In this document: piece after piece, positions 1-64,000 of the stretch
Layout of the letters: each line of letters begins with the position of its first letter
How positions within the stretch are numbered: the first letter of the stretch is position 1
Assembly: GCA_051294905.1 (NCBI GenBank)
Contig: CM119386.1
Span: forward strand, 5,952,001 to 6,016,000
DNA: 64,000 bases
From: Botryllus schlosseri
Taxonomy: Eukaryota
Direction: 5' to 3'
Position numbers and translations under genes: made by a program
Notes under the pieces: model-generated
What the model was told of the DNA's origin: nothing
The model's input: only the letters and a program-made list of their open reading frames with translations
Database searches by the model: none

Positions 1-265
1 AGAATTATTGGTTTACATGGGAAACTCAACACCGATCATAGCGTTCGCCGACACAGCTTCACAGAAACGGTCACTACATTGACACTATCCCTCATTGTTC
101 GCCACGATGGACAGCACACTGGACAACCCGATTTCCAGGATACTTAAGTTACCAATCGCTTTATCGCGAAGAAGTCCATTGATATTTGTGATTCACTTAT
201 GGAAAGAAACGCCATTCAAAGACCAAAAAATATTCGCTACCAATAGTTACGTCATGACGACTTAC

Positions 266-1206
266 CTCATTCCGCGCAACCGTCTATTGAGATCTCTGAC
301 CGATATCGATATAAGTTCGTTGTCGGGTAATGCTTCGGAGTCACTCAAGCTTTTGGGCGAGTGACAATTCCTTGATCCATTCATGCACTTCTGACTCCCC
401 TCCATGTCATCGCCATGTTCGCTTGTCCCGGGGCTGTCGTAACTCCAATTGGAACACGACATGCCGCGGTTGAGAACGGTGTGTTGGCCGTGGTAAGATC
501 CGTCATGTTTCCTTGTCATTTCTGCGAGTCTATATTGCGTACCGTCGGGTAGGCTTGCGGACCTGTACGCTAACGGCGGATTCGGCGAGATGCATTGCGT
601 CGTTGGGTATACTCCGGCGCAAGCAGCAGTTACGTTTTGCATGGTTTGATCGATCTGATAATGGTTGAAGCGGTTATCTGCAGTGGTTCCAACCGAAGGA
701 GCGACCGTATATCTTGAGTAGTCTTGTTCGGACTGCTGTGTCATCTGAGGGAAACTGCCACTTACAGTTGCTAATATTGCATCTATACATTCTTCTTCTG
801 TTGTGTCACATATGCTCCGCGATTCATCCACTTGGTTCTGGGACCAAAAGTTCTCGCAATTGTCAATTTCCTGCTTCTCTGAACAGTGAGTCATTTCCGG
901 GGATGAAGATAAAGAATGACAGTTTTGCGGTGAGCCCGATGGACTTGACTGGTGGGATCCCGGCTGGTAGCAGTATCCATCGTTCATATTCGGATTTGCA
1001 GGTATTTCATCGGCGGGGTAAGGCTCTTGCTTGACTAAAGACGAATTAGACCGCGAAAATGCTGACCCGTACGGACTATTGTCGGAGTGAGTATTCATCG
1101 GTGATCTGTGGGGTCCAACGAACGATGCAACGTTATAGACAGCGATAGATTGGGCGTCCATCTCAGGTTGCGAGTCTTCAGAAAGTTCGAAGTCGTAATT
1201 AACCAT
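266..1206 (-). CDS. maf: Maf-family bZIP transcription factor, 5' coding exon (bZIP exon lies left of the window)
   Basis: The ORF ends in LPDNELISISVRDLNRRLRGM, which matches the Maf extended homology region (SDEQLVxMSVRELNRQLRG). A phase-2 donor AG|GTAAG lies at 266/265. The N-terminus is Ser/Pro/Gln-rich with VNYDFEL and VKQEP. The ATG is at 1206 and an in-frame acceptor (TTCAG|) lies at 1278, so the protein may start in an upstream exon. Confidence 0.85.
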
Positions 1207-4200
1207 TCGGAAGTTTCGCCAGATGGTTAACGGAACAGCCGCTGTATATCGTGCTACGATTATTTTAGAAGTAAATATCTGAATTTGAAAAATCACAGTT
1301 AAATGTATGCCGCCCACAGCTTCCGACTAATCGTGGATGGCAATGCAGTGCATTGCCAAGTTTCATCGGCGTCAACAGCTGAGTTGTTATCTAAAGTCTG
1401 AGAACGTGTATCATTGTTTGCCGACTGACGCAGCCGAGCTAATTTGCACAAATCCAATGCGGCCTTTACCTGAATGCCGCCAACTCATCAGCTGAGAAAT
1501 GTGATAGATTTCACCAAACAAATCCGATATATAGAGAGGAGCATTTTTTCCATAAATCTTATTTCTTTGTTTGCAGATTGTGCAATGTGTTTTCGTTCGA
1601 GACACGAAAAACGCGAATTTCCTATCTTATAACCAACTCCCTGACTTTGAGTACCTTTTTCGTGCAAACGCTCTCGAAGTCACCGACTGGGAGCGCAACT
1701 TTCTCCTTACCGTTTGCTGCTAAATATGAAAGTCAAGAAAGCTTGATATATCGGCATCTTCGCTTCACTATAAACTTAATCTGCAGTATTCCCCGTTTAT
1801 ATTTATACTTCCGGCTTATTCCATGGAGAAGCATTATGCGCTTCATACATTTGAGTCACCGTCAATTGGAATGAGGAAATACCAGTATATCACATAAAGC
1901 AACTCTGTAGTGTTACCAATCCACCAGCGGGTGCATAAATTTTGAACGTCGGTGCCTGCAGAAGAAAAACTAGCAATAAATCAATTCACAACAACATGTT
2001 TGGTTTCATCGTGGCTGCGTCCTAGTTTTGGCAAGTGGCCTCATGACACTTGGTTGATAAATCCACATGCCTGCGACCCGGTTAATTAAGTTCAGTTGAA
2101 GATTTTACTGCATAAACCGAAGGTGTATATATCGAATATTGTTGAATTGCATTTTAAATCATGTGGTCATATTTCGCTTTCATGGCATTCTTATGAGGCG
2201 TAACACTTAGAAGCTGATATGTCGGATATCACCGCCCTAGAATGGTAAATTAGACAAACTGATCTATGCACAGATCCAGGTCTCTGCCTTCCGCTTAGCA
2301 TATCTAATCAAATCCTACTCGTAACTTTGCTGCTTCCGATTGGTTTAGCGTACCTCGACTACTTCCCGGCGTGCCAAGTCACACCGGCTATCGTATAAAC
2401 ATATCATTTGGGACGGTAGATGTTTGATAACTGCATCGTGTTAGCATATATTTGCCTCGTTCTTATCAGCTCGGTGGCTTGATGGGTTTTGCACGGAACG
2501 TTTGCACTGCGTGCATTGGTTGGTCCGAACATATTGTTTGTAGTCAGTATTGTGCGGCTTCTAGGATCATCGAGCATTGCTAGTAACCGACACCATTTTA
2601 GTTACGCTTTGTTTGCTACGTTCGTATTCCTACGCAAACCTACCTTGGCTTCAAGCTATCCGCCATTTGAATCGCGGTAGAATATCATGCGCCACAAAAT
2701 TGCGTTATAGGCCCGGTGTGTACATTCATTTGATTTGACAAACAACGTAAGTTTTCGAATGAATTCACTCGTCCGAATACTATCAACAATATAAACAAGG
2801 GGTGAACATACGCGACAGTTCTTATTTGCAGTGCAATTGTTAACTGGTGGTTTACGAACCCGAACACAATAGTAGTCGTATGGAATTATGTGGATGGAGG
2901 TTAGTGACATTACGACTTGGGGGCGCTTGCACCACAAAAAACCCGTGCCAAGTGTTTGTATTAATTTGGTGAGAAATTATACGTTTGGTAGCTGTAAAAT
3001 GCGACGCCTATGCCGATGCAAATATCGGGATAATTCATGCTTCAAACGCGGCGTTGTCCTCAGCTGCAGGAACAAGGTCCTTGTAATGAGTTCACTCCAT
3101 GCATATTTCGTAATTCGGAACCGGCTTCAGCTGGATATATTTGCGTTAAGTATACAACGTATAGTCGAGTGCAAACATCGATTCTTATCGTTGCCAATCG
3201 AGTTAAGAAATGATTAGTTCAGACTCGGCATTGAGAGTAGAACCACGTTGTTAGAACAACAGGCAGCAATCATATTGGAAAATCATTTCGCATTATCTCT
3301 TGAATGTACGCCAAACATAACATCAAAATAAGAGTGCTGTGGAACATACCCTTCCCAAGTTAACCCCATTTCTGATTATAGCATCGAATATAATTTTGTT
3401 AAAAATATGCTTTTCATATACTATCTCAATTCGAATATGGTCGAAAACACTTTTCAAAATAAAAAATCAATCATTTCGAAGTATAAATAGCGTTTGGTAG
3501 ACCAGGTAAAGTGATTTCCTTTAAGAAGTTTGGATTGAGGTAAATAATTTTACTCAGTCGAACAGATTGAATCCGCGTACCAAGAAAAAGTTGGTATCCA
3601 CTTGAAGAGAAATTATTGCTACATACAGCCGTGCCAGCAAAGCGGCAGGCTACCACACAGTAAACACACTGGATTTAATCATTCACATGTACGTCTATCG
3701 CCATCTTGGGATCAAAACCTTAACGACTGTCCAGTTTCCATATTACGTTGGAAATAACGAATTTGGGACGCTCGGGCAATAAGACAATTGAACTGGTTTT
3801 GTTTAACTAAGCGTATTTCCACCTTTATTCGGAGAATACTTCGGAAGAAAGAAGGGATAGAGCTCACTGTGTATCAAGGTGATTAAATATGACATCCACA
3901 ATTCAATTCAATTTTTTGCTAAAAATTTCATCATTTCAATACACCACAGGACTGCAATACATTGAAAGATAGGAAGGTGTCGAAACGACTTGGAGTAGTC
4001 TTCGAAATCAGACATCCGCCTGGCCTAGGCGATGTAAAAAAGGAGGCATGCACATTGCACATGCACAGTTGCACACTGAATGAAAAGTAAAAGAAGAAAA
4101 TATAAAAGGATAGGTGACAAAAAAGGTGGCGTGTGTCGGAAGGCAAGATCGATATGTCAGGTCGTGGCCCAGTAAACTGATACGATCGGTTGAATTATAT

Positions 4201-6529
4201 CCAAGTGATATATTATCAGAATATTACGTCGTCAATAGGTCTCTCTGCATAGACCTATACGTCCTATATACAATTGCTCACATAGTTTTGAAGAGATTTC
4301 TTCTTCTGTCGTGTCATCTTATTTCATTCATTGCTAATAGCTAGATATCAATCGACAGTCTCTTTTGTCAGGGCCGTCAAATTTAAGGGCATTTTACATG
4401 CTATATTGTAGATATATTCAAGATCGCGGACTGGTTCGGGTCCTATGTAACGCACAATGGAAACCTCTTCGTATTGGCCACTCATCGGAGAAGCTAATAT
4501 TATATTCTACTACGATGTAACAGTATTGTTTCGACAGTCATGTCACAGTACATGGGTTGACTATCTCCATCGCGGTGCCCGCGGGTGCCAGGTCGTCCTT
4601 AAGGACCAGACGAGTCGTTCTTCGTGGCAGTAGACCTAACAGCAAACATTCAGATGATAGCTTTGAAGGTCGAAGTGGAGAAGGGTTCCATGTGAACAGC
4701 ATCTGAACATAGTGCAGTGCAGTCGACCGTAAAGAACATGTGAACGCAGTTTTCGATCATGGGCGCTGCTCCACGTCGTCCCCGCTTCGACGCAGAGATT
4801 GGCGTTTCGGAGCCCAGTAGTGCGGCAACCCAGTTGAGCTCGGAGACGCTGGCGCGAGTCCCGGAATAAGAAGAGGAAACCCCGCCCAGTGCTCGGAATG
4901 TCAAAGAGGAGAATTCAGCCAAACACGGATAAACGGGGGAGTAACTGGTGGCTCTTCGCATTAATCAGTACCCTAGAAATAGCTCTGCATTTCAGAAAAG
5001 TTAGCGACCCCTGCACCATAGCTGGCTATGTAGCTTGTACGGAAATACTTGTCAATAACGTTATCCGTAATCAGATTGTCATGATATTCCAATATTCGCG
5101 TTCAGCGCTGGAGTAAATTCGATATTTCGCATCCTGACGATTGAATTTTCGAACAATGAACAACACCAACTGTCTCATCATGGACGCGGAATGTTTCCAT
5201 GCATTCACCTTCCCATGTATGCACAGTACGAGGAAGTCTTCGTTGTTCAATCGATTACTTGATATGTTTAAGTTTGGTTAGGCGACCATCGGACATCGCT
5301 ACATCAATTCAATAGGCTATGTTCACAGAAAACAATGAATCTTACTCGGTTACGGATTCTTCTGCAAAGAGCGACAATGTCTGCGCATGCGAATGGGCGT
5401 TACAAAAGTCAATAACAATAAGTTAGAGTTGGATTGACACCTTTCATTCAAAGGAGCGTTCCACTCTTCCAACATGCAGGAATATCATGTTCCATTGTCC
5501 CTCCGATCAGCCTGTGTAAGTGTGTATGCCAGTTAACTGGGAAGACATCGCTATCATTTTTCATTATCCATACGTCGGGACTCGGGAGCGGTCTTGCGAG
5601 AAATATCCCAACGGTCAATGAAACAATAAGCAACATTGTACAACAGAAAAAGATCGCGTTGCATGGCGAAACGCGTGTGTTTGCGTGTGTGCTACTTTCG
5701 TTAATAATCTTCGCAACCGGCGTCCATTCTAGCCACGGCAACACGAACACAACTGAGTTGAAACGAGTGACCGATAAGTCGATAACTCTACGAAGGATGG
5801 AAGCCTGTTAATGAAAAATCGGGTTGAAACTTTGCTACTGAGAACAATGGGTCGCAATTTCACAATACACAATCACATCTCTATATGGCATATTTCCTGG
5901 AACTAACACTGCAGACCCACCACCGTAGGATTACGACGAGATGCTGTGATAAGCAGGAGGGCCAATGGCAACCATACATAGGGTAATCGTGATTAGTAAT
6001 CGTAATCGCAATCGATTACATTCGGAAAAATCTTAAATAATCGTGATTGTAATCGATTATTTCGCATATCTAACCGATTTCTTTGTGAAGGAACGATTAC
6101 TTTTTTTGTAAAAGAGCTGTGACAGAAACTGAACATTTGTGAACAAGGAATAGTGCGATACTATGCCGCTTTATTGACAGCAGAAACGACTACGCCTACG
6201 CGTAACGCAAAGGTTTTCCAGGTGGCACAAATAGATGTTGTTGTTTTTTCGACCGAAGGGAGTTAGGGTTGATTTTGAGTTTTTTGAAGCCGTCGTCGTC
6301 GTCGTCGTGGGTAGGGGCAATCCCACCAATGACGGCCTACGGCGAAGAGATCTAGTCGTAAAGCATTTATTGGGATTAATTGGGATTCTTACCTAATAAA
6401 ATTCCGTTTTAATATATTTGACCACAAGAATTCCAAATGGACACAACATAAACTGGGCCTCAAAATGGGCAGTTTATTTTCTGCAGCAACAGTGGAAAAA
6501 ATTTTGAAAAGCCTTCGGCAAGATTGCCT

Positions 6530-6847
6530 CCGACAAGATAGTGTAATGGTGAAGCGTCCGGCTTCTTGATCGGCAGGTCGTGGTTTCGATCCCCGGCCGG
6601 GTCAGACCAAAGACCTGATTAGTAACACTGGTATCCATGACTTCCCTGCTTGGCACTCAAGCAGTACTGGGATAGCATGGAGGGGTGGTGCATGACTATA
6701 TCGGCGCTTCCTTGTCCAGCGGCATATGCAAATCATGCGCTCACAGTATGCATATGCACGGATCGGGTGTATGTGTATCATGAGTCGGTGTATATGCCGC
6801 AAAAAACATCAAGGACAAAAATAAACTACGACCTTTCCTTTCCTTTC
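6530..6847 (+). mobile_element. tRNA-derived SINE
   Basis: A box TAGTGTAATGG (6539), B box GGTTTCGATCC (6582), core CCAAAGAC...CTTCCCTGCTTGGCACTC, (CCTTT)n tail. Confidence 0.85.
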
Positions 6848-8045
6848 GGCGCGCGTAACTTACGTAGGTGGTACGCGAGCACTGCATAAAACTTCGAAAT
6901 GGTACGTGGGTGGCAAATGGTCGGTAGCCACAGGCGTAACGAATTAACCACACATAGTAAATATATATTTGATGTGCATATTGTGATTGTAAGAACCACC
7001 GTCATCTCGCAGCATTATAGGGACACCATTTTTGGGAATCAGGGAAGGAGGAAACTTTTTTTTTAATTTTCAGACTTACAATACTGGAGCAAAATCCGGA
7101 AAAATGGTAAATTTACCACGAAATTGCGGTTGGCTGACTAAAAAAATGTTGTCGCCTAAAATCTGTAAAGGAGGACGAGTTGCCAAAACGGAGGACTTTT
7201 AGGCGTCCTCGGGAGACATTTTCAAAAATCTGAAAAAGAAGGACGCATGGTAACCCAACGCAGTATCATAATAATCATCACTCTGCCTAATTTATATTGA
7301 TCTTGGATTTTATGCGTAGTTTAATGAAGTTTGTACGTTGTCACATGGCAAAGAGTATGGACTAAGATTTGAAATCTTGTACTCGTGTAATGAAACATTA
7401 AGATTTCCACATCGAAGCATTAAAAATCAACGACTGCGGAGTGCTGACATAAATTATAAGCGAACTGTTCTTTTCCGTTACGAGTAAAGGCAGCTCACAA
7501 TATGTGTACCAAGTGGAATGATGCAGTCAATATTGCATGTAGCCTGTTCATTGATCTACTGCGAGAAACGTTATTATCGATCATGCCAGAATTTTACGTT
7601 CTTGAAACGGGCACCAATCGTCATTTCGCAATTCTTTACTCATCATTTGCATCTGCCGCCATAGCCATTCGCTTATACACTATGTTAGCGTATGTTGTTG
7701 GAGCTAATACCAAGACCGAAACAGCACTTCGTCAGCCCCCAAACGTTGGTCCCCCCCCCCGAGGAGTGATCAATCGAACGTTCAGGGTCAAAGCCGAACT
7801 CAAGGTAAAGGCCAAGGTCTTTTCTTGGTAGCACACTTCGTGGAGTTCTATGTTGGCCGGAGCTGCATATGTGTATTGGTGTGTATTAATACCTTACAAT
7901 TTAGTTTGATTTACGAAATAATATTGGGCCCCCGTCGATCTCGCTCCCCACCCAATTGGGAAGTTTGTTGTGCGACAGTTAGATTGCAGTCCAGAACACA
8001 AATCGTCGGGTGCGAGAATTCATCAGCGATAAGGTTGGGCTATGG

Positions 8046-9320
8046 CAGGCCTGTTTATTTTTGGATTTCTCCAAAAATAACAAAAATAGCTTATTTTTGG
8101 ATGTTTTCAAATTTTATTTTTGGAGGATCTCCAAAAATAAGAATTGAAGGTGTTTTGAGCCCGATTACTACTGAAAAAATCCACCAAAAGTATGTTATTA
8201 TCATGTATTCAAGTCCTCCAACACATAGATATCATCAGTGATCTTGATCTAACTTTCCAATACATTCTTCACAAATTTAGTCTTTGGCCTGGAGGATGCC
8301 TTCTAGAGAATATTAATCACTGCGAGACGCCCCCCCCCCCCCTTGATTTTCGAGATATCGGCCTCGAACGTCGCAATTGTGGGAAACATCGAGGTTAGGG
8401 GTCCAAAAATCGAGGAATGTCTAGCTCTTCAAACTTTCCAATCTTCCAAGCTTTTGCTCCTGAAAAGCGCTCGTCAGTAATGCGCTTGAAACCTCTGATC
8501 CTCCACGAAGTTGCGTGCCTCATTGAACTTGACATCCCAACACCCTCTGACCAGAAAACCTTCCTTGTGGCGGTCCTCGTCCCAGTCCTCACCTGGACAC
8601 AGGCGTTCGACCAGGCGCATGAGCTCCTGCTGCTCCATGATCAGAACATCAAGACCATGAAGCTTCGTGACGGTGGTGCTCAGGTGTGTGCGAGCGTGAC
8701 CATGCGATCGAGAACGATCAGATGGATCCACCACAGCAGCGAAGTTGCACACGTCGGACTGTTTTCGTCCATAACATCAAGGAGTTTGGTACGGTTTCCA
8801 GTCAACCAAGAGGCCACCCTCTTCATTGACAATAAACGAGCGTCAACAAACTTGGGTCACACGCTTTCCATTTACTCTGGATCAAGTTGTGTTGCCGTCC
8901 GAAGCATCAGCAGATGAGTCCCGTCATCGTGTGGACGAAGTGATTGCGACAGAGATGGCTGTATATGATTTCGCCGTTCCCTTTGCCTCACTACAGCTGC
9001 CTTCCCGTCTTCTCTACGTGTCGTACTGTGAAACTTATAGCAGTACAAAGGCGGAGGGGCGGGCAGGCAGGCAGGCAGGCAAGGTCAGCAGAAACGTGAA
9101 GTGGATTGAGTGGAAGTAGTTTTAGCGTTTCGGTGACCCCTTCCCTCACATAGGTGCTGTTTTGTGTGTTTTATGAGTTTTCTGATCGTTTACATCGCTC
9201 TGACTTGTATATTTCACTGAAAAACATCATCCAAAAAAATCTTATTTTTGGATGTTTTCAAATCTTATTTTTGGAGAATCTCCAAAAATAAAACCCAACA
9301 TCCAAAAATAAACAGGCCTG
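8046..9320. mobile_element. TIR element with CCAAAAATA subterminal repeats and GC-richer cargo
   Basis: 20-bp TIR CAGGCCTGTTTATTTTTGGA; flanking duplication GCTATGG. Confidence 0.8.
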
Positions 9321-9329
9321 GCTATGGTA

Positions 9330-10587
9330 CATTGTGATTACGTCATATTGAAAATTATTCTATCATACGGTCTTTTCATCGTAATCGTTATATTGTCTTC
9401 CAATACGTAATCAAATGTAAGCTCTAAGACAGGGGTCGCCAACTCAAAACGGGTCGCGGGCCACTTTTCAAATTCCATTGCGGCCGCGGGCCGCATCAAT
9501 TCAATATCGATACAAACTACTAGGCGATCACGTTTTAAAACTCTGCGTCAATACAACGACGTGCTACCTAACATAGGGGATGGGCATAGTGACCACAAAG
9601 GAAGCTATAATTTATTAAAGGAATACAAATACAACAAAAAATCATTATCGTCAATTTCATTTTATTTGAACTCTGCACTGTGCGCGATACCTGGAAATGC
9701 TTTTCGGCGACTAAGGAATCGATATTACGTCTAGCGAGATACGTTACTAGCTGAAAGACCATCTCCACGTAAAGCTTGATCTTGAGCCATGGGGAAGCCC
9801 TAAGCCAGTGGTTCTTAAACGTTTTTAGACACGTTCCAACCATATCGTCATATCACAAAATGCAACCATAGCAATCCTAACGGATAGTGGACGGTTATGG
9901 CTGTTGATGAGAGAATTTTGTAATGTGAATTCCGGACTATACAGAAAACCTGAGTTTCACGTAAATCGCGCAGAGCGCGAAAAATTTTTCAATTGACCGC
10001 AGCTCCGCGCCCCATTCAGATGCTTTTACGCCCCCACAAGAGGGACGCGTCCCCCAGTTTGAGAACCACTGCCATATGCTGTTTCTAAGCGTCTTGGCCT
10101 TGGCAGTGTTTGGGCCATTGCACGTCGAGGCAATATGCCCACTGCCCAGCCCATCCAAATCAGCTAATTATTCTCCCTCGATGGAATCCTGTTGCATCGC
10201 CATAGCCGTTTTAGTTAGTGACTATGATGTTGGGCACAGGAGAATAGCTTATTGTGAAGCAACAACAACAATATGTTGAAACTGTAGTCAATTTCAGCAT
10301 TTCAAAATGGTTTTCTTAGCTTTCTTCCGAAATTTCAAATCAAGTCGCGGGCCGCAGAATATGAGCTCGCCGGCCGCATGTGGCCCGCGGGCCGCGTGTT
10401 GGTGACCCTTGCTCTAAGATGCCTAATAAGTGTAATAAATGTAATCCTGAATAATCGTGACTACTTTGCCATGTAATCGTAATCGACTATTTCCAGATTT
10501 GCAGCACTTGCAATAGTAGGCCTAATCGCGTGATTCAGAAGTAATCGTAATCACAATCGATAGAATTCATGAAGTAATCACCCCATA
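9330..10587. repeat. GTAATC/GATTAC-rich MITE family fragment (others at 5977-6090 and 12702-12807)
   Basis: Repeated GTAATC motifs and the terminus GTAATCACCCCAT; split by the 9430-10411 MITE. Confidence 0.65.
9430..10411. mobile_element. hAT (Charlie-like) MITE containing a nested MITE at 9806-10071
   Basis: TIR CAGGGGTCGCCAAC / GTTGGTGACCCTTG, GGCCCGCGGGCC subterminal motifs, perfect 8-bp TSD CTCTAAGA. The inner element has TIR CAGTGGTTCT. Confidence 0.85.
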
Positions 10588-11581
10588 TCTGCTGGCAACA
10601 CATTCATACTTTGTTGCCACCTAGCGATGCAATATTACTCGCAGTAGTCAGCCGTGCAATGGCTTATTCATATTTTAAACGCTTCAACAAAACACCACAA
10701 GATTGCGATTCAATTAAAAATTAGGGAAAAGTATAAATGAAATGGTGAATTATATTGATAAGGCCCCCGTCGTGGGTTATAATTGCACAATTGCACATTG
10801 AGTGAGAAATACCGAAGTAATCAGGTGAAAATGGGTATGGGCATGCAATTTAAATTAGGACGATATATTGAGAACGTGATCCAGTGGTGTTGCACTCGTA
10901 CTAGTGGAAGAACGGTCCACGCCGGCAATCGCTTTTCTTATCTTTTATCTCTTCAATCGTATTGACTTTCCGTCTAGGTCTTGCATATTACGCACAGGTA
11001 GCAGTGAAAGGCGAGGCACTGTCTCCCCTGTCGTCACCAACAGCAAAAGAAAAGAGTGAAAACCACGGTGTTTGTCTAATCATAGTATCCTATATGGTGC
11101 GGACACAGCCAGATTGAACGGCTCACTGCATTTGGGGTGCGTCATACTTTTCATTTGGTCAAAGGCAATTTCACGGCCATTTTGACCCGCCTGCCGAGCG
11201 CTAAATTTGATAAAACGGGTATCAATGGAGAGTTGCGGCTGTAATAATGTCGAAAATATAAATTTTATTTTGCTTATCGCGCTGGAACCCCCCAAAAACA
11301 GCCTCGAATTTTGCAATGTGATCGGATTTGGAATTGTGACGCAACAATTCTGTGGCAAAACAAGACTGCAGCTCAGATAGAAATTTCCACGCGATCAATT
11401 ATATCGATAACTAACCTACGTACTACGTACTACGCAGGTTAGTTATCTATAGATCAATGTAGCAGTCCTATACTCGATACCGCCATCTATGATACGTTTT
11501 GATAACATGTTTTGCATTTAAGTTGGTTTGAATTTTAGCGTTATGCGAGGATCTCACACTGATGGAAAAAGGAGCCATTAG

Positions 11582-11746
11582 TAGGGTTACCATATTTTGG
11601 AAATCTGAAAAGAGGACACTTTTTCAGAATTTTCAGACTTGCAAAAAATGGTAAATTTTTCCCACTTTGTGGTCGGTTGACTAAAAAAAGGTCAACTTTC
11701 CGGTCAGATCCCGGAGCGTCACCTCGGTGCTGATATGGTAACCCTA
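11582..11746. mobile_element. TAGGGTTACCAT-TIR MITE (related copy at about 7018-7257)
   Basis: TIR TAGGGTTACCAT / ATGGTAACCCTA with internal GAGGAC motifs. Confidence 0.7.
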
Positions 11747-13576
11747 CCCTAATACATTCTGTGGACCCAGTTCTACCGGCCCTTACAAGTCAAGGAAAAG
11801 CTGATAATGTGAGCTCGCTTTTAGCGAAGCGCCGATAGAAAGTATCAACAGCACGACGCGTCTCTGGAGCCCTACGAAAAAAGCGGGCCAAGGCAATCGA
11901 TATCATAATAATCTGACATATCCAATGTAGACTATTTAGACGTAGCCTAAATATCTCTATAAGTTGAAGGATAATGCCAATGCGCGAAAATTGGTAGGGC
12001 CCTAATACATTCTGTGGACCCAGTTCTACCCTTACAAGTCAAGGAAGGTACGGTGTGCTCGCGTGTACCGAAGCGCATAGAAAAAGTATCAACAGCACTG
12101 CGTTTCTCTGCGACGCGATTGCACATTGCCATTTACGCGACGCCAGCTGATCTCACTCTCGCCGCTCAGCCACATCCTTGCTCTTGACGAGCTACTCTCT
12201 CATTTCGCCAGACATTGCGTCCCACTGGCAACCTCCTCAACAATGAAAATTTGAGGCTGATTGTGGGGGTTCCAGGGCCATGAGCGGAATAAAATTTATA
12301 TTTTCGCAAGCAGTACAGCGTCTGCTTTTGGTTGATACCCGGTTCATCAAATTTAATGCTCGGTAAGCTGGTCAGAAATCCCCGCAAATTTGCCTTTAAA
12401 TAAATGCAAAGTATCACGTGAACCAATTTCATTGAGCCGAGCGATTTGCTTGTGTCGACACCATATAGGACACTATGGTTTCACCCTGGCGACATTGAGC
12501 CATATGACGACATAAAAGGTGTATGCGTAAACTACAAATCGCCAAGTTTATGTATCAGTTCCACTGCGGTCATTGCCCCGAATATTTCAATGACTCGTTT
12601 TTGGTGATATTCATGGTGCTTGTCGACTACTATTGTCATTGGTCATTTACGCCAGGGCGATTCCTTATTTTTGATTTCGTATCTGCCGACTTGCAGCCAG
12701 ACATGGGGTGATTACTTCACGAATGTAATCGATTGCGATTACGATTACTTGTGAATCCCGCGATTACGATTACATTTCAAAAGTAATCACGATTACTCAC
12801 GATTACATTTGTTTTGCTCCTTAGAACTAATATCAGAAGAGATATTGGAATACAATATAAGGCTTGCGATGAAAAGGTCTAATGAGATAACAACTTTCCT
12901 TATAATTCATACGTTATTTGCTTGCTACGTCATAATGCACCCATTGCCCAACTCTATACAGGACTATTCGTCGCACCATGGAAAACTGAATCCCATTCAG
13001 TTTTCCATGGTCGCACCCAACGATTTGCATTCTTGCCAGGTCCGCAACTGCCACACCCCAAACTCCCCAATAGGATCAGGAGCCAGCTCTAAGGGGACTC
13101 AAAAGTATTTCGTAAACTAACATAAATTACTATAGAGTATTTTCAAGACAGTTAATTAACTTGAAATTTTTTTTCGAGCTTCGGGATCTAATGTCTCTAA
13201 ATAGCTTGATTTTGAAATGCATACCTCTCCCCCTCAAGAAAAAAAACACGCATAATTTGTAGGAATGGGCATTTCGGTGGCAGTCATTACCCCGCCACGA
13301 CACACCAAAAGACGTATGCAATTTCGACCAACACGCAACTCCACAAAGTGTGCTACCAAAGAATGACCTTGGCCAAAACCTTGGGTATGTGTCTATTGTC
13401 AGTAGCCGCGCTCTGTGGGCGTGACGAATAGTCCGGTCCTTCAAATCTGAGCCCCAACAATGCAAATGCCACCCGGGGCACTCACAGAGGAATGAAGACA
13501 TGACAATTTGTGCTTGCGTCTCACGAAAGTTTTTCCTTTAGTCGGCTACGTTTGGGCGACTACAGGAGAGAACAAC

Positions 13577-13893
13577 GGAGGCTAAAACGGAAGATCATCG
13601 AACGATTGGTCGCCCTCATGGGTTACACCAGCGTTTCGCGAACAATCCGACCATATGCAAGAGAGAGAGAGATATGATATTCTTTTTCGCCTGCACCATC
13701 GAGATGCTTTTGACGATACGGCCCCATGAGGAGGCTAAAACGGAAGATCATCGAACGATTGGTCGCTCTCACGGGTTACACCAGCGTTTCGCGAACAATC
13801 CGACCATATGCAAGAGAGAGAGAGATATGATATTCTTTTTCGCCTGCACCATCGAGATGCTTTTGACGACGGAGTTGCGATACGGCCCCATGA
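13577..13893 (+). repeat. Tandem duplication with a 153-bp unit
   Basis: Units start at 13577 and 13730, each with (AG)n; the second has a short insertion. Confidence 0.9.
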
Positions 13894-14458
13894 GGTCATC
13901 TAGTCTGCGCCCCCGTTTTTTTTCTCCTCCATGCTATCCGTGATTGCTGAGCGCCTAGCAGGATAGCTGCGGATAAAATTTTTTGAGTCTTTGGTATGAC
14001 CCGGCCGGGGATCGAACCCACGACCTACCGCTCGAGAAGCCGGACGCATAACCTCGCATAACCACTATCTCGCTCAGTGATTCTGATCGACATTTTTGTG
14101 GTGTATTGAACTGATAAAATTGCTAATAAACCAATGATGATGATGATGATCGATTGCTGGACGACTTGAAATCGACTAGTTAATTTTGCTCCGAGTCCCG
14201 AGTCGATCCACATTTCTGATAGCCGAGTCATCGTGTCATCCCAACACTGATATAGACTGCCCTGGACTAAAGTTACGTAGCTCATGCAAATCTCTGGCTT
14301 GAGGTATCGGATGACAAAATTCCATAGGCAAACACGTCACTTCACATCACTCACAGAATATCGAGAAATGAGTCATATTTATTTCGGCATTCTACGACGT
14401 CAATTGCATTTACAACTTTACTATAACAAAGTGCATCCACTACTAAATACAAAACTAA

Positions 14459-14679
14459 TCAAAAGCTACGGATATCGACGAATGATTCTCGTGACTCCAT
14501 CTGAGCCAGTTCCGACTCCAGCTCCGCGACGGTGGGCAATTTTTTTTCGGTTTTCCAATATTTCTCGAGTTCCTCAACCTTTTCCATGATGGTGTCCACC
14601 CGCCTACTCAGCACGTCGTGAGGATAATGTATGTATTCCGGACTTGCAAAGGGGGCCTCCTCCTTCACGGCATATTTCT
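14459..14679 (-). CDS. Polycystin-like gene: probable last coding exon (coiled-coil tail)
   Basis: Acceptor TTGCTGACAG| in phase 1 joins the donor at 16067; LSRRVDTIMEKVEELEK...SF-stop. Confidence 0.7.
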
Positions 14680-17600
14680 CTGTCAGCAAGCATTATCAAT
14701 CGTGACCAGGTTGTATAGAAAGTTCTCGTATGTACTGTACGTAGCTATTACCGACCACACTGAAGATGATCTCAGTTACCACCACAGTATTGATAATTGG
14801 ATGTGTTCGCGAGCATACCTACCTAAATAAAAAAGGTCATTTCTCCGCCCAGAGCTAAAGTCACCGTTTTTCGCTCCGAAATACCCGCCGGAGCATCGCT
14901 TCTGTGCTAGTTTACGGCATATCACTCGCAATTTGCTCTAAATCTGACCTAAAGATTCAAAATAGAGGACAAAATTTCAAAAAAGAGGACAAAAGGGCGT
15001 CCTATTTCATTGCGTTTTAAGATAATGATTGGTCACTACTTCCTCGAAATGTCACTTCCACCAACGTGCGTTTCTTTGCGATACATCACTGGTTCGCTAG
15101 CTGGCTCGAGTGAAACAAGTCTGAGGGAGAGGAGCGAAGTCTCGTGAGAGAAATTACGCATTTCTCGTGCTTGAGCAGGGCTGCGACCAAGTCGCAAGGT
15201 TCTGAGTCGCAAGTCAATCTCACTTTTATAGTTTTGACTCGAGTCAATTTTCAATTCATCACCGAATCAACTCCGAGTCAAGTCAGCGAGTGGTCATAGT
15301 GTTTTGACTCGAATGCGAGTCCAAGTCACTGCGTTCACTGTTCAGTTTTTAGTTGAAATCGGTCCAATCCACTTTTTTCAACTCTGGTCGAGTGATATCG
15401 TGATATAATATGGTAAATTCCCTCATCGTTAACAGTTTTAGCCCTATCTTCCATGTATCCGGAATGATAGACGAAATACCAGCAACGTGAGAACTTCAGT
15501 TTTCTTCGAAGTTACAATGAAATGTCTGTCTTGCCGTCCTAGTCTCGAGTCAATACAAAAATTGACTCGAGTCGAGTCATTTTGCGCATTTGAAAAAATG
15601 ACCCGAGTCAAGTCGAGTCAACAAAAAAATCGTGACTCAAGTCGAGTCATTACAACCCCGACCAAAACAGGCATTAAATTGTAGCTCCAGAGAATAGTAA
15701 AGTTCCACGTCATTGGTATTTCACCATTCATAGGGCCAGAAATTGTTAATGATGAAATGATGCATTCAGTATCATCCAAGCAGGGTTGAACTTGAAACTG
15801 AACGATGGTGAATTGGTGATGAATTGAAAATGACTCGCCTTGACTCGAGTCCAAGCTATAAAAATAAGTTGACTTGTGACTTGGAACCTTGTGACTTGGT
15901 TACAACAACCCTGTCTTTGACCACCTCCGAGTATAGAACAATATCGTCGATGATATTTTTAATTACAAAATGAAGTCATGCAAAATTACCACGTTAACTT
16001 GAAGTCTGCACACATATTTTCACTATTGTCATATCGTAATTGCCGGTAAAGTAAAACTCATCGTACCTTTTCGAGGACGAAGCGCGCTGGGTATGTAGGA
16101 GAGCAAGGTTTCCGTGATCTTTCGCTTCGCGAAGTCGACCAGCTCAAACTCATTGGCCACGTTTTCATTCTTCGCCTTTGCCTAGCAACGTCCAAAACAA
16201 ATTCACGACACTACCCTTAAGATCAGAACACGAAGGCTCGTACCGTTTTGATACTTTCGTCCAAAATCACCACGAACATGTTCACCAAGGCGATGCTGCA
16301 GCAGAACGTGAACGAAGTGAAGAACACCGGGCCGAGCATTCGGTCGGCGTTTTTCATTTCGGTGAAATCGAAACGGCCCAACATCATAACCAGCATCTCC
16401 TCGGCCTGACACAAAATCATTTTATTTCGACTGAATACAAATACAGAGGTCAGAGCAGCATCGTGGGTACTGGAGTACAAGTAACTCCGTAAATCCCTAC
16501 TCAATTACAAACTGGAAAGAAAGAATTAATGCAGAACAAGCAAATGATAACAAAATTGTGCACTGCTCAGATATATTTTCATGAGCTAATATGAAATTTC
16601 TAATATAATTATTTGAAATTTATATATATTACTTCGATCGAGTAATATATTCATATTGAAATGAGCCTGAATATTTTCGGCTGACACTCATCAGGGGTAA
16701 TCGTCAGCAACTAGTGGAGAATTGGAAAGAACGTTGTATATCAACAATCGAACCATAAAATATGACGTCACCGATGTGAAATTTCGAATAATCAGGGCGA
16801 AGAGAGCGCTAAAGCTCAATCTACTACTCATTTTACACGGTAAACGAACTCTTTCTGTCAGTACAGACTTGGTATGAGTATTTTGATAATAGTCGACTCC
16901 AAGACACCCGAATGAATGTGTGAACAGCCTCTAGAAGTGTATCTAAAAACAGGAACGCAGTAGCAAAAGGAGGTAACCCTACTTGAGTACTCTGAAAAGT
17001 AGAAACACATCGTCACTGACCACCTCCGATGGTCAATTAAAATGCACTTGCGACGTGTATAATGACATTTTAGATTTTGCTTGATATGACTTCGGTCCAT
17101 TTGCTGTGAGGAGATAGTTATTAGATAGTCCCTATTGGGAGATTTCAATTCCACTTTCTATTCACAAAACTTTCTCGTTTTATAACGATTGGCTACTACA
17201 AAATAGATAACGGGTCACTTACAGCCAGCAAGATCGTGCTGAAGGCGTAGATCTTCTGCTCAAACCACAGCCACGACAGGAACAAAAACGAGCAGAAGTA
17301 CAACATGAACATGGCCGCAAAGTACAGCAAAGGCACGGCCGATATCCGGAGGGTTTTCGTCAGCATTTGAATGCGAGTGTTGAACTTCAGCAGCTGAACG
17401 AATTTCACGATGGCAAAGAAGACCACGAAAGACACCATGAATCGGAACGTGTCGCTCCATAGCACGATAAACTGGAAGTTCAGGAATTTTTCTAAAAGCG
17501 AAACAGTTCCAGAATACAGATGAAAGTATGGCAAATTCATGAGACTTACCTTTGTCGGGATCTGTAGCCATTTTGTTTAATACGTACTGCGACTGTATGT

Positions 17601-20600
17601 GACGTATCGCGTAGAGCGGAATCAATATCAAGGACAGTATGGCGCTCACAAAATCGATGAAGTTCCAAAATTCCTTCAGGTAACGTAGTTTCTGCCGTTT
17701 CATCTCGAGGACAATCTGAAATGCAGGCAGGCGAAATAGAATTCAAGCAAAGATCGTTGGAGGAGTAGCACCTTTTCAGATGTGTCAAAAATACTTTAAT
17801 TGGAAGATAAAAGTCTAAAATTCTGGGCCATATCTTTCACAATACGAGCGGGTATAAAGACAAATTAGGGCTAAAGCTATAGTAACCACTGCAATAACCA
17901 AATCTCGACATACCCGGTACCATTTGTAGATAAGGACGAGTAGGAATGCCACGTAAATGCCAACCAAGACGTATCCCCTTCCGTCTATGAAGTCAAAAAG
18001 TCTCAGAGGATATATTTTCACGTACGGCTCGAAGGCCCCGTTTCCCGATCTTTCAAACAAAAGCACCACCGACCCGAACAGATTGATATTGGCGTTGTAC
18101 ACCTGGAAAAGAACGCAGGCCGCACATTATTATTTCAGAAAAATCATCAAGGTATGGCTGAATAGCACTCAAGCAAGTAGTTTAAAAAATAGTTTTAGCG
18201 GTTAATGGGAGATGCAGGGACTATTTCCCCTAATTGTCATGACAATTTTACCCAATACTACTTTATACTTTAAAAACGGAAACAGTATTGCTCAAGTCAG
18301 AGTGGCAGTAGTCAAAAACATAACAAAAACGATTGTGCGTACTCTAAAATAGTCGAAATACTTTATCACTGACGGGACCAGATCACTCCTGGATACAGTA
18401 TGGAAGCCTACTTAGCGTGCATTGGATTATGGACGCTCACTGTGAACTCAACAAACACAGCACTGGTATGCCGGTCAATCCAGTCCTGGCTCTTCAAGTC
18501 CCTAATGATGCTTCTCGATTTCCTGGCGGTATTCCCAAGCACGGCCGCATACCCACCGCCGCCGTACACGTGAAGTTTGCCTTCGAACGGAAAGCCTTCG
18601 AGCTCCCTGTAATAACATCATCGGCACAATAGCAGCAGTTAGCCAGTATGATATCAAATCGATCAAAGCTCTGGACTCTATGGTTACTAACAGGGAAATG
18701 GTTACCGATGGATCGTTTTCAGCAAGGAAGGTACAACCTTGCGGTATTTGGTCACATAATATCAAACTGTGGCAATCCTTACAGTGACAACTGTTTCCAA
18801 ATAGCGCTTACAAATGCAACACAATGGCACCAAATATACTCTTACTATTACGGCTATGGCAATGCTACATTTTGCAATTTCGAGAGTAAAACTCACAAAA
18901 AGTTCTGATACGTCCAAGGCGTCTTGTCCTTGTCTGCTGCTGGCGAGTAATCGCGAACCCAGAAAGGCAAAAAGTCTTTCGTCTCTTCCTTACCAAAGTC
19001 ATATCCGGTAATACATTGCTTCACGATCTTAACCGCTTCCCCCGGAGGAGTGCATTCGTCTGAAAACTTCAGATTTAGTGCTATGAACAACGACAGACTA
19101 AATACCAGACGCCATACCGTCCACAGATCTGATTTGTCTCAGCCTGGCGGGCCCGACTACGAAAGATTCGCGATTTTGGATGAAACGGCTTTCAGACCAG
19201 GTGACACGCTTGCCGTTGTACCAATTCTCAGCGAATAAACTTTCGATTAGGCTGGTTTCGGTCCAATCCCAAAAGTCGGCCATGGTACGCACCTGTGACA
19301 TTTTGACGTTACATCACAAGCAACATAGTGTACCTACCTCAGGTATATATATTATTCCGGAAACAGTTTTCAATTTTGTTAAGCGCATCCACATCCTCAC
19401 CCATTTCTACTTTTCTAAAATCCCGTACATGCATAAGCCTAACAATTTAGGAATAGGACGTTGTGAATTTTCGTCTTGATGTTGTTTTGCGGCACATAAA
19501 ACGACTCATGATATACATGCACACGACATGAGCATATGCATACCATGAGAGTATGCTGTGCAACTGGTCAAGGAAGGTTCAGAAATAGCCTTGCAAGGCT
19601 TTCTGTCTGCACATTCTGACAGCTCAGCAATCAAATTGAACTAAAACGACGCAAGCTCTGAATTTCAGCTTCTGTCAAATTAAAGATAAAATTGGGCGAA
19701 AATTCCACCCATTCAAACCGGAGCTACAAAATTTTTAAAGATGCACCATCACAAACGTTTGATCTCTATGATGTCGAGGTTATTCGTGATGGTTTCTTAA
19801 CCCTTTGCCAAATTTATAGAACGCATTTTGTCCGTTCTTGACGAGACCTCAATCTTATAGTCCCATTTCTTCAGGCATTATGTGTAAAGCATTTGCTGTG
19901 TCACCCACTTTGCAATCACAAACACACAGTTCGAAAGCAATCGCATAAACTCACATTGGTAAAAGGCAAGTCTCCGCTATCCACGAACACCTGAGAGAGC
20001 GATTTATGAAATTTGTACGCGTTCGGGTCCTTGGAACTGTTGCTGGCCATCAGCAGCAGAATCACGTACAAGATGTACGACACGATCTCGTACGCGGTCG
20101 AGATCATGCGGTTGCGTTTTTGCAGCCCAATTCGAGCGTCTTCCAGCAGTTTCGGGTCGGGAGGAAGCATTTTGTCGCGCAAATTCTCGTCTGCGCAAAA
20201 TTCAAGATTTTTTTCATTCAAGTTTTCAAGTAGAAGCAGAGATTTCCAGGACACGTAGAAGTATTTTTATTGGAAACAGAAGACGAAGGGTTTTAACAGT
20301 ACTCGGGTAAGCAGTCTCCAAAAGTAGATTTGTCATACTTTTTAGCAGGGTGGTAATCAATGTACCCCCTACGCTGCGCACGTGCGCAAATGCGCAGTGC
20401 TGACACGGTGTCTGCGCACAGAAAATCTAAGTTGAGCACAAAAAATCTGAAGTGATGACTTTTTCTTAGTCGTTACTCACTGTTTTGTAAGGGTCTGCGC
20501 AGTGAGTTGGTGAGTGTGCGCAGACTCGTCCAGAATTAGAGGGAACATTGGTTGTAATGACTCGAGTCATTTTCTGAAAACACGGAAATGACTCGACTCG

Positions 20601-23600
20601 AGTCGATCTGTGTATTGACTCGACTTGGACTGGAGTCCTTGCGCATGACTCGAAACTCAGGCGGCCAAAACCGACATTTCATCATAATTTCGAAGAATAG
20701 TAAAGTAACCACAGCGTTGGGATTTCGTCTATTGGCACAGGCACTTGCAAATGGGACCAGAAAGTGCTAAAAGTGAGAAAAATTAGGATAATATAAATGC
20801 CAACCATTCGATATCACCAAACAGAGTCATGACTATGGCAAGTTTTTGCAACTTTTTTTTACAGCTTCCATCAGCTTCCTAAATACTCCGAAGATATGTA
20901 GAATTCTGTTTTAAGCTGTTTGAAGGAATCTTATATTGCAACTTTTTGCCACTTTTGAATATTTTTTTCATGCAACTTTTTCGGTTTTTCATGAAAGTAT
21001 GAAAGTATTTTCGATTTTGGTGAAATACACGGCCACTTTTCTCTCCCTAGACAGACCTTGAGAACCATATATTTCTCATTATTTCACCCTCATCTGCTTT
21101 ATGGATTATGTGTATGGGGGAAGGCCAATCAGACGGATTTAAACAGAATCTGTGTCATCCAAAATCGAGCCATAAGAAACATATGTGGCATAGATTCTAG
21201 GTCATCTGCTACTCCTGGTTATTTAGCTCTCAGGATACTTAAGCTACCCGATTTGTATAATTATGAAATAGCCAACCTGATGCATAAATTCACAAACGGT
21301 AATATCTCCCCTTACTTTAATAGCTTGTTTCAGCAATCTTCCACTGTGCATGGGTATTCTACTAGATCATCGGAATCTGGTCATCTTTATGTTCACCGTA
21401 TGAACTCCAGACTGACCCAACAGTATATTGAACATATGGGCCCAAATATTTGGAATGACGATCCCGACAGTATCAAAGAGCTACCTCAGCATGAATTTAA
21501 AACCCAATACCAGGATTACCTTTTTTCAAATTATAATCAGAAATGAGAGTTTCTCTACTATCTAGTACCCGTTGATTTATAAATTATACATCTATTTATT
21601 GACTTCATATTGCTTTACCTAGTATGTTGCCATGGCTACTGTCTTTGTTATATATTTGTGTTTGTTATTTTCTTCTATTTGTGATTATTATTTTCTTTCA
21701 TGTTGCAGACTGTCCACTGTTATATTTATTGGGATGAGTGCACTGGATTATTTCACTGCCATGGAGGTGACGAGTAACAAGGCCTTTATAGGCCATATCG
21801 TCACCTCCAGTCAACTTTTTATGTTTGACGAAGCAATAAAATGTCTGTCTGTCTGAAATACCGTAAATCAGCACTGAAGTAACGCTCTTACGGGTAGGCC
21901 TATTTCGGGAGCTGAGCTGGAAAGTTTACCTTTTTTTTTAGTCAATCAATAGAGAATGCGGATGGAAAACTGTATTTCAGGAGTGAAACTGGGAAGTTGA
22001 CCTTTTTTCTTAGTCAACCGAGCAAAAGGTTGTCTTTTAGTGCAACTTTTGTGATAAAATAAATGCAACTTTTGTCAAAAATAAATGCGCTTTCCACGGA
22101 TTTAACTGCAACAAAACATGCCCTAGTCATGACTAGTGGGTTTAGCAGTCAAGACAATGACTTGGACTCGAATCATAATACCATGACTCGGACTCAACCC
22201 CCTGCTGGCGGACTTGGACTTGACTCGGTGGTGAATCGAAATGACTCGAGTCAAATCTATAAAAATGAGATTGAATAGTGACTCGGAGCCTTATGACTTG
22301 GTTACAACCCTGCCTTTTAGCAGTTAATCGAAGGTGGCTACGTTCCAAGTCGCGACAGGTATCTTTGTGACTAATGCAAAACGACTAAGGTTACTACCGA
22401 CAGCATCTACCTTCAAACATATATTTAGTAACCACACAGCGGCTATTTAACATGGCTTTATGACAATTCCACACAAAGATCAAAATTGTAGAAGTGGAAG
22501 TTAGAATCCAAAAATACCCAGAAAAAGTAGAATTAATTCTCCGAATCCAAATGTAAAAAGCGAGTAGTTTACCCTAAAAAAACATTTAAGTAGGAGTGAA
22601 AGCAGTTCAAAGAACTGCTCTGAATCCAAAAGTACCAACGACCGAACCAACCCAGTTCATCGTCGGGAAATCTCAATATCCATTCCTCCTGCGAACTCAA
22701 CTGCACGTGCAGCTGCTCCAAGTAATCCTGCTCCTCGGCCTCCTCCGCCTGCATCACTTCGTCGACCGCGCCGCTCACTTTGGAGCTGCTACACCTTTTC
22801 ACAAACACCGAGAACACGACCGCCATCACAACCACCTAAACGGACGCACAACGCTTGGACATGGCAGATTAATAATTTCAAATCCAAATCCTCGTCCTGT
22901 AATGATTCTTTCTTCTACAAATGACATAAAAATTGAAATCCAAGTCTAAATCCAGGTCCATTGGTTTTGTATTATGTCTGAATTTAGGTCAAAGAATCAT
23001 CCGAAAATTGTAGGATTAGTCGAACTTCCATGTCCCAAGTCCAAAAAATCATGAATCGAAAACCAGGTTTTTCAAATCTAAATCACGACGCTTACTTCCG
23101 ACGCTGCTGATATTATTTCGGAAACAAAATAATCCAATCGGTTACCTTCGCGGGTTGAATCAAAAACACGGACTGCACGAAAGAGAGTATTATCGCCGTC
23201 AGCCAATCGTTCGACCTCTCCGGACCCCACATGATGCTGTAAAGGAACACCACGCCCGCGCAGGCGGTGGTCGTCACTATCACGAGAGCCCACGCGATGT
23301 ACAAGCACCAATGGGGAAATTTGAATCTGTGAAGAGAGAGAGACAGAGATTTCGTCAACCCGAGTGGGTGCAGACAATAACGTTCGAATTTGCGGTAAAA
23401 TACAATGCTCGAACGGCATTGACCAGTGCTAATGATAGGACCATGACGATATTCATGTCAACCGTCTACCGTAGGTCTATTTGATTTTTCAAACACAGCA
23501 TTAAAAAGTGATAGATGATCCTCACATAATTTTGTGAAGATACACGCAATACTGTGTGTTGTGTGATAAGAGAAGAAATTTATACTTTAAAAACAATTAG

Positions 23601-26600
23601 ACTAATATAAGTAATATATTATACACAATGCAATAATAATAAATCGATAACCAGTAAAATATAAATATGAGACCAAACAAATACATAAACACCTTGAATA
23701 ATGCATCTAACAATAAAAGAAATACAAATGCTGAAAATATATATGAAAACGGACAGAGAAACATTGACCAGTATTAGTTTTTGTTGTTTTATTTTACACC
23801 ATGCTGATATTCCTTATTGTGTTTCCGTATCTGCCGACTAGTAGCACGGCCCATTCTTTTCTGAAACATCGCTTTCGAGAATAAGTATCAGTATCTGCTC
23901 AATAGAAGGTCCAACATGCATGTCAAGAACGAATGGAAATTGGGACGCGATTCATATCGAATTTTCTGTGACGGTGTCACACCCTACCCTTGTTTTTTCT
24001 CTGTCTTTTTATTCTCTTGTTCTTCCTCTTCATTTCGTATAGCGTTGTGAAGAGACGCGGTGGATAAAACGTTTTGGGCTGATTTCGACACGTAGTCCTT
24101 CCCGGATTTCTTCGGAGCCAGCTTTCGGAACATCTGACACAAATGAAGTCATGTTATCGTGCTGCTATCTCGTCCCGGCAAAGTGGATGAATTCTTGTTC
24201 CGAGTCACAAGTCAATCAGCCAAGTCGAGTCATTTTCAATTCACCACTGAGTCAAGTCCGAGTCCTAGTCAGTGAGTAGAGGGTCGAGTCCGAGTCATTG
24301 TATTGTGTTCACTGTTCAGTTTTGAGTTCAATCCGGTTCAACCCACTTTTTTCAACTCGAGCGATATGAAATGACTCGCATTGATAATATCATGATTTTT
24401 CTCAGTACAAACAGTTTCTGGCACTATTTTTCAAGTATCAGTGCTGATCGCCAAAATTTCAATAATAGTATTCTTCGAAGTTGCAATGAAATGTCTGCCT
24501 CGGATTCTTGGCCGTCCTAGTCATGAGTCATATGACTTGGTTCGAGTCATGCACAATGACTCGAGTCAATACACAAATCGACTCGAGTCGAGTCATTACT
24601 AGAGCCATTAACACCCTAGCTACTTGCACTACTTGTTCTATTTGGTTAGAAAGCAGTTTAGTGTAAGTTTGTATCGCTTTTATGGGGCATGAAAACTGTG
24701 CATGAAAACCCCTATCATGATGATGAAATATATGTTTGAAGAATGCGTCCTATTCGTAGCTTGCCATTCTTCCTTTTGTGTTAGTCATGAGGATACATAT
24801 TGCAATTTCAAAAGCGCCCCCTTTTGATGAGCTGCAGAAACGATACCCCCTCGACCAAATCCATTTTCGGAACCAATTACACAAGCAATAGCCTGACCTT
24901 TTATTTTCCTTTTCTAGTTTTTACGTGATTTACAAGTCGACTAAGGAATTCCTACTCAAGCGTTGCAGGTTTATCTGGGCTCCTCCTCGCCATGTGATCC
25001 GCGTAAGCGGTGTCATATAAAAGCCCACAAGTGGATCTTGCTACACGTCGGTAAATATGGATTAAAAATAAATAATATCGGCCTGGTGTAAAATGACCAA
25101 TGTAATCGAAACACCATGAATATGAAACAAACAAACATGTCGCTGCTGAAGAGATTCAATGTCCTAAACATAAAAGATATGCGAAAACAAGAAATCGCCA
25201 ACTTTATATATCAGTTCCACTGCGGTCATTACCCTGAATATTTCAATGACTGCTTTACCCCGGAATCAAAAGAGCACAAGTACAACACACGCGTGTCCAC
25301 GTCGTCCAAATATCATATGATCGACAGAAAAGATGATCGCTTTATCAAATATGCCGGACCCGACGTGTGGAACAGTATCCCGCCGGCCATCCGATAGTCG
25401 ACGCGCATGCCCACATTCAAGTCGAAATACAAACAATTTCTAGTAAATAAATACTAGTCCGCCCTTAAGATTACAGGACCACGACCTGACCTATCGATCT
25501 CGCCTCCCGTGACGTGCCACCCCTTTTTTTTGTCGCTTTTTATTATACCATCTTCTTTTACTTTTCGTTCATTGTGCATGCCTCTTCTCTACATCACATA
25601 CGCCAAGGTGGGTGTCTGTTTCCAAGTCGTTTCGACACCTTCCTATCTTATCATTGTATCGCATTTTTGTGGTGTATTGAACTGATGAAAATCGCTAATA
25701 AACCGAAAGTCTTAGAAATCGCTATTTCTACCTGTACTTGACCATCTCTGTGTTAAACCATGATTAGTGCAAGAAGATCCCAAATAGGAAGAAATACTAC
25801 GTTGGGGACCACCTCTGAATAGATGGCATTACCTGCACAATCAATATGTTAACGGGAATCACAATCAGCGAAGATTGAACGCTCACGATAAGCTGCTGTA
25901 CGGAAAACTTGATGGGGCCTGCAAAACAAGCGTGCTGTAAAACGGTACTTGGGACACAGTCTGCGACGAGCGAACCTATTTCTAATTTTCCTTGTTTGTC
26001 CGAGTCCTCGGCTTCCCGCCCGTAAAACATGGCACTCGCCACCATGGTGCAAAGTAGAAGGGTCACGCCGCACGCCAGTCTTTGGACACGGGTGAAATTG
26101 CTCTTGGTAGGTCTCGAGAACACTGCAAGCAATGCAAGGTTTCTTTGGTACACGCTTTTGGTATACACACTTAAGATGCACACAGTAACAGAGCAGGTCA
26201 AAGCATTCATCGTTGCGATTTACTACCTACTGAAGTTGTTATGCTTTTAGATTGCTACCACTTCTTCTAGCTTTCATTTTATAGGCAAAACTAGCCCTCG
26301 AATACTTTCTTTTTGCAGAATTTGAAATTTGAAATTTGATATTTACAAATCCAAATGTTGTTGCGGATTTGAGATTCAAATCAAAGTCCAAGTCACAGTC
26401 CAGAGTTCATTTCTTATCACGCCCAAATCCATTAACAAATCAAATTTATTTGAAAGTCGCATGAAAATGGAAAACTAGCCCAACACCAGCTCGGAAAAAA
26501 TCGCAAATACAAATGCGATTTAGAAAATTGAAATCTGTTGAATGTCTTTGAATTTGGAATCCTTATCAGCTCATCACAGATAGAACGAATTTACAAATAT

Positions 26601-29600
26601 CAAGTTTCAAAAAAGACATTAGCTCGCTCGAATTAAAAATATTGGTGAAATCAAATTCATAACACATTTGAATAAAATATTCATATGTATTGGCGAAGCT
26701 TTTCGGCTGACCCTCGTCAGGGGATATCGTCAGCAATATTGCGAGAATTCGAATAACTGTGTTCAACAACAATATATATCGGTAATTATGACATCACACA
26801 GAAAATATACTAAGTCAGGAAAACGAGAGAACTGAAGCGTTGGCATGTTCTCTCGTTTTCCTAACTTTGTATATTTTCTGTGTGACATCATAATTATCGA
26901 TATATATATTGTTGTTGAACATAGTTATTCGAATTCTCGCAATATTGCTGATGATATCCCCTGACGAGGGTCAGCCGAAAAGCTTCGGGAATAAATATGA
27001 ATATTTTATTCAAATGTGTTATGAAGTTCAGTACTCGTAAGCGTCTCTTTGAAATCAAATTATAAGGTCATTTCCAACGGATATTTACTTGTGAGCTACA
27101 TTCCTAATGCCCATTCGGCACCAATAGAATGAATTCACAAATCGAATTGCCAACAATTCTTTACTCGTTATTATAATTCATTATGGCTTTACCACTGCTT
27201 ACAAAATTGACGTTGGCACATACGCATTTAAAACACTGCAAATAACCAAATCACAAGATCATTTCCGACAAATCCTCACTTGAAAACCACAGGTGCCCGT
27301 CACTGAAATCCCTCGAAGTCGACGCTTGGAACAAGTTTTTGAAGCTGTGGATTTCATCCGTCCCGGCAACCATCACGACCCTGTCGATGGCCCCATCGGA
27401 TTGGTCGATGGCGAGCCAATCGTCGCACAGAAAATAAAACCTGCGACACAGATCATCAGCCCAAAAGTATCAGAAGTACAATGCAACATCACCTACTTTT
27501 CGTTAGTCTGAAGATCAGTTACCAGAATCGCGTCCAGAAACCACGACGACCATTTTCCGCCCCCCGAATTATCATGCCAAATACGCATGTAGTTCAGTTT
27601 TCCCAAAGGTTTTTCCGTGGCTAAAATCACCTTTACCACCCCACCCGCGTGGAACACCTACCAAAACCTGATTTCAATGCATTGCTTACAAAGTTATCTC
27701 AGAAGTAACTACCATGTTCTCTTTACTGGACAGCTTACGAATCGCTGTATCAAACTTCTGGCCACTGATCATGAAATGGATGTTACTTTTGGTGCCTGCA
27801 TTGGACGCTTTACCAGTTTTTACGATTAGCTGGTAGAAATATTTATCAATCAGCTTATTGTCCCATAAAGGTGCAACCGACCACTGAAAACCAAAAATTT
27901 TTATCGCATCACGTGACACATATATGGAACCAGATGTTCCTTACCTTTTCTATGTCTTTCTTATCTTCACGTCGAAGATAGATGATACCGACAACGAACA
28001 GTATAAATATGACAACCAAAGTCAAGAGCACAGCGAGGTTATTAGCGAGGTTTCCGATATTTTTCGCGATCACGTTGAAATCGATTGGATTAGGCGCCAC
28101 AAAGAAGTCGGCACCAAACGACGTCAGATGGTCGCAAAGACAAACCACAACATCCTCTGTCGTTTCGGAGCTAACAACGCATCCTAAAAATGAGTTTTCT
28201 TTAGAAGAGTGGATGGCCGACAACAGGAAAAGTGTGCGTTCTTAATTTGCATAAAGCATGCCCAATTTTATTCTGCAGCGGCCGAACCCAGCATCAGGGA
28301 CCCCAGTTTGATATTATAAAAAATGATTGCGCGCAAATATTACCATCGAATAACTGTGACACTGACAATAGCAATTTATGAGATGATGGGTGATCTACGG
28401 AATCTGCTTTTGAATTGTTAATATTTCTAATAACAAGCTCGGTTCTTGCAGTATGTTAGTAACAATGGTTGGCGCGATAACGAGGTAGACAGAGATAATA
28501 AAATTCTGGGTAATCGATGACGATGACCGTACAAACTACAAAACATACGTCCATTCTGTCTTTCCCCTGCTAATAGGATAAGCACTAAGCACACTAATGT
28601 AATGGCACAATGTTTGTTGCTGTTGTTTGGCATTAATAGTGTTCCAAGATAAATGGTTATTTTACACCAGGCCGGTTTTTATGATTGCCGAGCTGCTGAC
28701 TGGTAGCACAGCCCACTTTTGTTCTAGGCTTTTGTAAGACACCACTAGTGTGATCAGGAGCCTAGCTAAGCCCCTAAAACTGCATCGCATGTAGATTTTA
28801 GCAAATTGAATATATATCCTTTGCTGAAACAAAAGTAAATGTTTGTGTAAATGCTTTTGCACACTACTATGTCTAGAAAAAGTAGAATTTGGAGCAACGT
28901 GATATCCCGAACAAGCACAAAGTCAGGTCGAATTCCTTGCCTTCCGTGTCCCACTTCTCAGTCTTTTCATTCCAATAACGACACGACGTCACCACGGTAT
29001 GAAGCGTGTAGTTCCGCCATGTCATGTTCGCAGGATTCACGATATTTCCGCCATCATCTACATCAAAATACAAGTGGTACACGCACTTCGCCAAATTGAT
29101 GATCGGACAACGCGCACCTGTTTCGTGAATACCAAAAACGTATCTGCCGGTCCCGCCTAAAATGTCGGCGTCCAATCGGACTCGGTTTGGAAACAGCGGA
29201 TTGTCGGCGGTCCGTTTCAGATCGAGAACCAGGGAGTTGTTCTCGACGTTCGGAAAAACCGTCAAACTGTAAATCGACGACAGAAAAATCAAAGAGTCAC
29301 TCACAACCTTTCATAGACAAGAGCGAGAGAGATATTTATTGATTTGACCAACCAAAAAATATCATATTAGTGCAGGTAAATAATCAGAAGATAAACTAGG
29401 GTGTGATCGAAATGACCCTGGGTAGGGTCAACAGGTCTGATCACACCTTGCATTTGAAAATTATAAATGTTATTTAGAAATTTGGTTGTGATTGGTGGGA
29501 ATAAATATCGTAATATTGTATGCCAGGACATATGTAGCATGAGAGTTCGAATGTTTACCATGAACTTTTTGTGTAACGACATTATGATAAAGCGTGGAAT

Positions 29601-32600
29601 TCATAGCTATAGTTAACCAGTATGATGTTACGGTTCTAAAAATTTATTCTTTGCAATGCATTAATGCTATGTATGAAGTCATAATGATTGGAACTCCAAT
29701 ACTCGATGCAACTCGGCTCTTAACAGTAAATTCAGCATTGAATCAGCCAAATATTCGATATTTACCAGCCCTGGCTACAGCCACACTTCGCAATTTAATC
29801 AATTTTCAATCGACTTGTAGTTGAAGCACGCGCCAACAAAGTAATTTCCTGATCAAATGATCGCGTGTGTTTATAGATTCTAAACAGAAACTGGAAATGA
29901 GCTTCTAAAAAGTGCGAGTATCGTCCTCGAGATGTCGCACCAACTAATTAGCATTATTTCTTCAAGCGAAACAAAGCAACTTACTTGTCGGCGAGTTCAA
30001 AGTACAACCGCACGTCGGTATCAACTTCCGGCGCGATCGTCAGAAACATCACGTTCTTTTCGTCTTGCAGAACGATTTCGTGGTAGGACATGTCGTGGAC
30101 GCCAGACGGATCAAACACATGCAGCTCAGGGGGGCTGTATTTTGTTTTCTTTGTCGGTACTTCGATACGGAACGGACTGTGAATACACGGGCAGAGATGA
30201 GCGGATGTAATATCTTCAATGATTCAATTCTCCAGATTCAGATTCAAGTCCAAGAGCTTCTTGGAGGTACAAAACTTCAACAGTTGAATAGCATATATTC
30301 ATGGCTGATACTCGTCAGGGGTAATCGTCAGCAACTAGAAGAGAATTGGTGATACCTTTTTGATGAACAATGTTCTTTCCGATTCCCTACTACTTGCTGA
30401 TGATTGCCCCTGACGAGTGTCAGCCAAAAATATTCGGGTTCATTTCAATATGAATATACTATTCAATCGAAAATTGAAGAGCATTAGAAATTTCACATAA
30501 CGGTAGCTCATGAAAACGCATATCAGCAGTGTGCAATTTTGTTATCATTTGCTTCTTCTACATTAATACTTTGTTTCTACTTTGTAGAGTTACTTTTTTC
30601 ATTTAGTTTGATTGACAGCAGTATATACGACAAATCATATATATATATATGTAAATGTCTGTCCCGATTCCGTTGTGCGCGAAAGCGTAAATAGGTGACT
30701 CTCGAAGCCACGAGCTGTGACGGCAGAGTTAGTCTACGACGCACGTGTTCTCAGAGCCCGCATATGGAGGTCGGCACGCTGGGGCGGCAGACGTAAGATA
30801 GACAATTGGCTCCATTTCGCTTCATTTATTCTTTCTATTTCTTATTGAACCGCAGTATCATTGAACCTGGTAAATCTACAAGTTTCTGACCATTAATTAC
30901 TACTATTTGGCTGTTCTGTGCTAGTAAAGAAAGCTCCTTGGATCTGCGTGTGTGATCAGGATTGCAAGAGTATACTCAGAGCAGTCATTAGTCAGTGACT
31001 AGTGCGTACACCGGGAACTGTAGCTGTAGCGTCGACTCCAATCAAGCACTATACCAGCGTGTCTTGCAACAAGTCGTTGCAGCGACCGCTGCAGTCAGAA
31101 ACTTTACCAGTTACAAAGTTGAAAGTCGGAGAAGTTTGAAGTAATGGAAGCTGCAGCAACGCCAGAGAAAGCTGATGGCTCAGCCGTACAAAGTCAGACT
31201 GTGGCAACGTCAGAGACGGGTGCTGACTGCCCAGCTCCACCAAGTTCGGAAAATGTTGAAGACGTACGTGGAAGTGTCAAGAAAGAAATTGTGGACCAGA
31301 TCCCCGCGAAGAGCAAGTCAGTGGGTTCTGACGATCCAACCAGTAGTGACGGCACTTTCCATGGATTCGATCAGAGATTGGTTGAACTTGAACGTCAGTT
31401 CCATGAAACAAAAGGCGAAGTTGAAAGATATTTGGACGCAACTGAGACTGCCATGGCGCTATGCGCAAATAAAGAGGAAGTGCGTGAAGAAATGAAAAGA
31501 GTTGTTAGCCATCGAAACGAAATGAAGAAAATTACTGAAGAAATTATTTCAAATCACGCGGAAAATACGGAAACGAAAGATTTCACCGACAGTCTGAGGT
31601 TGGTTGAAATAGATTTCAAAAGAATTCGGCAAGCCGTTGCGGACTTCATGATGCTTCCATCCGAAAATGGATCCGTCCGTAGCCGAGCGAGATCTGGGGC
31701 CGGCTCGAGATCGAGTCGACATTCACAAAACAGTCGCACCAGCCTCGCCAGCAACAAAGAGCTACGTCATGCAAGCATAAGGGAAGCAGCCGCTTTGGAA
31801 GTAAAACTGGAATTTTCAGGGCAAGAAGCTGAAGTGAAAAAAAAGTTAGTTGAAGATGAAGCAGAGATGAAAAGACAAGAAGCTGAAATGAAAAAGAAGT
31901 TAGTTGAAGATGAAGCAAAGTTGTCGCAATTGGCTCTGGAGAGTCAACTTGCTGAAAAACGAGCCGTGATCAAGGCTTGTGAGCAAATTGAAAAGGAGGA
32001 AAACCCCTTCGGCCTGGACGAAGAGGCCCAGTGTGTTGGATCTAGCTTCGCAGAAATAAAGAATAGCGTTCCGGTTTTGGATTCGGGAGACAAGGTAAAA
32101 AACTTTGTTTTAAGTGACTCTCATGACCGTCCCAAAGTAACGCCATCTACTGTCAAATTTGTGGAACCTATATCGCCAACCTTAGTCGTTGATAAAGCTC
32201 CTCTGCCAATGAACCATGTCTCGTATGTTGAACCACAAACAACTGAACAAAAACTGTTTGTGCCGAGTCCTAAATCGCCCACCGATCATTCCATGCTTAT
32301 ACCAAGTGAACATCAATACAATGTAAGACCTAGGACGCGAATACCCGATATAAAAGTTTGGGTTTTTGATGGTGATGAAACCAACTATATAGAGTGGGAA
32401 AATTCGTTCAAGGCTTTGGTAGAAGATAGAGTCTGCTGTGTCAATGAGAAGATGAATTTGTTGAAACAGCATCTTGGTCCCAACCCGTTGAAAGTTGTTA
32501 AAAGTCATTTTTTGAATGGTACGGAGGAATCCTACCAAAAAGCAATCGGAGACTTGCGAGACAGGTATGGAAGCCCTGTTGTCATTGGCCAAACCTTCCT

Positions 32601-35600
32601 GAATAGACTGCGTGCTTGGCGCTACATAAAAGAATATGACAAACTTGGTTTGCGCGAATTCTCTGATTTTTTGGAGCAAGTAGTAGTCAACAAGCATTAT
32701 GTATCAGAGTTGGGCATTCTTGATTACTCGTCAAGTCATATGTACATAGTGAAGAAGTTACCTCCGTCACTAGTAGAGAAGTGGCGCGTTAAAGTGTCGC
32801 AATACAAAGTGGAAACGAACGATAAAAATTGCTACCCGCCCTTTGAATATTTCGTGTCATTTGTAAGAGATCAGTCAGAGCTTCAAAACATGCCGGAATT
32901 CAGAATGCTTAATGAAGACCGACATAGCAACGTCACTCATTCCGCTCAAAAGATTTCGCGTGATAAGCCAAGTGTGTCGTTCGGAACTAATGTGAAGCCA
33001 GATGAATTCGATTGCATCTTTTGTAAAAAGAAGGGCCATCATATCCCGGATTGTGTGGATTTCGAAAAGTTGCCCTTCTCTGAGCGAAAATCGTATATTT
33101 ACGACAAATTTTTATGTTATGGGTGTGGAGAAAAGTGTACTAGATCCCACAAGGGGCAAGTCTGTACCAAGCGCGTGGTTTGTAAGAAATGCGGCAAGTT
33201 TCATTTTACTAGCCTCCATTTGAGCTCTGCTCCCAGTGTTTCAAATTGCATTCAAGTCTGTGAGTCGGAAACCATGGAAATCGATAATACCATGCTGGTG
33301 CCGGTCTGGGTTAATCCCAAGTCGGATCCCACGAAGATTACCCTTTGTTACGCCGCACTGGACTCGTTGAGTAACCGTTCTTTTGTTACGGAAGAGATAA
33401 AGAGTGAGCTTCGTCTGAATAGTAAATCCACGCATGTCGAGTTGTCTACAATGAGCGGAAAGGATGCATGGCCTATTGAGAAAGTTTGGAACCTCGAAGT
33501 TACATCCTATGACAAGATGAAAAGTGTCAACGTAGCACAAGCGTATGTCAGAGATGAGATACCCGCGAACAGAACACAGATTCCTAAAGCGTCCGCATGC
33601 AAAGAGTGGGCACACCTCCAGAAGGTAGCAGATGAGTTGCCTCCTTATCTGCCAAATGCAAAAGTCGGCATCTTGCTGGGGAGTGATGTGGTCGCAGCGC
33701 TAATCCCTCGTGAAGTGGTGGCTGGGGGAGATAATGAGCCGTTTGCTATGAAGACCGACTTGGGATGGGGTGTTGTCGGTAAAATCTGTAAAGGTGTTGA
33801 TCCTAACAATGCTATATGTCATAGGATCATAGTGCAAGAAATGAACAATGACGCTAACATTGTATTAGCATCGCGAGCAAAAGAGATAATCAACCCGAAC
33901 GCAGTGAAGAACATGTTTGAATTGGAGTTCGCCGAGCATAAAGGAAAGTTATCGTCGCTCTCCGTAGAAGATCGAAGATTCCTGCAGATAATTTCAGACG
34001 AGATAAAGCAGCGTCCAGACAAGCACTACGAAATGCCTCTCCCGCTTCGAGACGAGACTGTCGATATTCCCAACAACAAATCGTTCGTTTTGAAAAGGAC
34101 TGCCCAACTTGGTAAGCGTTTGGCAAAGCATGATGACTTTCGTAATGACTATGCCACATTTATGAGTGATATTTTGAACATGTATGCCGAGAAAGTCCCT
34201 AATAATGAGCTTGATCTGAATAATGGTAAAGTGAACTACTTGATCCACATGGGTGTGTACCACCCACGTAAGCCAAACCAAATTCGTGTCGTGTTTGATG
34301 GCTCTGCCAAGTATTTAGGCATGAGTTTGAATGATTACCTGCTAACTGGCCCAGATCTGTTGAACAAAATGTTAGGTGTGCTTTGTCGAATGAGAAAGTT
34401 TGATTACGCCATGAGTGCGGATTTGAAAAGTATGTTCTTTCAGTTTTTTGTCAGTCCCAAGCACCGCGATCTGCTGCGCTTCTTTTGGTGGGAAGATGGC
34501 GACGTCGTAAATGGCAAGTTGATAGAGTATCGTCTAAAAGTTCATTTGTTCGGGGCTTGTAGCAGTCCCTCCGTTTGCAACTTTGGCCTGAAACGTGCGG
34601 CAGATGATGGTGAAGTAGAATTTGGCACGCCTGCGGCAGATTTCATCCGTGATAACTTTTATATGGATGATGGCATAATATCCATAGATGATGAATCTGA
34701 GATGATCGCGCTGGCCAAAAGTAGCAGCGCGTTGTGTGAAAATTTTGGCATGAAGCTTTGCAAATTTGTCTCAAATAGTCGTAAAGTGATTGAGAGTATT
34801 GAACCGTCCGATAGAGCTAAGGACATAAAAGAAGTTGATTTGAAAAAGGACGCATTGCCGAATGTAAGAACGCTTGGTATCGTTTGGTGTATTGAAAATG
34901 ATTCGTTGCAGTTTCGCATGCAACTCAAAGATTGTCCGTGTACCAGGCGAGGCATTTTGTCGACAGTGGCTTCAATATATGACCCGTTAGGCCTCGCCGC
35001 TGTTATATTGATTGAGCCCAAAGCCATTTTGCAATCACTGTGTAAAGCTAATGCATCCTGGGACGACCCTGTTCCCCAAGAGTTGTGGATGCGCTGGGAG
35101 AAATGGCGTTCGGATATCCATTCAATTGAGTCGGTCCACATAAGACGTTGTTATAAGCCCCTTGAATTTGGCAAAGTAGAGCACGTTGAGCTGCATCATT
35201 TTTCTGATGCTAGTAATTTCGCATATGGCCAGTGTTCCTATGTGCGTTTGGTAAATGATAAAGGGGATGTGTCCTGTTCCCTTGTGATGGGGAAAGCTCG
35301 TGTAGCCCCATTGAATAAGCAAGTTTCTATTCCTAGGCTGGAATTGAGCGCTGCTGTTGTGTCGTCGCGAATGAGTCGGTTTCTTCGCGACGAGTTGAAG
35401 TATGAGAATGTTGTCGAGTATTTCTGGGTTGATTCCATGGTAGTTTTAGGCTACATCAAAAATGAAGCAAAACGATTTCATGCGTATGTCGCAAATCGAG
35501 TCCAGACAATCCATGACCATACTGATGTGGATTCATGGTACTACGTGCCTTCTGCACAAAACCCGAGTGACGATGCCAGTAGAGGTATCCCTGTGAGTGA

Positions 35601-38600
35601 TTTTAATGCAAAATGTCGTTGGTTGTGTGGCCCTAGTTTCCTGCATGTCGTGGGCCCCTTTGCGGCCCCTGAGTCCACCTTTGAACCGTGTGAGTCAGAA
35701 AAAACAGTAATTGCTAATGAAATGAGAAAAGCAACTGCTTTTGTGAGTAACGTAGTGCAAAATCCAACGCACCCTACGTTCGGGGTTATTGATCCAGACA
35801 GCCTTGGGCATTTCTCGTGTTGGGATAAGTGTAAGAGATCTGTGGCTAAAGCTATGCGTTTTGTTGCTATATTGAAAAAATCGGATCCAGGAGATCTGTC
35901 TGTAAGTTTACTTCAAGATGTTGAATGTCTGCTGGTGCGCTCAGCTCAGCAAGAATGTTTTGCAAAGGAAATTGAGACTTTGCACAGTGGGAAACCACTG
36001 CAGAAAAATAGTGCTTTGTTTCGCTTGAATCCGTTTCTCGATTCTTGTGGTATGCTACGACTCGAAGGTCGCATTGAAAATTCTGATGAGCCCTATAATG
36101 TGAAACACCCAGTCTTGATACCCAAGAAGTCGTGCATCACTGATATGCTGGTGCGTCATTTCCATGAACGTAGTAACCACTCCGGTCGCTACATGACTTT
36201 GAATCTTATCCGTCAACACGGATATTGGTTGATAAATGGATCGTCTCGAGTGACGCATGTAATTGGTTGTTGTGTTACTTGTCGCAAGTTGCGGCGGCCC
36301 CTTGAGAGCCAGAAAATGGCGCCTTTGCCAGTAGATAGGTTTGATACTGAAGCGCCCTTCACCTACGTTGCATGCGATGTCTTTGGTATATACTATGTGA
36401 AAGAGAAGCGATCTACTTTGAAGCGTTATTGTGTTGTGTTTACATGTTTGTCTTCTCGTGCTATCCATTTGGAATCGTTGAATGCTATGACCACTGATTC
36501 CTTCATCAATGCCCTCCGCAGAATGTTGGCCCGTAGAGGTCCTATGACGCAGCTGAGATGTGACTGTGGCACAAATTTTGTCGGCGCTAGTAATGAGTTG
36601 AAAAAAGCTGCTGTGAAATTGAACCAAACTAAGGTGAAAAACTTCTTGTTGAATGAGCATTGCGATTTTATTGAATTCAACTTTGCCGTTCCCCATGCTA
36701 GTCACATGTCGGGAGCAGTCGAAAGACTAATCCGAACCGTGAAGGCTGCTCTTAATCCTTTGTTGCTGAAATTTGGTCATATCTTGTGTGATGAGTCTTA
36801 CCGTACATTTCTTGCCGAAGTTGAGAATATTGTAAATTCAAGACCGTTGTGTGTGCAAAATTTGAATGATCCATCAGCTCCAATCCCATTGTCCCCTCAG
36901 CATATTCTCACATTGAAGTCCAAGGTTTTGTTGCCTCCACCAGGAGTATTTCAAAAATGTGATATATATTTGGTAAAAAGATGGCGCAGGGTCCAGTACC
37001 TTGCCAACGAGTTTTGGAGTAAATGGAAACGTGAGTACTTGAGCTCACTGCAAAATCGAAGTAAATGGAATGATGTCAAACGGGATTTCAAACCCGGCGA
37101 TATTGTTTTAATTTCTGACCCTAATCAGCCCCGGAATTTTTGGAAACTTGGCCGAGTTGAGGTTGTCACGCCAAGTGGTGATGGGCACATTCGGAAAGCA
37201 ACTGTGTTAGTTGCGACAGCGGAGCTTGATGCAAAGGGTAGACGCACTGCTTCTTCCACTTATGTTGACCGCCCCATTCACAAGTTGGTGCTTATGATAT
37301 CAGTCGATTCTTGATTGTCTGTTTTTCGCTGTGTGATATGTGTGAATCGCGTTATTTTTTGTCGTTGTTATTGTTATTTGTTTGGTACATACTTGAGACC
37401 ATTTGGATCTCTCGTACTCTATGTGTTATCAGTGTAGTCCGATTTCCCGAAGTGGAGCCACATTGTTTACACGTTTGCAAAAATAGTTGTAAAGACATTT
37501 TATGTTGCACAAAAATGTCCTTAAAAGGGGGAGTGTAAATGTCTGTCCCGATTCCGTTGTGCGCGAAAGCGTAAATAGGTCACTCTCGAAGCCACGAGCT
37601 GTGACGGCAGAGTTAGTCTACGACGCACGTGTTCTCAGAGCCCGCATATGGAGGTCGGCACGCTGGGGCGGCAGACGTAAGATAGACAATTGGCTCCATT
37701 TCGCTTCATTTATTCTTTCTATTTCTTATTGAACCGCAGTATCATTGAACCTGGTAAATCTACAAGTTTCTGACCATTAATTACTACTATTTGGCTGTTC
37801 TGTGCTAGTAAAGAAAGCTCCTTGGATCTGCGTGTGTGATCAGGATTGCAAGAGTATACTCAGAGCGGTCATTAGTCAGTGACTAGTGCGTACACCGGGA
37901 ACTGTAGCTGTAGCGTCGACTCCAATCAAGCACTATACCAGCGTGTCTTGCAACAAGTCGTTGCAGCGACCGCTACAATATAGTCATATAGGCATATTAC
38001 ATTCACATATGCTATTATAAATATTATTGCATCATACTTTTTACAACATAAATTTATATATATAACACATACAGCTATATAATGACTGTAGCGTGACCAG
38101 CTGAGTTGATGACCTTACTGCTGTATCGCTGATCACAAGTCCAAATCAAAATTCAAAATAACTGTAACTCCATATCCGATAAAAATCCGGCCAAATTTAT
38201 CTAATCTTTTTTTTCTAATCTAAATCCATGCTCAATTTCTCAACCTAGAACACGGCTAATTAGCACACTGTCTCGAAAGGTCTGCAGACGTATACCTGTC
38301 GCGACTTGTGGAGTTGATTTTCCTGTTGTCGGGAAGGTTGAGATTCAAACTCACGACGGCAGAGTTAACGGCGTCGGCCGAGTCATCCCATATGAAAGGA
38401 TTTTTGTCAGCTACGACAAGCTGCGCGATGAAATTACGTCGTAAGTTCGGCATGACGATAAATAAACGACAAGATTAAACCTCGACGTCTATCGTTTCGT
38501 CTTCTCCCAGCCCGTTTAGCAGGTCGCTACCGCACGGTAGACTGAAAGCTTTTTTGTTGCCTCCATCGTCGCAAAGCGTCTTTGCTGTTTTCCGCTCAAC

Positions 38601-41600
38601 CTGTCGCACACAGAAATAACATCATTAATTTCTACTCATTTGCAAGTAGAAGTATCAATCTCCAAGACAGAATAAGAATTATAGCTACATAGTTCTGGGA
38701 TTATCACAAAGAGATTAATCCGATCAAACCTCGATTAGCGGTGGAACTAGCCTGAATCTTTGATGACTGGCGCTCCCTAATGTGTTCTACTGGGCAAAAA
38801 GTGAACACCGCAAATTTACAAAGAAACAGAAGATGAGACAATATCCATTTTGGTGCATAAAAATATAATTGTCTTTGATATGACGGCGATATCAAACAAT
38901 GTATGCAATAGTGCTTTTACGCAATCCAATGACGCCACTGCATAGAGCACCTGTGGATCTTGTCAGCGTTTGCTACAAACAGATAAAACGGATCAATTTG
39001 TCAAATATAAGTACCTCCACAGTCATATCTTTACCCACAAGCTTCACGCTAGGCTCTCCCGGTTGCTTCCGAGACATGAGGGTAGCAGACAATGAGTCAA
39101 TCGAGCCGATAGCTGAGCTACCGACTTTTCTTGCCTGAAAACAACTCGAATTGTATCAATTTACAGCGATTCCAGGCGCTTGATGGGAAAACAGCACCTG
39201 ATCTCTGTTTTGCGCGTGTAATGCAGCATTGCGCGACTCTTTATCTTTCCTGTATTCCAAACGTTCTTCGGGCGACAGGTAATTTTCCTCTTCGTCCAAG
39301 ATAGCTTTGGGTGATTCCGTCGACGGCGGAGGCAGGGAGTACTGCGGGACACCGTTATCCTATTCGCGATAAACAGATATATAAAAGACAGTGGATGGTC
39401 TACGGCCTGAGCGTTCGTAGTATTGGTCAAAATTTGTGATCAAGATACAATGTTACTATGCGAAACGTATTTTTACGTCTCAATGGTCTTGCCCAAGCAT
39501 AACGTTGATATAATTCAATTCGATCAAGTTGCAGTGAGACATATATTGCAAATCGGCACAATTTAGACACCGTCATATTCTGGCCGATTTTCATCGATTT
39601 AAATTATGATAATATAAAATATTTGAATCACATTTTTTCTCAAAGCTATTAGTTTTGCAACTCAGCTTTCATCGTAGGACTAACACAAGCAGACGCTGAC
39701 CAGGGTGTGAAAGCGACCAAGATCTTACTGTTATCTACATCGTCGGATATCAGCTCAACAAAGTATATAGCAAATGATTAAAAGCGCATAAATGTCACAC
39801 TACACCGTACCATGGCCGCTGCGCTGATAAACTGCTCCCTAGCTGCATCAACTACAAGATCAAGCGCTCCCACTAGATTAGAGGCTGCCTTTTCAATTTC
39901 CTCAGGTGCTTCGGAGCCGGCAATACTAAACACAGAAATCAGAGACAAATCAAATTTTTTTAATGACTTATGGAGGAACTTCAATATAAAATTGAATACT
40001 ATATTCATATTGAAATAAACCCTAATATTTTCAGCTGATACTCGTGAGGATTCAATCGTCAGCAATTAGTAGAGAATTGACAAGAACATTGTATATCAAC
40101 AATCGTGTCACCAATTCTCGACTAGTTGCTGACGATTACCCTAAACAAGTGTCAGCCGAATACATTCACCTATATTTCAGTATGAATATAATATTCAATC
40201 GAATCGTTGAACTACTGTATCGCATAAATGGTCTCACCCGTTAAGCGATGATGTCATATCTGATAACGCGTTCACCGCATCCAGTTGTGTATCATTACCC
40301 ACTTCGTCTGGCGCTGCTATCAGACTTTTCAGAGCACTGCTGGCTTGTTGCACTCCTAAGAAATTATATGTGATTTGACTGTGTTATTTCCTGACACCAA
40401 GCCGTACCCAGACGTGGTCAGTAAAGAAGTATTTCTACTTCTTTAGGTGTTGACCACTTGCGCTACATACTCGAGTGGTTGTTTTTAGATTACTTCCACT
40501 TGTACTCGACAGTTTTTTTATGAAAAACAACTCACTTTTCACACTTTGTATTTTGTAAAGTGGTACGTAGTTATGGGCTGGTTTGCATCACTGTTATGAG
40601 TGATACCGACAGCTCAAAATAACCACTGCATCCCGATAACTGATTATATTTTCGAAATCGCATTTATGTGTAGCGACATTTGTCATTTTGTATCAGTCAC
40701 GAATATGCACATTGCAATTTCGAAGGAAGTCACCTCCGACTAACTACTAGAAGAATGTGAACCCTCGACCAAATTTCTTGTTGAAAATACACATTTGAGG
40801 TACTTTTCAAACCATCATATTTTACCTCCATTTAAAGTAATATTGATTGAGTAGAAATTTACCGTAGTAGTTATACTACAGTACCTGCGTTACCGCTTAA
40901 ACCAAGTCTGGTCGTACCTTCCAGATTGTTTTCATAGCTGGTTTTTCCCGTCACCGCCTTCACCAGTTCCGCTCTCAATTTTGACCGGCTTTCTTTTCCG
41001 CTCGTGGCATCTCCGTCGCCTGCGCATTTAAAACAGCTAGGTTTACACTAGAGGAGTGGCTCCTTCACACGCGTACTTTTATATTGCAAAGCCTCCCCGC
41101 CATACTAGACAGCGGTTTTCCCAACAGAATGTTTCGAGCTAGGTATTGTATCTTGTATCAGCATACGCCATCTCAAAATTTAGGACAGTGACCCTATACC
41201 ATTTTTGAGAGTGAGAGCTATTTCTAAAGTAGATCAACTTTGAAGCATTCTGGCTAAAATGATAAACTAATAATCCCTTTATTTGAGAGCTACAAAATGA
41301 AACGGTTAGTATAATAATTCATAGTACCATGAAGAATTATTCTGTCCGACTTCACAAATACGTTGTATGACACGGAAGGCTTTGTTTGGAGCATATACAT
41401 GTTAAGAAAGGGGTGCTGCACTGGCACAAAACTCAACTAGAACATATTTGAAAGGTCTATACCACAAAGCAACAAAAGAAAGTCCCATACAACTTCGCCG
41501 TATCATCAATCACAGTGGTGGAATTCAAGAGTGCTGACGAACAGAAGAGAACAGCTTGACCTATGCCTTGCATAAGCGTTCATTATTGTACAATCCACCC

Positions 41601-44600
41601 CCTTGGTATACTGAACCTTATAACAAGAAAATATCATGACCTGTTTACAATCGGCATAAACCTGACACTGCCACCAAATACTGCTACAACAAGTATTGGG
41701 TAACACAGAATTAAACAATACAACTTACCAGTAGTTTGATTCCCCTCTCTGCTCGCCTGAAACGAATATGGGATAGACAACAATTATTACCAGCATAGAA
41801 ATTAGTTTTTTTTTCGCACACTCACCTGAGCGTTTAGTATCTCCCCCGCCATCTGCGAAAATTCTGACATAGCTTGAGCACCGGAGGAGGCTATAGTGAG
41901 GGTGGTCATATTTTGCAAAGCATCCCCGATGGTATTCTGAGATAGTCACAATACAGGTGGGAATTTCGTATTTGTGGCAAGTAACGGCAGCTACAGTCGG
42001 TAATAGTGCCATCACACTCTAGAAAAGGTTGGGGCTGATTTTTTTTAATACACTGTTGCAGTTAAAAGCAATGGAACGAATCCCTGGATCCAAATCTCAA
42101 TATAAAACCAGGATTTGTTCTAGGACCAATAAATATTGGAGTGAAGGGGCAATCCGAAAATATGCTTGAAATTTAGTCAAGAGTAAATCCACAATTTGCA
42201 ACATTACTGTTTATTAATAATATCTTGACCCTCAGCCATTTTCGCAAACTAATACTAATACAAGTGCCTTTTGAGATTGCAGTATGAATTTGAGACACAC
42301 CGAACCGCTTCTACATCTTCATCACGCACCGATTTTTTATACTTCTGTAGGCTATGTCTCATTGGCTGATAGCAGTGCAACATGCTCGTGCATGCCTCTA
42401 TTTAATAGTATTGTCATCAATTTCAGTGCTATATTTGTAGGACGATGTCGCAGTTTGAAAATTGGATTGTAAAAGAGTGGTTCCATCTCTCTCCATTCTA
42501 CTATTTATTTAGCTTTTCTTGAGGTATTTTGAATCAATGAAAGGACATCGACTGAAAATTTTCATCGCTCGGAAGCTACAATCAGTCGTTGTTGAAAGGA
42601 ATTTCGGCCAAGCCAACTGTTAGATGAGGCTAGCCACAATACAAGCTCAATAAAGACTTACCAAGTCCTCATAGACTCTCGCTCTCAATGTCTGCGTTGC
42701 CTTGTCGCCAAATTCATCCACGACATGCACTTGAATGGTAACCCTAACAAGTTAATAGCAATCATAAGGTTGCTACTTTACAACAGAGAACCAATATCTA
42801 ACATTCATGTAGAACAGGGGTGTCAAACATACGACCCGCAGGCCGCATCCGGCCCACAAAGAAATTCTGAGTAGATGTTGAGATTATAAAAAACAATGCT
42901 CCCACTAAATAATCCCTCACAACAGCAAATATCGAGTATGTTCAGAGGCCACATCATAACCATCCAACAGGGTGTCAGTCTATAGTCCCCATTACGAACG
43001 AATCAATGACAATGAGAAGTCAAAAAAGTGCACCACGAGTTGAGGGTTTTATGGAAATATGGATCAAAAAGTAGTTATTCTCAGAAGCGAAAACACCAAT
43101 GCGAAACCGTTATATGCAGGTTACACAGAGACTACAATAGTTACACAAAACTATAAATAGAATATCGGCGGTCGCCCTGCTGTATCAACTGACTCAAAAG
43201 ATTCCCGGCCTCCATAGAAATCTGAATCGCGATTACATAATATTGAACTAAATTCCAATATCCGCGTTCACAGTCAAATCTGTTGTGTTCCTCACAACGC
43301 ATACGCAGGACTAACACCAGATTACGACTAATACAAAGAGAGCACAGAAAAACGCCAACTTACAACGGCGATAGAGCCGCTGTATTCAACTGCCAATCAT
43401 GATATGTTGCCAGAATAGAACCTCTATGATCCGAAAAATATTGTAATCCCTACCATTATACATATAGACTTGATAATAAAGTACTTCAGTGAAAAACAAG
43501 GGCATGGACCTCGATGTAACATTTTGGAATCATTTGACTGGTCCGGGCCGCAAGCAATCTCAAGGTTTGAATCCGCCCCGCGACGCAAGTTGAGTTCGAC
43601 ACCCCTGATATAGAAGCAACCATAGTGTACCAAAAGTCTTCCTCTTCGATGCCGGGTGCCAGATACTTATCTGCGACGATGGGGTTGTTTCCGGATGATA
43701 GAAGGTAAGGCACTTCTTTGCTATGCTTCTGATACCAAATCTAGGCGTGGAAAAGTAAAAGAAATACTGTCCTAACTCAGTAAAACGACGAACAAATCTG
43801 AAAAGCAATACTTCGTATTTGAGTGTGACTGATTTGTCTTTCACTGTGGTGTCTTCATTAACACCTTCGTCGGTCCAATCCCAGCAGTGTATTGTGAAAG
43901 TATCGTTGACACAATTCCCTGTATCGCAAAAATCAGAGATTTTCCACTGGCAATCTCAACTCAAAAGAGCAAAGACATCGGATGGTTCCCTTATCAATTC
44001 TTCAAAGATGTCAATGCAGATTACTATCAACGACATTTCTTTGAAGTGGCAATCAACCCGCATTGTTGTCACAATTCCTATGTCCTATTTATGGAAGACA
44101 GATACGAAATTATTTCAAGTTGAACTATCAATATTTTATTTGTAATCAAATTAGAGGTTACCTATATCAGCTTTTCAGATTTTCCCATAGTGCATGACAT
44201 CATAATGATTAATACTTAGAAACTTAATTGAGACTTAATTGAGACTTTCATCTTTCAACATTTGAAACAAACATCCTTACAGCGACAACACACCAAAATG
44301 TAGGTATATCGTGATAAATACAATAACTTTAATCAGACAGAGACAGAGCAACAATCCAAGTTTGAGATACCGGTAACGCAATGCTGATTGCGACAGAATT
44401 TGGCAATAACTAAAAGAAATTACTCATTATCATGTCATAACAAGCGGTGATAACAACTGATAACTGAAGTTATTTTCAATTAAGAGCCATTCTCGAAATG
44501 TATAGCGTATAATAAAACAAACATATAATTCAATTATTCAAAGTCTCGAAGCAACAGGTAATGCAAACAGTGTTTTCATGTTACCTTCTTGCGGAGTGAT

Positions 44601-47600
44601 GTCACACTGCCCATCTTCCGGCGGCACATTAACGGACACGTCCGCGGTTGTCATGCCATCCAGATAGCCTTCTCGACTGCCCACCACTTTAATCCTGTAT
44701 CTCTTACCAGGCAAGAACGATTGCGACTTCAGCACAAGCGCAGGAATGTTGGTACCTGCTCAACACAGCCACGGTGATGGTAGTCACAAAATTTAAATGA
44801 GATGGTGTACCTGTGGTCGTCCTATTTTCAAAGTCTTCCATCAAGGTGTACGTGCCATTATTGCCATTTTCCTCGTATACCCGCCACTGGTAAGATATCT
44901 GACCCGCACTCCTGCACGTCAGACAGGCAGCGCGCAATGACAAGACTTTGAAGCTGTTTATTCTCGCTTTGCAGTTGTAAAGGCATTCAATTCTACAAAC
45001 CGATCAAGGCAGTCAAACATATTTATGTAACTATTTTGTTTCTTGCTACGTTCAATATATAACAAATAGTTGGATGTTGATGGAAACACTGCTCAATGCT
45101 CGGCTCATTCCAACCCGAGAGACGTGAAAAGGATGAAATTGTACTACATGTGTACTACGAAAAATCAGAATTACTTTGCTGCTGATTACCTCTGCCTTGT
45201 AGAGGAAGATAAAGATATATTGAGCTTGCTAAATGGAGGGTGAGTCAAACAGTTTGGAAATCACTGCGTAAGATAAAGCAATACTTCAATTTATTGAAAA
45301 TATATTCCCTACATTGGTATCAGTCGAACTAAGATATTATCAGACACCTCATTCTTGCAGTGAGAAATAGCGTCAATTATTCAATTGACCAAACCTATTT
45401 CATGTAGACAAAAAATGTTTCTCTGTAACTCACAAATTTCTCATTAGTTTGTTTTGTTTCGTGTTTGTACTGTAACAGTTTATTTACAAATTGCATATGT
45501 CGCTACTATAATACCATATACTTCAAAGTTTGTTATTGTTGCCATTGTTATCAATGCGAATCTCATGGTCTGTGATTTTGATTGTTGCGTCATACTTTAC
45601 CTTTTTGGTTCTGCTTTCAAATCTGTTTAAATCCCTTCAGTGCGCCGTTAACTCTTGAAAAGAGGCACCCGAAAAGTCTTTGAGTTCAATAAATATTCTA
45701 CTACAATGGATGTTGTATTGATAGCTACATACAGATTTGTAATTGGTTCAATAAACACGTCTTGGGGAGGATAAACAACAATATGAGTGTGAACATGGCT
45801 TCTGTGTCTACAAGACACACGCTGTGCCGAGTTGTCGAGGCCTTTCAAATATGTGAAGCTCGGTCAATGAAGGAAGAATACGCATTAACTTCCACACGCA
45901 ATCCACTAGAATCAGATCATGGGAAGAAGATGATAATACACACATATTACCCAACTGCTGCGGTATATCATGAATCCACGTTATTCAGGGGTGCATCCCA
46001 TTGGGAAGGAGCTTAAAGAAGTTTGAGAAGCAAGCAGGCGTGTAGCCAGGCCGCGAAGGGCGCCTTTGCCCCAGCGAATTGTGAAGTCATGTTTTAATAT
46101 GTCACATTTACAAACCCTTCCTATTTTCACCCTGACTTGACCTTCGTGTGTTAGTAACTCCGCATTTGAGATGATAACTTGACGATCGTCTAATTTATTA
46201 GGGATAAGAGGTAAGGCGCAAACCTTAAAGAAGGCGGTGCTCCTTCTTGTATCTCTAGTAACTGATAGGAAATGGCCGATCTGTGCGTGAGTGGATCGGA
46301 AGCCTTTACGTAGACTACGTACTTGAGGTCTTTTTCCAATTTGCTTGCATCGATCTGAATAGTTCGACGAGAATCAATTTTGTAAGCATTCCAACCACGC
46401 TTAAAGATTTCCAGTAAGGCATTGGTAAGTAGATTGGCTTCAGAAGAAATATGTCTGCATTAAGGCTAGGCACAACAATTCAAGTACACTGGTGCTCATA
46501 ATGTGGCGTAATTGAATACTCGATTTGAAGCTACTCAATCATGCAGATTAAATTTAAGCCAACATGATCATCAACTATTCATCCTAATCTACCTCCAGCG
46601 AGGGGCATTTAAGAAGGTCCGTGTCATTTCTCAGTGATATTACGCTGGCGCTTATGTTCACATCTTGCTCTTGTGTGAAGTATCCTCCAGACATGCACGG
46701 ATTCGATGGCTCAAAATACGAGAAATCATCTTTAAGGAAATTAAATATGTAATTACACAACGTAGACGGCAAGACAACGTAGTTGATACCTAGCATGTCA
46801 CAAATATACGCCATGGTGATACAGTCGTGTGTGACGTTACCGTTTATTTCCCAACTACTGGAATCTTGTCCATCATCATCAGAGCTGCACACAAAGACAC
46901 AAAGGCGATGATTTAGGGAATACAATGTCCTAAAATAAATCATATTTCAAAATACATGGGATGTTGTTTGGATTCTCTTTACAGTTGAAAATTTTCAATG
47001 CTGAGATTCGGTCGAAAATCTTTCGATGATTAAATTACCAATATGAAGTTACACATTCGCGTAACTAACGAGTTCCGCACCCATAACGCCGTGTGTCAAG
47101 TTCTCTGCTATTTTGCCTCAAAAGTTCAGAAAGGCACAACTGAAATGAATATTTATTAGTTCAAAGGAAATGGTAGATATAATTCTATAATCACAACTCT
47201 TAAACACCTGACTACCATCCAGTCCGTGAACAACATATAATCTGGTCAAAATTCAAACCTCAAATTGTTTATCTACACCTACCTGTAACCAATGCCAAGA
47301 TGTTCGGGACCAAAAATCAAATCCGACATCTCCCGATTGCATACCGTTTTTCCAGCACAGTAAGATTGTAAATTACTGGAAACAGCTTCCTGAGGACATA
47401 ACGAGTCAGCGTCGTTGCATCTAGACAAAGTATGTGTGACAAATACGATTAACAACAAGACATCGCATTGGTAACTTACTGCTGGCCGGTCGTTGAACTG
47501 AACGCAGTGATATTCAGCAAGTTGAAGCGCGACAGTTTTGGACAAACCAAGTCGACCGTGTCACCCAAGCACGCAGTTATCTCTCTTGGTTCTTTTATTA

Positions 47601-50600
47601 GCGAAAACTCGTTGTTAACTGAGCATTAGCGTTATTCAAAAATAACTTTTTTTCTAGATTCTGGAGAGTCACTGATTAAATCGTTAGGTAGCCTAAAAAA
47701 TCGGTGCACGCCAAATTTGGCTAGATTCCAACTGGTTGATGTGAACGTACAGGAGACGAGTTTAAATTTATTGAAAAAAATGAAAAATATTTTTTAAATT
47801 TGACTGTCAGTCCCCTAAAACTTGGTAAGTTGTCGAAAAGAACGATGCTTGACAATTTGTGATCGCTGACAACCATTAGAAACGAAATTAATCCAGTTGA
47901 AAATTTTGGATTTGCAAAAATAGCCTGGCCGGCAGGTAATCCCAGAATTATAAATGAAAAACTCAACTAACTTCGCTTCTACGCTTGTGTCTCACTGATT
48001 CCGAAAATACAAATTAAAATTTGGTCAGAGCCATGGAACCACCCCGAAATAACCGTAAAAATCGGCATCGTTCCATCGCTCTACGCAATTTCACGGCTAT
48101 TTCAGAGCGGTTCCACTGCCTTAGCAGATTTTAATTTGTATTTTGGGAATCGGTGCGGCACTAGCTTTCGATTAATACCAGTTTTATTAAATTTGAGCGT
48201 TGGGGTCGCCAGCTATGGGACTACCATTTGTAAAAATGAAGTTTCAAGTGACTCTTGGAGGTGTAGAGCTTAAACATACAATTGAGTAGCCTAATATATT
48301 CATTATTCATATTGAAATAAACCCAGATATTTTCGACTGACACTCATCAGGAGTAAATGTCAGCAAGTAGCGGAACACTGTATCAACAACCCTTTTTACC
48401 GTACCTTTTTTCGGACTGAATATCACTTCTAACAGCGCTTTAGACACCCCAGCAGTGTAGTCGCCAGCCGAGGTATTCGCAAGAAACAAGCCGGACCACT
48501 GATAGAACAAGGTTCTGCCTAGAACGTCATTTTTCCCCGATGTTCCGGGGCTCTCTATGTCTGGATCATACGATGCGCCGAGCCCAGTTACAGTGATGAC
48601 CTTTTAGACAGTTAAGAAAATGGAATATATCACAGACAGTGTGAACAAATGAGTGCTCATGGCAGGGTTGTAACGATTCGAGTCATGACTCAAGTGCATG
48701 ACTCGGACCAAGTTATATGACTCAAGACTGGGTCTATCAGGACAGACATTTCATTGTAATTTCGAAGAATAGTTAAGTTATCCCACTATTATTATTTCGT
48801 CTATTAGTACTGCTATTTGAAAAATGGTGCCAGAAACTGTTAAAAGTGAGAAAAATTAGTATATTATGAATGCGATGCATTCGATATCACCGAGCAGAGT
48901 TGTAAAAAGTGGGTTTGACATGACTTGAACTTGATACGAACCAGTAAACACTATGCCTTGGACTCGGACTTGACTCAGTAGTGAATTTAAAATGACTCGA
49001 CTTGACTCAATAAAACAATAAAAGTCAAATTTACTTGTGACTTGGTTACAACCCTGACGGTAGTGCAGTTAGTATACACTACACACACACACACTCGGCG
49101 CACATAGGCAGCTTCCCACACAGACCATGAGTAGGTTTGGGCAAACGTGCAAACCATTTTTTTGTATTCATCAGGCGAAACTAAGAGGTTTCAAATCGAA
49201 ATTTGGGGTCACAGCCATAAAAAGGTTAGGAGCAATGATCCCTCTAAGCTGCGCACGTGCGCAAATGCGCTGTGCTGACGCGGTCTCTGCGAACAGAAAA
49301 TCCAAGTTGCGCCAAAAAATCACAAGAGATTACCTTTTTTTTTGCGCAGTGAGTTGGTGAGTGTGCGCAGACTCGTCAAAAATTAGAGTGAACATTGGTT
49401 GGGAGCCCCTGGTTTATAGGGTACGCCAGGTTATCGTGACAATTTCAATCATAATGTGATGCAAATACATCCCAACACAACACAAAATTCAAAGTGTAAA
49501 AAGTCAGCAGTTTTGACTAAAACAATTGTTAAATAGACGCGGAAGGAGTTTAAAAATAAAATCATCCTGAGTAGAAGTCACCACCTCTGAGTATATCTAA
49601 GTAGAACATATTAAAGAAACAATCAAAATGAAAATAGATGCACACCTCGTCGTGCCCGACAGTGCGCGCATTTCCATTCAGAACACCCGGCACTAACGGC
49701 GTCGGATATACTTTGAGATATATGCAATCTGTAGTGGAAACCCCGTACACTCCCACCATACCCACGTTCAAGCAAATCAAATACATTCCAAGATCCAAAA
49801 AGCGCGGTTCTACCCTCAGAATATCGCTCCTGAATGCACATCTCGCAGATAGGCACAAAATAGAAAGGAATTCGACAACACCCAACATACTTTGCAGTAT
49901 AACTCAAGCCGGGCACGTACTCGTAATGATATGTAGCGGCGTTATGTTCCAGACTGACATGTTCTCGAATGCTTTGTAAGCCTTCACCTTCCAACCATTG
50001 ATCAGCCGTATCAAAATTCATCTCAACGATATTATCTGGATCAAAATATTCATTCCATCATTGATTTGGGTCAAACTTTTGAATCTGAGTGATACAATTC
50101 GAAATTGAGTATTAAGCTATTAGTGGAGTTGAATAATCAAGTATCAAGTCATAACAGTATGAAAGGAAAGGACATAGTTTATGTTTTTGCCGCATACACA
50201 CCGACTCATGATATACATACCCACGATCTGTGCATATGCATACCATGAGTGCATGATGTGCAGATATAGCCTTGTACGGCTTTCTAAGTCTGGCACCACC
50301 CATCCATGCTATCTCAGTAATGCATGAGCAACAGGCAAGGAAATCATGGATACCAGTGTTACTAATCAAGTCTTTGGTCTGACACGGCCGGGGATCGAGC
50401 CCACGATCTACTGATCAAGAAGCAGGACGCTTCACCGTTACGCTATATTGTCGGTTGTATGAAAGATGTGAAAAGTTCAAATATGTACCTTTTATGCTAC
50501 CACAAAGAATATAACCATTTTGATCTTGTGAAATTCAATCTATTGCTCGTCTAAGTCACACTCATTTATAGCACACACAAATCAGTCCATTGTCAGAGGA

Positions 50601-53600
50601 AAAAACAATTGTTATGTAATCAAACTCCCTTGCACGACTTTCCCGTTACCTAAGGTTTAGGCCGGCTTTTGAGTTTGTATTTCCTGACACTGCAATAAAT
50701 CATCCTGTCGTAACGACAAGCATAACAACCCCAAATTGCAAATTTTCACTTACCTAAATAATAGTGAATATTACATGTATGTTAGACACTATGAAACAAT
50801 AACGTCTAACAAACCTCCATCTACTTTGCCTGAGACTTCTTTAAACAAGGCCCACGTCATCTTTGTTTCACTGGACACTAAGCAACGTGTTTTAGAGGTA
50901 CTATACAGCTTCAAAGCCAATGATTTTAGCACCTGAAAGAAGTATAAATTTCAATGCAAGATAAAAAAACTGCCATAGACTGCACACATACCTCCCTTGG
51001 ATTTGAGCGAGAGTTGGTGGGCATTTTGTCCAAGGACACCATAGGATAGTCGCAGGCTACTTCGATTACAACGATGTCTTGCAGCAAGGAATAGGAGGAA
51101 ACACGATTGAAGATAAGAATCTTTGCCTGAAGACGAGCGATATCAAGATTACTAAATGAACAGTATCAGATACTTGCAGTAACGTTGCACAAGTAATTGA
51201 TCTGCGCTTGGAGACTTGTTTTCATTTCCTCAGGATGTTCTTACAGGGTGTACAGTACACTGTACGATGTTGTACACTAGGGTTGTCCAAAATTAGGAAA
51301 ATCTCAAAAATGATGGGTATCAATGTCTCATTCTATAGATTATTGATAAAAAAACAGCAATGAGCCTGGAATAAGCTCACATAAAAGTCGTTAAGATTTG
51401 TCGCAAAGCGTTTGAAAGTAGCTACCGACGAGTGGGCGTGCCAGCGACCATAGAACGGCGACAAGACTAGTAATCACGAAAGCACTGCTCTCGATTGGCT
51501 AATCGGCTATGCTTCAATGATCACGACGGTGGTGGCTTGCTGATTAGTTGTTAAAGGAGTCTGCTAACGGCGGCGATTCTGTAAGCGCATTGTAGGTTGG
51601 TTAACGGATAATGGCATAGGATTAATTCAGGACATGTTGAGTTACGAAATACATGATGATGAACAAACAACAGTTGCTTCACATAAACTTTTACAGCATG
51701 ACTGACTTATTGTGTAGGAAACCACCGTAGCCTTCATGTCTGTTTTGACCGAGGGAAAGTACAGAACCCGCCGAGAAATATTGCATAGGCGCTTATGCAA
51801 GTGGAGAACGAATTTCTCGTTTCAGAAGGGATGCATCATCATTGAATACAAATATAAAGCTCTACAATGACACTACTTTGTCTGATCTTATTGGGCTCCG
51901 GTCGTGGTATATAATTCAAGTGTTGAATGCTCTAAGGATTGGTTGAAACAGCCGTTTATGCCGGGGACTTATTAGACTCTCACAGCAATATAAATTCACG
52001 CGTAACTGCTGTCAAAGTCGTCAATGATGCCGCAGAAATAAGTGTAAAGGTAAGCACAGACTATGCTGTTATGACCATTAAAAAGACAGCGGTTTGCTTA
52101 GCCTTAGAGAATTGAAGGCATAACAGATGTGAAACGGCGAATGATTGTGCACTTTTAGAACTAAATATAAATCCGAGAAATACCTAGTTATTATTGCAGT
52201 TACGTCAGTGCTTCTACTTTTCTGGGCGTAGGTAAAGCATATTAGTCATCGTAAACTGGTGCAGCACACCATGTGTGAGATGGATGCCGCACAAAATATG
52301 ATCTGCTCTGAAGATGTTGTATGGGCTGACAGGATAGCTTATGTATTGGAACCCCGGAGAAGTGTAACTATCGCAGCGCTTCACTGCATTTTAAGCTCGT
52401 TTTATATCCATGTCTTGTTTGATTCCAGCATTTGTAGTGTTGCAGCCGGTAATGATTCAAGATTCATTCAGGACATGTTAAGATATACCAGCAAACTGTC
52501 TTTTTGCTGGTCATACCAGCATAGTCTGTGCTTACCTTTACACCTCTTTCTGAGGCATCATTGACGACTTTGACAGTACTTACGAGTGAATTCATTTTGC
52601 TGTAAGAGTCTAATAAGTCCCCAGCACAAACGGCTGTTTCAACCAATCCTTAGAGCATTCAACACTTGAATTATATACCAAGACCAGAGCCCAATAAGAT
52701 CAGACAAAGTAGTGTCATTGTTGAGCTTTATATTTGTATTCAATGATGATGCATCCCTTCTGAAACGAGAAATTAGTTCGCCACAAGCGCCTTTGCGATA
52801 TTTCTTTTCAGGTTCTCTGCTTTCCCTCGGTCAAAACAGGCATGTAGGCTACTGCGCTTTCCATCACAATAAGCCTGTCATGCTTTAAGTTTGTGTGAAG
52901 CAGCTACTGTTTGTTCATCATCATGTATTTCTTAACTCAACATGTCCTGAATTAATCCTATACCATTATCTGTCAACCAACCTACAATGCGCTTACAGAA
53001 TCGTCGCCGTTAGCAGACTCCTTTAACAACTAAACAGCAAGCCTCCACCGTCATGATCATTGAAGCATAGCCGATTAGCCAATCGAGAGCCGTGCTTTCG
53101 TGATTACTAGTCTTGTCGCCGTTCTATGGTCGCTGGCACGCCCACTCATCGGCAGCTACTTTCAAACGCTTTGCGACAAATCTTAACGACTTTCCTGTCA
53201 GCTTATTGCAGGCCCATTGCTGTTTTTTATCAATAATCTATAGAATGAGACATTGATACCCATCCTTTTTGAGATTTTCCAAATTTTGGACAACCCTATT
53301 GTACATGTATGGTGTATGGTGCGCATACATCAGGTTCTTCGTACGTTGTAGCTAATGTTTGTATTTTCTGTCTGTGCACACTGCACAGGCATATCTGTAT
53401 TGACCACAGACTGCAAAGTCAAGAATTTTCCGGATAAATTTTAATTGTATTCTTCCAGAAATATTCTTTTGTATACGGTATTTGAAAAGAGTCAGATATT
53501 GATTTAGAAAATACTTGTAAGAGAGTAGAGGTAGACATCACTAGACGCGATAAGTAAAACACAAACTACAATATCGAGAAGGATCAGTTACGCTCAATCT

Positions 53601-56600
53601 TCACAATATTCTACTGATTCTTTATTTCATAACCCCGTTCAGTAAACTTTCGTAAATAAACTACGAGATTATAGCCTAATCAATCTATGATCACTCACCA
53701 CATAAATGCCTTCGCAAACAAAATTGTGTGGTAGGGTAACAATCAGACGAGGTGATGAATGATTTCCTCCTCCGGCAAATGTCATAGTTATCGGGTACCC
53801 ATGTTCGTCCGTCGTAGCGTTGATGTTCGGCTCGACAAAGTGAAAATCAGACTCTGCTAATCTGTAATCGCTTTCGCAAAGCTCTCGGTCAAAGCCAAAC
53901 GACACCGGCCGCGTCCCGTCGCCCCAATTCATGAGCACACACGGTTCCGAGCTTATCTGTAAAGTATTCAAGACAAATTTCCATGAGGTACGCGAGCTTA
54001 AGAAATTTACAAGTAACAGAGCGTTTTGTCTATTTGATGGCGCACATACAGCCTTCAAGCCAGGGGATTTCAACCTAATAGTGGGCCCTGATGCTGTTTT
54101 CAGTCGGACATAGAGTTTGCATGGTATACAGTGATATCAGAAATCATGTTATTATGGAAGTATAAGAGAAGTACATAGCAAATAAGATAGACCTATAGAT
54201 ACGTTTGAAACTTCAATTTTGCTTACAACACTTAACCCTTTTGAAAAGACTATTCCAGATCTAGACCAGGGGTGGCCAACCTTTTCGGCCCAAGGGCCAC
54301 ATGAGATTTACGAACCATTACGCGGGCCACTTGAATGTTGATGACCTTTTTTAGTGGTGCGATTGGAGCGAACCAGATTAGCTAACGTTGAAAACAATAC
54401 AATTTCTCATTATGTTCAGTGAGCACGTAATAGATGACAGCATCTGAAAGGATTAGATTTTTCATATTCATTCAGAAATTTTTCAGAGCGAGAAGTGAGT
54501 TGCCAAAGCATACTTAGGTACCCTGAAAACATGTAGGCACTTTGTTACCTCTGGGCAGACTTGTAAAAATCTACCGATATATTTGGTTTTTCAAGTAGTT
54601 GTAGTTCTAGTTGCGCATTAAAAAGTAGTTGAGAACAACTTGAAAACACATGTCGTCATTCTATACCAATGTTATGCTGTTTGATGTTCTTACAGCCATT
54701 ACAATCTCAGAGCCATCAGTACTACCAGTGGCCAGTGGTGGGTTTTGGGGTCGAAACCCCTCCCATCTCAAACTCGAACCCCATCCTTTTGAAATGCCGA
54801 TTGCATCTACGATATCTCTAATCACATTTGAAATTCAAGAGCTTCTTGGAACTTCAATATACAATTGAATACTATATTCATATTGAAATGAACCCGAATA
54901 TTTTCGACTGACACTCGTCAGGGGTAATCGTCAGCAACTAGTAGAGAATTGGAAAGAACATTGTATATCAACAATCGTATCACAAAATATGACGTCACCA
55001 GCCTGAAATTTCAAACGAGAGAGCGTCCATTAATTCTGCCATCGGCAAACATCTATTAGATAATCCGATTTGTGCGAATAATCATCAAGACGACAGATTT
55101 CGCCTTGTTAGGAGGGGCCGTTCACACTTCCATTTGTGTGCCTTGGAGTCGACTTTTATCAAAATACACCAACCCAAACTATGTCAACAAAAGGAGTTCA
55201 TGTACCACCTTAAAATAGTACATTGAACGCTCTCTCGTTTTAAATTTCATGCTGGTGACGTCATATTTTGTGATACGATTGTTGATATACAATGTTCTTT
55301 CCAATTCTCTACTAGTTGCTGACGATTACCCCTGACGAGTGTCAGCCGAAAATATTCGGGTTTATTGCAATATGAATATACTATTCAAATGTGACATATT
55401 AAAACATGACTTCACAATTCGCTGGGGCAAAGGCTCCTTTCGCTGCCTGGTTACACGCCTGCTTACTTCTCAAACTTCTATAAGCTCCTTCCCAACGGCA
55501 TGCACCCCTGTATAACGTGTATTCACGATATACCGCAGCACTTGGGTTTTATGTGTGTATTATCATCTTCTTCCTATGATCTGATTCTAGTAGATTGCGT
55601 GTGTAAGTTAATGCGTATTTTTCCTTGATTTACCGAGCTTCACCTATTATAAAGGCCTGGTCAACTTGGCGCAACGTGTGTCTTGTACACACAGACGCCA
55701 TGTTCACATTGATATTGTTGTTGATCCTCCCCAAGACGTGTTTATTGAACCAATTACAAATCTGTATGTATGTATTATTTTAGAACAACACATATGTATG
55801 TCACACACTACCTGTGCATTATCAAAGTAACACTGCTTATCGATATTTCTCACTGCAAGAATGAGGTATCTGATATTATCTTAGTTCGACTGATACAATA
55901 TAGGGAATATATTTTCAATAAATTGAGTTATTAAAATAGTACATTGAACGCTCTCTCGTTTGAAATTTCATGCTAGTTACGTCATATTTTGTGATACGAT
56001 TGTTGATATACAATGTTCTTTCCAATTCTCTACTAGTTGCTGACGATTACCCCTGACGAGTGTCAGACGAAAATATTCGGGTTTTTTTCAATATGAATAT
56101 ACTATTCATTTGCAATTCAATAATTCGTCTCAACGGTGCCAAGTTGAGAAGAATTGAATCTGGTTAGTCGAGTTTTAGTTAGTTAGGCGTTAGTTCTAGT
56201 TTTGAATTTTGAAAAGTGAGTAGTTCTAGTTGCGTATTTTGAAAATGAAGTAATTTGTACAAGTCTGATCACGAGCCCAGATCATTCGCCACCTAGCAAC
56301 GGCGGCTGGCATAGTTTCACAATCACCTGATGGATAGTAAGGCTGATATTCGAGGTGTAGTTTGCCAGCGGAGGTTCGGCTTCCTCAATTTTCGTTGCCC
56401 GTACCGTCTCTTGCGTATGAAACTCCATTTTTTCGGTCAGCGAGCTCACTGGATTTGAGGCTTCGACATCGATAACGTGTCTGCCAGCGCTTTCCCAGCG
56501 GACGAACAAAATGGACTGCATTGGACTTTGAACGAGCGGAGATTTGTCGAGACCCATGGTGATGCCGTTACTGAAATGGATTTTTAGTTTACAGGTGTGA

Positions 56601-59600
56601 AATGACGCGTTAAGTTGACTCGTTTCGAGGGTTGAAAAAGTTTAATGGAAATAGGAGTAGCAAATAGCGTTGTCCAAAAATAACTTTCTCATTAAATTTC
56701 ACTTGCATAGTAATTAAATTGTTTGATTGCCTAAAAAAAACGCCCCACACCAAGTTTGTCTCAATTCCGAACAGTAGAACCTGTGCAACCCGAATTTGAA
56801 ATATAGACTATTTTTTGAAATAATAATATTTATGGTGGAAAATTTTGTTAATTTGCAATGAACAAGCATTATGTGCTAGACATGTCTAATAAGACACTGA
56901 TGCTTTTTTTCGTGTATTTTCAGGCAATCCAACAAAAATTATTTACTATAGAAGTGAAATGTGGAAGAAAACAAGGTTATTTTTAAAACAACACTCATAG
57001 TCATGGAAAGGTAACTTAACACATGTGCACTATGTCATCAGAGCAAAATAACATGTGTCACAGTATCAAAACAGCCAATGTTATAGGGTGGTTATTTTTT
57101 GACATGTCAAAAAAAGTCAAAATTAGGTTAAAATTGCAGCGTTAGGTCAAAAATTGTCAAAATTGTCGACAAAGTCAAAATTTATTTGCAACCTGCATTT
57201 CGTTTATATTGTAGATATTTGCATTGTCGGTGAACTTATCATTTTGACATTTTACAACTTGTAGCCTGCTTAACAGGCCTACCGATGTAGACGGCCCATT
57301 GTCTGCTCATTGTGAATCATAAACGCTCATATTAAACAGATAGGTTAATATAGTGTTATGCTCAACGTACCGCAATATCCTAACTGATTTTGCGGCAACT
57401 GTAGGTACGGCGCATCTGTTACTTTAGTTTTCCTTTTCGAAATGGCTAACGTGTCAGATACACACTACAAAGTTGGCATTTACATGTGAGGGTTTCCAAG
57501 AGAGTTTCACAAGCACCGAAATGGCCAACTGTTTTGTGTCTTGTGACAAGCGTTTTAGAGTAGAAAGCCATCGATCTTCAGCAAAACATCAACGACTGCG
57601 TACTACCGACACAATGACCCCAAGACAGTCTTTCATTCCAAGTTCAAAGACTGACTTTAAGAGCAAGTTAGTTGAGGCCTTTCGCCTCGTTGCAATCTTA
57701 CAGTCTACTATGTATTATGTCTTGTACTTCTATACTGCTACGTTCTAGTTCTCTACAGGCGATGCTTGTCCTATCTGGTTATCTAACTAATCTTGAACTT
57801 CTTGCTGCAAGCATAACAGACAGTTAAGAACATATGAAACGGCTTACAAAAAGGATGTGAGTTTTATTCGTAAGAAACTATAGCAACGAACATTTTGCTT
57901 TCAACAACTTTTTGACACCAAAACACACTGAAAATAATAATAATAAGAATTTCGTACCACAACAAATTTTAATTATTTCTATCATAATGGGTGAGGTACC
58001 TACTGGAATTATTTATAGGTCCAGATTTTGTTAAAATAAAGTTTTTTCATGTAAAAATTGGTCAGTTTTCAAGTCTAAAAAGTATTTTCAGGCCAAACAA
58101 CCTCGTAACGACAGACAGTTCCAACCAGAATTGAAGATAAGTAGTACAATTCTAACATTATGTAGTAAAACACCTAATTTGCATACATTAGGTCAAAATT
58201 AAGTTTTTCAAGGTCAAAAAATGTCAAAATTTTGAATTTCTAGGTCAAAATCTTTCTTTTTTAGGTAAAAAAACGCCATAGAACAGGGAGGTATTCAAGA
58301 TATTAAGTTCTTGTTAAGTAGTTGGTATTAGAGTTAGCCTGGGTTACGCATAAGGCCATGTCATAAGTAGTTATTGGTCAGGCTAGCTTGTGTTAGTGTT
58401 ACGGTTAGGCCGTTCTGTGCGGCCAGCGAGAGTCTAAAAATAACTAATTAAAAATATTGATAGATAGCGTACTAAAAATCGAAATAATGCAGGGTTTTGA
58501 TTAACGTTTTTCTTAGTATACTTCACTATGATAATTCTAAGGCAGTGGTTCTCAAACCCCCCCCCCCCGGGGCGGAAAAGCGGGCGCGAAGCTGAGCTCA
58601 ACTGAAAATTTTTCTTGCGCTTTGTATCCAATTAAAGAGTTTTGCTCTGTATTTAATCTGAAGTTCATATTTAAAATTCTCACATCAACAGTCGTGACCT
58701 TCCAAACCCTCAAACTGTCCGTTAGGTTTGTTAAGCATCATGGTTGCGTTTTGTGATATGACGATAAAGGGTGCGCGGAATCTTTCACCATCATAAGCGG
58801 GGAAGAGGCGTGTCTTAAAAAGTTTGAGAACCACTGTTTTAAGGTGAATGCTAGGGTTAGTTCGGATATCAATAATTTTCACTATCCGGATAACGGATAT
58901 ATCCGTATATTTGGCATTTAGCTAACCGGTTAACCGGATAATAACTGTTAAGTGAGACAATCGATTTCACGAGGTCTGCATGAAAAATGGATCGAAAAAT
59001 CATTGCACAGTGTTTTGTAGATCTACAAGTACACGCGCAGTACGAGCGAATACGAGAAAAATCACGCAAATTGAACGCATGCCAGGCCCGAGACGCGATT
59101 ATTACGCCAGCGACGAACCGATGATATCTTTCGTGCCATGCCTATTGCTGATGGGGTTGTGTAGGCCAGCGATAATATCGAGAGCACAAAGTCAATGCAG
59201 ATGTGATTGCGCAGGCCAGTTATGTTATAGTGTCCACAGGGCCTATTGCAGATGCGATTCTGCCGGCGGAACTATAGGCTTGTTAACCGTTTGGCGCCGG
59301 CGTGGGTATTTTTACCCATTGCCGGTACGAGGGAAGCGTACTGTAATAGAACCACTATATATCCCGTTCTAATCGTGCTAGGTCGCTGCTGTTCATTTCT
59401 GTGGATAGATATTGTTTGTGCAAGTTCATTGATAACATATTATTTGATATATATTATATCTAAGACGTCGAAATCGGTTATCAATTACCGTAGATAAATA
59501 TGTTGCAAAATACACTGTCTCGGCAACGCGCGCGTCATTGACCACTATCACATAACGTACTGTATGTTTTGTTCTAGCCGTCTTAGAGCATAGTTGTTTC

Positions 59601-62600
59601 TTTCTGTGAAAAGCTAGTGTCCATACAAGTTCACACATATCTTCATATCTGATATTAGTTACATATAAGGTGTTCAAAATCTATGTGATAGGCCGCGTGA
59701 CAAAGATATCCGCCGACCGCATCATTTCGCGGAAACGCGCGTTCCCGATACCCATCATATACCCTGTCGTATATTTGGTTGTATTCGTCATAGCCAGTTG
59801 TTGTAGTTTGTTTCTATGAATAGCGCTTGTCAGCTTCTGATTTTCTTGCTAAAACAACTATACTAGTTATGTCTGCATCGCTCAAGGTTTCATTTGAAAA
59901 TCGGGAAGAGAATTCTCGCAGCCTACCGTACCAGCTTTCAAGCAGATGGATGAATACTGGTCACATAACGGGATATATATCGAGTTCTAATAGTGATATA
60001 CCTTCATAGATTGTGTCTGTGAATAGTTGTTGCCTATACGATTCTAAATAATGGCTAATAGTCGAATATAATTCGGAATAAATACAATATTACTCAGCGC
60101 ACATACCTGTGCAAAAGTGTGCATCTGGATATACAAAGAGCTGACGTATAACGATATATATCTTACGTTGTAGTAATGAAAGGCATTTGCGGATTGTCTC
60201 TTTCAATAGGACTAGCCAATCTCCACCTTCAAGGCCAAAATAAACAACATTAGTTATGCCTATGTCACCCCAAGGCCGCTTCTGAAAATCGTGAAGAGAA
60301 TTCCTGCAGACTACCACAATAGTGTCAAACGCAGGGACGAATATCCGTAACATAATGTGTTATATCCTGAATTTTATCGGTAGTTGACATTCTTAGATTG
60401 TTTCTGTGGAGAGTACATGCCCATAAGATTATATCTACATCAGACTAACAGCTAATAGTGATGTATATATGGCAACAAGACCAATTCTACACGCTGTGTA
60501 TTCCGCGCAAACGTGTGTATCATGTTTGTATGAAGTGCTACCAACTAACGTCATAAACCTTACCTAGTAGTAAGATATGCGTTTGTGGTTTGTCCATATA
60601 GTTAGGTCTTGACAATCTCCGTTTATCAATACTAAAGTGACCCATTTACGTGCTCTATAAGCTGTGTAAATGCCCTGGAAGGCTACGCTACATAATAAAT
60701 ACACGCGCGTCACTCGCTCACTCGCCGATGACTCATTCACTCTGCGGCCTGGTGCGTGTTTATTGTGCAAACCGTCAGTACTGTATCTGTTGCATAATGG
60801 CGATATTAGGGCGTATTAGATCGACTGAGCCATCTCCATGATCATGATTTCCTCGCCGATATGATTCACAAGAAGCCTATGTCACCATATATCCATGTTA
60901 AGGTGTATAAAGAGTGCAGTAAATGTAATACGGTTCTCATCAACGAATTCTCGGCTTGCTCTTGATATGAGCGGCCAGACACAGGCCTCAAAATGAATTT
61001 GAGTGGCGCAATTGGACCCGCGTTGACGTTCTGATTCGAACGACACCTTGGCTACCGTGTTCCAATCCCATTAAGGTACAGTTTTTCGTTTTTGAAAATT
61101 GAAGCAAAATTTATCGAAAATTGCAGCCGGTGCCAATCGGTTAAAGACTCGATAAAACAGGGCAGCAACGATAGCCGGGCGCGCGGCAATCAATGACCTA
61201 ATTTGGCGATCTTCTCAGCGGGAGATTGCATCGCGTTACATTGTGCACAGACGTATCTCGTTAATTGGCAACACGCTTCTCGCTTATTGGCCGCGCGCAA
61301 CACTGATAATACGACTTATCAAAGCTTTGTTTGTTTTTGGGGTATTCATGGTGTTTGTCGACTACTATCGTCATTTACACCAGGCCGATATTCTTCTTAT
61401 TTTTTCCGTAACTGCCGACTTATAGCACGGCCCACCTCTAGGCTTTTGTAAGACACCGCTGACGCGGATGAGGTGGCGAGGAGGAGCCTAGGTAAACCTC
61501 CAACACTTAGGTATCGGAATTCTGAAGTCGACCTCGGTCGGACCCGAACCCGCACCCATTAGTGTTGCAGCCGCGGATTATACCACTGCGCTATCTCGCC
61601 ACTTATTAAAGCTTACTAAAACGTGTAAAACGCATTATCAGCGATACTATTTTATCCGGTTAACCGGCAGAATTATATCCGGATATCAGATAACAAAAAA
61701 AAGCTGCGGTTAACCGGATAATCCAACCCTAGTAAATACTTCCCATGTTATTTTTTACGTCTATTTTTGGCGCAACAGCCCGATCTCAAGGCCCACGCAG
61801 TTTGAAAGGTTTCAACTACTAAACATCACAGAAATCCTAAACGAGATTGGCATAATTCGAATCACGAGTGTGATTTTAGATTGGCCACTCCCGTTTTAAT
61901 TATTTAGGTGATGTACTTATAAAAAAATGATTCGCGCGTGCCTTAGGTCTATTCGTTCTCTGTGTGCGTAGAATTAGGGTATTCATATTTTATCTGCACA
62001 TAGTAGAAGCGTGACTGAAGCTAACATGGTTATGATGCTATCATCATTGTGTGTCCTGGAACTGAACCAAAAGTGGAATTAGTAAGTCCAAGAACAGATC
62101 ACTGTTCACAGATTTAAATTTCAATCCTGTTCTAAGTATCGGGACAATCGACTTTCATCTCTATGGTTTTGACGAATTGGTTATTGAGGTCGAGCAGCCT
62201 ATGAAATCTCGCAACTGTTTCTGACTCGTGTACGATATCATCAAAGCAATGCTTGGTTTATTCTAAACAAGCATATATATTATCTCCATGTCCGTCCTAT
62301 ATGATCAAATAGCAATATTGCATTTTGGGTTTATAATCCCAATTTGTATATGCGGCCCGCAGATGGATTCAGATGTTGAATGCGGCCCGCGAGCTCAAAA
62401 GTTTGCCCACCCCTGCGATAAGGAATAAGGCTTATCGTTGGGTTAAGCTAATAGGTCAGGTTCAGGTTAAATTGGATTGTTTTGAATGTTGAATTGGCTT
62501 ACAAAATAATCAATGTCTGGAAGCCTGAAAGAAAATATTTCTATACCTTACTAACACATTTCCATTTTCAATACCGAAATTTCGTTCTGTATTATACCAT

Positions 62601-63663
62601 CCCATGCCTCTCTTTTAACCTACATTTCAAAATCCGTATTTGAGCTTTGAATGACAGTCTGATTGGATAGATCTAAGACATCAATTCCATTTTCTGTTTT
62701 CATTAGTTTCACCCCGGCATCGGCCAACGTCCAAGTGAATGTTGCATTGCTGCCGCCTGATATCTGAGCAGTCGCCACCAGAGTCTTGTTTGTCGGAAGA
62801 ATTTTGTTGTTTCTGGGTAAAAAAAGAGAATCTCTGACTGCGTAACTGATTAAGGAGATGCAGCATACCATTGAGAGCTACACTTCATTTTACAAGAAAA
62901 TCGTTTACACTGTAAACCAGTGGTTCCAAAACATTTCAGTTTGTGGTACACTTTTATATAATCATAAAAATCTAGCACGACACACTGACAAGAAAAGAAA
63001 ATCATTCAAACAGATAGGGCATGTTCACTTAGCGAATGACAATCTAAATTTGATTGAATGATGGATCAATGTGACGTCACAGTTGAAAGGGAATTCAATA
63101 GGGAGCATGAAAATATGTTCCGGGAAGTTTAAAAAGCGTAAAATGACATCTTTGAACGACACTGAGGAAATATAGGAAATATCGAAAAATCGGCTCAAAT
63201 TATTTTTGTTCAAAGGTGCTATCTACCTACACGAAACTTTCTGATTTCGGGATTTTATGTTACCAATAAGAGGTTGAAACAAACAGCTAAATTTAATCAA
63301 AATCAGACTCCCAATTTCTTTAATACATCGCGTCAAAATAATAATACATCAAACACTCACTTGAATTGAGCAAGTAATGCCTTTTCATCAAACAGCAAGT
63401 CCTCCAATGTATCGCTATCATAGTCGAAGACCGTTGTTACATAATACTCCGAATAAGCCAAAACCTGTACCACATCAAAGGCGCGGACACACTGCGGTAT
63501 GGTCATGGTCTCGTTGCTAATATCGTTGTACGCTTCTATTGTGATGTCGTAAATTCCAGGATGATCGAAAGAATGCTTCACCTTCACGAATCTCTCGGAG
63601 CCGAACAGGGTTAAGCTCGTCACAGTTGTGTCTGGAGTGCCATCTCCGAAAGATACGGTATAA
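14459..63663 (-). CDS. Polycystin-1-like (PKD1/PKD1L/REJ family) multi-exon gene; 5' end outside the window
   Basis: More than 40 exons were joined by hand, mostly phase-consistently. Domain order is PKD repeats, REJ, GPS (CVCLCDHLTSFG-type), TM1, PLAT/LH2, TM segments, polycystin channel domain and C-terminal coiled coil. A few junctions (45.0-46.6 kb, 49.9-54.1 kb) are unresolved. Confidence 0.93.
15176..15913. mobile_element. GACTCGAGTC-rich MITE copy
   Basis: CAGGG...CCCTG termini and many GACTC/GAGTC motifs; homologous to 20346-22312, 24195-24617 and 48663-49056. Confidence 0.75.
16067..20190 (-). CDS. Polycystin-like gene: TOP and cation-channel domain exons (19955-20190, 19118-19292, 18897-19059, 18441-18606, 17914-18102, 17550-17715, 17223-17491, 16244-16405, 16067-16181)
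   Basis: VGPARLRQIR, VYGGGGY...WIDRHTSAVFVEFTVYNANINLF, LKEFWNFID, MLGRFDF...LGPVFF and NEFELVDF. Confidence 0.93.
16500..16810 (-). repeat. Hammerhead-bearing repeat copy (core 16665-16698 intact, stem I mismatched)
   Basis: Minus strand ACCC-CTGATGA-G...C-GAAA-atat-TC-AGGC; its ~170-nt tail is shared with 30440-30595. Confidence 0.75.
20346..22312. mobile_element. GACTCGAGTC-rich hAT MITE with nested insertions
   Basis: TIR CAGGGT(T)GTAA / TTACAACCCTG, TSD CTTTTTAG/CCTTTTAG; contains MITEs at 20358-20550 and 20834-22125. Confidence 0.85.
21055..21856 (+). mobile_element. 5'-truncated CR1/L2-group LINE (ORF2 C-terminus plus 3' UTR)
   Basis: IYFSLFHPHLLYG..VWG...QNRAIR...HGYSTRS...GPNIWN; ends AATAAAA(TGTC)n. 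Confidence 0.85.
22652..26122 (-). CDS. Polycystin-like gene: TM2-TM5 exons (25976-26122, 25833-25918, 23988-24133, 23146-23326, 22652-22835)
   Basis: FSRPTKSNFTRVQRL, SSLIVIPVNILIVQMFRK, FPHWCLYIAW and WLTAIILSFVQSVFLIQPAKV are typical PKD1-family segments. Confidence 0.9.
24195..24617. mobile_element. GACTCGAGTC-rich MITE copy (partial)
   Basis: Homologous to the copies at 15.2 kb and 48.7 kb. Confidence 0.7.
25130..25705 (+). mobile_element. LINE 3' fragment (second family); related fragments at 12523-12600, 3930-4110 (-) and 14090-14150
   Basis: IANFIYQFH...HKYNTR...KYAGPDVWNSIP with an internal stop; shared 3' UTR ending GCTAATAAACC. Confidence 0.75.
26656..27025. repeat. Palindromic dimer of the hammerhead-bearing repeat
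   Basis: Near-perfect inverted arms of ~177 bp around a 14-nt loop (26833-26846); hammerhead cores at 26691-26724 (-) and 26957-26990 (+). Confidence 0.9.
26957..26990 (+). ncRNA. Minimal type I hammerhead ribozyme, intact
   Basis: TCCC-CTGACGA-GG(gtcag)CC-GAAA-agct-TC^GGGA; stem III is the palindrome AAGCTT; predicted cleavage after 26986. Confidence 0.8.
27280..30134 (-). CDS. Polycystin-like gene: GAIN-B/GPS, TM1 and PLAT/LH2 exons (29985-30134, 29118-29266, 28941-29057, 27945-28183, 27713-27883, 27497-27657, 27280-27440)
   Basis: SCRYWNEKTEKWDTEGC...VCLCDHLTSFG (GPS); YQLIVKTG, RIWHDNSG and WFL...FLCDDWL (PLAT); HLWFS. Confidence 0.92.
30290..30595. repeat. Inverted pair of the hammerhead-bearing repeat, both cores mutated
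   Basis: The minus copy lacks GAAA; the plus copy (30406-30439) has AAAA in place of GAAA. Confidence 0.75.
30650..31093 (+). repeat. 5' LTR
   Basis: Direct repeat of 37534-37977; starts TGTA and ends TGCA. Confidence 0.97.
31144..37314 (+). CDS. BEL/Pao Gag-Pol polyprotein (2056 aa)
   Basis: Three Cys/His knuckles (CIFCKKKGHHIPDC, CYGC...H...C, CKKCGKFH...LH), aspartic protease (ALDSLS), RT (FYMDD), RNase H (HHFSDAS), integrase zinc motif and DDE core (CDVFG, CDCGTNF, ERLIR), in BEL/Pao order. Confidence 0.97.
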   Translation: MEAAATPEKADGSAVQSQTVATSETGADCPAPPSSENVEDVRGSVKKEIVDQIPAKSKSVGSDDPTSSDGTFHGFDQRLVELERQFHETKGEVERYLDATETAMALCANKEEVREEMKRVVSHRNEMKKITEEIISNHAENTETKDFTDSLRLVEIDFKRIRQAVADFMMLPSENGSVRSRARSGAGSRSSRHSQNSRTSLASNKELRHASIREAAALEVKLEFSGQEAEVKKKLVEDEAEMKRQEAEMKKKLVEDEAKLSQLALESQLAEKRAVIKACEQIEKEENPFGLDEEAQCVGSSFAEIKNSVPVLDSGDKVKNFVLSDSHDRPKVTPSTVKFVEPISPTLVVDKAPLPMNHVSYVEPQTTEQKLFVPSPKSPTDHSMLIPSEHQYNVRPRTRIPDIKVWVFDGDETNYIEWENSFKALVEDRVCCVNEKMNLLKQHLGPNPLKVVKSHFLNGTEESYQKAIGDLRDRYGSPVVIGQTFLNRLRAWRYIKEYDKLGLREFSDFLEQVVVNKHYVSELGILDYSSSHMYIVKKLPPSLVEKWRVKVSQYKVETNDKNCYPPFEYFVSFVRDQSELQNMPEFRMLNEDRHSNVTHSAQKISRDKPSVSFGTNVKPDEFDCIFCKKKGHHIPDCVDFEKLPFSERKSYIYDKFLCYGCGEKCTRSHKGQVCTKRVVCKKCGKFHFTSLHLSSAPSVSNCIQVCESETMEIDNTMLVPVWVNPKSDPTKITLCYAALDSLSNRSFVTEEIKSELRLNSKSTHVELSTMSGKDAWPIEKVWNLEVTSYDKMKSVNVAQAYVRDEIPANRTQIPKASACKEWAHLQKVADELPPYLPNAKVGILLGSDVVAALIPREVVAGGDNEPFAMKTDLGWGVVGKICKGVDPNNAICHRIIVQEMNNDANIVLASRAKEIINPNAVKNMFELEFAEHKGKLSSLSVEDRRFLQIISDEIKQRPDKHYEMPLPLRDETVDIPNNKSFVLKRTAQLGKRLAKHDDFRNDYATFMSDILNMYAEKVPNNELDLNNGKVNYLIHMGVYHPRKPNQIRVVFDGSAKYLGMSLNDYLLTGPDLLNKMLGVLCRMRKFDYAMSADLKSMFFQFFVSPKHRDLLRFFWWEDGDVVNGKLIEYRLKVHLFGACSSPSVCNFGLKRAADDGEVEFGTPAADFIRDNFYMDDGIISIDDESEMIALAKSSSALCENFGMKLCKFVSNSRKVIESIEPSDRAKDIKEVDLKKDALPNVRTLGIVWCIENDSLQFRMQLKDCPCTRRGILSTVASIYDPLGLAAVILIEPKAILQSLCKANASWDDPVPQELWMRWEKWRSDIHSIESVHIRRCYKPLEFGKVEHVELHHFSDASNFAYGQCSYVRLVNDKGDVSCSLVMGKARVAPLNKQVSIPRLELSAAVVSSRMSRFLRDELKYENVVEYFWVDSMVVLGYIKNEAKRFHAYVANRVQTIHDHTDVDSWYYVPSAQNPSDDASRGIPVSDFNAKCRWLCGPSFLHVVGPFAAPESTFEPCESEKTVIANEMRKATAFVSNVVQNPTHPTFGVIDPDSLGHFSCWDKCKRSVAKAMRFVAILKKSDPGDLSVSLLQDVECLLVRSAQQECFAKEIETLHSGKPLQKNSALFRLNPFLDSCGMLRLEGRIENSDEPYNVKHPVLIPKKSCITDMLVRHFHERSNHSGRYMTLNLIRQHGYWLINGSSRVTHVIGCCVTCRKLRRPLESQKMAPLPVDRFDTEAPFTYVACDVFGIYYVKEKRSTLKRYCVVFTCLSSRAIHLESLNAMTTDSFINALRRMLARRGPMTQLRCDCGTNFVGASNELKKAAVKLNQTKVKNFLLNEHCDFIEFNFAVPHASHMSGAVERLIRTVKAALNPLLLKFGHILCDESYRTFLAEVENIVNSRPLCVQNLNDPSAPIPLSPQHILTLKSKVLLPPPGVFQKCDIYLVKRWRRVQYLANEFWSKWKREYLSSLQNRSKWNDVKRDFKPGDIVLISDPNQPRNFWKLGRVEVVTPSGDGHIRKATVLVATAELDAKGRRTASSTYVDRPIHKLVLMISVDS
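37523..37533 (+). other. Polypurine tract
   Basis: AAAAGGGGGAG directly abuts the 3' LTR. Confidence 0.9.
37534..37977 (+). repeat. 3' LTR
   Basis: Starts TGTA and ends TACA; preceded by the PPT. Confidence 0.97.
38296..44992 (-). CDS. Polycystin-like gene: C-terminal REJ and GAIN-A exons (44811-44992, 44585-44755, 43812-43918, 43631-43740, 42662-42743, 41826-41936, 41729-41756, 40918-41019, 40238-40355, 39811-39925, 39198-39359, 39015-39134, 38481-38600, 38296-38420)
   Basis: Motifs IECLYNC, NVPPEDGQCDITPQEG, DTFTIHCWDWTDEG, VHVVDEFG and KNPFIW; all junctions are phase-consistent GT-AG. Confidence 0.88.
39985..40210. repeat. Degenerate inverted pair of the hammerhead-bearing repeat
   Basis: Shared flanks (tcgtcagcaa...agagaattg; ctagttgctgacgattaccc); both cores are degraded. 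Confidence 0.7.
46793..47591 (-). CDS. Polycystin-like gene: SUEL/Gal-lectin-like module (exons 47480-47591, 47283-47420, 46793-46884)
   Basis: Spliced translation ITACLGDTVDLVCP...QCNDADSLCPQEAVSSNLQSYCAGKTVCNREMSDLIFG...CITMAYIC follows the SUEL cysteine pattern; phases 1-2-2-1 are consistent. Confidence 0.7.
48305..48385 (-). repeat. Degenerate hammerhead-bearing repeat copy
   Basis: Minus strand CTGATGAGTGTCAGTCGAAAATATCTGGGT; the cleavage triplet is altered. Confidence 0.65.
48405..49829 (-). CDS. Polycystin-like gene: N-terminal REJ exons 49646-49829 and 48405-48600
   Basis: IYLKVYPTPLVPGVLNGNARTVGHDE|VITVTGLGASYDPD...LFYQW contains the REJ 'SYDPD..W' motif. Confidence 0.85.
48663..49056. 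mobile_element. GACTCGAGTC-rich MITE copy
   Basis: CAGGGTTGTAAC ... GTTACAACCCTG. Confidence 0.8.
49231..49398. mobile_element. MITE of the CAATGTTCCCTCTAA family (TGCGCA-rich)
   Basis: Homologous to 20358-20550. Confidence 0.7.
50160..50454 (-). mobile_element. tRNA-derived SINE, same family as 6530-6847
   Basis: Full-length reverse-complement homology; a partial copy lies at about 19480-19605 and a head fragment at 13985-14075. Confidence 0.85.
51278..53298. mobile_element. Non-autonomous hAT-type foldback element with ~815-bp inverted arms
   Basis: Termini TAGGGTTGTCCAAAATT / AATTTTGGACAACCCTA; 8-bp TSD TTGTACAC/TTGTACAT; arms about 51278-52095 and 52491-53298; transposase-like remnant VKVVNDASERGVKVSTDY. 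Confidence 0.88.
53699..53956 (-). CDS. Polycystin-like gene: PKD-like exon
   Basis: CVLMNWGDG...HNFVCEGIYV; acceptor TTTACAG|, donor |GTGAGT. Confidence 0.75.
54892..54925 (-). ncRNA. Minimal type I hammerhead ribozyme, intact, in host-sense orientation
   Basis: Minus strand reads ACCC-CTGACGA-G(tgtcagt)C-GAAA-atat-TC^GGGT; palindrome AATATT. Confidence 0.75.
55328..55361 (+). ncRNA. Minimal type I hammerhead ribozyme, intact
   Basis: ACCC-CTGACGA-G(tgtcagc)C-GAAA-atat-TC^GGGT; predicted cleavage after 55357. Confidence 0.78.
56049..56082 (+). ncRNA. Minimal type I hammerhead ribozyme, intact
   Basis: ACCC-CTGACGA-GT(gtcag)AC-GAAA-atat-TC^GGGT; predicted cleavage after 56078. Confidence 0.8.
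56327..56570 (-). CDS. Polycystin-like gene: PKD-repeat exon
   Basis: RWESAGRHVIDVEASNPVS motif; the phase-2 acceptor matches the donor at 62624; donor CAG|GTGATT. Confidence 0.8.
57442..57690 (+). pseudogene. Degenerate N-terminal fragment of a CGGBP-like/hAT transposase
   Basis: Frameshifted CEGFQESF...VSCDKRFRVESHRSSAKHQ...FKSKLVEAF; family assignment is from motif memory only. Confidence 0.5.
58543..58836. mobile_element. hAT MITE with CAGTGGTTCTCAAAC TIR
   Basis: Perfect 15-bp TIR; TSD TTCTAAGG/TTTTAAGG. Confidence 0.8.
58852..61731. mobile_element. Probable 2.9-kb non-autonomous TIR element
   Basis: TAGGGTT / AACCCTA termini, CCGGTTAACCGG and GGATATC subterminal motifs at both ends, degenerate TSD GTGAATGC/GTAAATAC. 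Confidence 0.55.
61325..61602 (-). mobile_element. Second SINE-like family (tRNA-like head at 61515-61600)
   Basis: Minus-strand head GGCGAGATAGCGCAGTGG...GGGTTCGGGTCC; body fragments recur at 12600-12700, 23790-23850, 25060-25130 and 28660-28770. Confidence 0.55.
62624..63663 (-). CDS. Polycystin-like gene: PKD-repeat exons 63361-63663 and 62624-62812
   Basis: Motifs YTVSFGDG...VKHSFDHPGIYDITIEAYNDIS and GGSNATFTW; canonical AG/GT sites; phase 2-2 join. Confidence 0.85.
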
Positions 63664-64000
63664 CTACAAAGGCAAAAAAAAAACAGTGCACAATCTCAGT
63701 TACTGTCAGTCACACATGACAAACAAATGGATTATGTCTCGAGCAACATCTATTTTTAATTCAGCTTACAGTAATATCGTCAATCAACACTACTGACAGT
63801 TGGTAACCAAATATTTGTCAACTCACCGCCAAACAGCTGAAGCTGTACCGGATCCGGATTGAATAATCCGGCAATTTCAAGGTGAAAATTGAAAAATTTC
63901 GAAACATTATTTGATATAACGGTATATATCTCGGTAATTACAATTAACACATAGAGTAAAGTCCGTGTAGCATCTCGAAACGTTAATATTAATTTGTGAA

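Follow-up and report, generated by a model that had tools for sequence, protein, structure and literature searches.

How does an LTR retrotransposon prime its minus-strand DNA when no TGG directly follows its 5' LTR? The question is raised by a BEL/Pao element of Botryllus schlosseri that lies in a 64-kb stretch of genomic DNA, analysed here in full and referred to as the window. The lack of TGG was already pointed out in a preliminary description of the locus and is confirmed by the sequence. That description also proposed that the element uses a segment of its own LTR as primer, in the manner of the fission yeast element Tf1. The evidence presented below indicates that this young and intact element most likely primes its own minus-strand DNA in a Tf1-like way, without a host tRNA.

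The element is delimited by a target-site duplication and carries a single open reading frame between two LTRs that differ by three mismatches. All three are private to the 5' LTR copy when compared with RNA reads and with other copies of the family. Its main features are the following.

30645 to 30649, plus strand: 5' copy of the target-site duplication (ATATA), the same five bases being present at 37978 to 37982.
30650 to 31093, plus strand: 5' LTR of 444 nt, TG..CA, a direct repeat with 37534 to 37977 (3 mismatches).
31144 to 37314, plus strand: intact gag-pol ORF of 2056 aa, with DUF1759 gag, reverse transcriptase, Peptidase_A17, integrase and DUF5641.
37523 to 37533, plus strand: polypurine tract AAAAGGGGGAG, adjoining the 3' LTR.
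37534 to 37977, plus strand: 3' LTR of 444 nt, which contains the primer arm once more, at 37751 to 37774.

The assignment to BEL/Pao is carried by the protein and by the termini. The Pao-type aspartic peptidase Peptidase_A17 (PF05380) was identified in Pol at residues 1267-1431 (E 1.8e-46), the Gag domain DUF1759 at residues 408-548 and the C-terminal domain DUF5641 at residues 1945-2050. The reverse transcriptase domain RVT_1 (1074-1205) precedes Integrase_H2C2 and rve (1667-1815), which is the order of BEL/Pao elements, all of these matches being below the curated cut-off. The pair of TG..CA LTRs of 444 nt, the short ATATA duplication and the polypurine tract are likewise those of a BEL/Pao element. 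Neither a chromodomain integrase nor a Ty3/gypsy-type Pol was found in the domain search of the ORF, which returned BEL/Pao domains only. The element would thus work like Tf1 and yet stand outside the Tf1/sushi clade of Ty3/gypsy.

The sequence that follows the 5' LTR is complementary to two segments of the LTR itself, separated by a short bulge:

30867 to 30872, plus strand: extension arm CTGGTA of the candidate self-primer, invariant in 30 copies.
30873 to 30879, plus strand: 7-nt bulge separating the helices of the primer, within which lies the sole variant that copies show in the arm.
30880 to 30890, plus strand: core of the candidate self-primer, AAGTTTCTGAC, exact complement of 31094 to 31104.
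31094 to 31104, plus strand: core of the primer-binding site, GTCAGAAACTT, directly adjoining the LTR end A31093 (..GCTGCA).
31105 to 31110, plus strand: extension of the primer-binding site, TACCAG, pairing with 30867 to 30872.

Rereading of 30400-31400 showed every coordinate given in the preliminary description to be exact, whether for GTCAGAAACTT, AAGTTTCTGAC, CTGGTA, TACCAG or the 7-nt bulge. The pairing also ends at the LTR boundary as it had claimed: C30890, the 3' end of the core, lies opposite G31094, the first base past the LTR end A31093. Within the window, the 11-mer has no occurrences other than those in the two LTRs and the reversed one at the primer site, with 0.08 matches expected by chance. 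An anchored test was applied, in which the complement of post-LTR sequence starting at most 4 nt from the LTR end was sought anywhere in the LTR; a length of 11 nt was reached by one of 2000 dinucleotide shuffles. The 6-bp extension of the window element surpassed 497 of 500 shuffles. Both helices are part of the minimum-energy fold of 30854-31143, whose overall z-score is only -1.76, i.e. not significantly stable.

At least 40 LTRs of the same family, 88-97% identical, are present in the 495-Mb genome. Conservation was assessed on an alignment of 30 LTR copies, 16 of which retain the post-LTR site. The primer arm 30867-30890 is invariant across the 30 aligned copies save one change in the bulge, and by conservation these 24 nt rank in the top 3% of LTR windows of this size (approximately 30 copies). 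Similarly, the 17-nt site 31094-31110 is identical in 16/16 copies that retain it. The four bases beyond the site are variable, as is LTR position 30893. This conservation of arm and site among copies is evidence of constraint and has no bearing on covariation.

The LTR of the window family is transcribed. Four public RNA runs labelled as the same organism were placed on 30560-31260, a region that covers the LTR of this family only. Reads of the bulk run, 41 at 30854 and 16 at 30861, extend upstream into letters foreign to the LTR. The last of these letters are ...ACATGGGG and then ATTGGAGTATTTGGTTGTATTA, a leader of about 24 nt. We take the ACATGGGG part to be the end of the template-switch oligo, and the reads are therefore considered to mark cDNA 5' ends. 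A 19-mer from the leader part has 554 dispersed occurrences in the genome, often followed by GTAAGCATCG... (a GT donor) as in a spliced-leader gene, and elsewhere in the genome the leader heads unrelated repeats. The joined form of leader and LTR has a single genomic copy, which carries a mismatch that is absent from the reads. Two features of the LTR are relevant to the ends of this RNA:

30822 to 30855, plus strand: pyrimidine-rich tract and AG (30854-30855), a trans-splice acceptor at which the reads with the leader are joined.
30924 to 30929, plus strand: probable poly(A) signal AGTAAA, with a drop in sense depth and a putative RNA 3' end at about 30940-30945 (end of R).

CAG directly precedes position 30856 in the LTR. 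The leader is thus not encoded upstream of the junction, an AG acceptor is present and leader genes with a GT donor are found elsewhere, and we conclude that trans-splicing joins a host spliced leader to the RNA of the element between 30855 and 30856. Two other origins of the 5' ends were considered and rejected. Inr-like motifs near 30854 and 30860 would have suggested a classical promoter start, but what the reads reveal at this place is a splice acceptor. Nor do the extra letters stem from an LTR subfamily with a variant U3, given that the genome contains the joined form once and the leader alone 554 times. The mature RNA consists of the leader of approximately 24 nt and then of the sequence from 30856 onward, and it includes the whole primer arm, which occupies nucleotides 12-35 of the LTR-derived leader, with the core starting 25 nt in. 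The preliminary description had predicted an RNA start at 30867-30880. The location of the arm near the 5' end stands, and the start position itself has to be replaced by the junction with the leader. In agreement with the same proposal, the reads place the RNA 5' end neither downstream of 30890 nor far upstream.

At the other end of R, the single-cell runs X22 and X23, regarded here as 3'-end libraries, show a decrease in sense depth between 30896 and 30967, from about 200 to about 8. Such a drop fits a poly(A) site approximately 15 nt after AGTAAA. The replicative RNA of the element may differ from the trans-spliced mRNA sampled by the reads.

Other BEL/Pao families of the same genome were compared. 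A search with Peptidase_A17 returned 150 places, many of them with open frames of about 2000 aa. Eight families that differ in ORF length were selected without knowledge of their primer sites, and none has been left out of the account given here. Their LTR pairs were delimited with the help of self-comparison and of target duplications. None of the eight has TGG after the LTR, and neither TGG nor a tRNA complement was found near the LTR end. In six of them, the sequence starting 0-4 nt past the LTR has an exact complement of 10-13 nt in the family's own LTR, located 103-254 nt before the LTR end. The observed lengths were reached by 1, 5, 2, 0, 19 and 2 of 2000 shuffles. When each site was compared with the LTRs of the other families as a control, matches of 4-9 nt at most were obtained. 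The LTRs cannot be aligned between these families and the site sequences are unrelated, as exemplified by GTAGATACAG, GTTTTAAAATA and GTTAAAAATTACG. Moreover, two copies of one family pair GTAGATACAG with CTGTATCTAC and a third copy pairs GTAAATACAG with CTGTATTTAC. The variant pair is compensatory, both sides having changed together. The two remaining families are weak, one with 9 bp including a G:U pair and the other with 6 bp.

Beyond Botryllus, a protein search with the Pol region yielded proteins of approximately 50% identity from Styela clava, sea urchins, starfish and a sea anemone. Six genomic loci of such relatives were examined and LTR pairs were found in five. The Acanthaster locus (L084) was left out, its stretch containing no LTR pair. 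Also left out were a 76%-identical relative on a metagenome scaffold that ends within the LTR, with the primer arm missing (L085), and a Logan contig with a single collapsed LTR whose boundary is not definable (L086). The sites and complements of the five relatives are listed below.

Styela clava: site after the LTR GTAAAATACA, LTR complement TGTATTTTAC.
Lytechinus variegatus: site after the LTR ATAGAATACAA, LTR complement TTGTATTCTAT.
Patiria miniata: site after the LTR ATAACAATC, LTR complement GATTGTTAT.
Strongylocentrotus purpuratus: site after the LTR ATAACAATC, LTR complement GATTGTTAT.
Actinostola sp.: site after the LTR ATAAAAAGACA, LTR complement TGTCTTTTTAT.

All five have a complement of 9-11 nt, which starts at offset 0 past the LTR and is located 129-217 nt before the LTR end; the observed lengths were reached by 10, 7, 80, 31 and 1 of 1000 shuffles. 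None of the five has TGG after the LTR. The expectation that related elements would show such complementarity has thus been borne out, in 6/8 host families and 5/5 relatives and with differing sequences. When all families are pooled, an own-LTR complement is present in 11/13. The pairing starts exactly at the first post-LTR base in 8/13 families and within 2-4 nt of it in three more, and C follows the 3' end of the primer in every family but family D. Since the Pol proteins of the compared elements are 33-57% identical to that of the window element, the own-LTR complement spans deep BEL/Pao lineages.

The arrangement of the primer is not the same in all of these lineages. An extension across a bulge stands out in tunicate families only, where 3 to 11 in 500 shuffles equal or exceed it: the window element, two other host families and the element from Styela clava. 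No extension helix exceeds the shuffles in the elements of echinoderms and of the anemone; there CA comes before the core, as at a cap site, a context that would be compatible with an RNA beginning as in Tf1. Such a distribution would fit a leader lengthened by trans-splicing in tunicates and, elsewhere, a primer located at the RNA start itself.

Could a host RNA be the real primer and the LTR match be secondary? A host tRNA, tRNA fragment or small RNA containing CTGGTAAAGTTTCTGAC, contiguous and unbulged, would pair with the site as a continuous 17-mer, whereas the LTR match is interrupted by the 7-nt bulge. A fragment as primer also has a precedent, since copia and Ty5 are primed by internal tRNA fragments. 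Half-tRNA primer sites have been noted for LTR retrotransposons (PMC6317226). The genome argues strongly against such a primer and makes it very improbable. No tRNA gene was found in the 64-kb window. The contiguous 17-mer complement is present nowhere in the 495-Mb genome unless followed by T, as it is at the family's own sites. Genome-wide, the 11-mer set ahead of a T-loop motif or behind it gave 1 and 2 matches, vs 14 and 2 for a reversed-pattern control, and none of the matched loci looks like a tRNA. An Rfam tRNA search of the genome scored 63 genes; the 30 loci compared represent four tRNA types only, with a best match of 4-6 nt. Direct comparison being weak in this respect, the argument relies on the genome-wide patterns, which cover the assembly, from which the mitochondrial genome is possibly absent. 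Across the assembly, neither a host tRNA nor any other locus was found with the complement, the 17-mer being absent elsewhere and T-loop patterns no more frequent than in the controls. Finally, each family has a different site that is matched by its own LTR, so that no shared host RNA can explain these sites.

The pairing may instead be a long-range structure of the leader RNA, involved in packaging, dimerisation or translation control, with some other primer that has escaped recognition. We consider this reading unlikely, although it is the most serious of the rivals. Retroviruses have regulatory pairings around the primer site and thus offer a precedent, the predicted leader fold contains the helix and a strong complement is missing in two families. 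Against it stands the position of the pairing, at or within 2-4 nt of the first post-LTR base in eight and three of the 13 families, respectively: this is the position set by the start of the minus strand. Nor was any alternative primer site, be it TGG or a tRNA complement, found near the LTR end in any family. As for a chance match, a single 11-mer in a 444-nt LTR and a modest fold z-score would be compatible with it. Only one in 2000 shuffles attained the length seen in the window element, however, and an anchored match recurs in 10 further independent families. This recurrence effectively refutes chance, whose probability we regard as negligible.

Self-priming from the LTR is therefore retained as the best reading, and the proposal of the preliminary description gains support from the own-LTR complements of the relatives, from the lack of a tRNA match and from the presence of the arm in the RNA; cleavage and priming would follow from it. 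The element resembles a self-primed one in several respects. No tRNA-complementary site adjoins the 5' LTR, as judged for four tRNA types directly and for the rest through genome-wide patterns. The sequence that adjoins U5 complements a 5' segment of the RNA from the element itself, with the 3' end of that segment opposite the first post-U5 base. Complementarity is kept by changes on both sides, in 11/13 families and in the one compensatory pair within a family. The primer does not consist of the very first bases of the transcript, the RNA running from 30856 behind the leader and the core beginning at 30880.

The following course of events is proposed. The element RNA would be made from the LTR promoter, its 5' end being set by spliced-leader trans-splicing at the junction observed in the reads (30855/30856). 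The leader would then fold back, 30880-30890 and 30867-30872 pairing with 31094-31110. The RNase H of the element would cut after C30890, between 30890 and 30891, so that the cut primer RNA would end in ...UUUCUGAC (...UCUGAC). Because the arm does not form the first bases of the RNA, the primer cut in this way would measure about 59 nt and carry the host leader. The reverse transcriptase would extend the cut 3' end through U5 and back to 30891. According to the depth profile, about 50 nt of R (30891 to approximately 30943) would be left for the transfer to the 3' R. The plus strand would eventually copy the primer and thereby reset the site to the LTR in each cycle, as in the established retroviral and Tf1 scheme. 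Such resetting would explain why complementarity is exact in every family.

A wider proposal is about as likely as not to be correct, namely that self-priming is the usual and possibly ancestral mode in a large BEL/Pao clade of cnidarians, echinoderms and tunicates, and hence occurs in all three LTR superfamilies. In tunicates, it would have been adapted to a trans-spliced 5' end, with a longer primer bearing the spliced leader and a two-helix clamp. If this is true, self-priming would be known in all three superfamilies of LTR retrotransposons, together with the TAR, Tcn1 and Tf1 cases. An own-LTR primer in BEL/Pao elements of three phyla would explain why tRNA-based annotation pipelines miss the primer site of many such elements. 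A simple rule is also predicted, with a primer 3' end A-C or A-U that is followed by C. The link to host trans-splicing would mean that the primer need not be made of the first bases of a transcript. Whether hairpin priming or self-priming preceded tRNA priming is a matter of debate (PMC3601003), in which BEL/Pao would be the third superfamily to be considered.

The sequence comparisons support the view that a known mechanism, self-priming, is conserved over three phyla in BEL/Pao elements, where its occurrence is apparently undescribed. To our knowledge, self-priming has been shown only for Tf1 and is inferred for Ty3/gypsy relatives and one plant copia lineage, and BEL/Pao elements are treated as tRNA-primed wherever priming is addressed. 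No description of self-priming in BEL/Pao was found in the searchable literature; an older one may exist, the original Tf1 papers and the early papers on BEL-like elements being outside the search. Primer sites go unmentioned in two surveys of BEL/Pao elements and in a general review on LTR retroelements (PMC3118150, PMC554778, PMC2774666).

Among known systems, the BEL/Pao element Achilles of the olive fruit fly shares superfamily, gene order and LTR/polypurine tract layout with the window element. It has a primer site for tRNA-Tyr (PMC4580426) and is tRNA-primed, in contrast with the window element and the 12 compared relatives, which have neither TGG nor a tRNA match. Self-priming has been described for Tf1, Tf2, Tj1 and the Tf1/sushi group and predicted for Tcn1 chromoviruses and for the TAR lineage of copia elements (PMC6317226). 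In the plant Ty1/copia TAR lineage (Houba, Osr-1) and in Tcn1, as in the window element, the case for self-priming is made through sequence complementarity alone (PMC6317226), although these elements belong to other superfamilies and hosts. In Tf1 itself, the site adjoining the 5' LTR is complementary to the 5' segment of its own RNA over approximately 11 nt, and the element is self-primed (PMC4600332). The window element resembles Tf1/sushi elements by the absence of a tRNA site and by an exact complement of about 11 nt next to the 5' LTR, the 3' end of which can be extended into U5. It differs from them as a BEL/Pao element without a chromodomain integrase. Contrary to that of Tf1, its primer is found at 25 nt in the LTR-derived leader, downstream of the leader that the host supplies by trans-splicing, and a second helix of 4-7 bp is formed across a bulge in the window element and in its tunicate relatives.

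The spliced leader of the host measures about 24 nt and ends in ...GGTTGTATTAAG. It is carried on reads at window position 30854 and occurs at 554 dispersed places in G000, the genome from which the window is taken. It stands there in two settings. At some places it is directly followed by GTAAGCATCG.., an arrangement that resembles leader genes, and many other copies stand at the head of unrelated repeat families. This second setting suggests that trans-spliced RNAs have been retro-copied. At a single genomic place, the leader is fused directly to the LTR of the window-element family at the acceptor position, and this fusion may be a DNA copy of trans-spliced element RNA.

G000:C2:1071635-1071725, example place of the spliced leader
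G000:C1:5345647-5345737, example place of the spliced leader
G000:C10:22032406-22032439 (-), sole fusion of the leader to the family's LTR

Two other BEL/Pao families of G000 (loci L065, L066, L067 and L073 for one, L077 for the other) possess a complement within their own LTR of only 9 bp including a G:U pair, or of only 6 bp. In both, a strong acceptor-like ..TTTCAG lies directly 5' of the last five bases of the putative primer. By visual inspection, the 3' end of the leader would lengthen the pairing by no more than two pairs in one of these families and would not lengthen it in the other.

The window-element family also comprises short derivatives of about 3.3 kb, in which the two LTRs and the 17-nt primer site persist together with some 780 nt that span the leader and the beginning of gag, but about 1.6 kb of their interior is without match to the window element. 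They are likely to be non-autonomous riders on the family.

G000:C1:10198944-10202284 (loci L004 and L015), short derivative of about 3.3 kb
G000:C4:2419543/2422450, similarly spaced copy
G000:C156:951/3762, similarly spaced copy
G000:C10:8307907/8310704, similarly spaced copy

After the LTR copy L026 (G000:C13:1436345-1436799), the primer site breaks off at its ninth base and unrelated sequence begins; truncation or recombination may have produced this copy.

The two LTRs of the window element differ at positions 30697, 30983 and 31091, the base common in the family being found in the 3' LTR in all three cases. The 5' LTR bases at 30697 and 31091 were absent from all reads and other copies compared, and that at 30983 also occurred in a minority of the bulk RNA reads. 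Minus-strand RNA reads from the two single-cell runs X22 and X23 extend over the final 80 nt of the LTR (window 31016-31095) and run on into non-element sequence (AACATTATCTTCAC...). Their source is probably a different transcript, from elsewhere in the genome, that has a solo LTR or an LTR end within it.

What the first reader, a model, noticed from the sequence alone, without database searches (positions are those of the whole stretch)
54892..56082. Dispersed repeat family carrying a minimal hammerhead ribozyme, with covariation in all three stems
Seen in sequence: 11 copies of a motif NCCC-CTGA(C/T)GA-G..C-GAAA-NNNN-TC-GGGN at 16665(-), 26691(-), 26957(+), ~30300(-), 30406(+), ~40020(-), ~40135(+), ~48325(-), 54892(-), 55328(+) and 56049(+). 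Four copies are intact. Stem I varies ACCC/GGGT vs TCCC/GGGA, stem II GG/CC vs GT/AC, and stem III is a 6-nt palindrome that switches AATATT to AAGCTT. Established: CUGANGA...GAAA...UH is the hammerhead core, and minimal type I hammerheads with palindromic stem III occur in Penelope-like element pseudo-LTRs and retrozymes and cleave as dimers. Inference: this is a non-autonomous, ribozyme-bearing retroelement family; no RT or GIY-YIG partner ORF is present in the window.
Basis: partly seen in the sequence, partly recalled or inferred. Interest (0 to 1): 0.9.

Follow-up and report, generated by a model that had tools for sequence, protein, structure and literature searches.

The report
Penelope retroelement relics with pseudoknotted hammerhead

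Summary
The motif is real. There are 11 copies in the window, 4 with a complete core, and about 5,500 exact pattern matches genome-wide against 1 in the reversed control.

It is not a non-autonomous family. Every window copy is a 130-365 bp, 5'-truncated 3' end of an autonomous Penelope-like element (PLE). [quoted passage not shown] Several uninterrupted, 98-100% identical copies and tandem arrays lie elsewhere in the genome. Window 55029-55226 encodes the last ~65 nuclease codons.

The PLE insertion signatures are present: inverted pairs with 3' ends outward, and a ~35-nt "tail" on only one arm.

The hammerhead reading holds:
- The core is conserved.
- C3-G8 switches to U3-A8.
- Stem I covaries.
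- Stem III is always a palindrome.
- H17 is never G.

Across 15 lineages (4 in this genome, 11 from metagenomes, 40-64% protein identity) a 6-bp pseudoknot replaces it, pairing an upstream strand with the nucleotides before C11.1. On the 13-lineage alignment it is 100% paired, and all six pairs change on both sides.

Rfam finds nothing. RNA-seq shows no cleavage ends. Self-cleavage is therefore inferred, not shown.

Earlier scan notes on other DNA of this genome reached the same reading.

The parts
54834..55029 (-). Inverted, 5'-truncated PLE 3' end (unit positions 2559-2692 plus 70 nt beyond the cleavage site, so it carries the long 'tail'). Left arm of an inverted pair.
   Evidence: blastn to a genomic full unit, 92% identity; inverted repeat I4; tail read
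54893..54935 (-). Hammerhead of the left arm: upstream pseudoknot strand GCTGAC (54935-54930), stem I ACCC, core CTGACGA, G10.1, T, GTCAGT, C11.1, GAAA, palindrome AATATT, C17 = 54896, GGG.
   Evidence: the terminal pseudoknot pair is a G.U wobble in this copy
55029..55392 (+). 5'-truncated PLE 3' end (unit 2364-2692 plus about 35 nt; short end). Right arm of the inverted pair.
   Evidence: blastn 92% over 364 nt
55029..55226 (+). Last ~65 codons and the stop (TGA 55224-55226) of the PLE ORF, i.e. the C-terminal end of the GIY-YIG-like nuclease domain.
   Evidence: tblastn with a full-length ORF gives 80% identity, E 7e-33, over 54996-55220; only 55029 onward also matches the unit by blastn. 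Compared with the translation; codons and stop read
55318..55361 (+). Complete hammerhead identical to the family's dominant form: pseudoknot 5' strand 55318-55323, linker 55324-55327, stem I 55328-55331, core 55332-55338, G10.1 55339, pseudoknot 3' strand 55341-55346, C11.1 55347, GAAA 55348-55351, palindrome 55351-55356, C17 55357, stem I 3' strand 55358-55361.
55933..56112 (+). Third 5'-truncated PLE 3' end (unit 2547-2692 plus about 34 nt; short end). Hammerhead at 56039-56082, C17 = 56078. Its GTCAGA 3' strand leaves a mismatch at the terminal pseudoknot pair.
26653..26797 (-). Subfamily-B PLE 3' end, left arm of an inverted pair. Core present but the stem I 3' strand is mutated (GCC instead of GGG).
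26908..27049 (+). Subfamily-B PLE 3' end with long tail, right arm. Complete hammerhead at 26947-26990 (GCTGAT / GTCAGC pseudoknot, TCCC/GGGA stem I, AAGCTT palindrome, C17 = 26986).
16643..16931 (-). Solitary 5'-truncated PLE 3' end (unit 2449-2718, 78% identity). Includes a decayed nuclease-coding remnant. Hammerhead has G1.1 changed (AGG).
   Evidence: tblastn 16831-16947
30252..30479 (.). Inverted pair of short PLE 3' ends: 30252-30349 (-), long tail, GAAA box lost; 30346-30479 (+), short end, G12 changed to A.
39976..40219 (.). Inverted pair of decayed PLE 3' ends: 39976-40114 (-), tail with an internal deletion; 40088-40219 (+), short end. Both cores are degenerate.
48242..48370 (-). Solitary decayed PLE 3' end with long tail. 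Core box present; stem III and cleavage-site letters changed.

Best explanation
The repeats are dead, 5'-truncated 3'-terminal fragments of a recently active, autonomous Penelope-like retrotransposon with a C-terminal GIY-YIG nuclease.

The element. Its unit is 2,692 bp. One ORF of about 850 aa fills almost all of it. The ~150-nt junction between the stop codon and the next ATG holds a hammerhead motif whose cleavage site lies 14 nt before the ATG.

How the copies arose. Insertion is target-primed reverse transcription that can start on both DNA strands and at two alternative sites 31-38 and 67-70 nt past the cleavage site. This produces head-to-head inverted pairs with 3' ends outward, variable inner truncation points, and a ~35-nt tail on one arm only.

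The RNA motif. It is a type I hammerhead. Stem I has 4-6 bp. Helix II is reduced to G10.1-C11.1 and is continued by a 6-bp pseudoknot between the six nucleotides before C11.1 and a strand 7-9 nt upstream of the core. Stem III is a 6-8 nt palindrome that can form only between two copies.

Shown: the anatomy, the coding capacity, the insertion signatures, the covariation.

Inferred: in transcripts of tandem master copies, or in two RNAs held together, two motifs pair through stem III and cut after C17, trimming upstream read-through RNA. Every inserted copy keeps sequence beyond the cut, so the template RNA must have stayed uncut at its 3'-proximal motif. Cleavage is therefore partial or regulated. 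The isolated window copies are not expected to cleave.
For: Element identity:
- The motif sits between ORFs with RVT_1, a PDKGSG motif and a C-terminal ..VVYEY..GYVGRT..R..QH.. GIY-YIG-like block. Pfam GIY-YIG is sub-threshold at the right place (E 0.028). Homologous clusters carry PF01541.
- Tandem spacing is 2,692 bp.
- At least seven open frames of 857-860 aa are 98-100% identical, and a 69%-identical family forms tandem arrays.

Insertion signatures:
- All 11 window copies map to the last 130-365 nt of the unit.
- Of adjacent motif pairs within 5 kb on contig 1, 14 are (-,+) and none (+,-).
- In 8 of 8 inverted pairs examined, one arm has the long tail and one the short end.
- RNA-seq loose ends fall at the same two termini.
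- These are the features described for PLEs (PMC8557442, PMC11167929, PMC4209133).

Hammerhead:
- Across 13 aligned lineages U4 G5 A6, A9, A14, A15.1 and U16.1 are invariant, and G12 and A13 nearly so.
- C3-G8 is replaced by U3-A8 in own family D, L048 and L057, and by U3.G8 in L054. That covariation is reported for Cercyon PLEs in PMC4209133.
- H17 is C, U or A, never G.
- Stem III is a different palindrome in different lineages: AAUAUU, AAGCUU, AACGUU, AAAAUUUU, AAUAUAUU.

Pseudoknot:
- 100% of cells are paired, all 6 pairs change on both sides, and 0 of 500 shuffles reach this.
- In 13 of 13 lineages the best upstream complement lies at -13 to -15 from the core.
- Two further lineages fit.
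Against: - No Rfam hammerhead model matches, even at E up to 10. The models require hairpin stems II and III.
- RNA-seq raw reads (about 190x per strand at the motif) show no pile-up of molecule starts or ends at the predicted cut. The ORF body is almost unexpressed in that sample.
- Nested folding of a monomer prefers two inactive hairpins (-10.5 kcal/mol), and the AAUAUU duplex is very weak (-1.6).
- Published PLE minimal hammerheads cleave poorly in vitro, and in the Anolis Poseidon element the motif was not needed for insertion in vitro (PMC4209133, PMC11167929).
- The pseudoknot strands in the metagenomic loci were first spotted by eye. One search was run to remove that bias.
- The GIY-YIG assignment rests on a sub-threshold Pfam hit plus the motif.
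Confidence: 0.85

Rival explanations
1. One reading: a non-autonomous, retrozyme-like family of short ribozyme-bearing repeats mobilised in trans, with a minimal hammerhead whose stem II is a 2-bp hairpin.
For: Window copies are short and non-coding apart from one nuclease remnant. Two direct copies lie 721 bp apart. Animal retrozymes are proposed to derive from PLE terminal repeats (bioRxiv 10.64898/2026.07.22.740005).
Against: Copies are collinear with the 3' end of a 2,692-bp coding unit and differ only in the 5' truncation point. Full-length copies with uninterrupted ORFs exist. The 540 bp between the two direct copies is an unrelated repeat also found at 45721-46109 without PLE flanks. 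There are no short tandem arrays in the window. The hairpin stem II pairs in 2 of 13 lineages.
Confidence: 0.05
2. A miniature inverted-repeat DNA transposon (MITE): ~170-bp terminal inverted repeats flanking a short core, with the hammerhead-like motif a coincidental part of the repeat.
For: Four window copies are inverted pairs with 95% complementary arms. A 2.9-kb inverted pair exists elsewhere.
Against: Arm lengths differ from pair to pair and meet at arbitrary inner points. The arms contain RT/nuclease coding sequence. The two outer ends are unequal, one with a tail and one without. Single copies and direct tandems are common. No transposase was found.
Confidence: 0.02
3. The motif folds as shown but is not a working ribozyme in this lineage. 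Under this view it is conserved as a structured RNA signal for the element's own protein (RT/nuclease recognition, dimerisation of two template RNAs, or translation start), and the hammerhead core is retained for binding rather than cutting.
For: No cleavage ends in RNA-seq. Every genomic copy retains 31-70 nt beyond the cut, so templates were uncut. In related lineages the ATG lies 2-52 nt after the cut and can sit inside stem I. Published PLE motifs have low activity and are dispensable in vitro (PMC4209133, PMC11167929).
Against: The conserved positions are exactly the catalytic ones. C3-G8 covaries to U3-A8, a tertiary pair of the active fold. H17 avoids G. None of this is easily explained by protein binding alone. 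Hammerheads with a 1-bp stem II plus a 6-bp pseudoknot are fast in vitro (PMC3088659).
Confidence: 0.25
4. The conserved pairing is the local hairpin CUGAC/GUCAG (core against 'loop II'), an off-switch or unrelated hairpin, and the upstream complement is a by-product of a duplicated CTGACGA box.
For: The hairpin is perfect in families A and B and wobble-paired in family C. It is part of the monomer minimum-energy fold.
Against: Across 13 lineages it is paired in 74% of cells, the same as shuffles (72.5%; 197 of 500 shuffles reach it), and two of its five pairs are mostly unpaired. The upstream pairing is 100% paired with entirely different sequences.
Confidence: 0.05

Closest known systems
Minimal hammerheads of Penelope-like elements (Cervera & de la Pena 2014, PMC4209133; Lunse, Weinberg & Breaker 2017, cited in PMC6765202 but not readable here)
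   Same: Type I motif in the terminal repeat or junction of a PLE. Short stem I. G10.1-C11.1 conserved. Palindromic stem III implying dimers. The U3-A8 core variant. Thousands of mostly solitary copies from truncated elements. Pairs 100-700 bp apart on opposite strands.
   Different: The described consensus has a long hairpin helix II (6-8 bp) with a bulged base at its 5' end. Here the hairpin is absent, and a 6-bp pseudoknot with an upstream strand takes its place.
[quoted passage not shown] 2011, PMC3088659); PK hammerhead crystal structure PDB 8YDC (Zhan et al. 2024, PMC11300833)
   Same: Helix II is functionally replaced by, or supported by, a 6-bp pseudoknot helix. The strand order is the same: upstream strand, stem I, core, pseudoknot 3' strand, GAAA, stem III, site, stem I.
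   Different: In 8YDC the upstream strand is the loop of an extra hairpin (helix IV) joined to stem I by an A-minor triplex. Here helix IV is weak or impossible (linker 1-4 nt). Stem III here is an intermolecular palindrome. The context is a eukaryotic retrotransposon.
Poseidon PLE of Anolis carolinensis, PAc (PMC11167929), and general PLE insertion structure (Craig et al. 2021, PMC8557442)
   Same: The hammerhead overlaps the ORF start region. There are two alternative 3' termini about 35 nt apart (the 'tail') inside the beginning of the ORF. Tandem units form pseudo-LTRs. An inverted 5'-truncated copy lies alongside. The tail is on one end only.
   Different: The layout is more compact here: cut 14 nt before the ATG and termini 17-56 nt into the ORF, against a cut 26 nt after the ATG and RT starts at 111-118 nt in PAc. 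The hammerhead architecture differs.
Retrozymes (plant LTR type and animal non-LTR type)
   Same: Hammerhead-bearing retroelement-derived repeats. Animal ones are thought to derive from PLE terminal repeats.
   Different: Retrozymes are non-coding units, in animals in short tandem arrays, that give circular RNAs. Here the units are coding and 2.7 kb long, and the short copies are simple truncations.

Membership tests
Penelope-like element (canonical, nuclease-positive) | Reverse transcriptase domain with the PLE-type DKG motif | tested here: met
   RVT_1 hits E 1e-7 to 8e-9 in four ORFs next to the motif. PDKGSG read in the translation. 507 homologues with RVT_1 plus two further Pfam families (PF28514 DUF8422, PF26215 HTH_animal) recur across them. 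Clade placement by phylogeny was not done.
Penelope-like element (canonical, nuclease-positive) | C-terminal GIY-YIG endonuclease | tested here: inconclusive
   The Pfam GIY-YIG hit is at the expected place but below cut-off (15.2 bits against 22.6, E 0.028). The motif ..VVYEY..CHCDCGYVGRT..R..QH.. is visible. Two homologous clusters carry PF01541.
Penelope-like element (canonical, nuclease-positive) | Partial tandems forming pseudo-LTRs | tested here: met
   Direct repeats spaced 2,692 bp. Tandem ORFs on contigs 16, 12 and 6. Each full-length ORF is preceded by the junction motif.
Penelope-like element (canonical, nuclease-positive) | Adjacent inverted 5'-truncated copy, and a 30-40 bp tail on one end only | tested here: met
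   14 (-,+) against 0 (+,-) neighbouring pairs. In 8 of 8 pairs one arm has the long end and one the short. The tail is about 35 nt.
Hammerhead ribozyme | Conserved core: C/U3 U4 G5 A6 N7 G/A8 A9 ... G12 A13 A14, A15.1-U16.1, H17 not G | tested here: met
   Columns invariant or nearly invariant across 13 lineages. C3-G8 to U3-A8 covariation. H17 is C, U or A.
Hammerhead ribozyme | Stem I supported by covariation | tested here: met
   90% of cells are paired despite alignment slips, and all 4 pairs change on both sides.
Hammerhead ribozyme | Stem II as a hairpin next to the core | tested here: not met
   Only G10.1-C11.1 is kept (12 G-C, plus one lineage, L049, where it is U-A by my parse but mis-scored as U.G by an alignment slip). 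The next pairs form in 2 of 13 lineages. A 6-bp pseudoknot takes its place, an arrangement known from PMC3088659 and PMC11300833.
Hammerhead ribozyme | Stem III | tested here: met
   There is no hairpin. A 6-8 nt palindrome is present in every lineage, with five different sequences, which fits the dimeric mode of PLE hammerheads.
Hammerhead ribozyme | Match to curated covariance models (Rfam hammerhead families) | tested here: not met
   No hit at the gathering threshold or at E up to 10 in the window region or in 10 related loci.
Hammerhead ribozyme | Site-specific self-cleavage | tested here: inconclusive
   RNA-seq raw reads show no excess of molecule ends at the predicted site. However, nearly all reads come from solitary truncated copies inside other transcripts.
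Retrozyme (non-autonomous) | Non-coding unit in short tandem repeats bounded by hammerheads, giving circular RNA | tested here: not met
   Units are 2.7 kb and coding. The short copies are truncations. The 721-bp spaced pair encloses an unrelated repeat.
MITE / terminal-inverted-repeat DNA transposon | Fixed terminal inverted repeats, target-site duplication, no reverse transcriptase | tested here: not met
   Arms are variable, outer ends unequal, and RT coding lies inside the arms.

The most novel reading that the evidence does not exclude
A whole clade of canonical Penelope-like elements (this genome plus marine metagenome relatives down to 40% protein identity) uses a hammerhead architecture that I could not find described for PLEs. 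Helix II is reduced to one pair and replaced by a 6-bp pseudoknot with a strand at a fixed 7-9 nt upstream of the core, without the helix IV of the crystallised PK hammerhead. This is combined with an obligatorily intermolecular palindromic stem III. If so, descriptor-based and Rfam-based surveys systematically miss it, and some PLEs reported as lacking canonical hammerheads or having only an 'HHR core' may carry this form.
Probability: 0.35. Interest if true: 0.55.

Novelty: new variant of a known kind. Interest (0 to 1): 0.4.

Why it matters
For genome annotation, the result is ordinary. Thousands of small 'ribozyme repeats' here are just truncated tails of one young PLE family and should be masked as such, not treated as a new non-autonomous element.

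For ribozyme biology, there is a modest gain. The data give clean, cross-species covariation for a pseudoknotted type I hammerhead that needs a partner copy for stem III, in a natural eukaryotic retroelement. This links the PLE minimal hammerheads to the pseudoknot hammerheads known from bacteria and from the 8YDC structure. It also explains why standard models miss them.

The anatomy also restates a puzzle. Every inserted copy keeps sequence beyond the cut site, so the template RNA is uncut at that motif. The motif's real job (5' trimming, RNA pairing, translation) is therefore still open and testable.

Tried and rejected
- Rfam at gathering and permissive thresholds: no hammerhead hit. This is uninformative for this architecture.
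- MITE reading of the inverted pairs: rejected after finding RT ORFs inside long pairs and unequal ends.
- A helix IV like that of PDB 8YDC, flanking the upstream strand: possible as 4 weak pairs in families A and B, but impossible in lineages with 1-2 nt linkers. Not conserved.
- In vivo cleavage by laying RNA-seq reads: no ends at the site, and no verdict, because full-length copies were almost silent in that run and only about 6% of the run was read.
- Unit-length metagenomic contigs (2,698 and 2,691 nt): examined in case they were cleaved or circular RNAs. One has a 55-nt end overlap, indicating a tandem or circular assembly of DNA. The ends of neither contig coincide with the cut site.
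- L053 has only a doubtful 4-bp version of the pseudoknot and was left out of the alignment.
- L050 has an extra C inside the GAAA box and is probably a dead copy.
- Papers PMC5785218 (Lunse 2017) and PMC4509812 (Weinberg 2015) could not be read. Whether the PLE pseudoknot form is already drawn there remains unknown.
Full report
**Observation**

- The strict pattern CTGAYGAG..CGAAA..TCGGG has four matches in the window and none in 100 shuffles.
- A 32-mer search with up to 3 mismatches adds 16666(-) and 30407(+).
- BLAST with a genomic full-length unit recovers all eleven listed copies.
- In the whole 495-Mb assembly the pattern occurs 5,516 times, against once for the reversed control.
- Four window copies have a complete motif (26947-26990, 54893-54935 on the minus strand, 55318-55361, 56039-56082).
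- The other seven carry changes in G12, the GAAA box, stem I or the cleavage-site letters.

**What the repeat is**

The copies often sit as inverted pairs with the motif near the outer ends, which at first suggested a MITE. Long pairs elsewhere in the genome, however, contain ORFs with reverse transcriptase.

One region (contig 1, about 13.42 Mb) shows direct repeats spaced 2,692 bp and an uninterrupted 859-codon frame. Its translation has the following features:
- an RT core;
- the PLE-typical PDKGSG motif;
- a C-terminal block ..VVYEY..CHCDCGYVGRT..R..QH.. that Pfam places on GIY-YIG, although below cut-off;
- an ATG 14 nt after the predicted cleavage site, so the motif lies in the ~150-nt junction between one ORF's stop and the next ORF's start.

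A genome search with this protein gave 18,829 first-look candidates. Among the 53 scored were at least seven stop-free frames of 857-860 aa at 98-100% identity. There were also sister families at 89% and about 69% identity, the latter in tandem arrays of 2,700-bp units.

The family is therefore autonomous and young. All eleven window copies align to the last 130-365 nt of the unit, differing only in where they are truncated at the 5' side. Window 55029-55226 still encodes the last ~65 residues and the stop of the nuclease.

**Insertion signatures**

Downstream of the cut site the copies end at one of two places: about 31-38 nt or about 67-70 nt. RNA-seq reads that run off into flanking DNA break at the same two places.

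In each of eight inverted pairs examined (four in the window, four on contig 1), one arm has the long end and the other the short end. Among the first 100 genomic matches, neighbouring motifs within 5 kb are (-,+) fourteen times and (+,-) never. The 3' ends therefore always point outward.

These are the published PLE hallmarks:
- partial tandems (pseudo-LTRs), an adjacent inverted 5'-truncated copy, and a 30-40 bp tail on one end (PMC8557442);
- opposite-strand motif pairs 100-700 bp apart, and mostly solitary truncated copies (PMC4209133);
- in the Anolis Poseidon element, cleavage and extension of both DNA strands, and two internal RT start sites that define the tail (PMC11167929).

**The RNA motif**

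The four families in this genome differ in instructive ways.

| Family | Stem I | Stem III | Core |
|---|---|---|---|
| A | ACCC/GGGU | AAUAUU | CUGACGA |
| B | UCCC/GGGA | AAGCUU | CUGACGA |
| C | ACCC/GGGU | AAGCUU | CUGAUGA |
| D | GCCC/GGGU | AAGCUU | UUGA(A/G)AA |

The family D core carries the U3-A8 substitute for the C3-G8 tertiary pair, a covariation already reported for Cercyon PLEs (PMC4209133).

Instead, the six nucleotides before C11.1 (GUCAGC) are complementary to GCUGAC, which starts 14 nt upstream of the core. Family C has a compensatory change (GCCGAC/GUUGGC).

To test this outside the genome I took homologous ORFs (40-64% identity) from metagenome and Logan contigs and read their junctions. 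Eleven of twelve show the same plan with unrelated sequences: UCUAGC/GCUAGA, UCAAGG/CCUUGA, CUGGA/UCCAG, UCCUAU/AUAGGA, UCUGAC/GUCAGA (two lineages, L051 and L057), UCCAGU/GCUGGA, CUCAGU/ACUGAG, CCCAGU/GCUGGG, UCCCAU/AUGGGA, GACGCG/CGCGUC. Linker plus stem I is always 7-9 nt.

Counts on a 13-lineage alignment:

| Structure tested | Cells paired | Against shuffles or other note |
|---|---|---|
| Pseudoknot (6 bp) | 100% | all six pairs change on both sides; 0 of 500 shuffles reach any measure of the whole structure; slid controls collapse to 25-42% |
| Stem I | 90% | all 4 pairs change on both sides |
| Local hairpin CUGAC/GUCAG | 74% | shuffled mean 72.5%; 197 of 500 shuffles reach it |

An unbiased scan of the 60 nt upstream puts the best complement at -13 to -15 from the core in all 13 lineages.

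Other observations from the same set:
- Stem III is a palindrome everywhere, in five different versions.
- H17 is C, U or A.
- The pseudoknot duplex is about -8 kcal/mol.
- The AAUAUU self-duplex is only -1.6 kcal/mol.
- A nested monomer fold prefers two inactive hairpins. This is consistent with a motif that is off as a monomer.

**Relation to what is known**

PLE hammerheads with a palindromic stem III that act as dimers are established (PMC4209133; PMC6765202, citing Lunse et al. 2017).

Hammerheads in which a 6-bp pseudoknot supports or replaces helix II are also established. [quoted passage not shown] The other is the PK hammerhead crystal structure 8YDC, whose 6-bp PK helix 'fulfils the same role' as helix II (PMC11300833).

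Two things differ here:
- The two features are combined in a retrotransposon.
- The helix IV hairpin of 8YDC is absent. The linker is only 1-4 nt in several lineages.

In the held literature I found no description of this form in PLEs. However, two key papers were not readable. I therefore rate it a new variant of a known kind, not more.

**Function**

Self-cleavage is inferred from conservation, not shown.
- Rfam models do not recognise the motif.
- Raw RNA-seq reads laid on a tandem junction plus one ORF show deep, two-stranded coverage only over the terminal ~300 nt.
- 96% of those reads continue into unrelated flanks, so they come from solitary relics inside other transcripts.
- There is almost no coverage of the ORF body.
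- There is no excess of molecule ends at the predicted cut.

Every inserted copy retains 31-70 nt beyond the cut, so the RNA copied by the RT was uncut at its 3'-proximal motif. This agrees with the Anolis result that unprocessed RNA is the insertion substrate (PMC11167929).

My best reading is that cleavage is partial and serves 5' trimming of read-through or multimeric transcripts of master copies. A structural role (RNA pairing or protein recognition) is a serious rival at about one in four.

**Earlier notes of this scan**

Notes on other DNA of the same genome reached the same reading, a PLE relic with a pseudoknotted hammerhead. I had recorded the pseudoknot idea before looking (note), and I tested it here with cross-species data.

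Noticed in passing
L047:543-588, L047:3342-3386, L052:1160-1206, L052:369-415(-); similar hairpin in L058 about 100-125: In three related PLE lineages from metagenome or Logan contigs, a histone-3'-UTR-like stem-loop follows the hammerhead cut site by about 10 nt, just before the ORF's ATG. The Rfam Histone3 score is 36.7 bits in L047, above the gathering score of 34. This may point to histone-type 3' end processing or SLBP binding of the element's RNA. It is absent from this genome's family A.
   Followed up: partly
window 55387-55775 and 45721-46109: A 389-nt repeat (91% identity, inverted) lies between the second and third PLE fragments of the flagged region. A second copy has no PLE flanks. 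It is an unrelated dispersed repeat, not part of the PLE.
   Followed up: partly
window 51271-53305: Large nested inverted repeats (arms of 83, 342, 107 and 289 nt; 82-96% complementary) form a ~2-kb foldback-like structure. Nature unknown.
   Followed up: no
window 30650-30949 and 37534-37833: A direct repeat of at least 300 nt at 100% identity, 6.9 kb apart (possibly LTRs or a recent duplication). Its extent was not determined.
   Followed up: no
window 13986-14053 and 50369-50436: A 68-nt repeat with a tRNA-like T-arm signature on the reverse strand (GGTTCGATCCC). ARAGORN calls no tRNA in the window. It is probably a tRNA-derived SINE.
   Followed up: partly
window 13577-13869: Two tandem copies of a 153-nt unit (99% identity).
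   Followed up: no
L051:509-514; L057 about 85-95; L046:442-459: The distance from the hammerhead cut to the ORF's ATG ranges from 2 nt (ATG inside the stem I 3' strand, L051) and 4 nt (L057) to 14 nt (this genome) and 52 nt (L047). A cleaved RNA would therefore have an almost leaderless 5' end in some lineages.
   Followed up: partly
L057 (2,698 nt, 55-nt end overlap): Several homologues sit on contigs of almost exactly one unit length (2,654-2,698 nt). One has identical ends, as expected for tandem arrays or circles collapsed by the assembler.
   Followed up: partly
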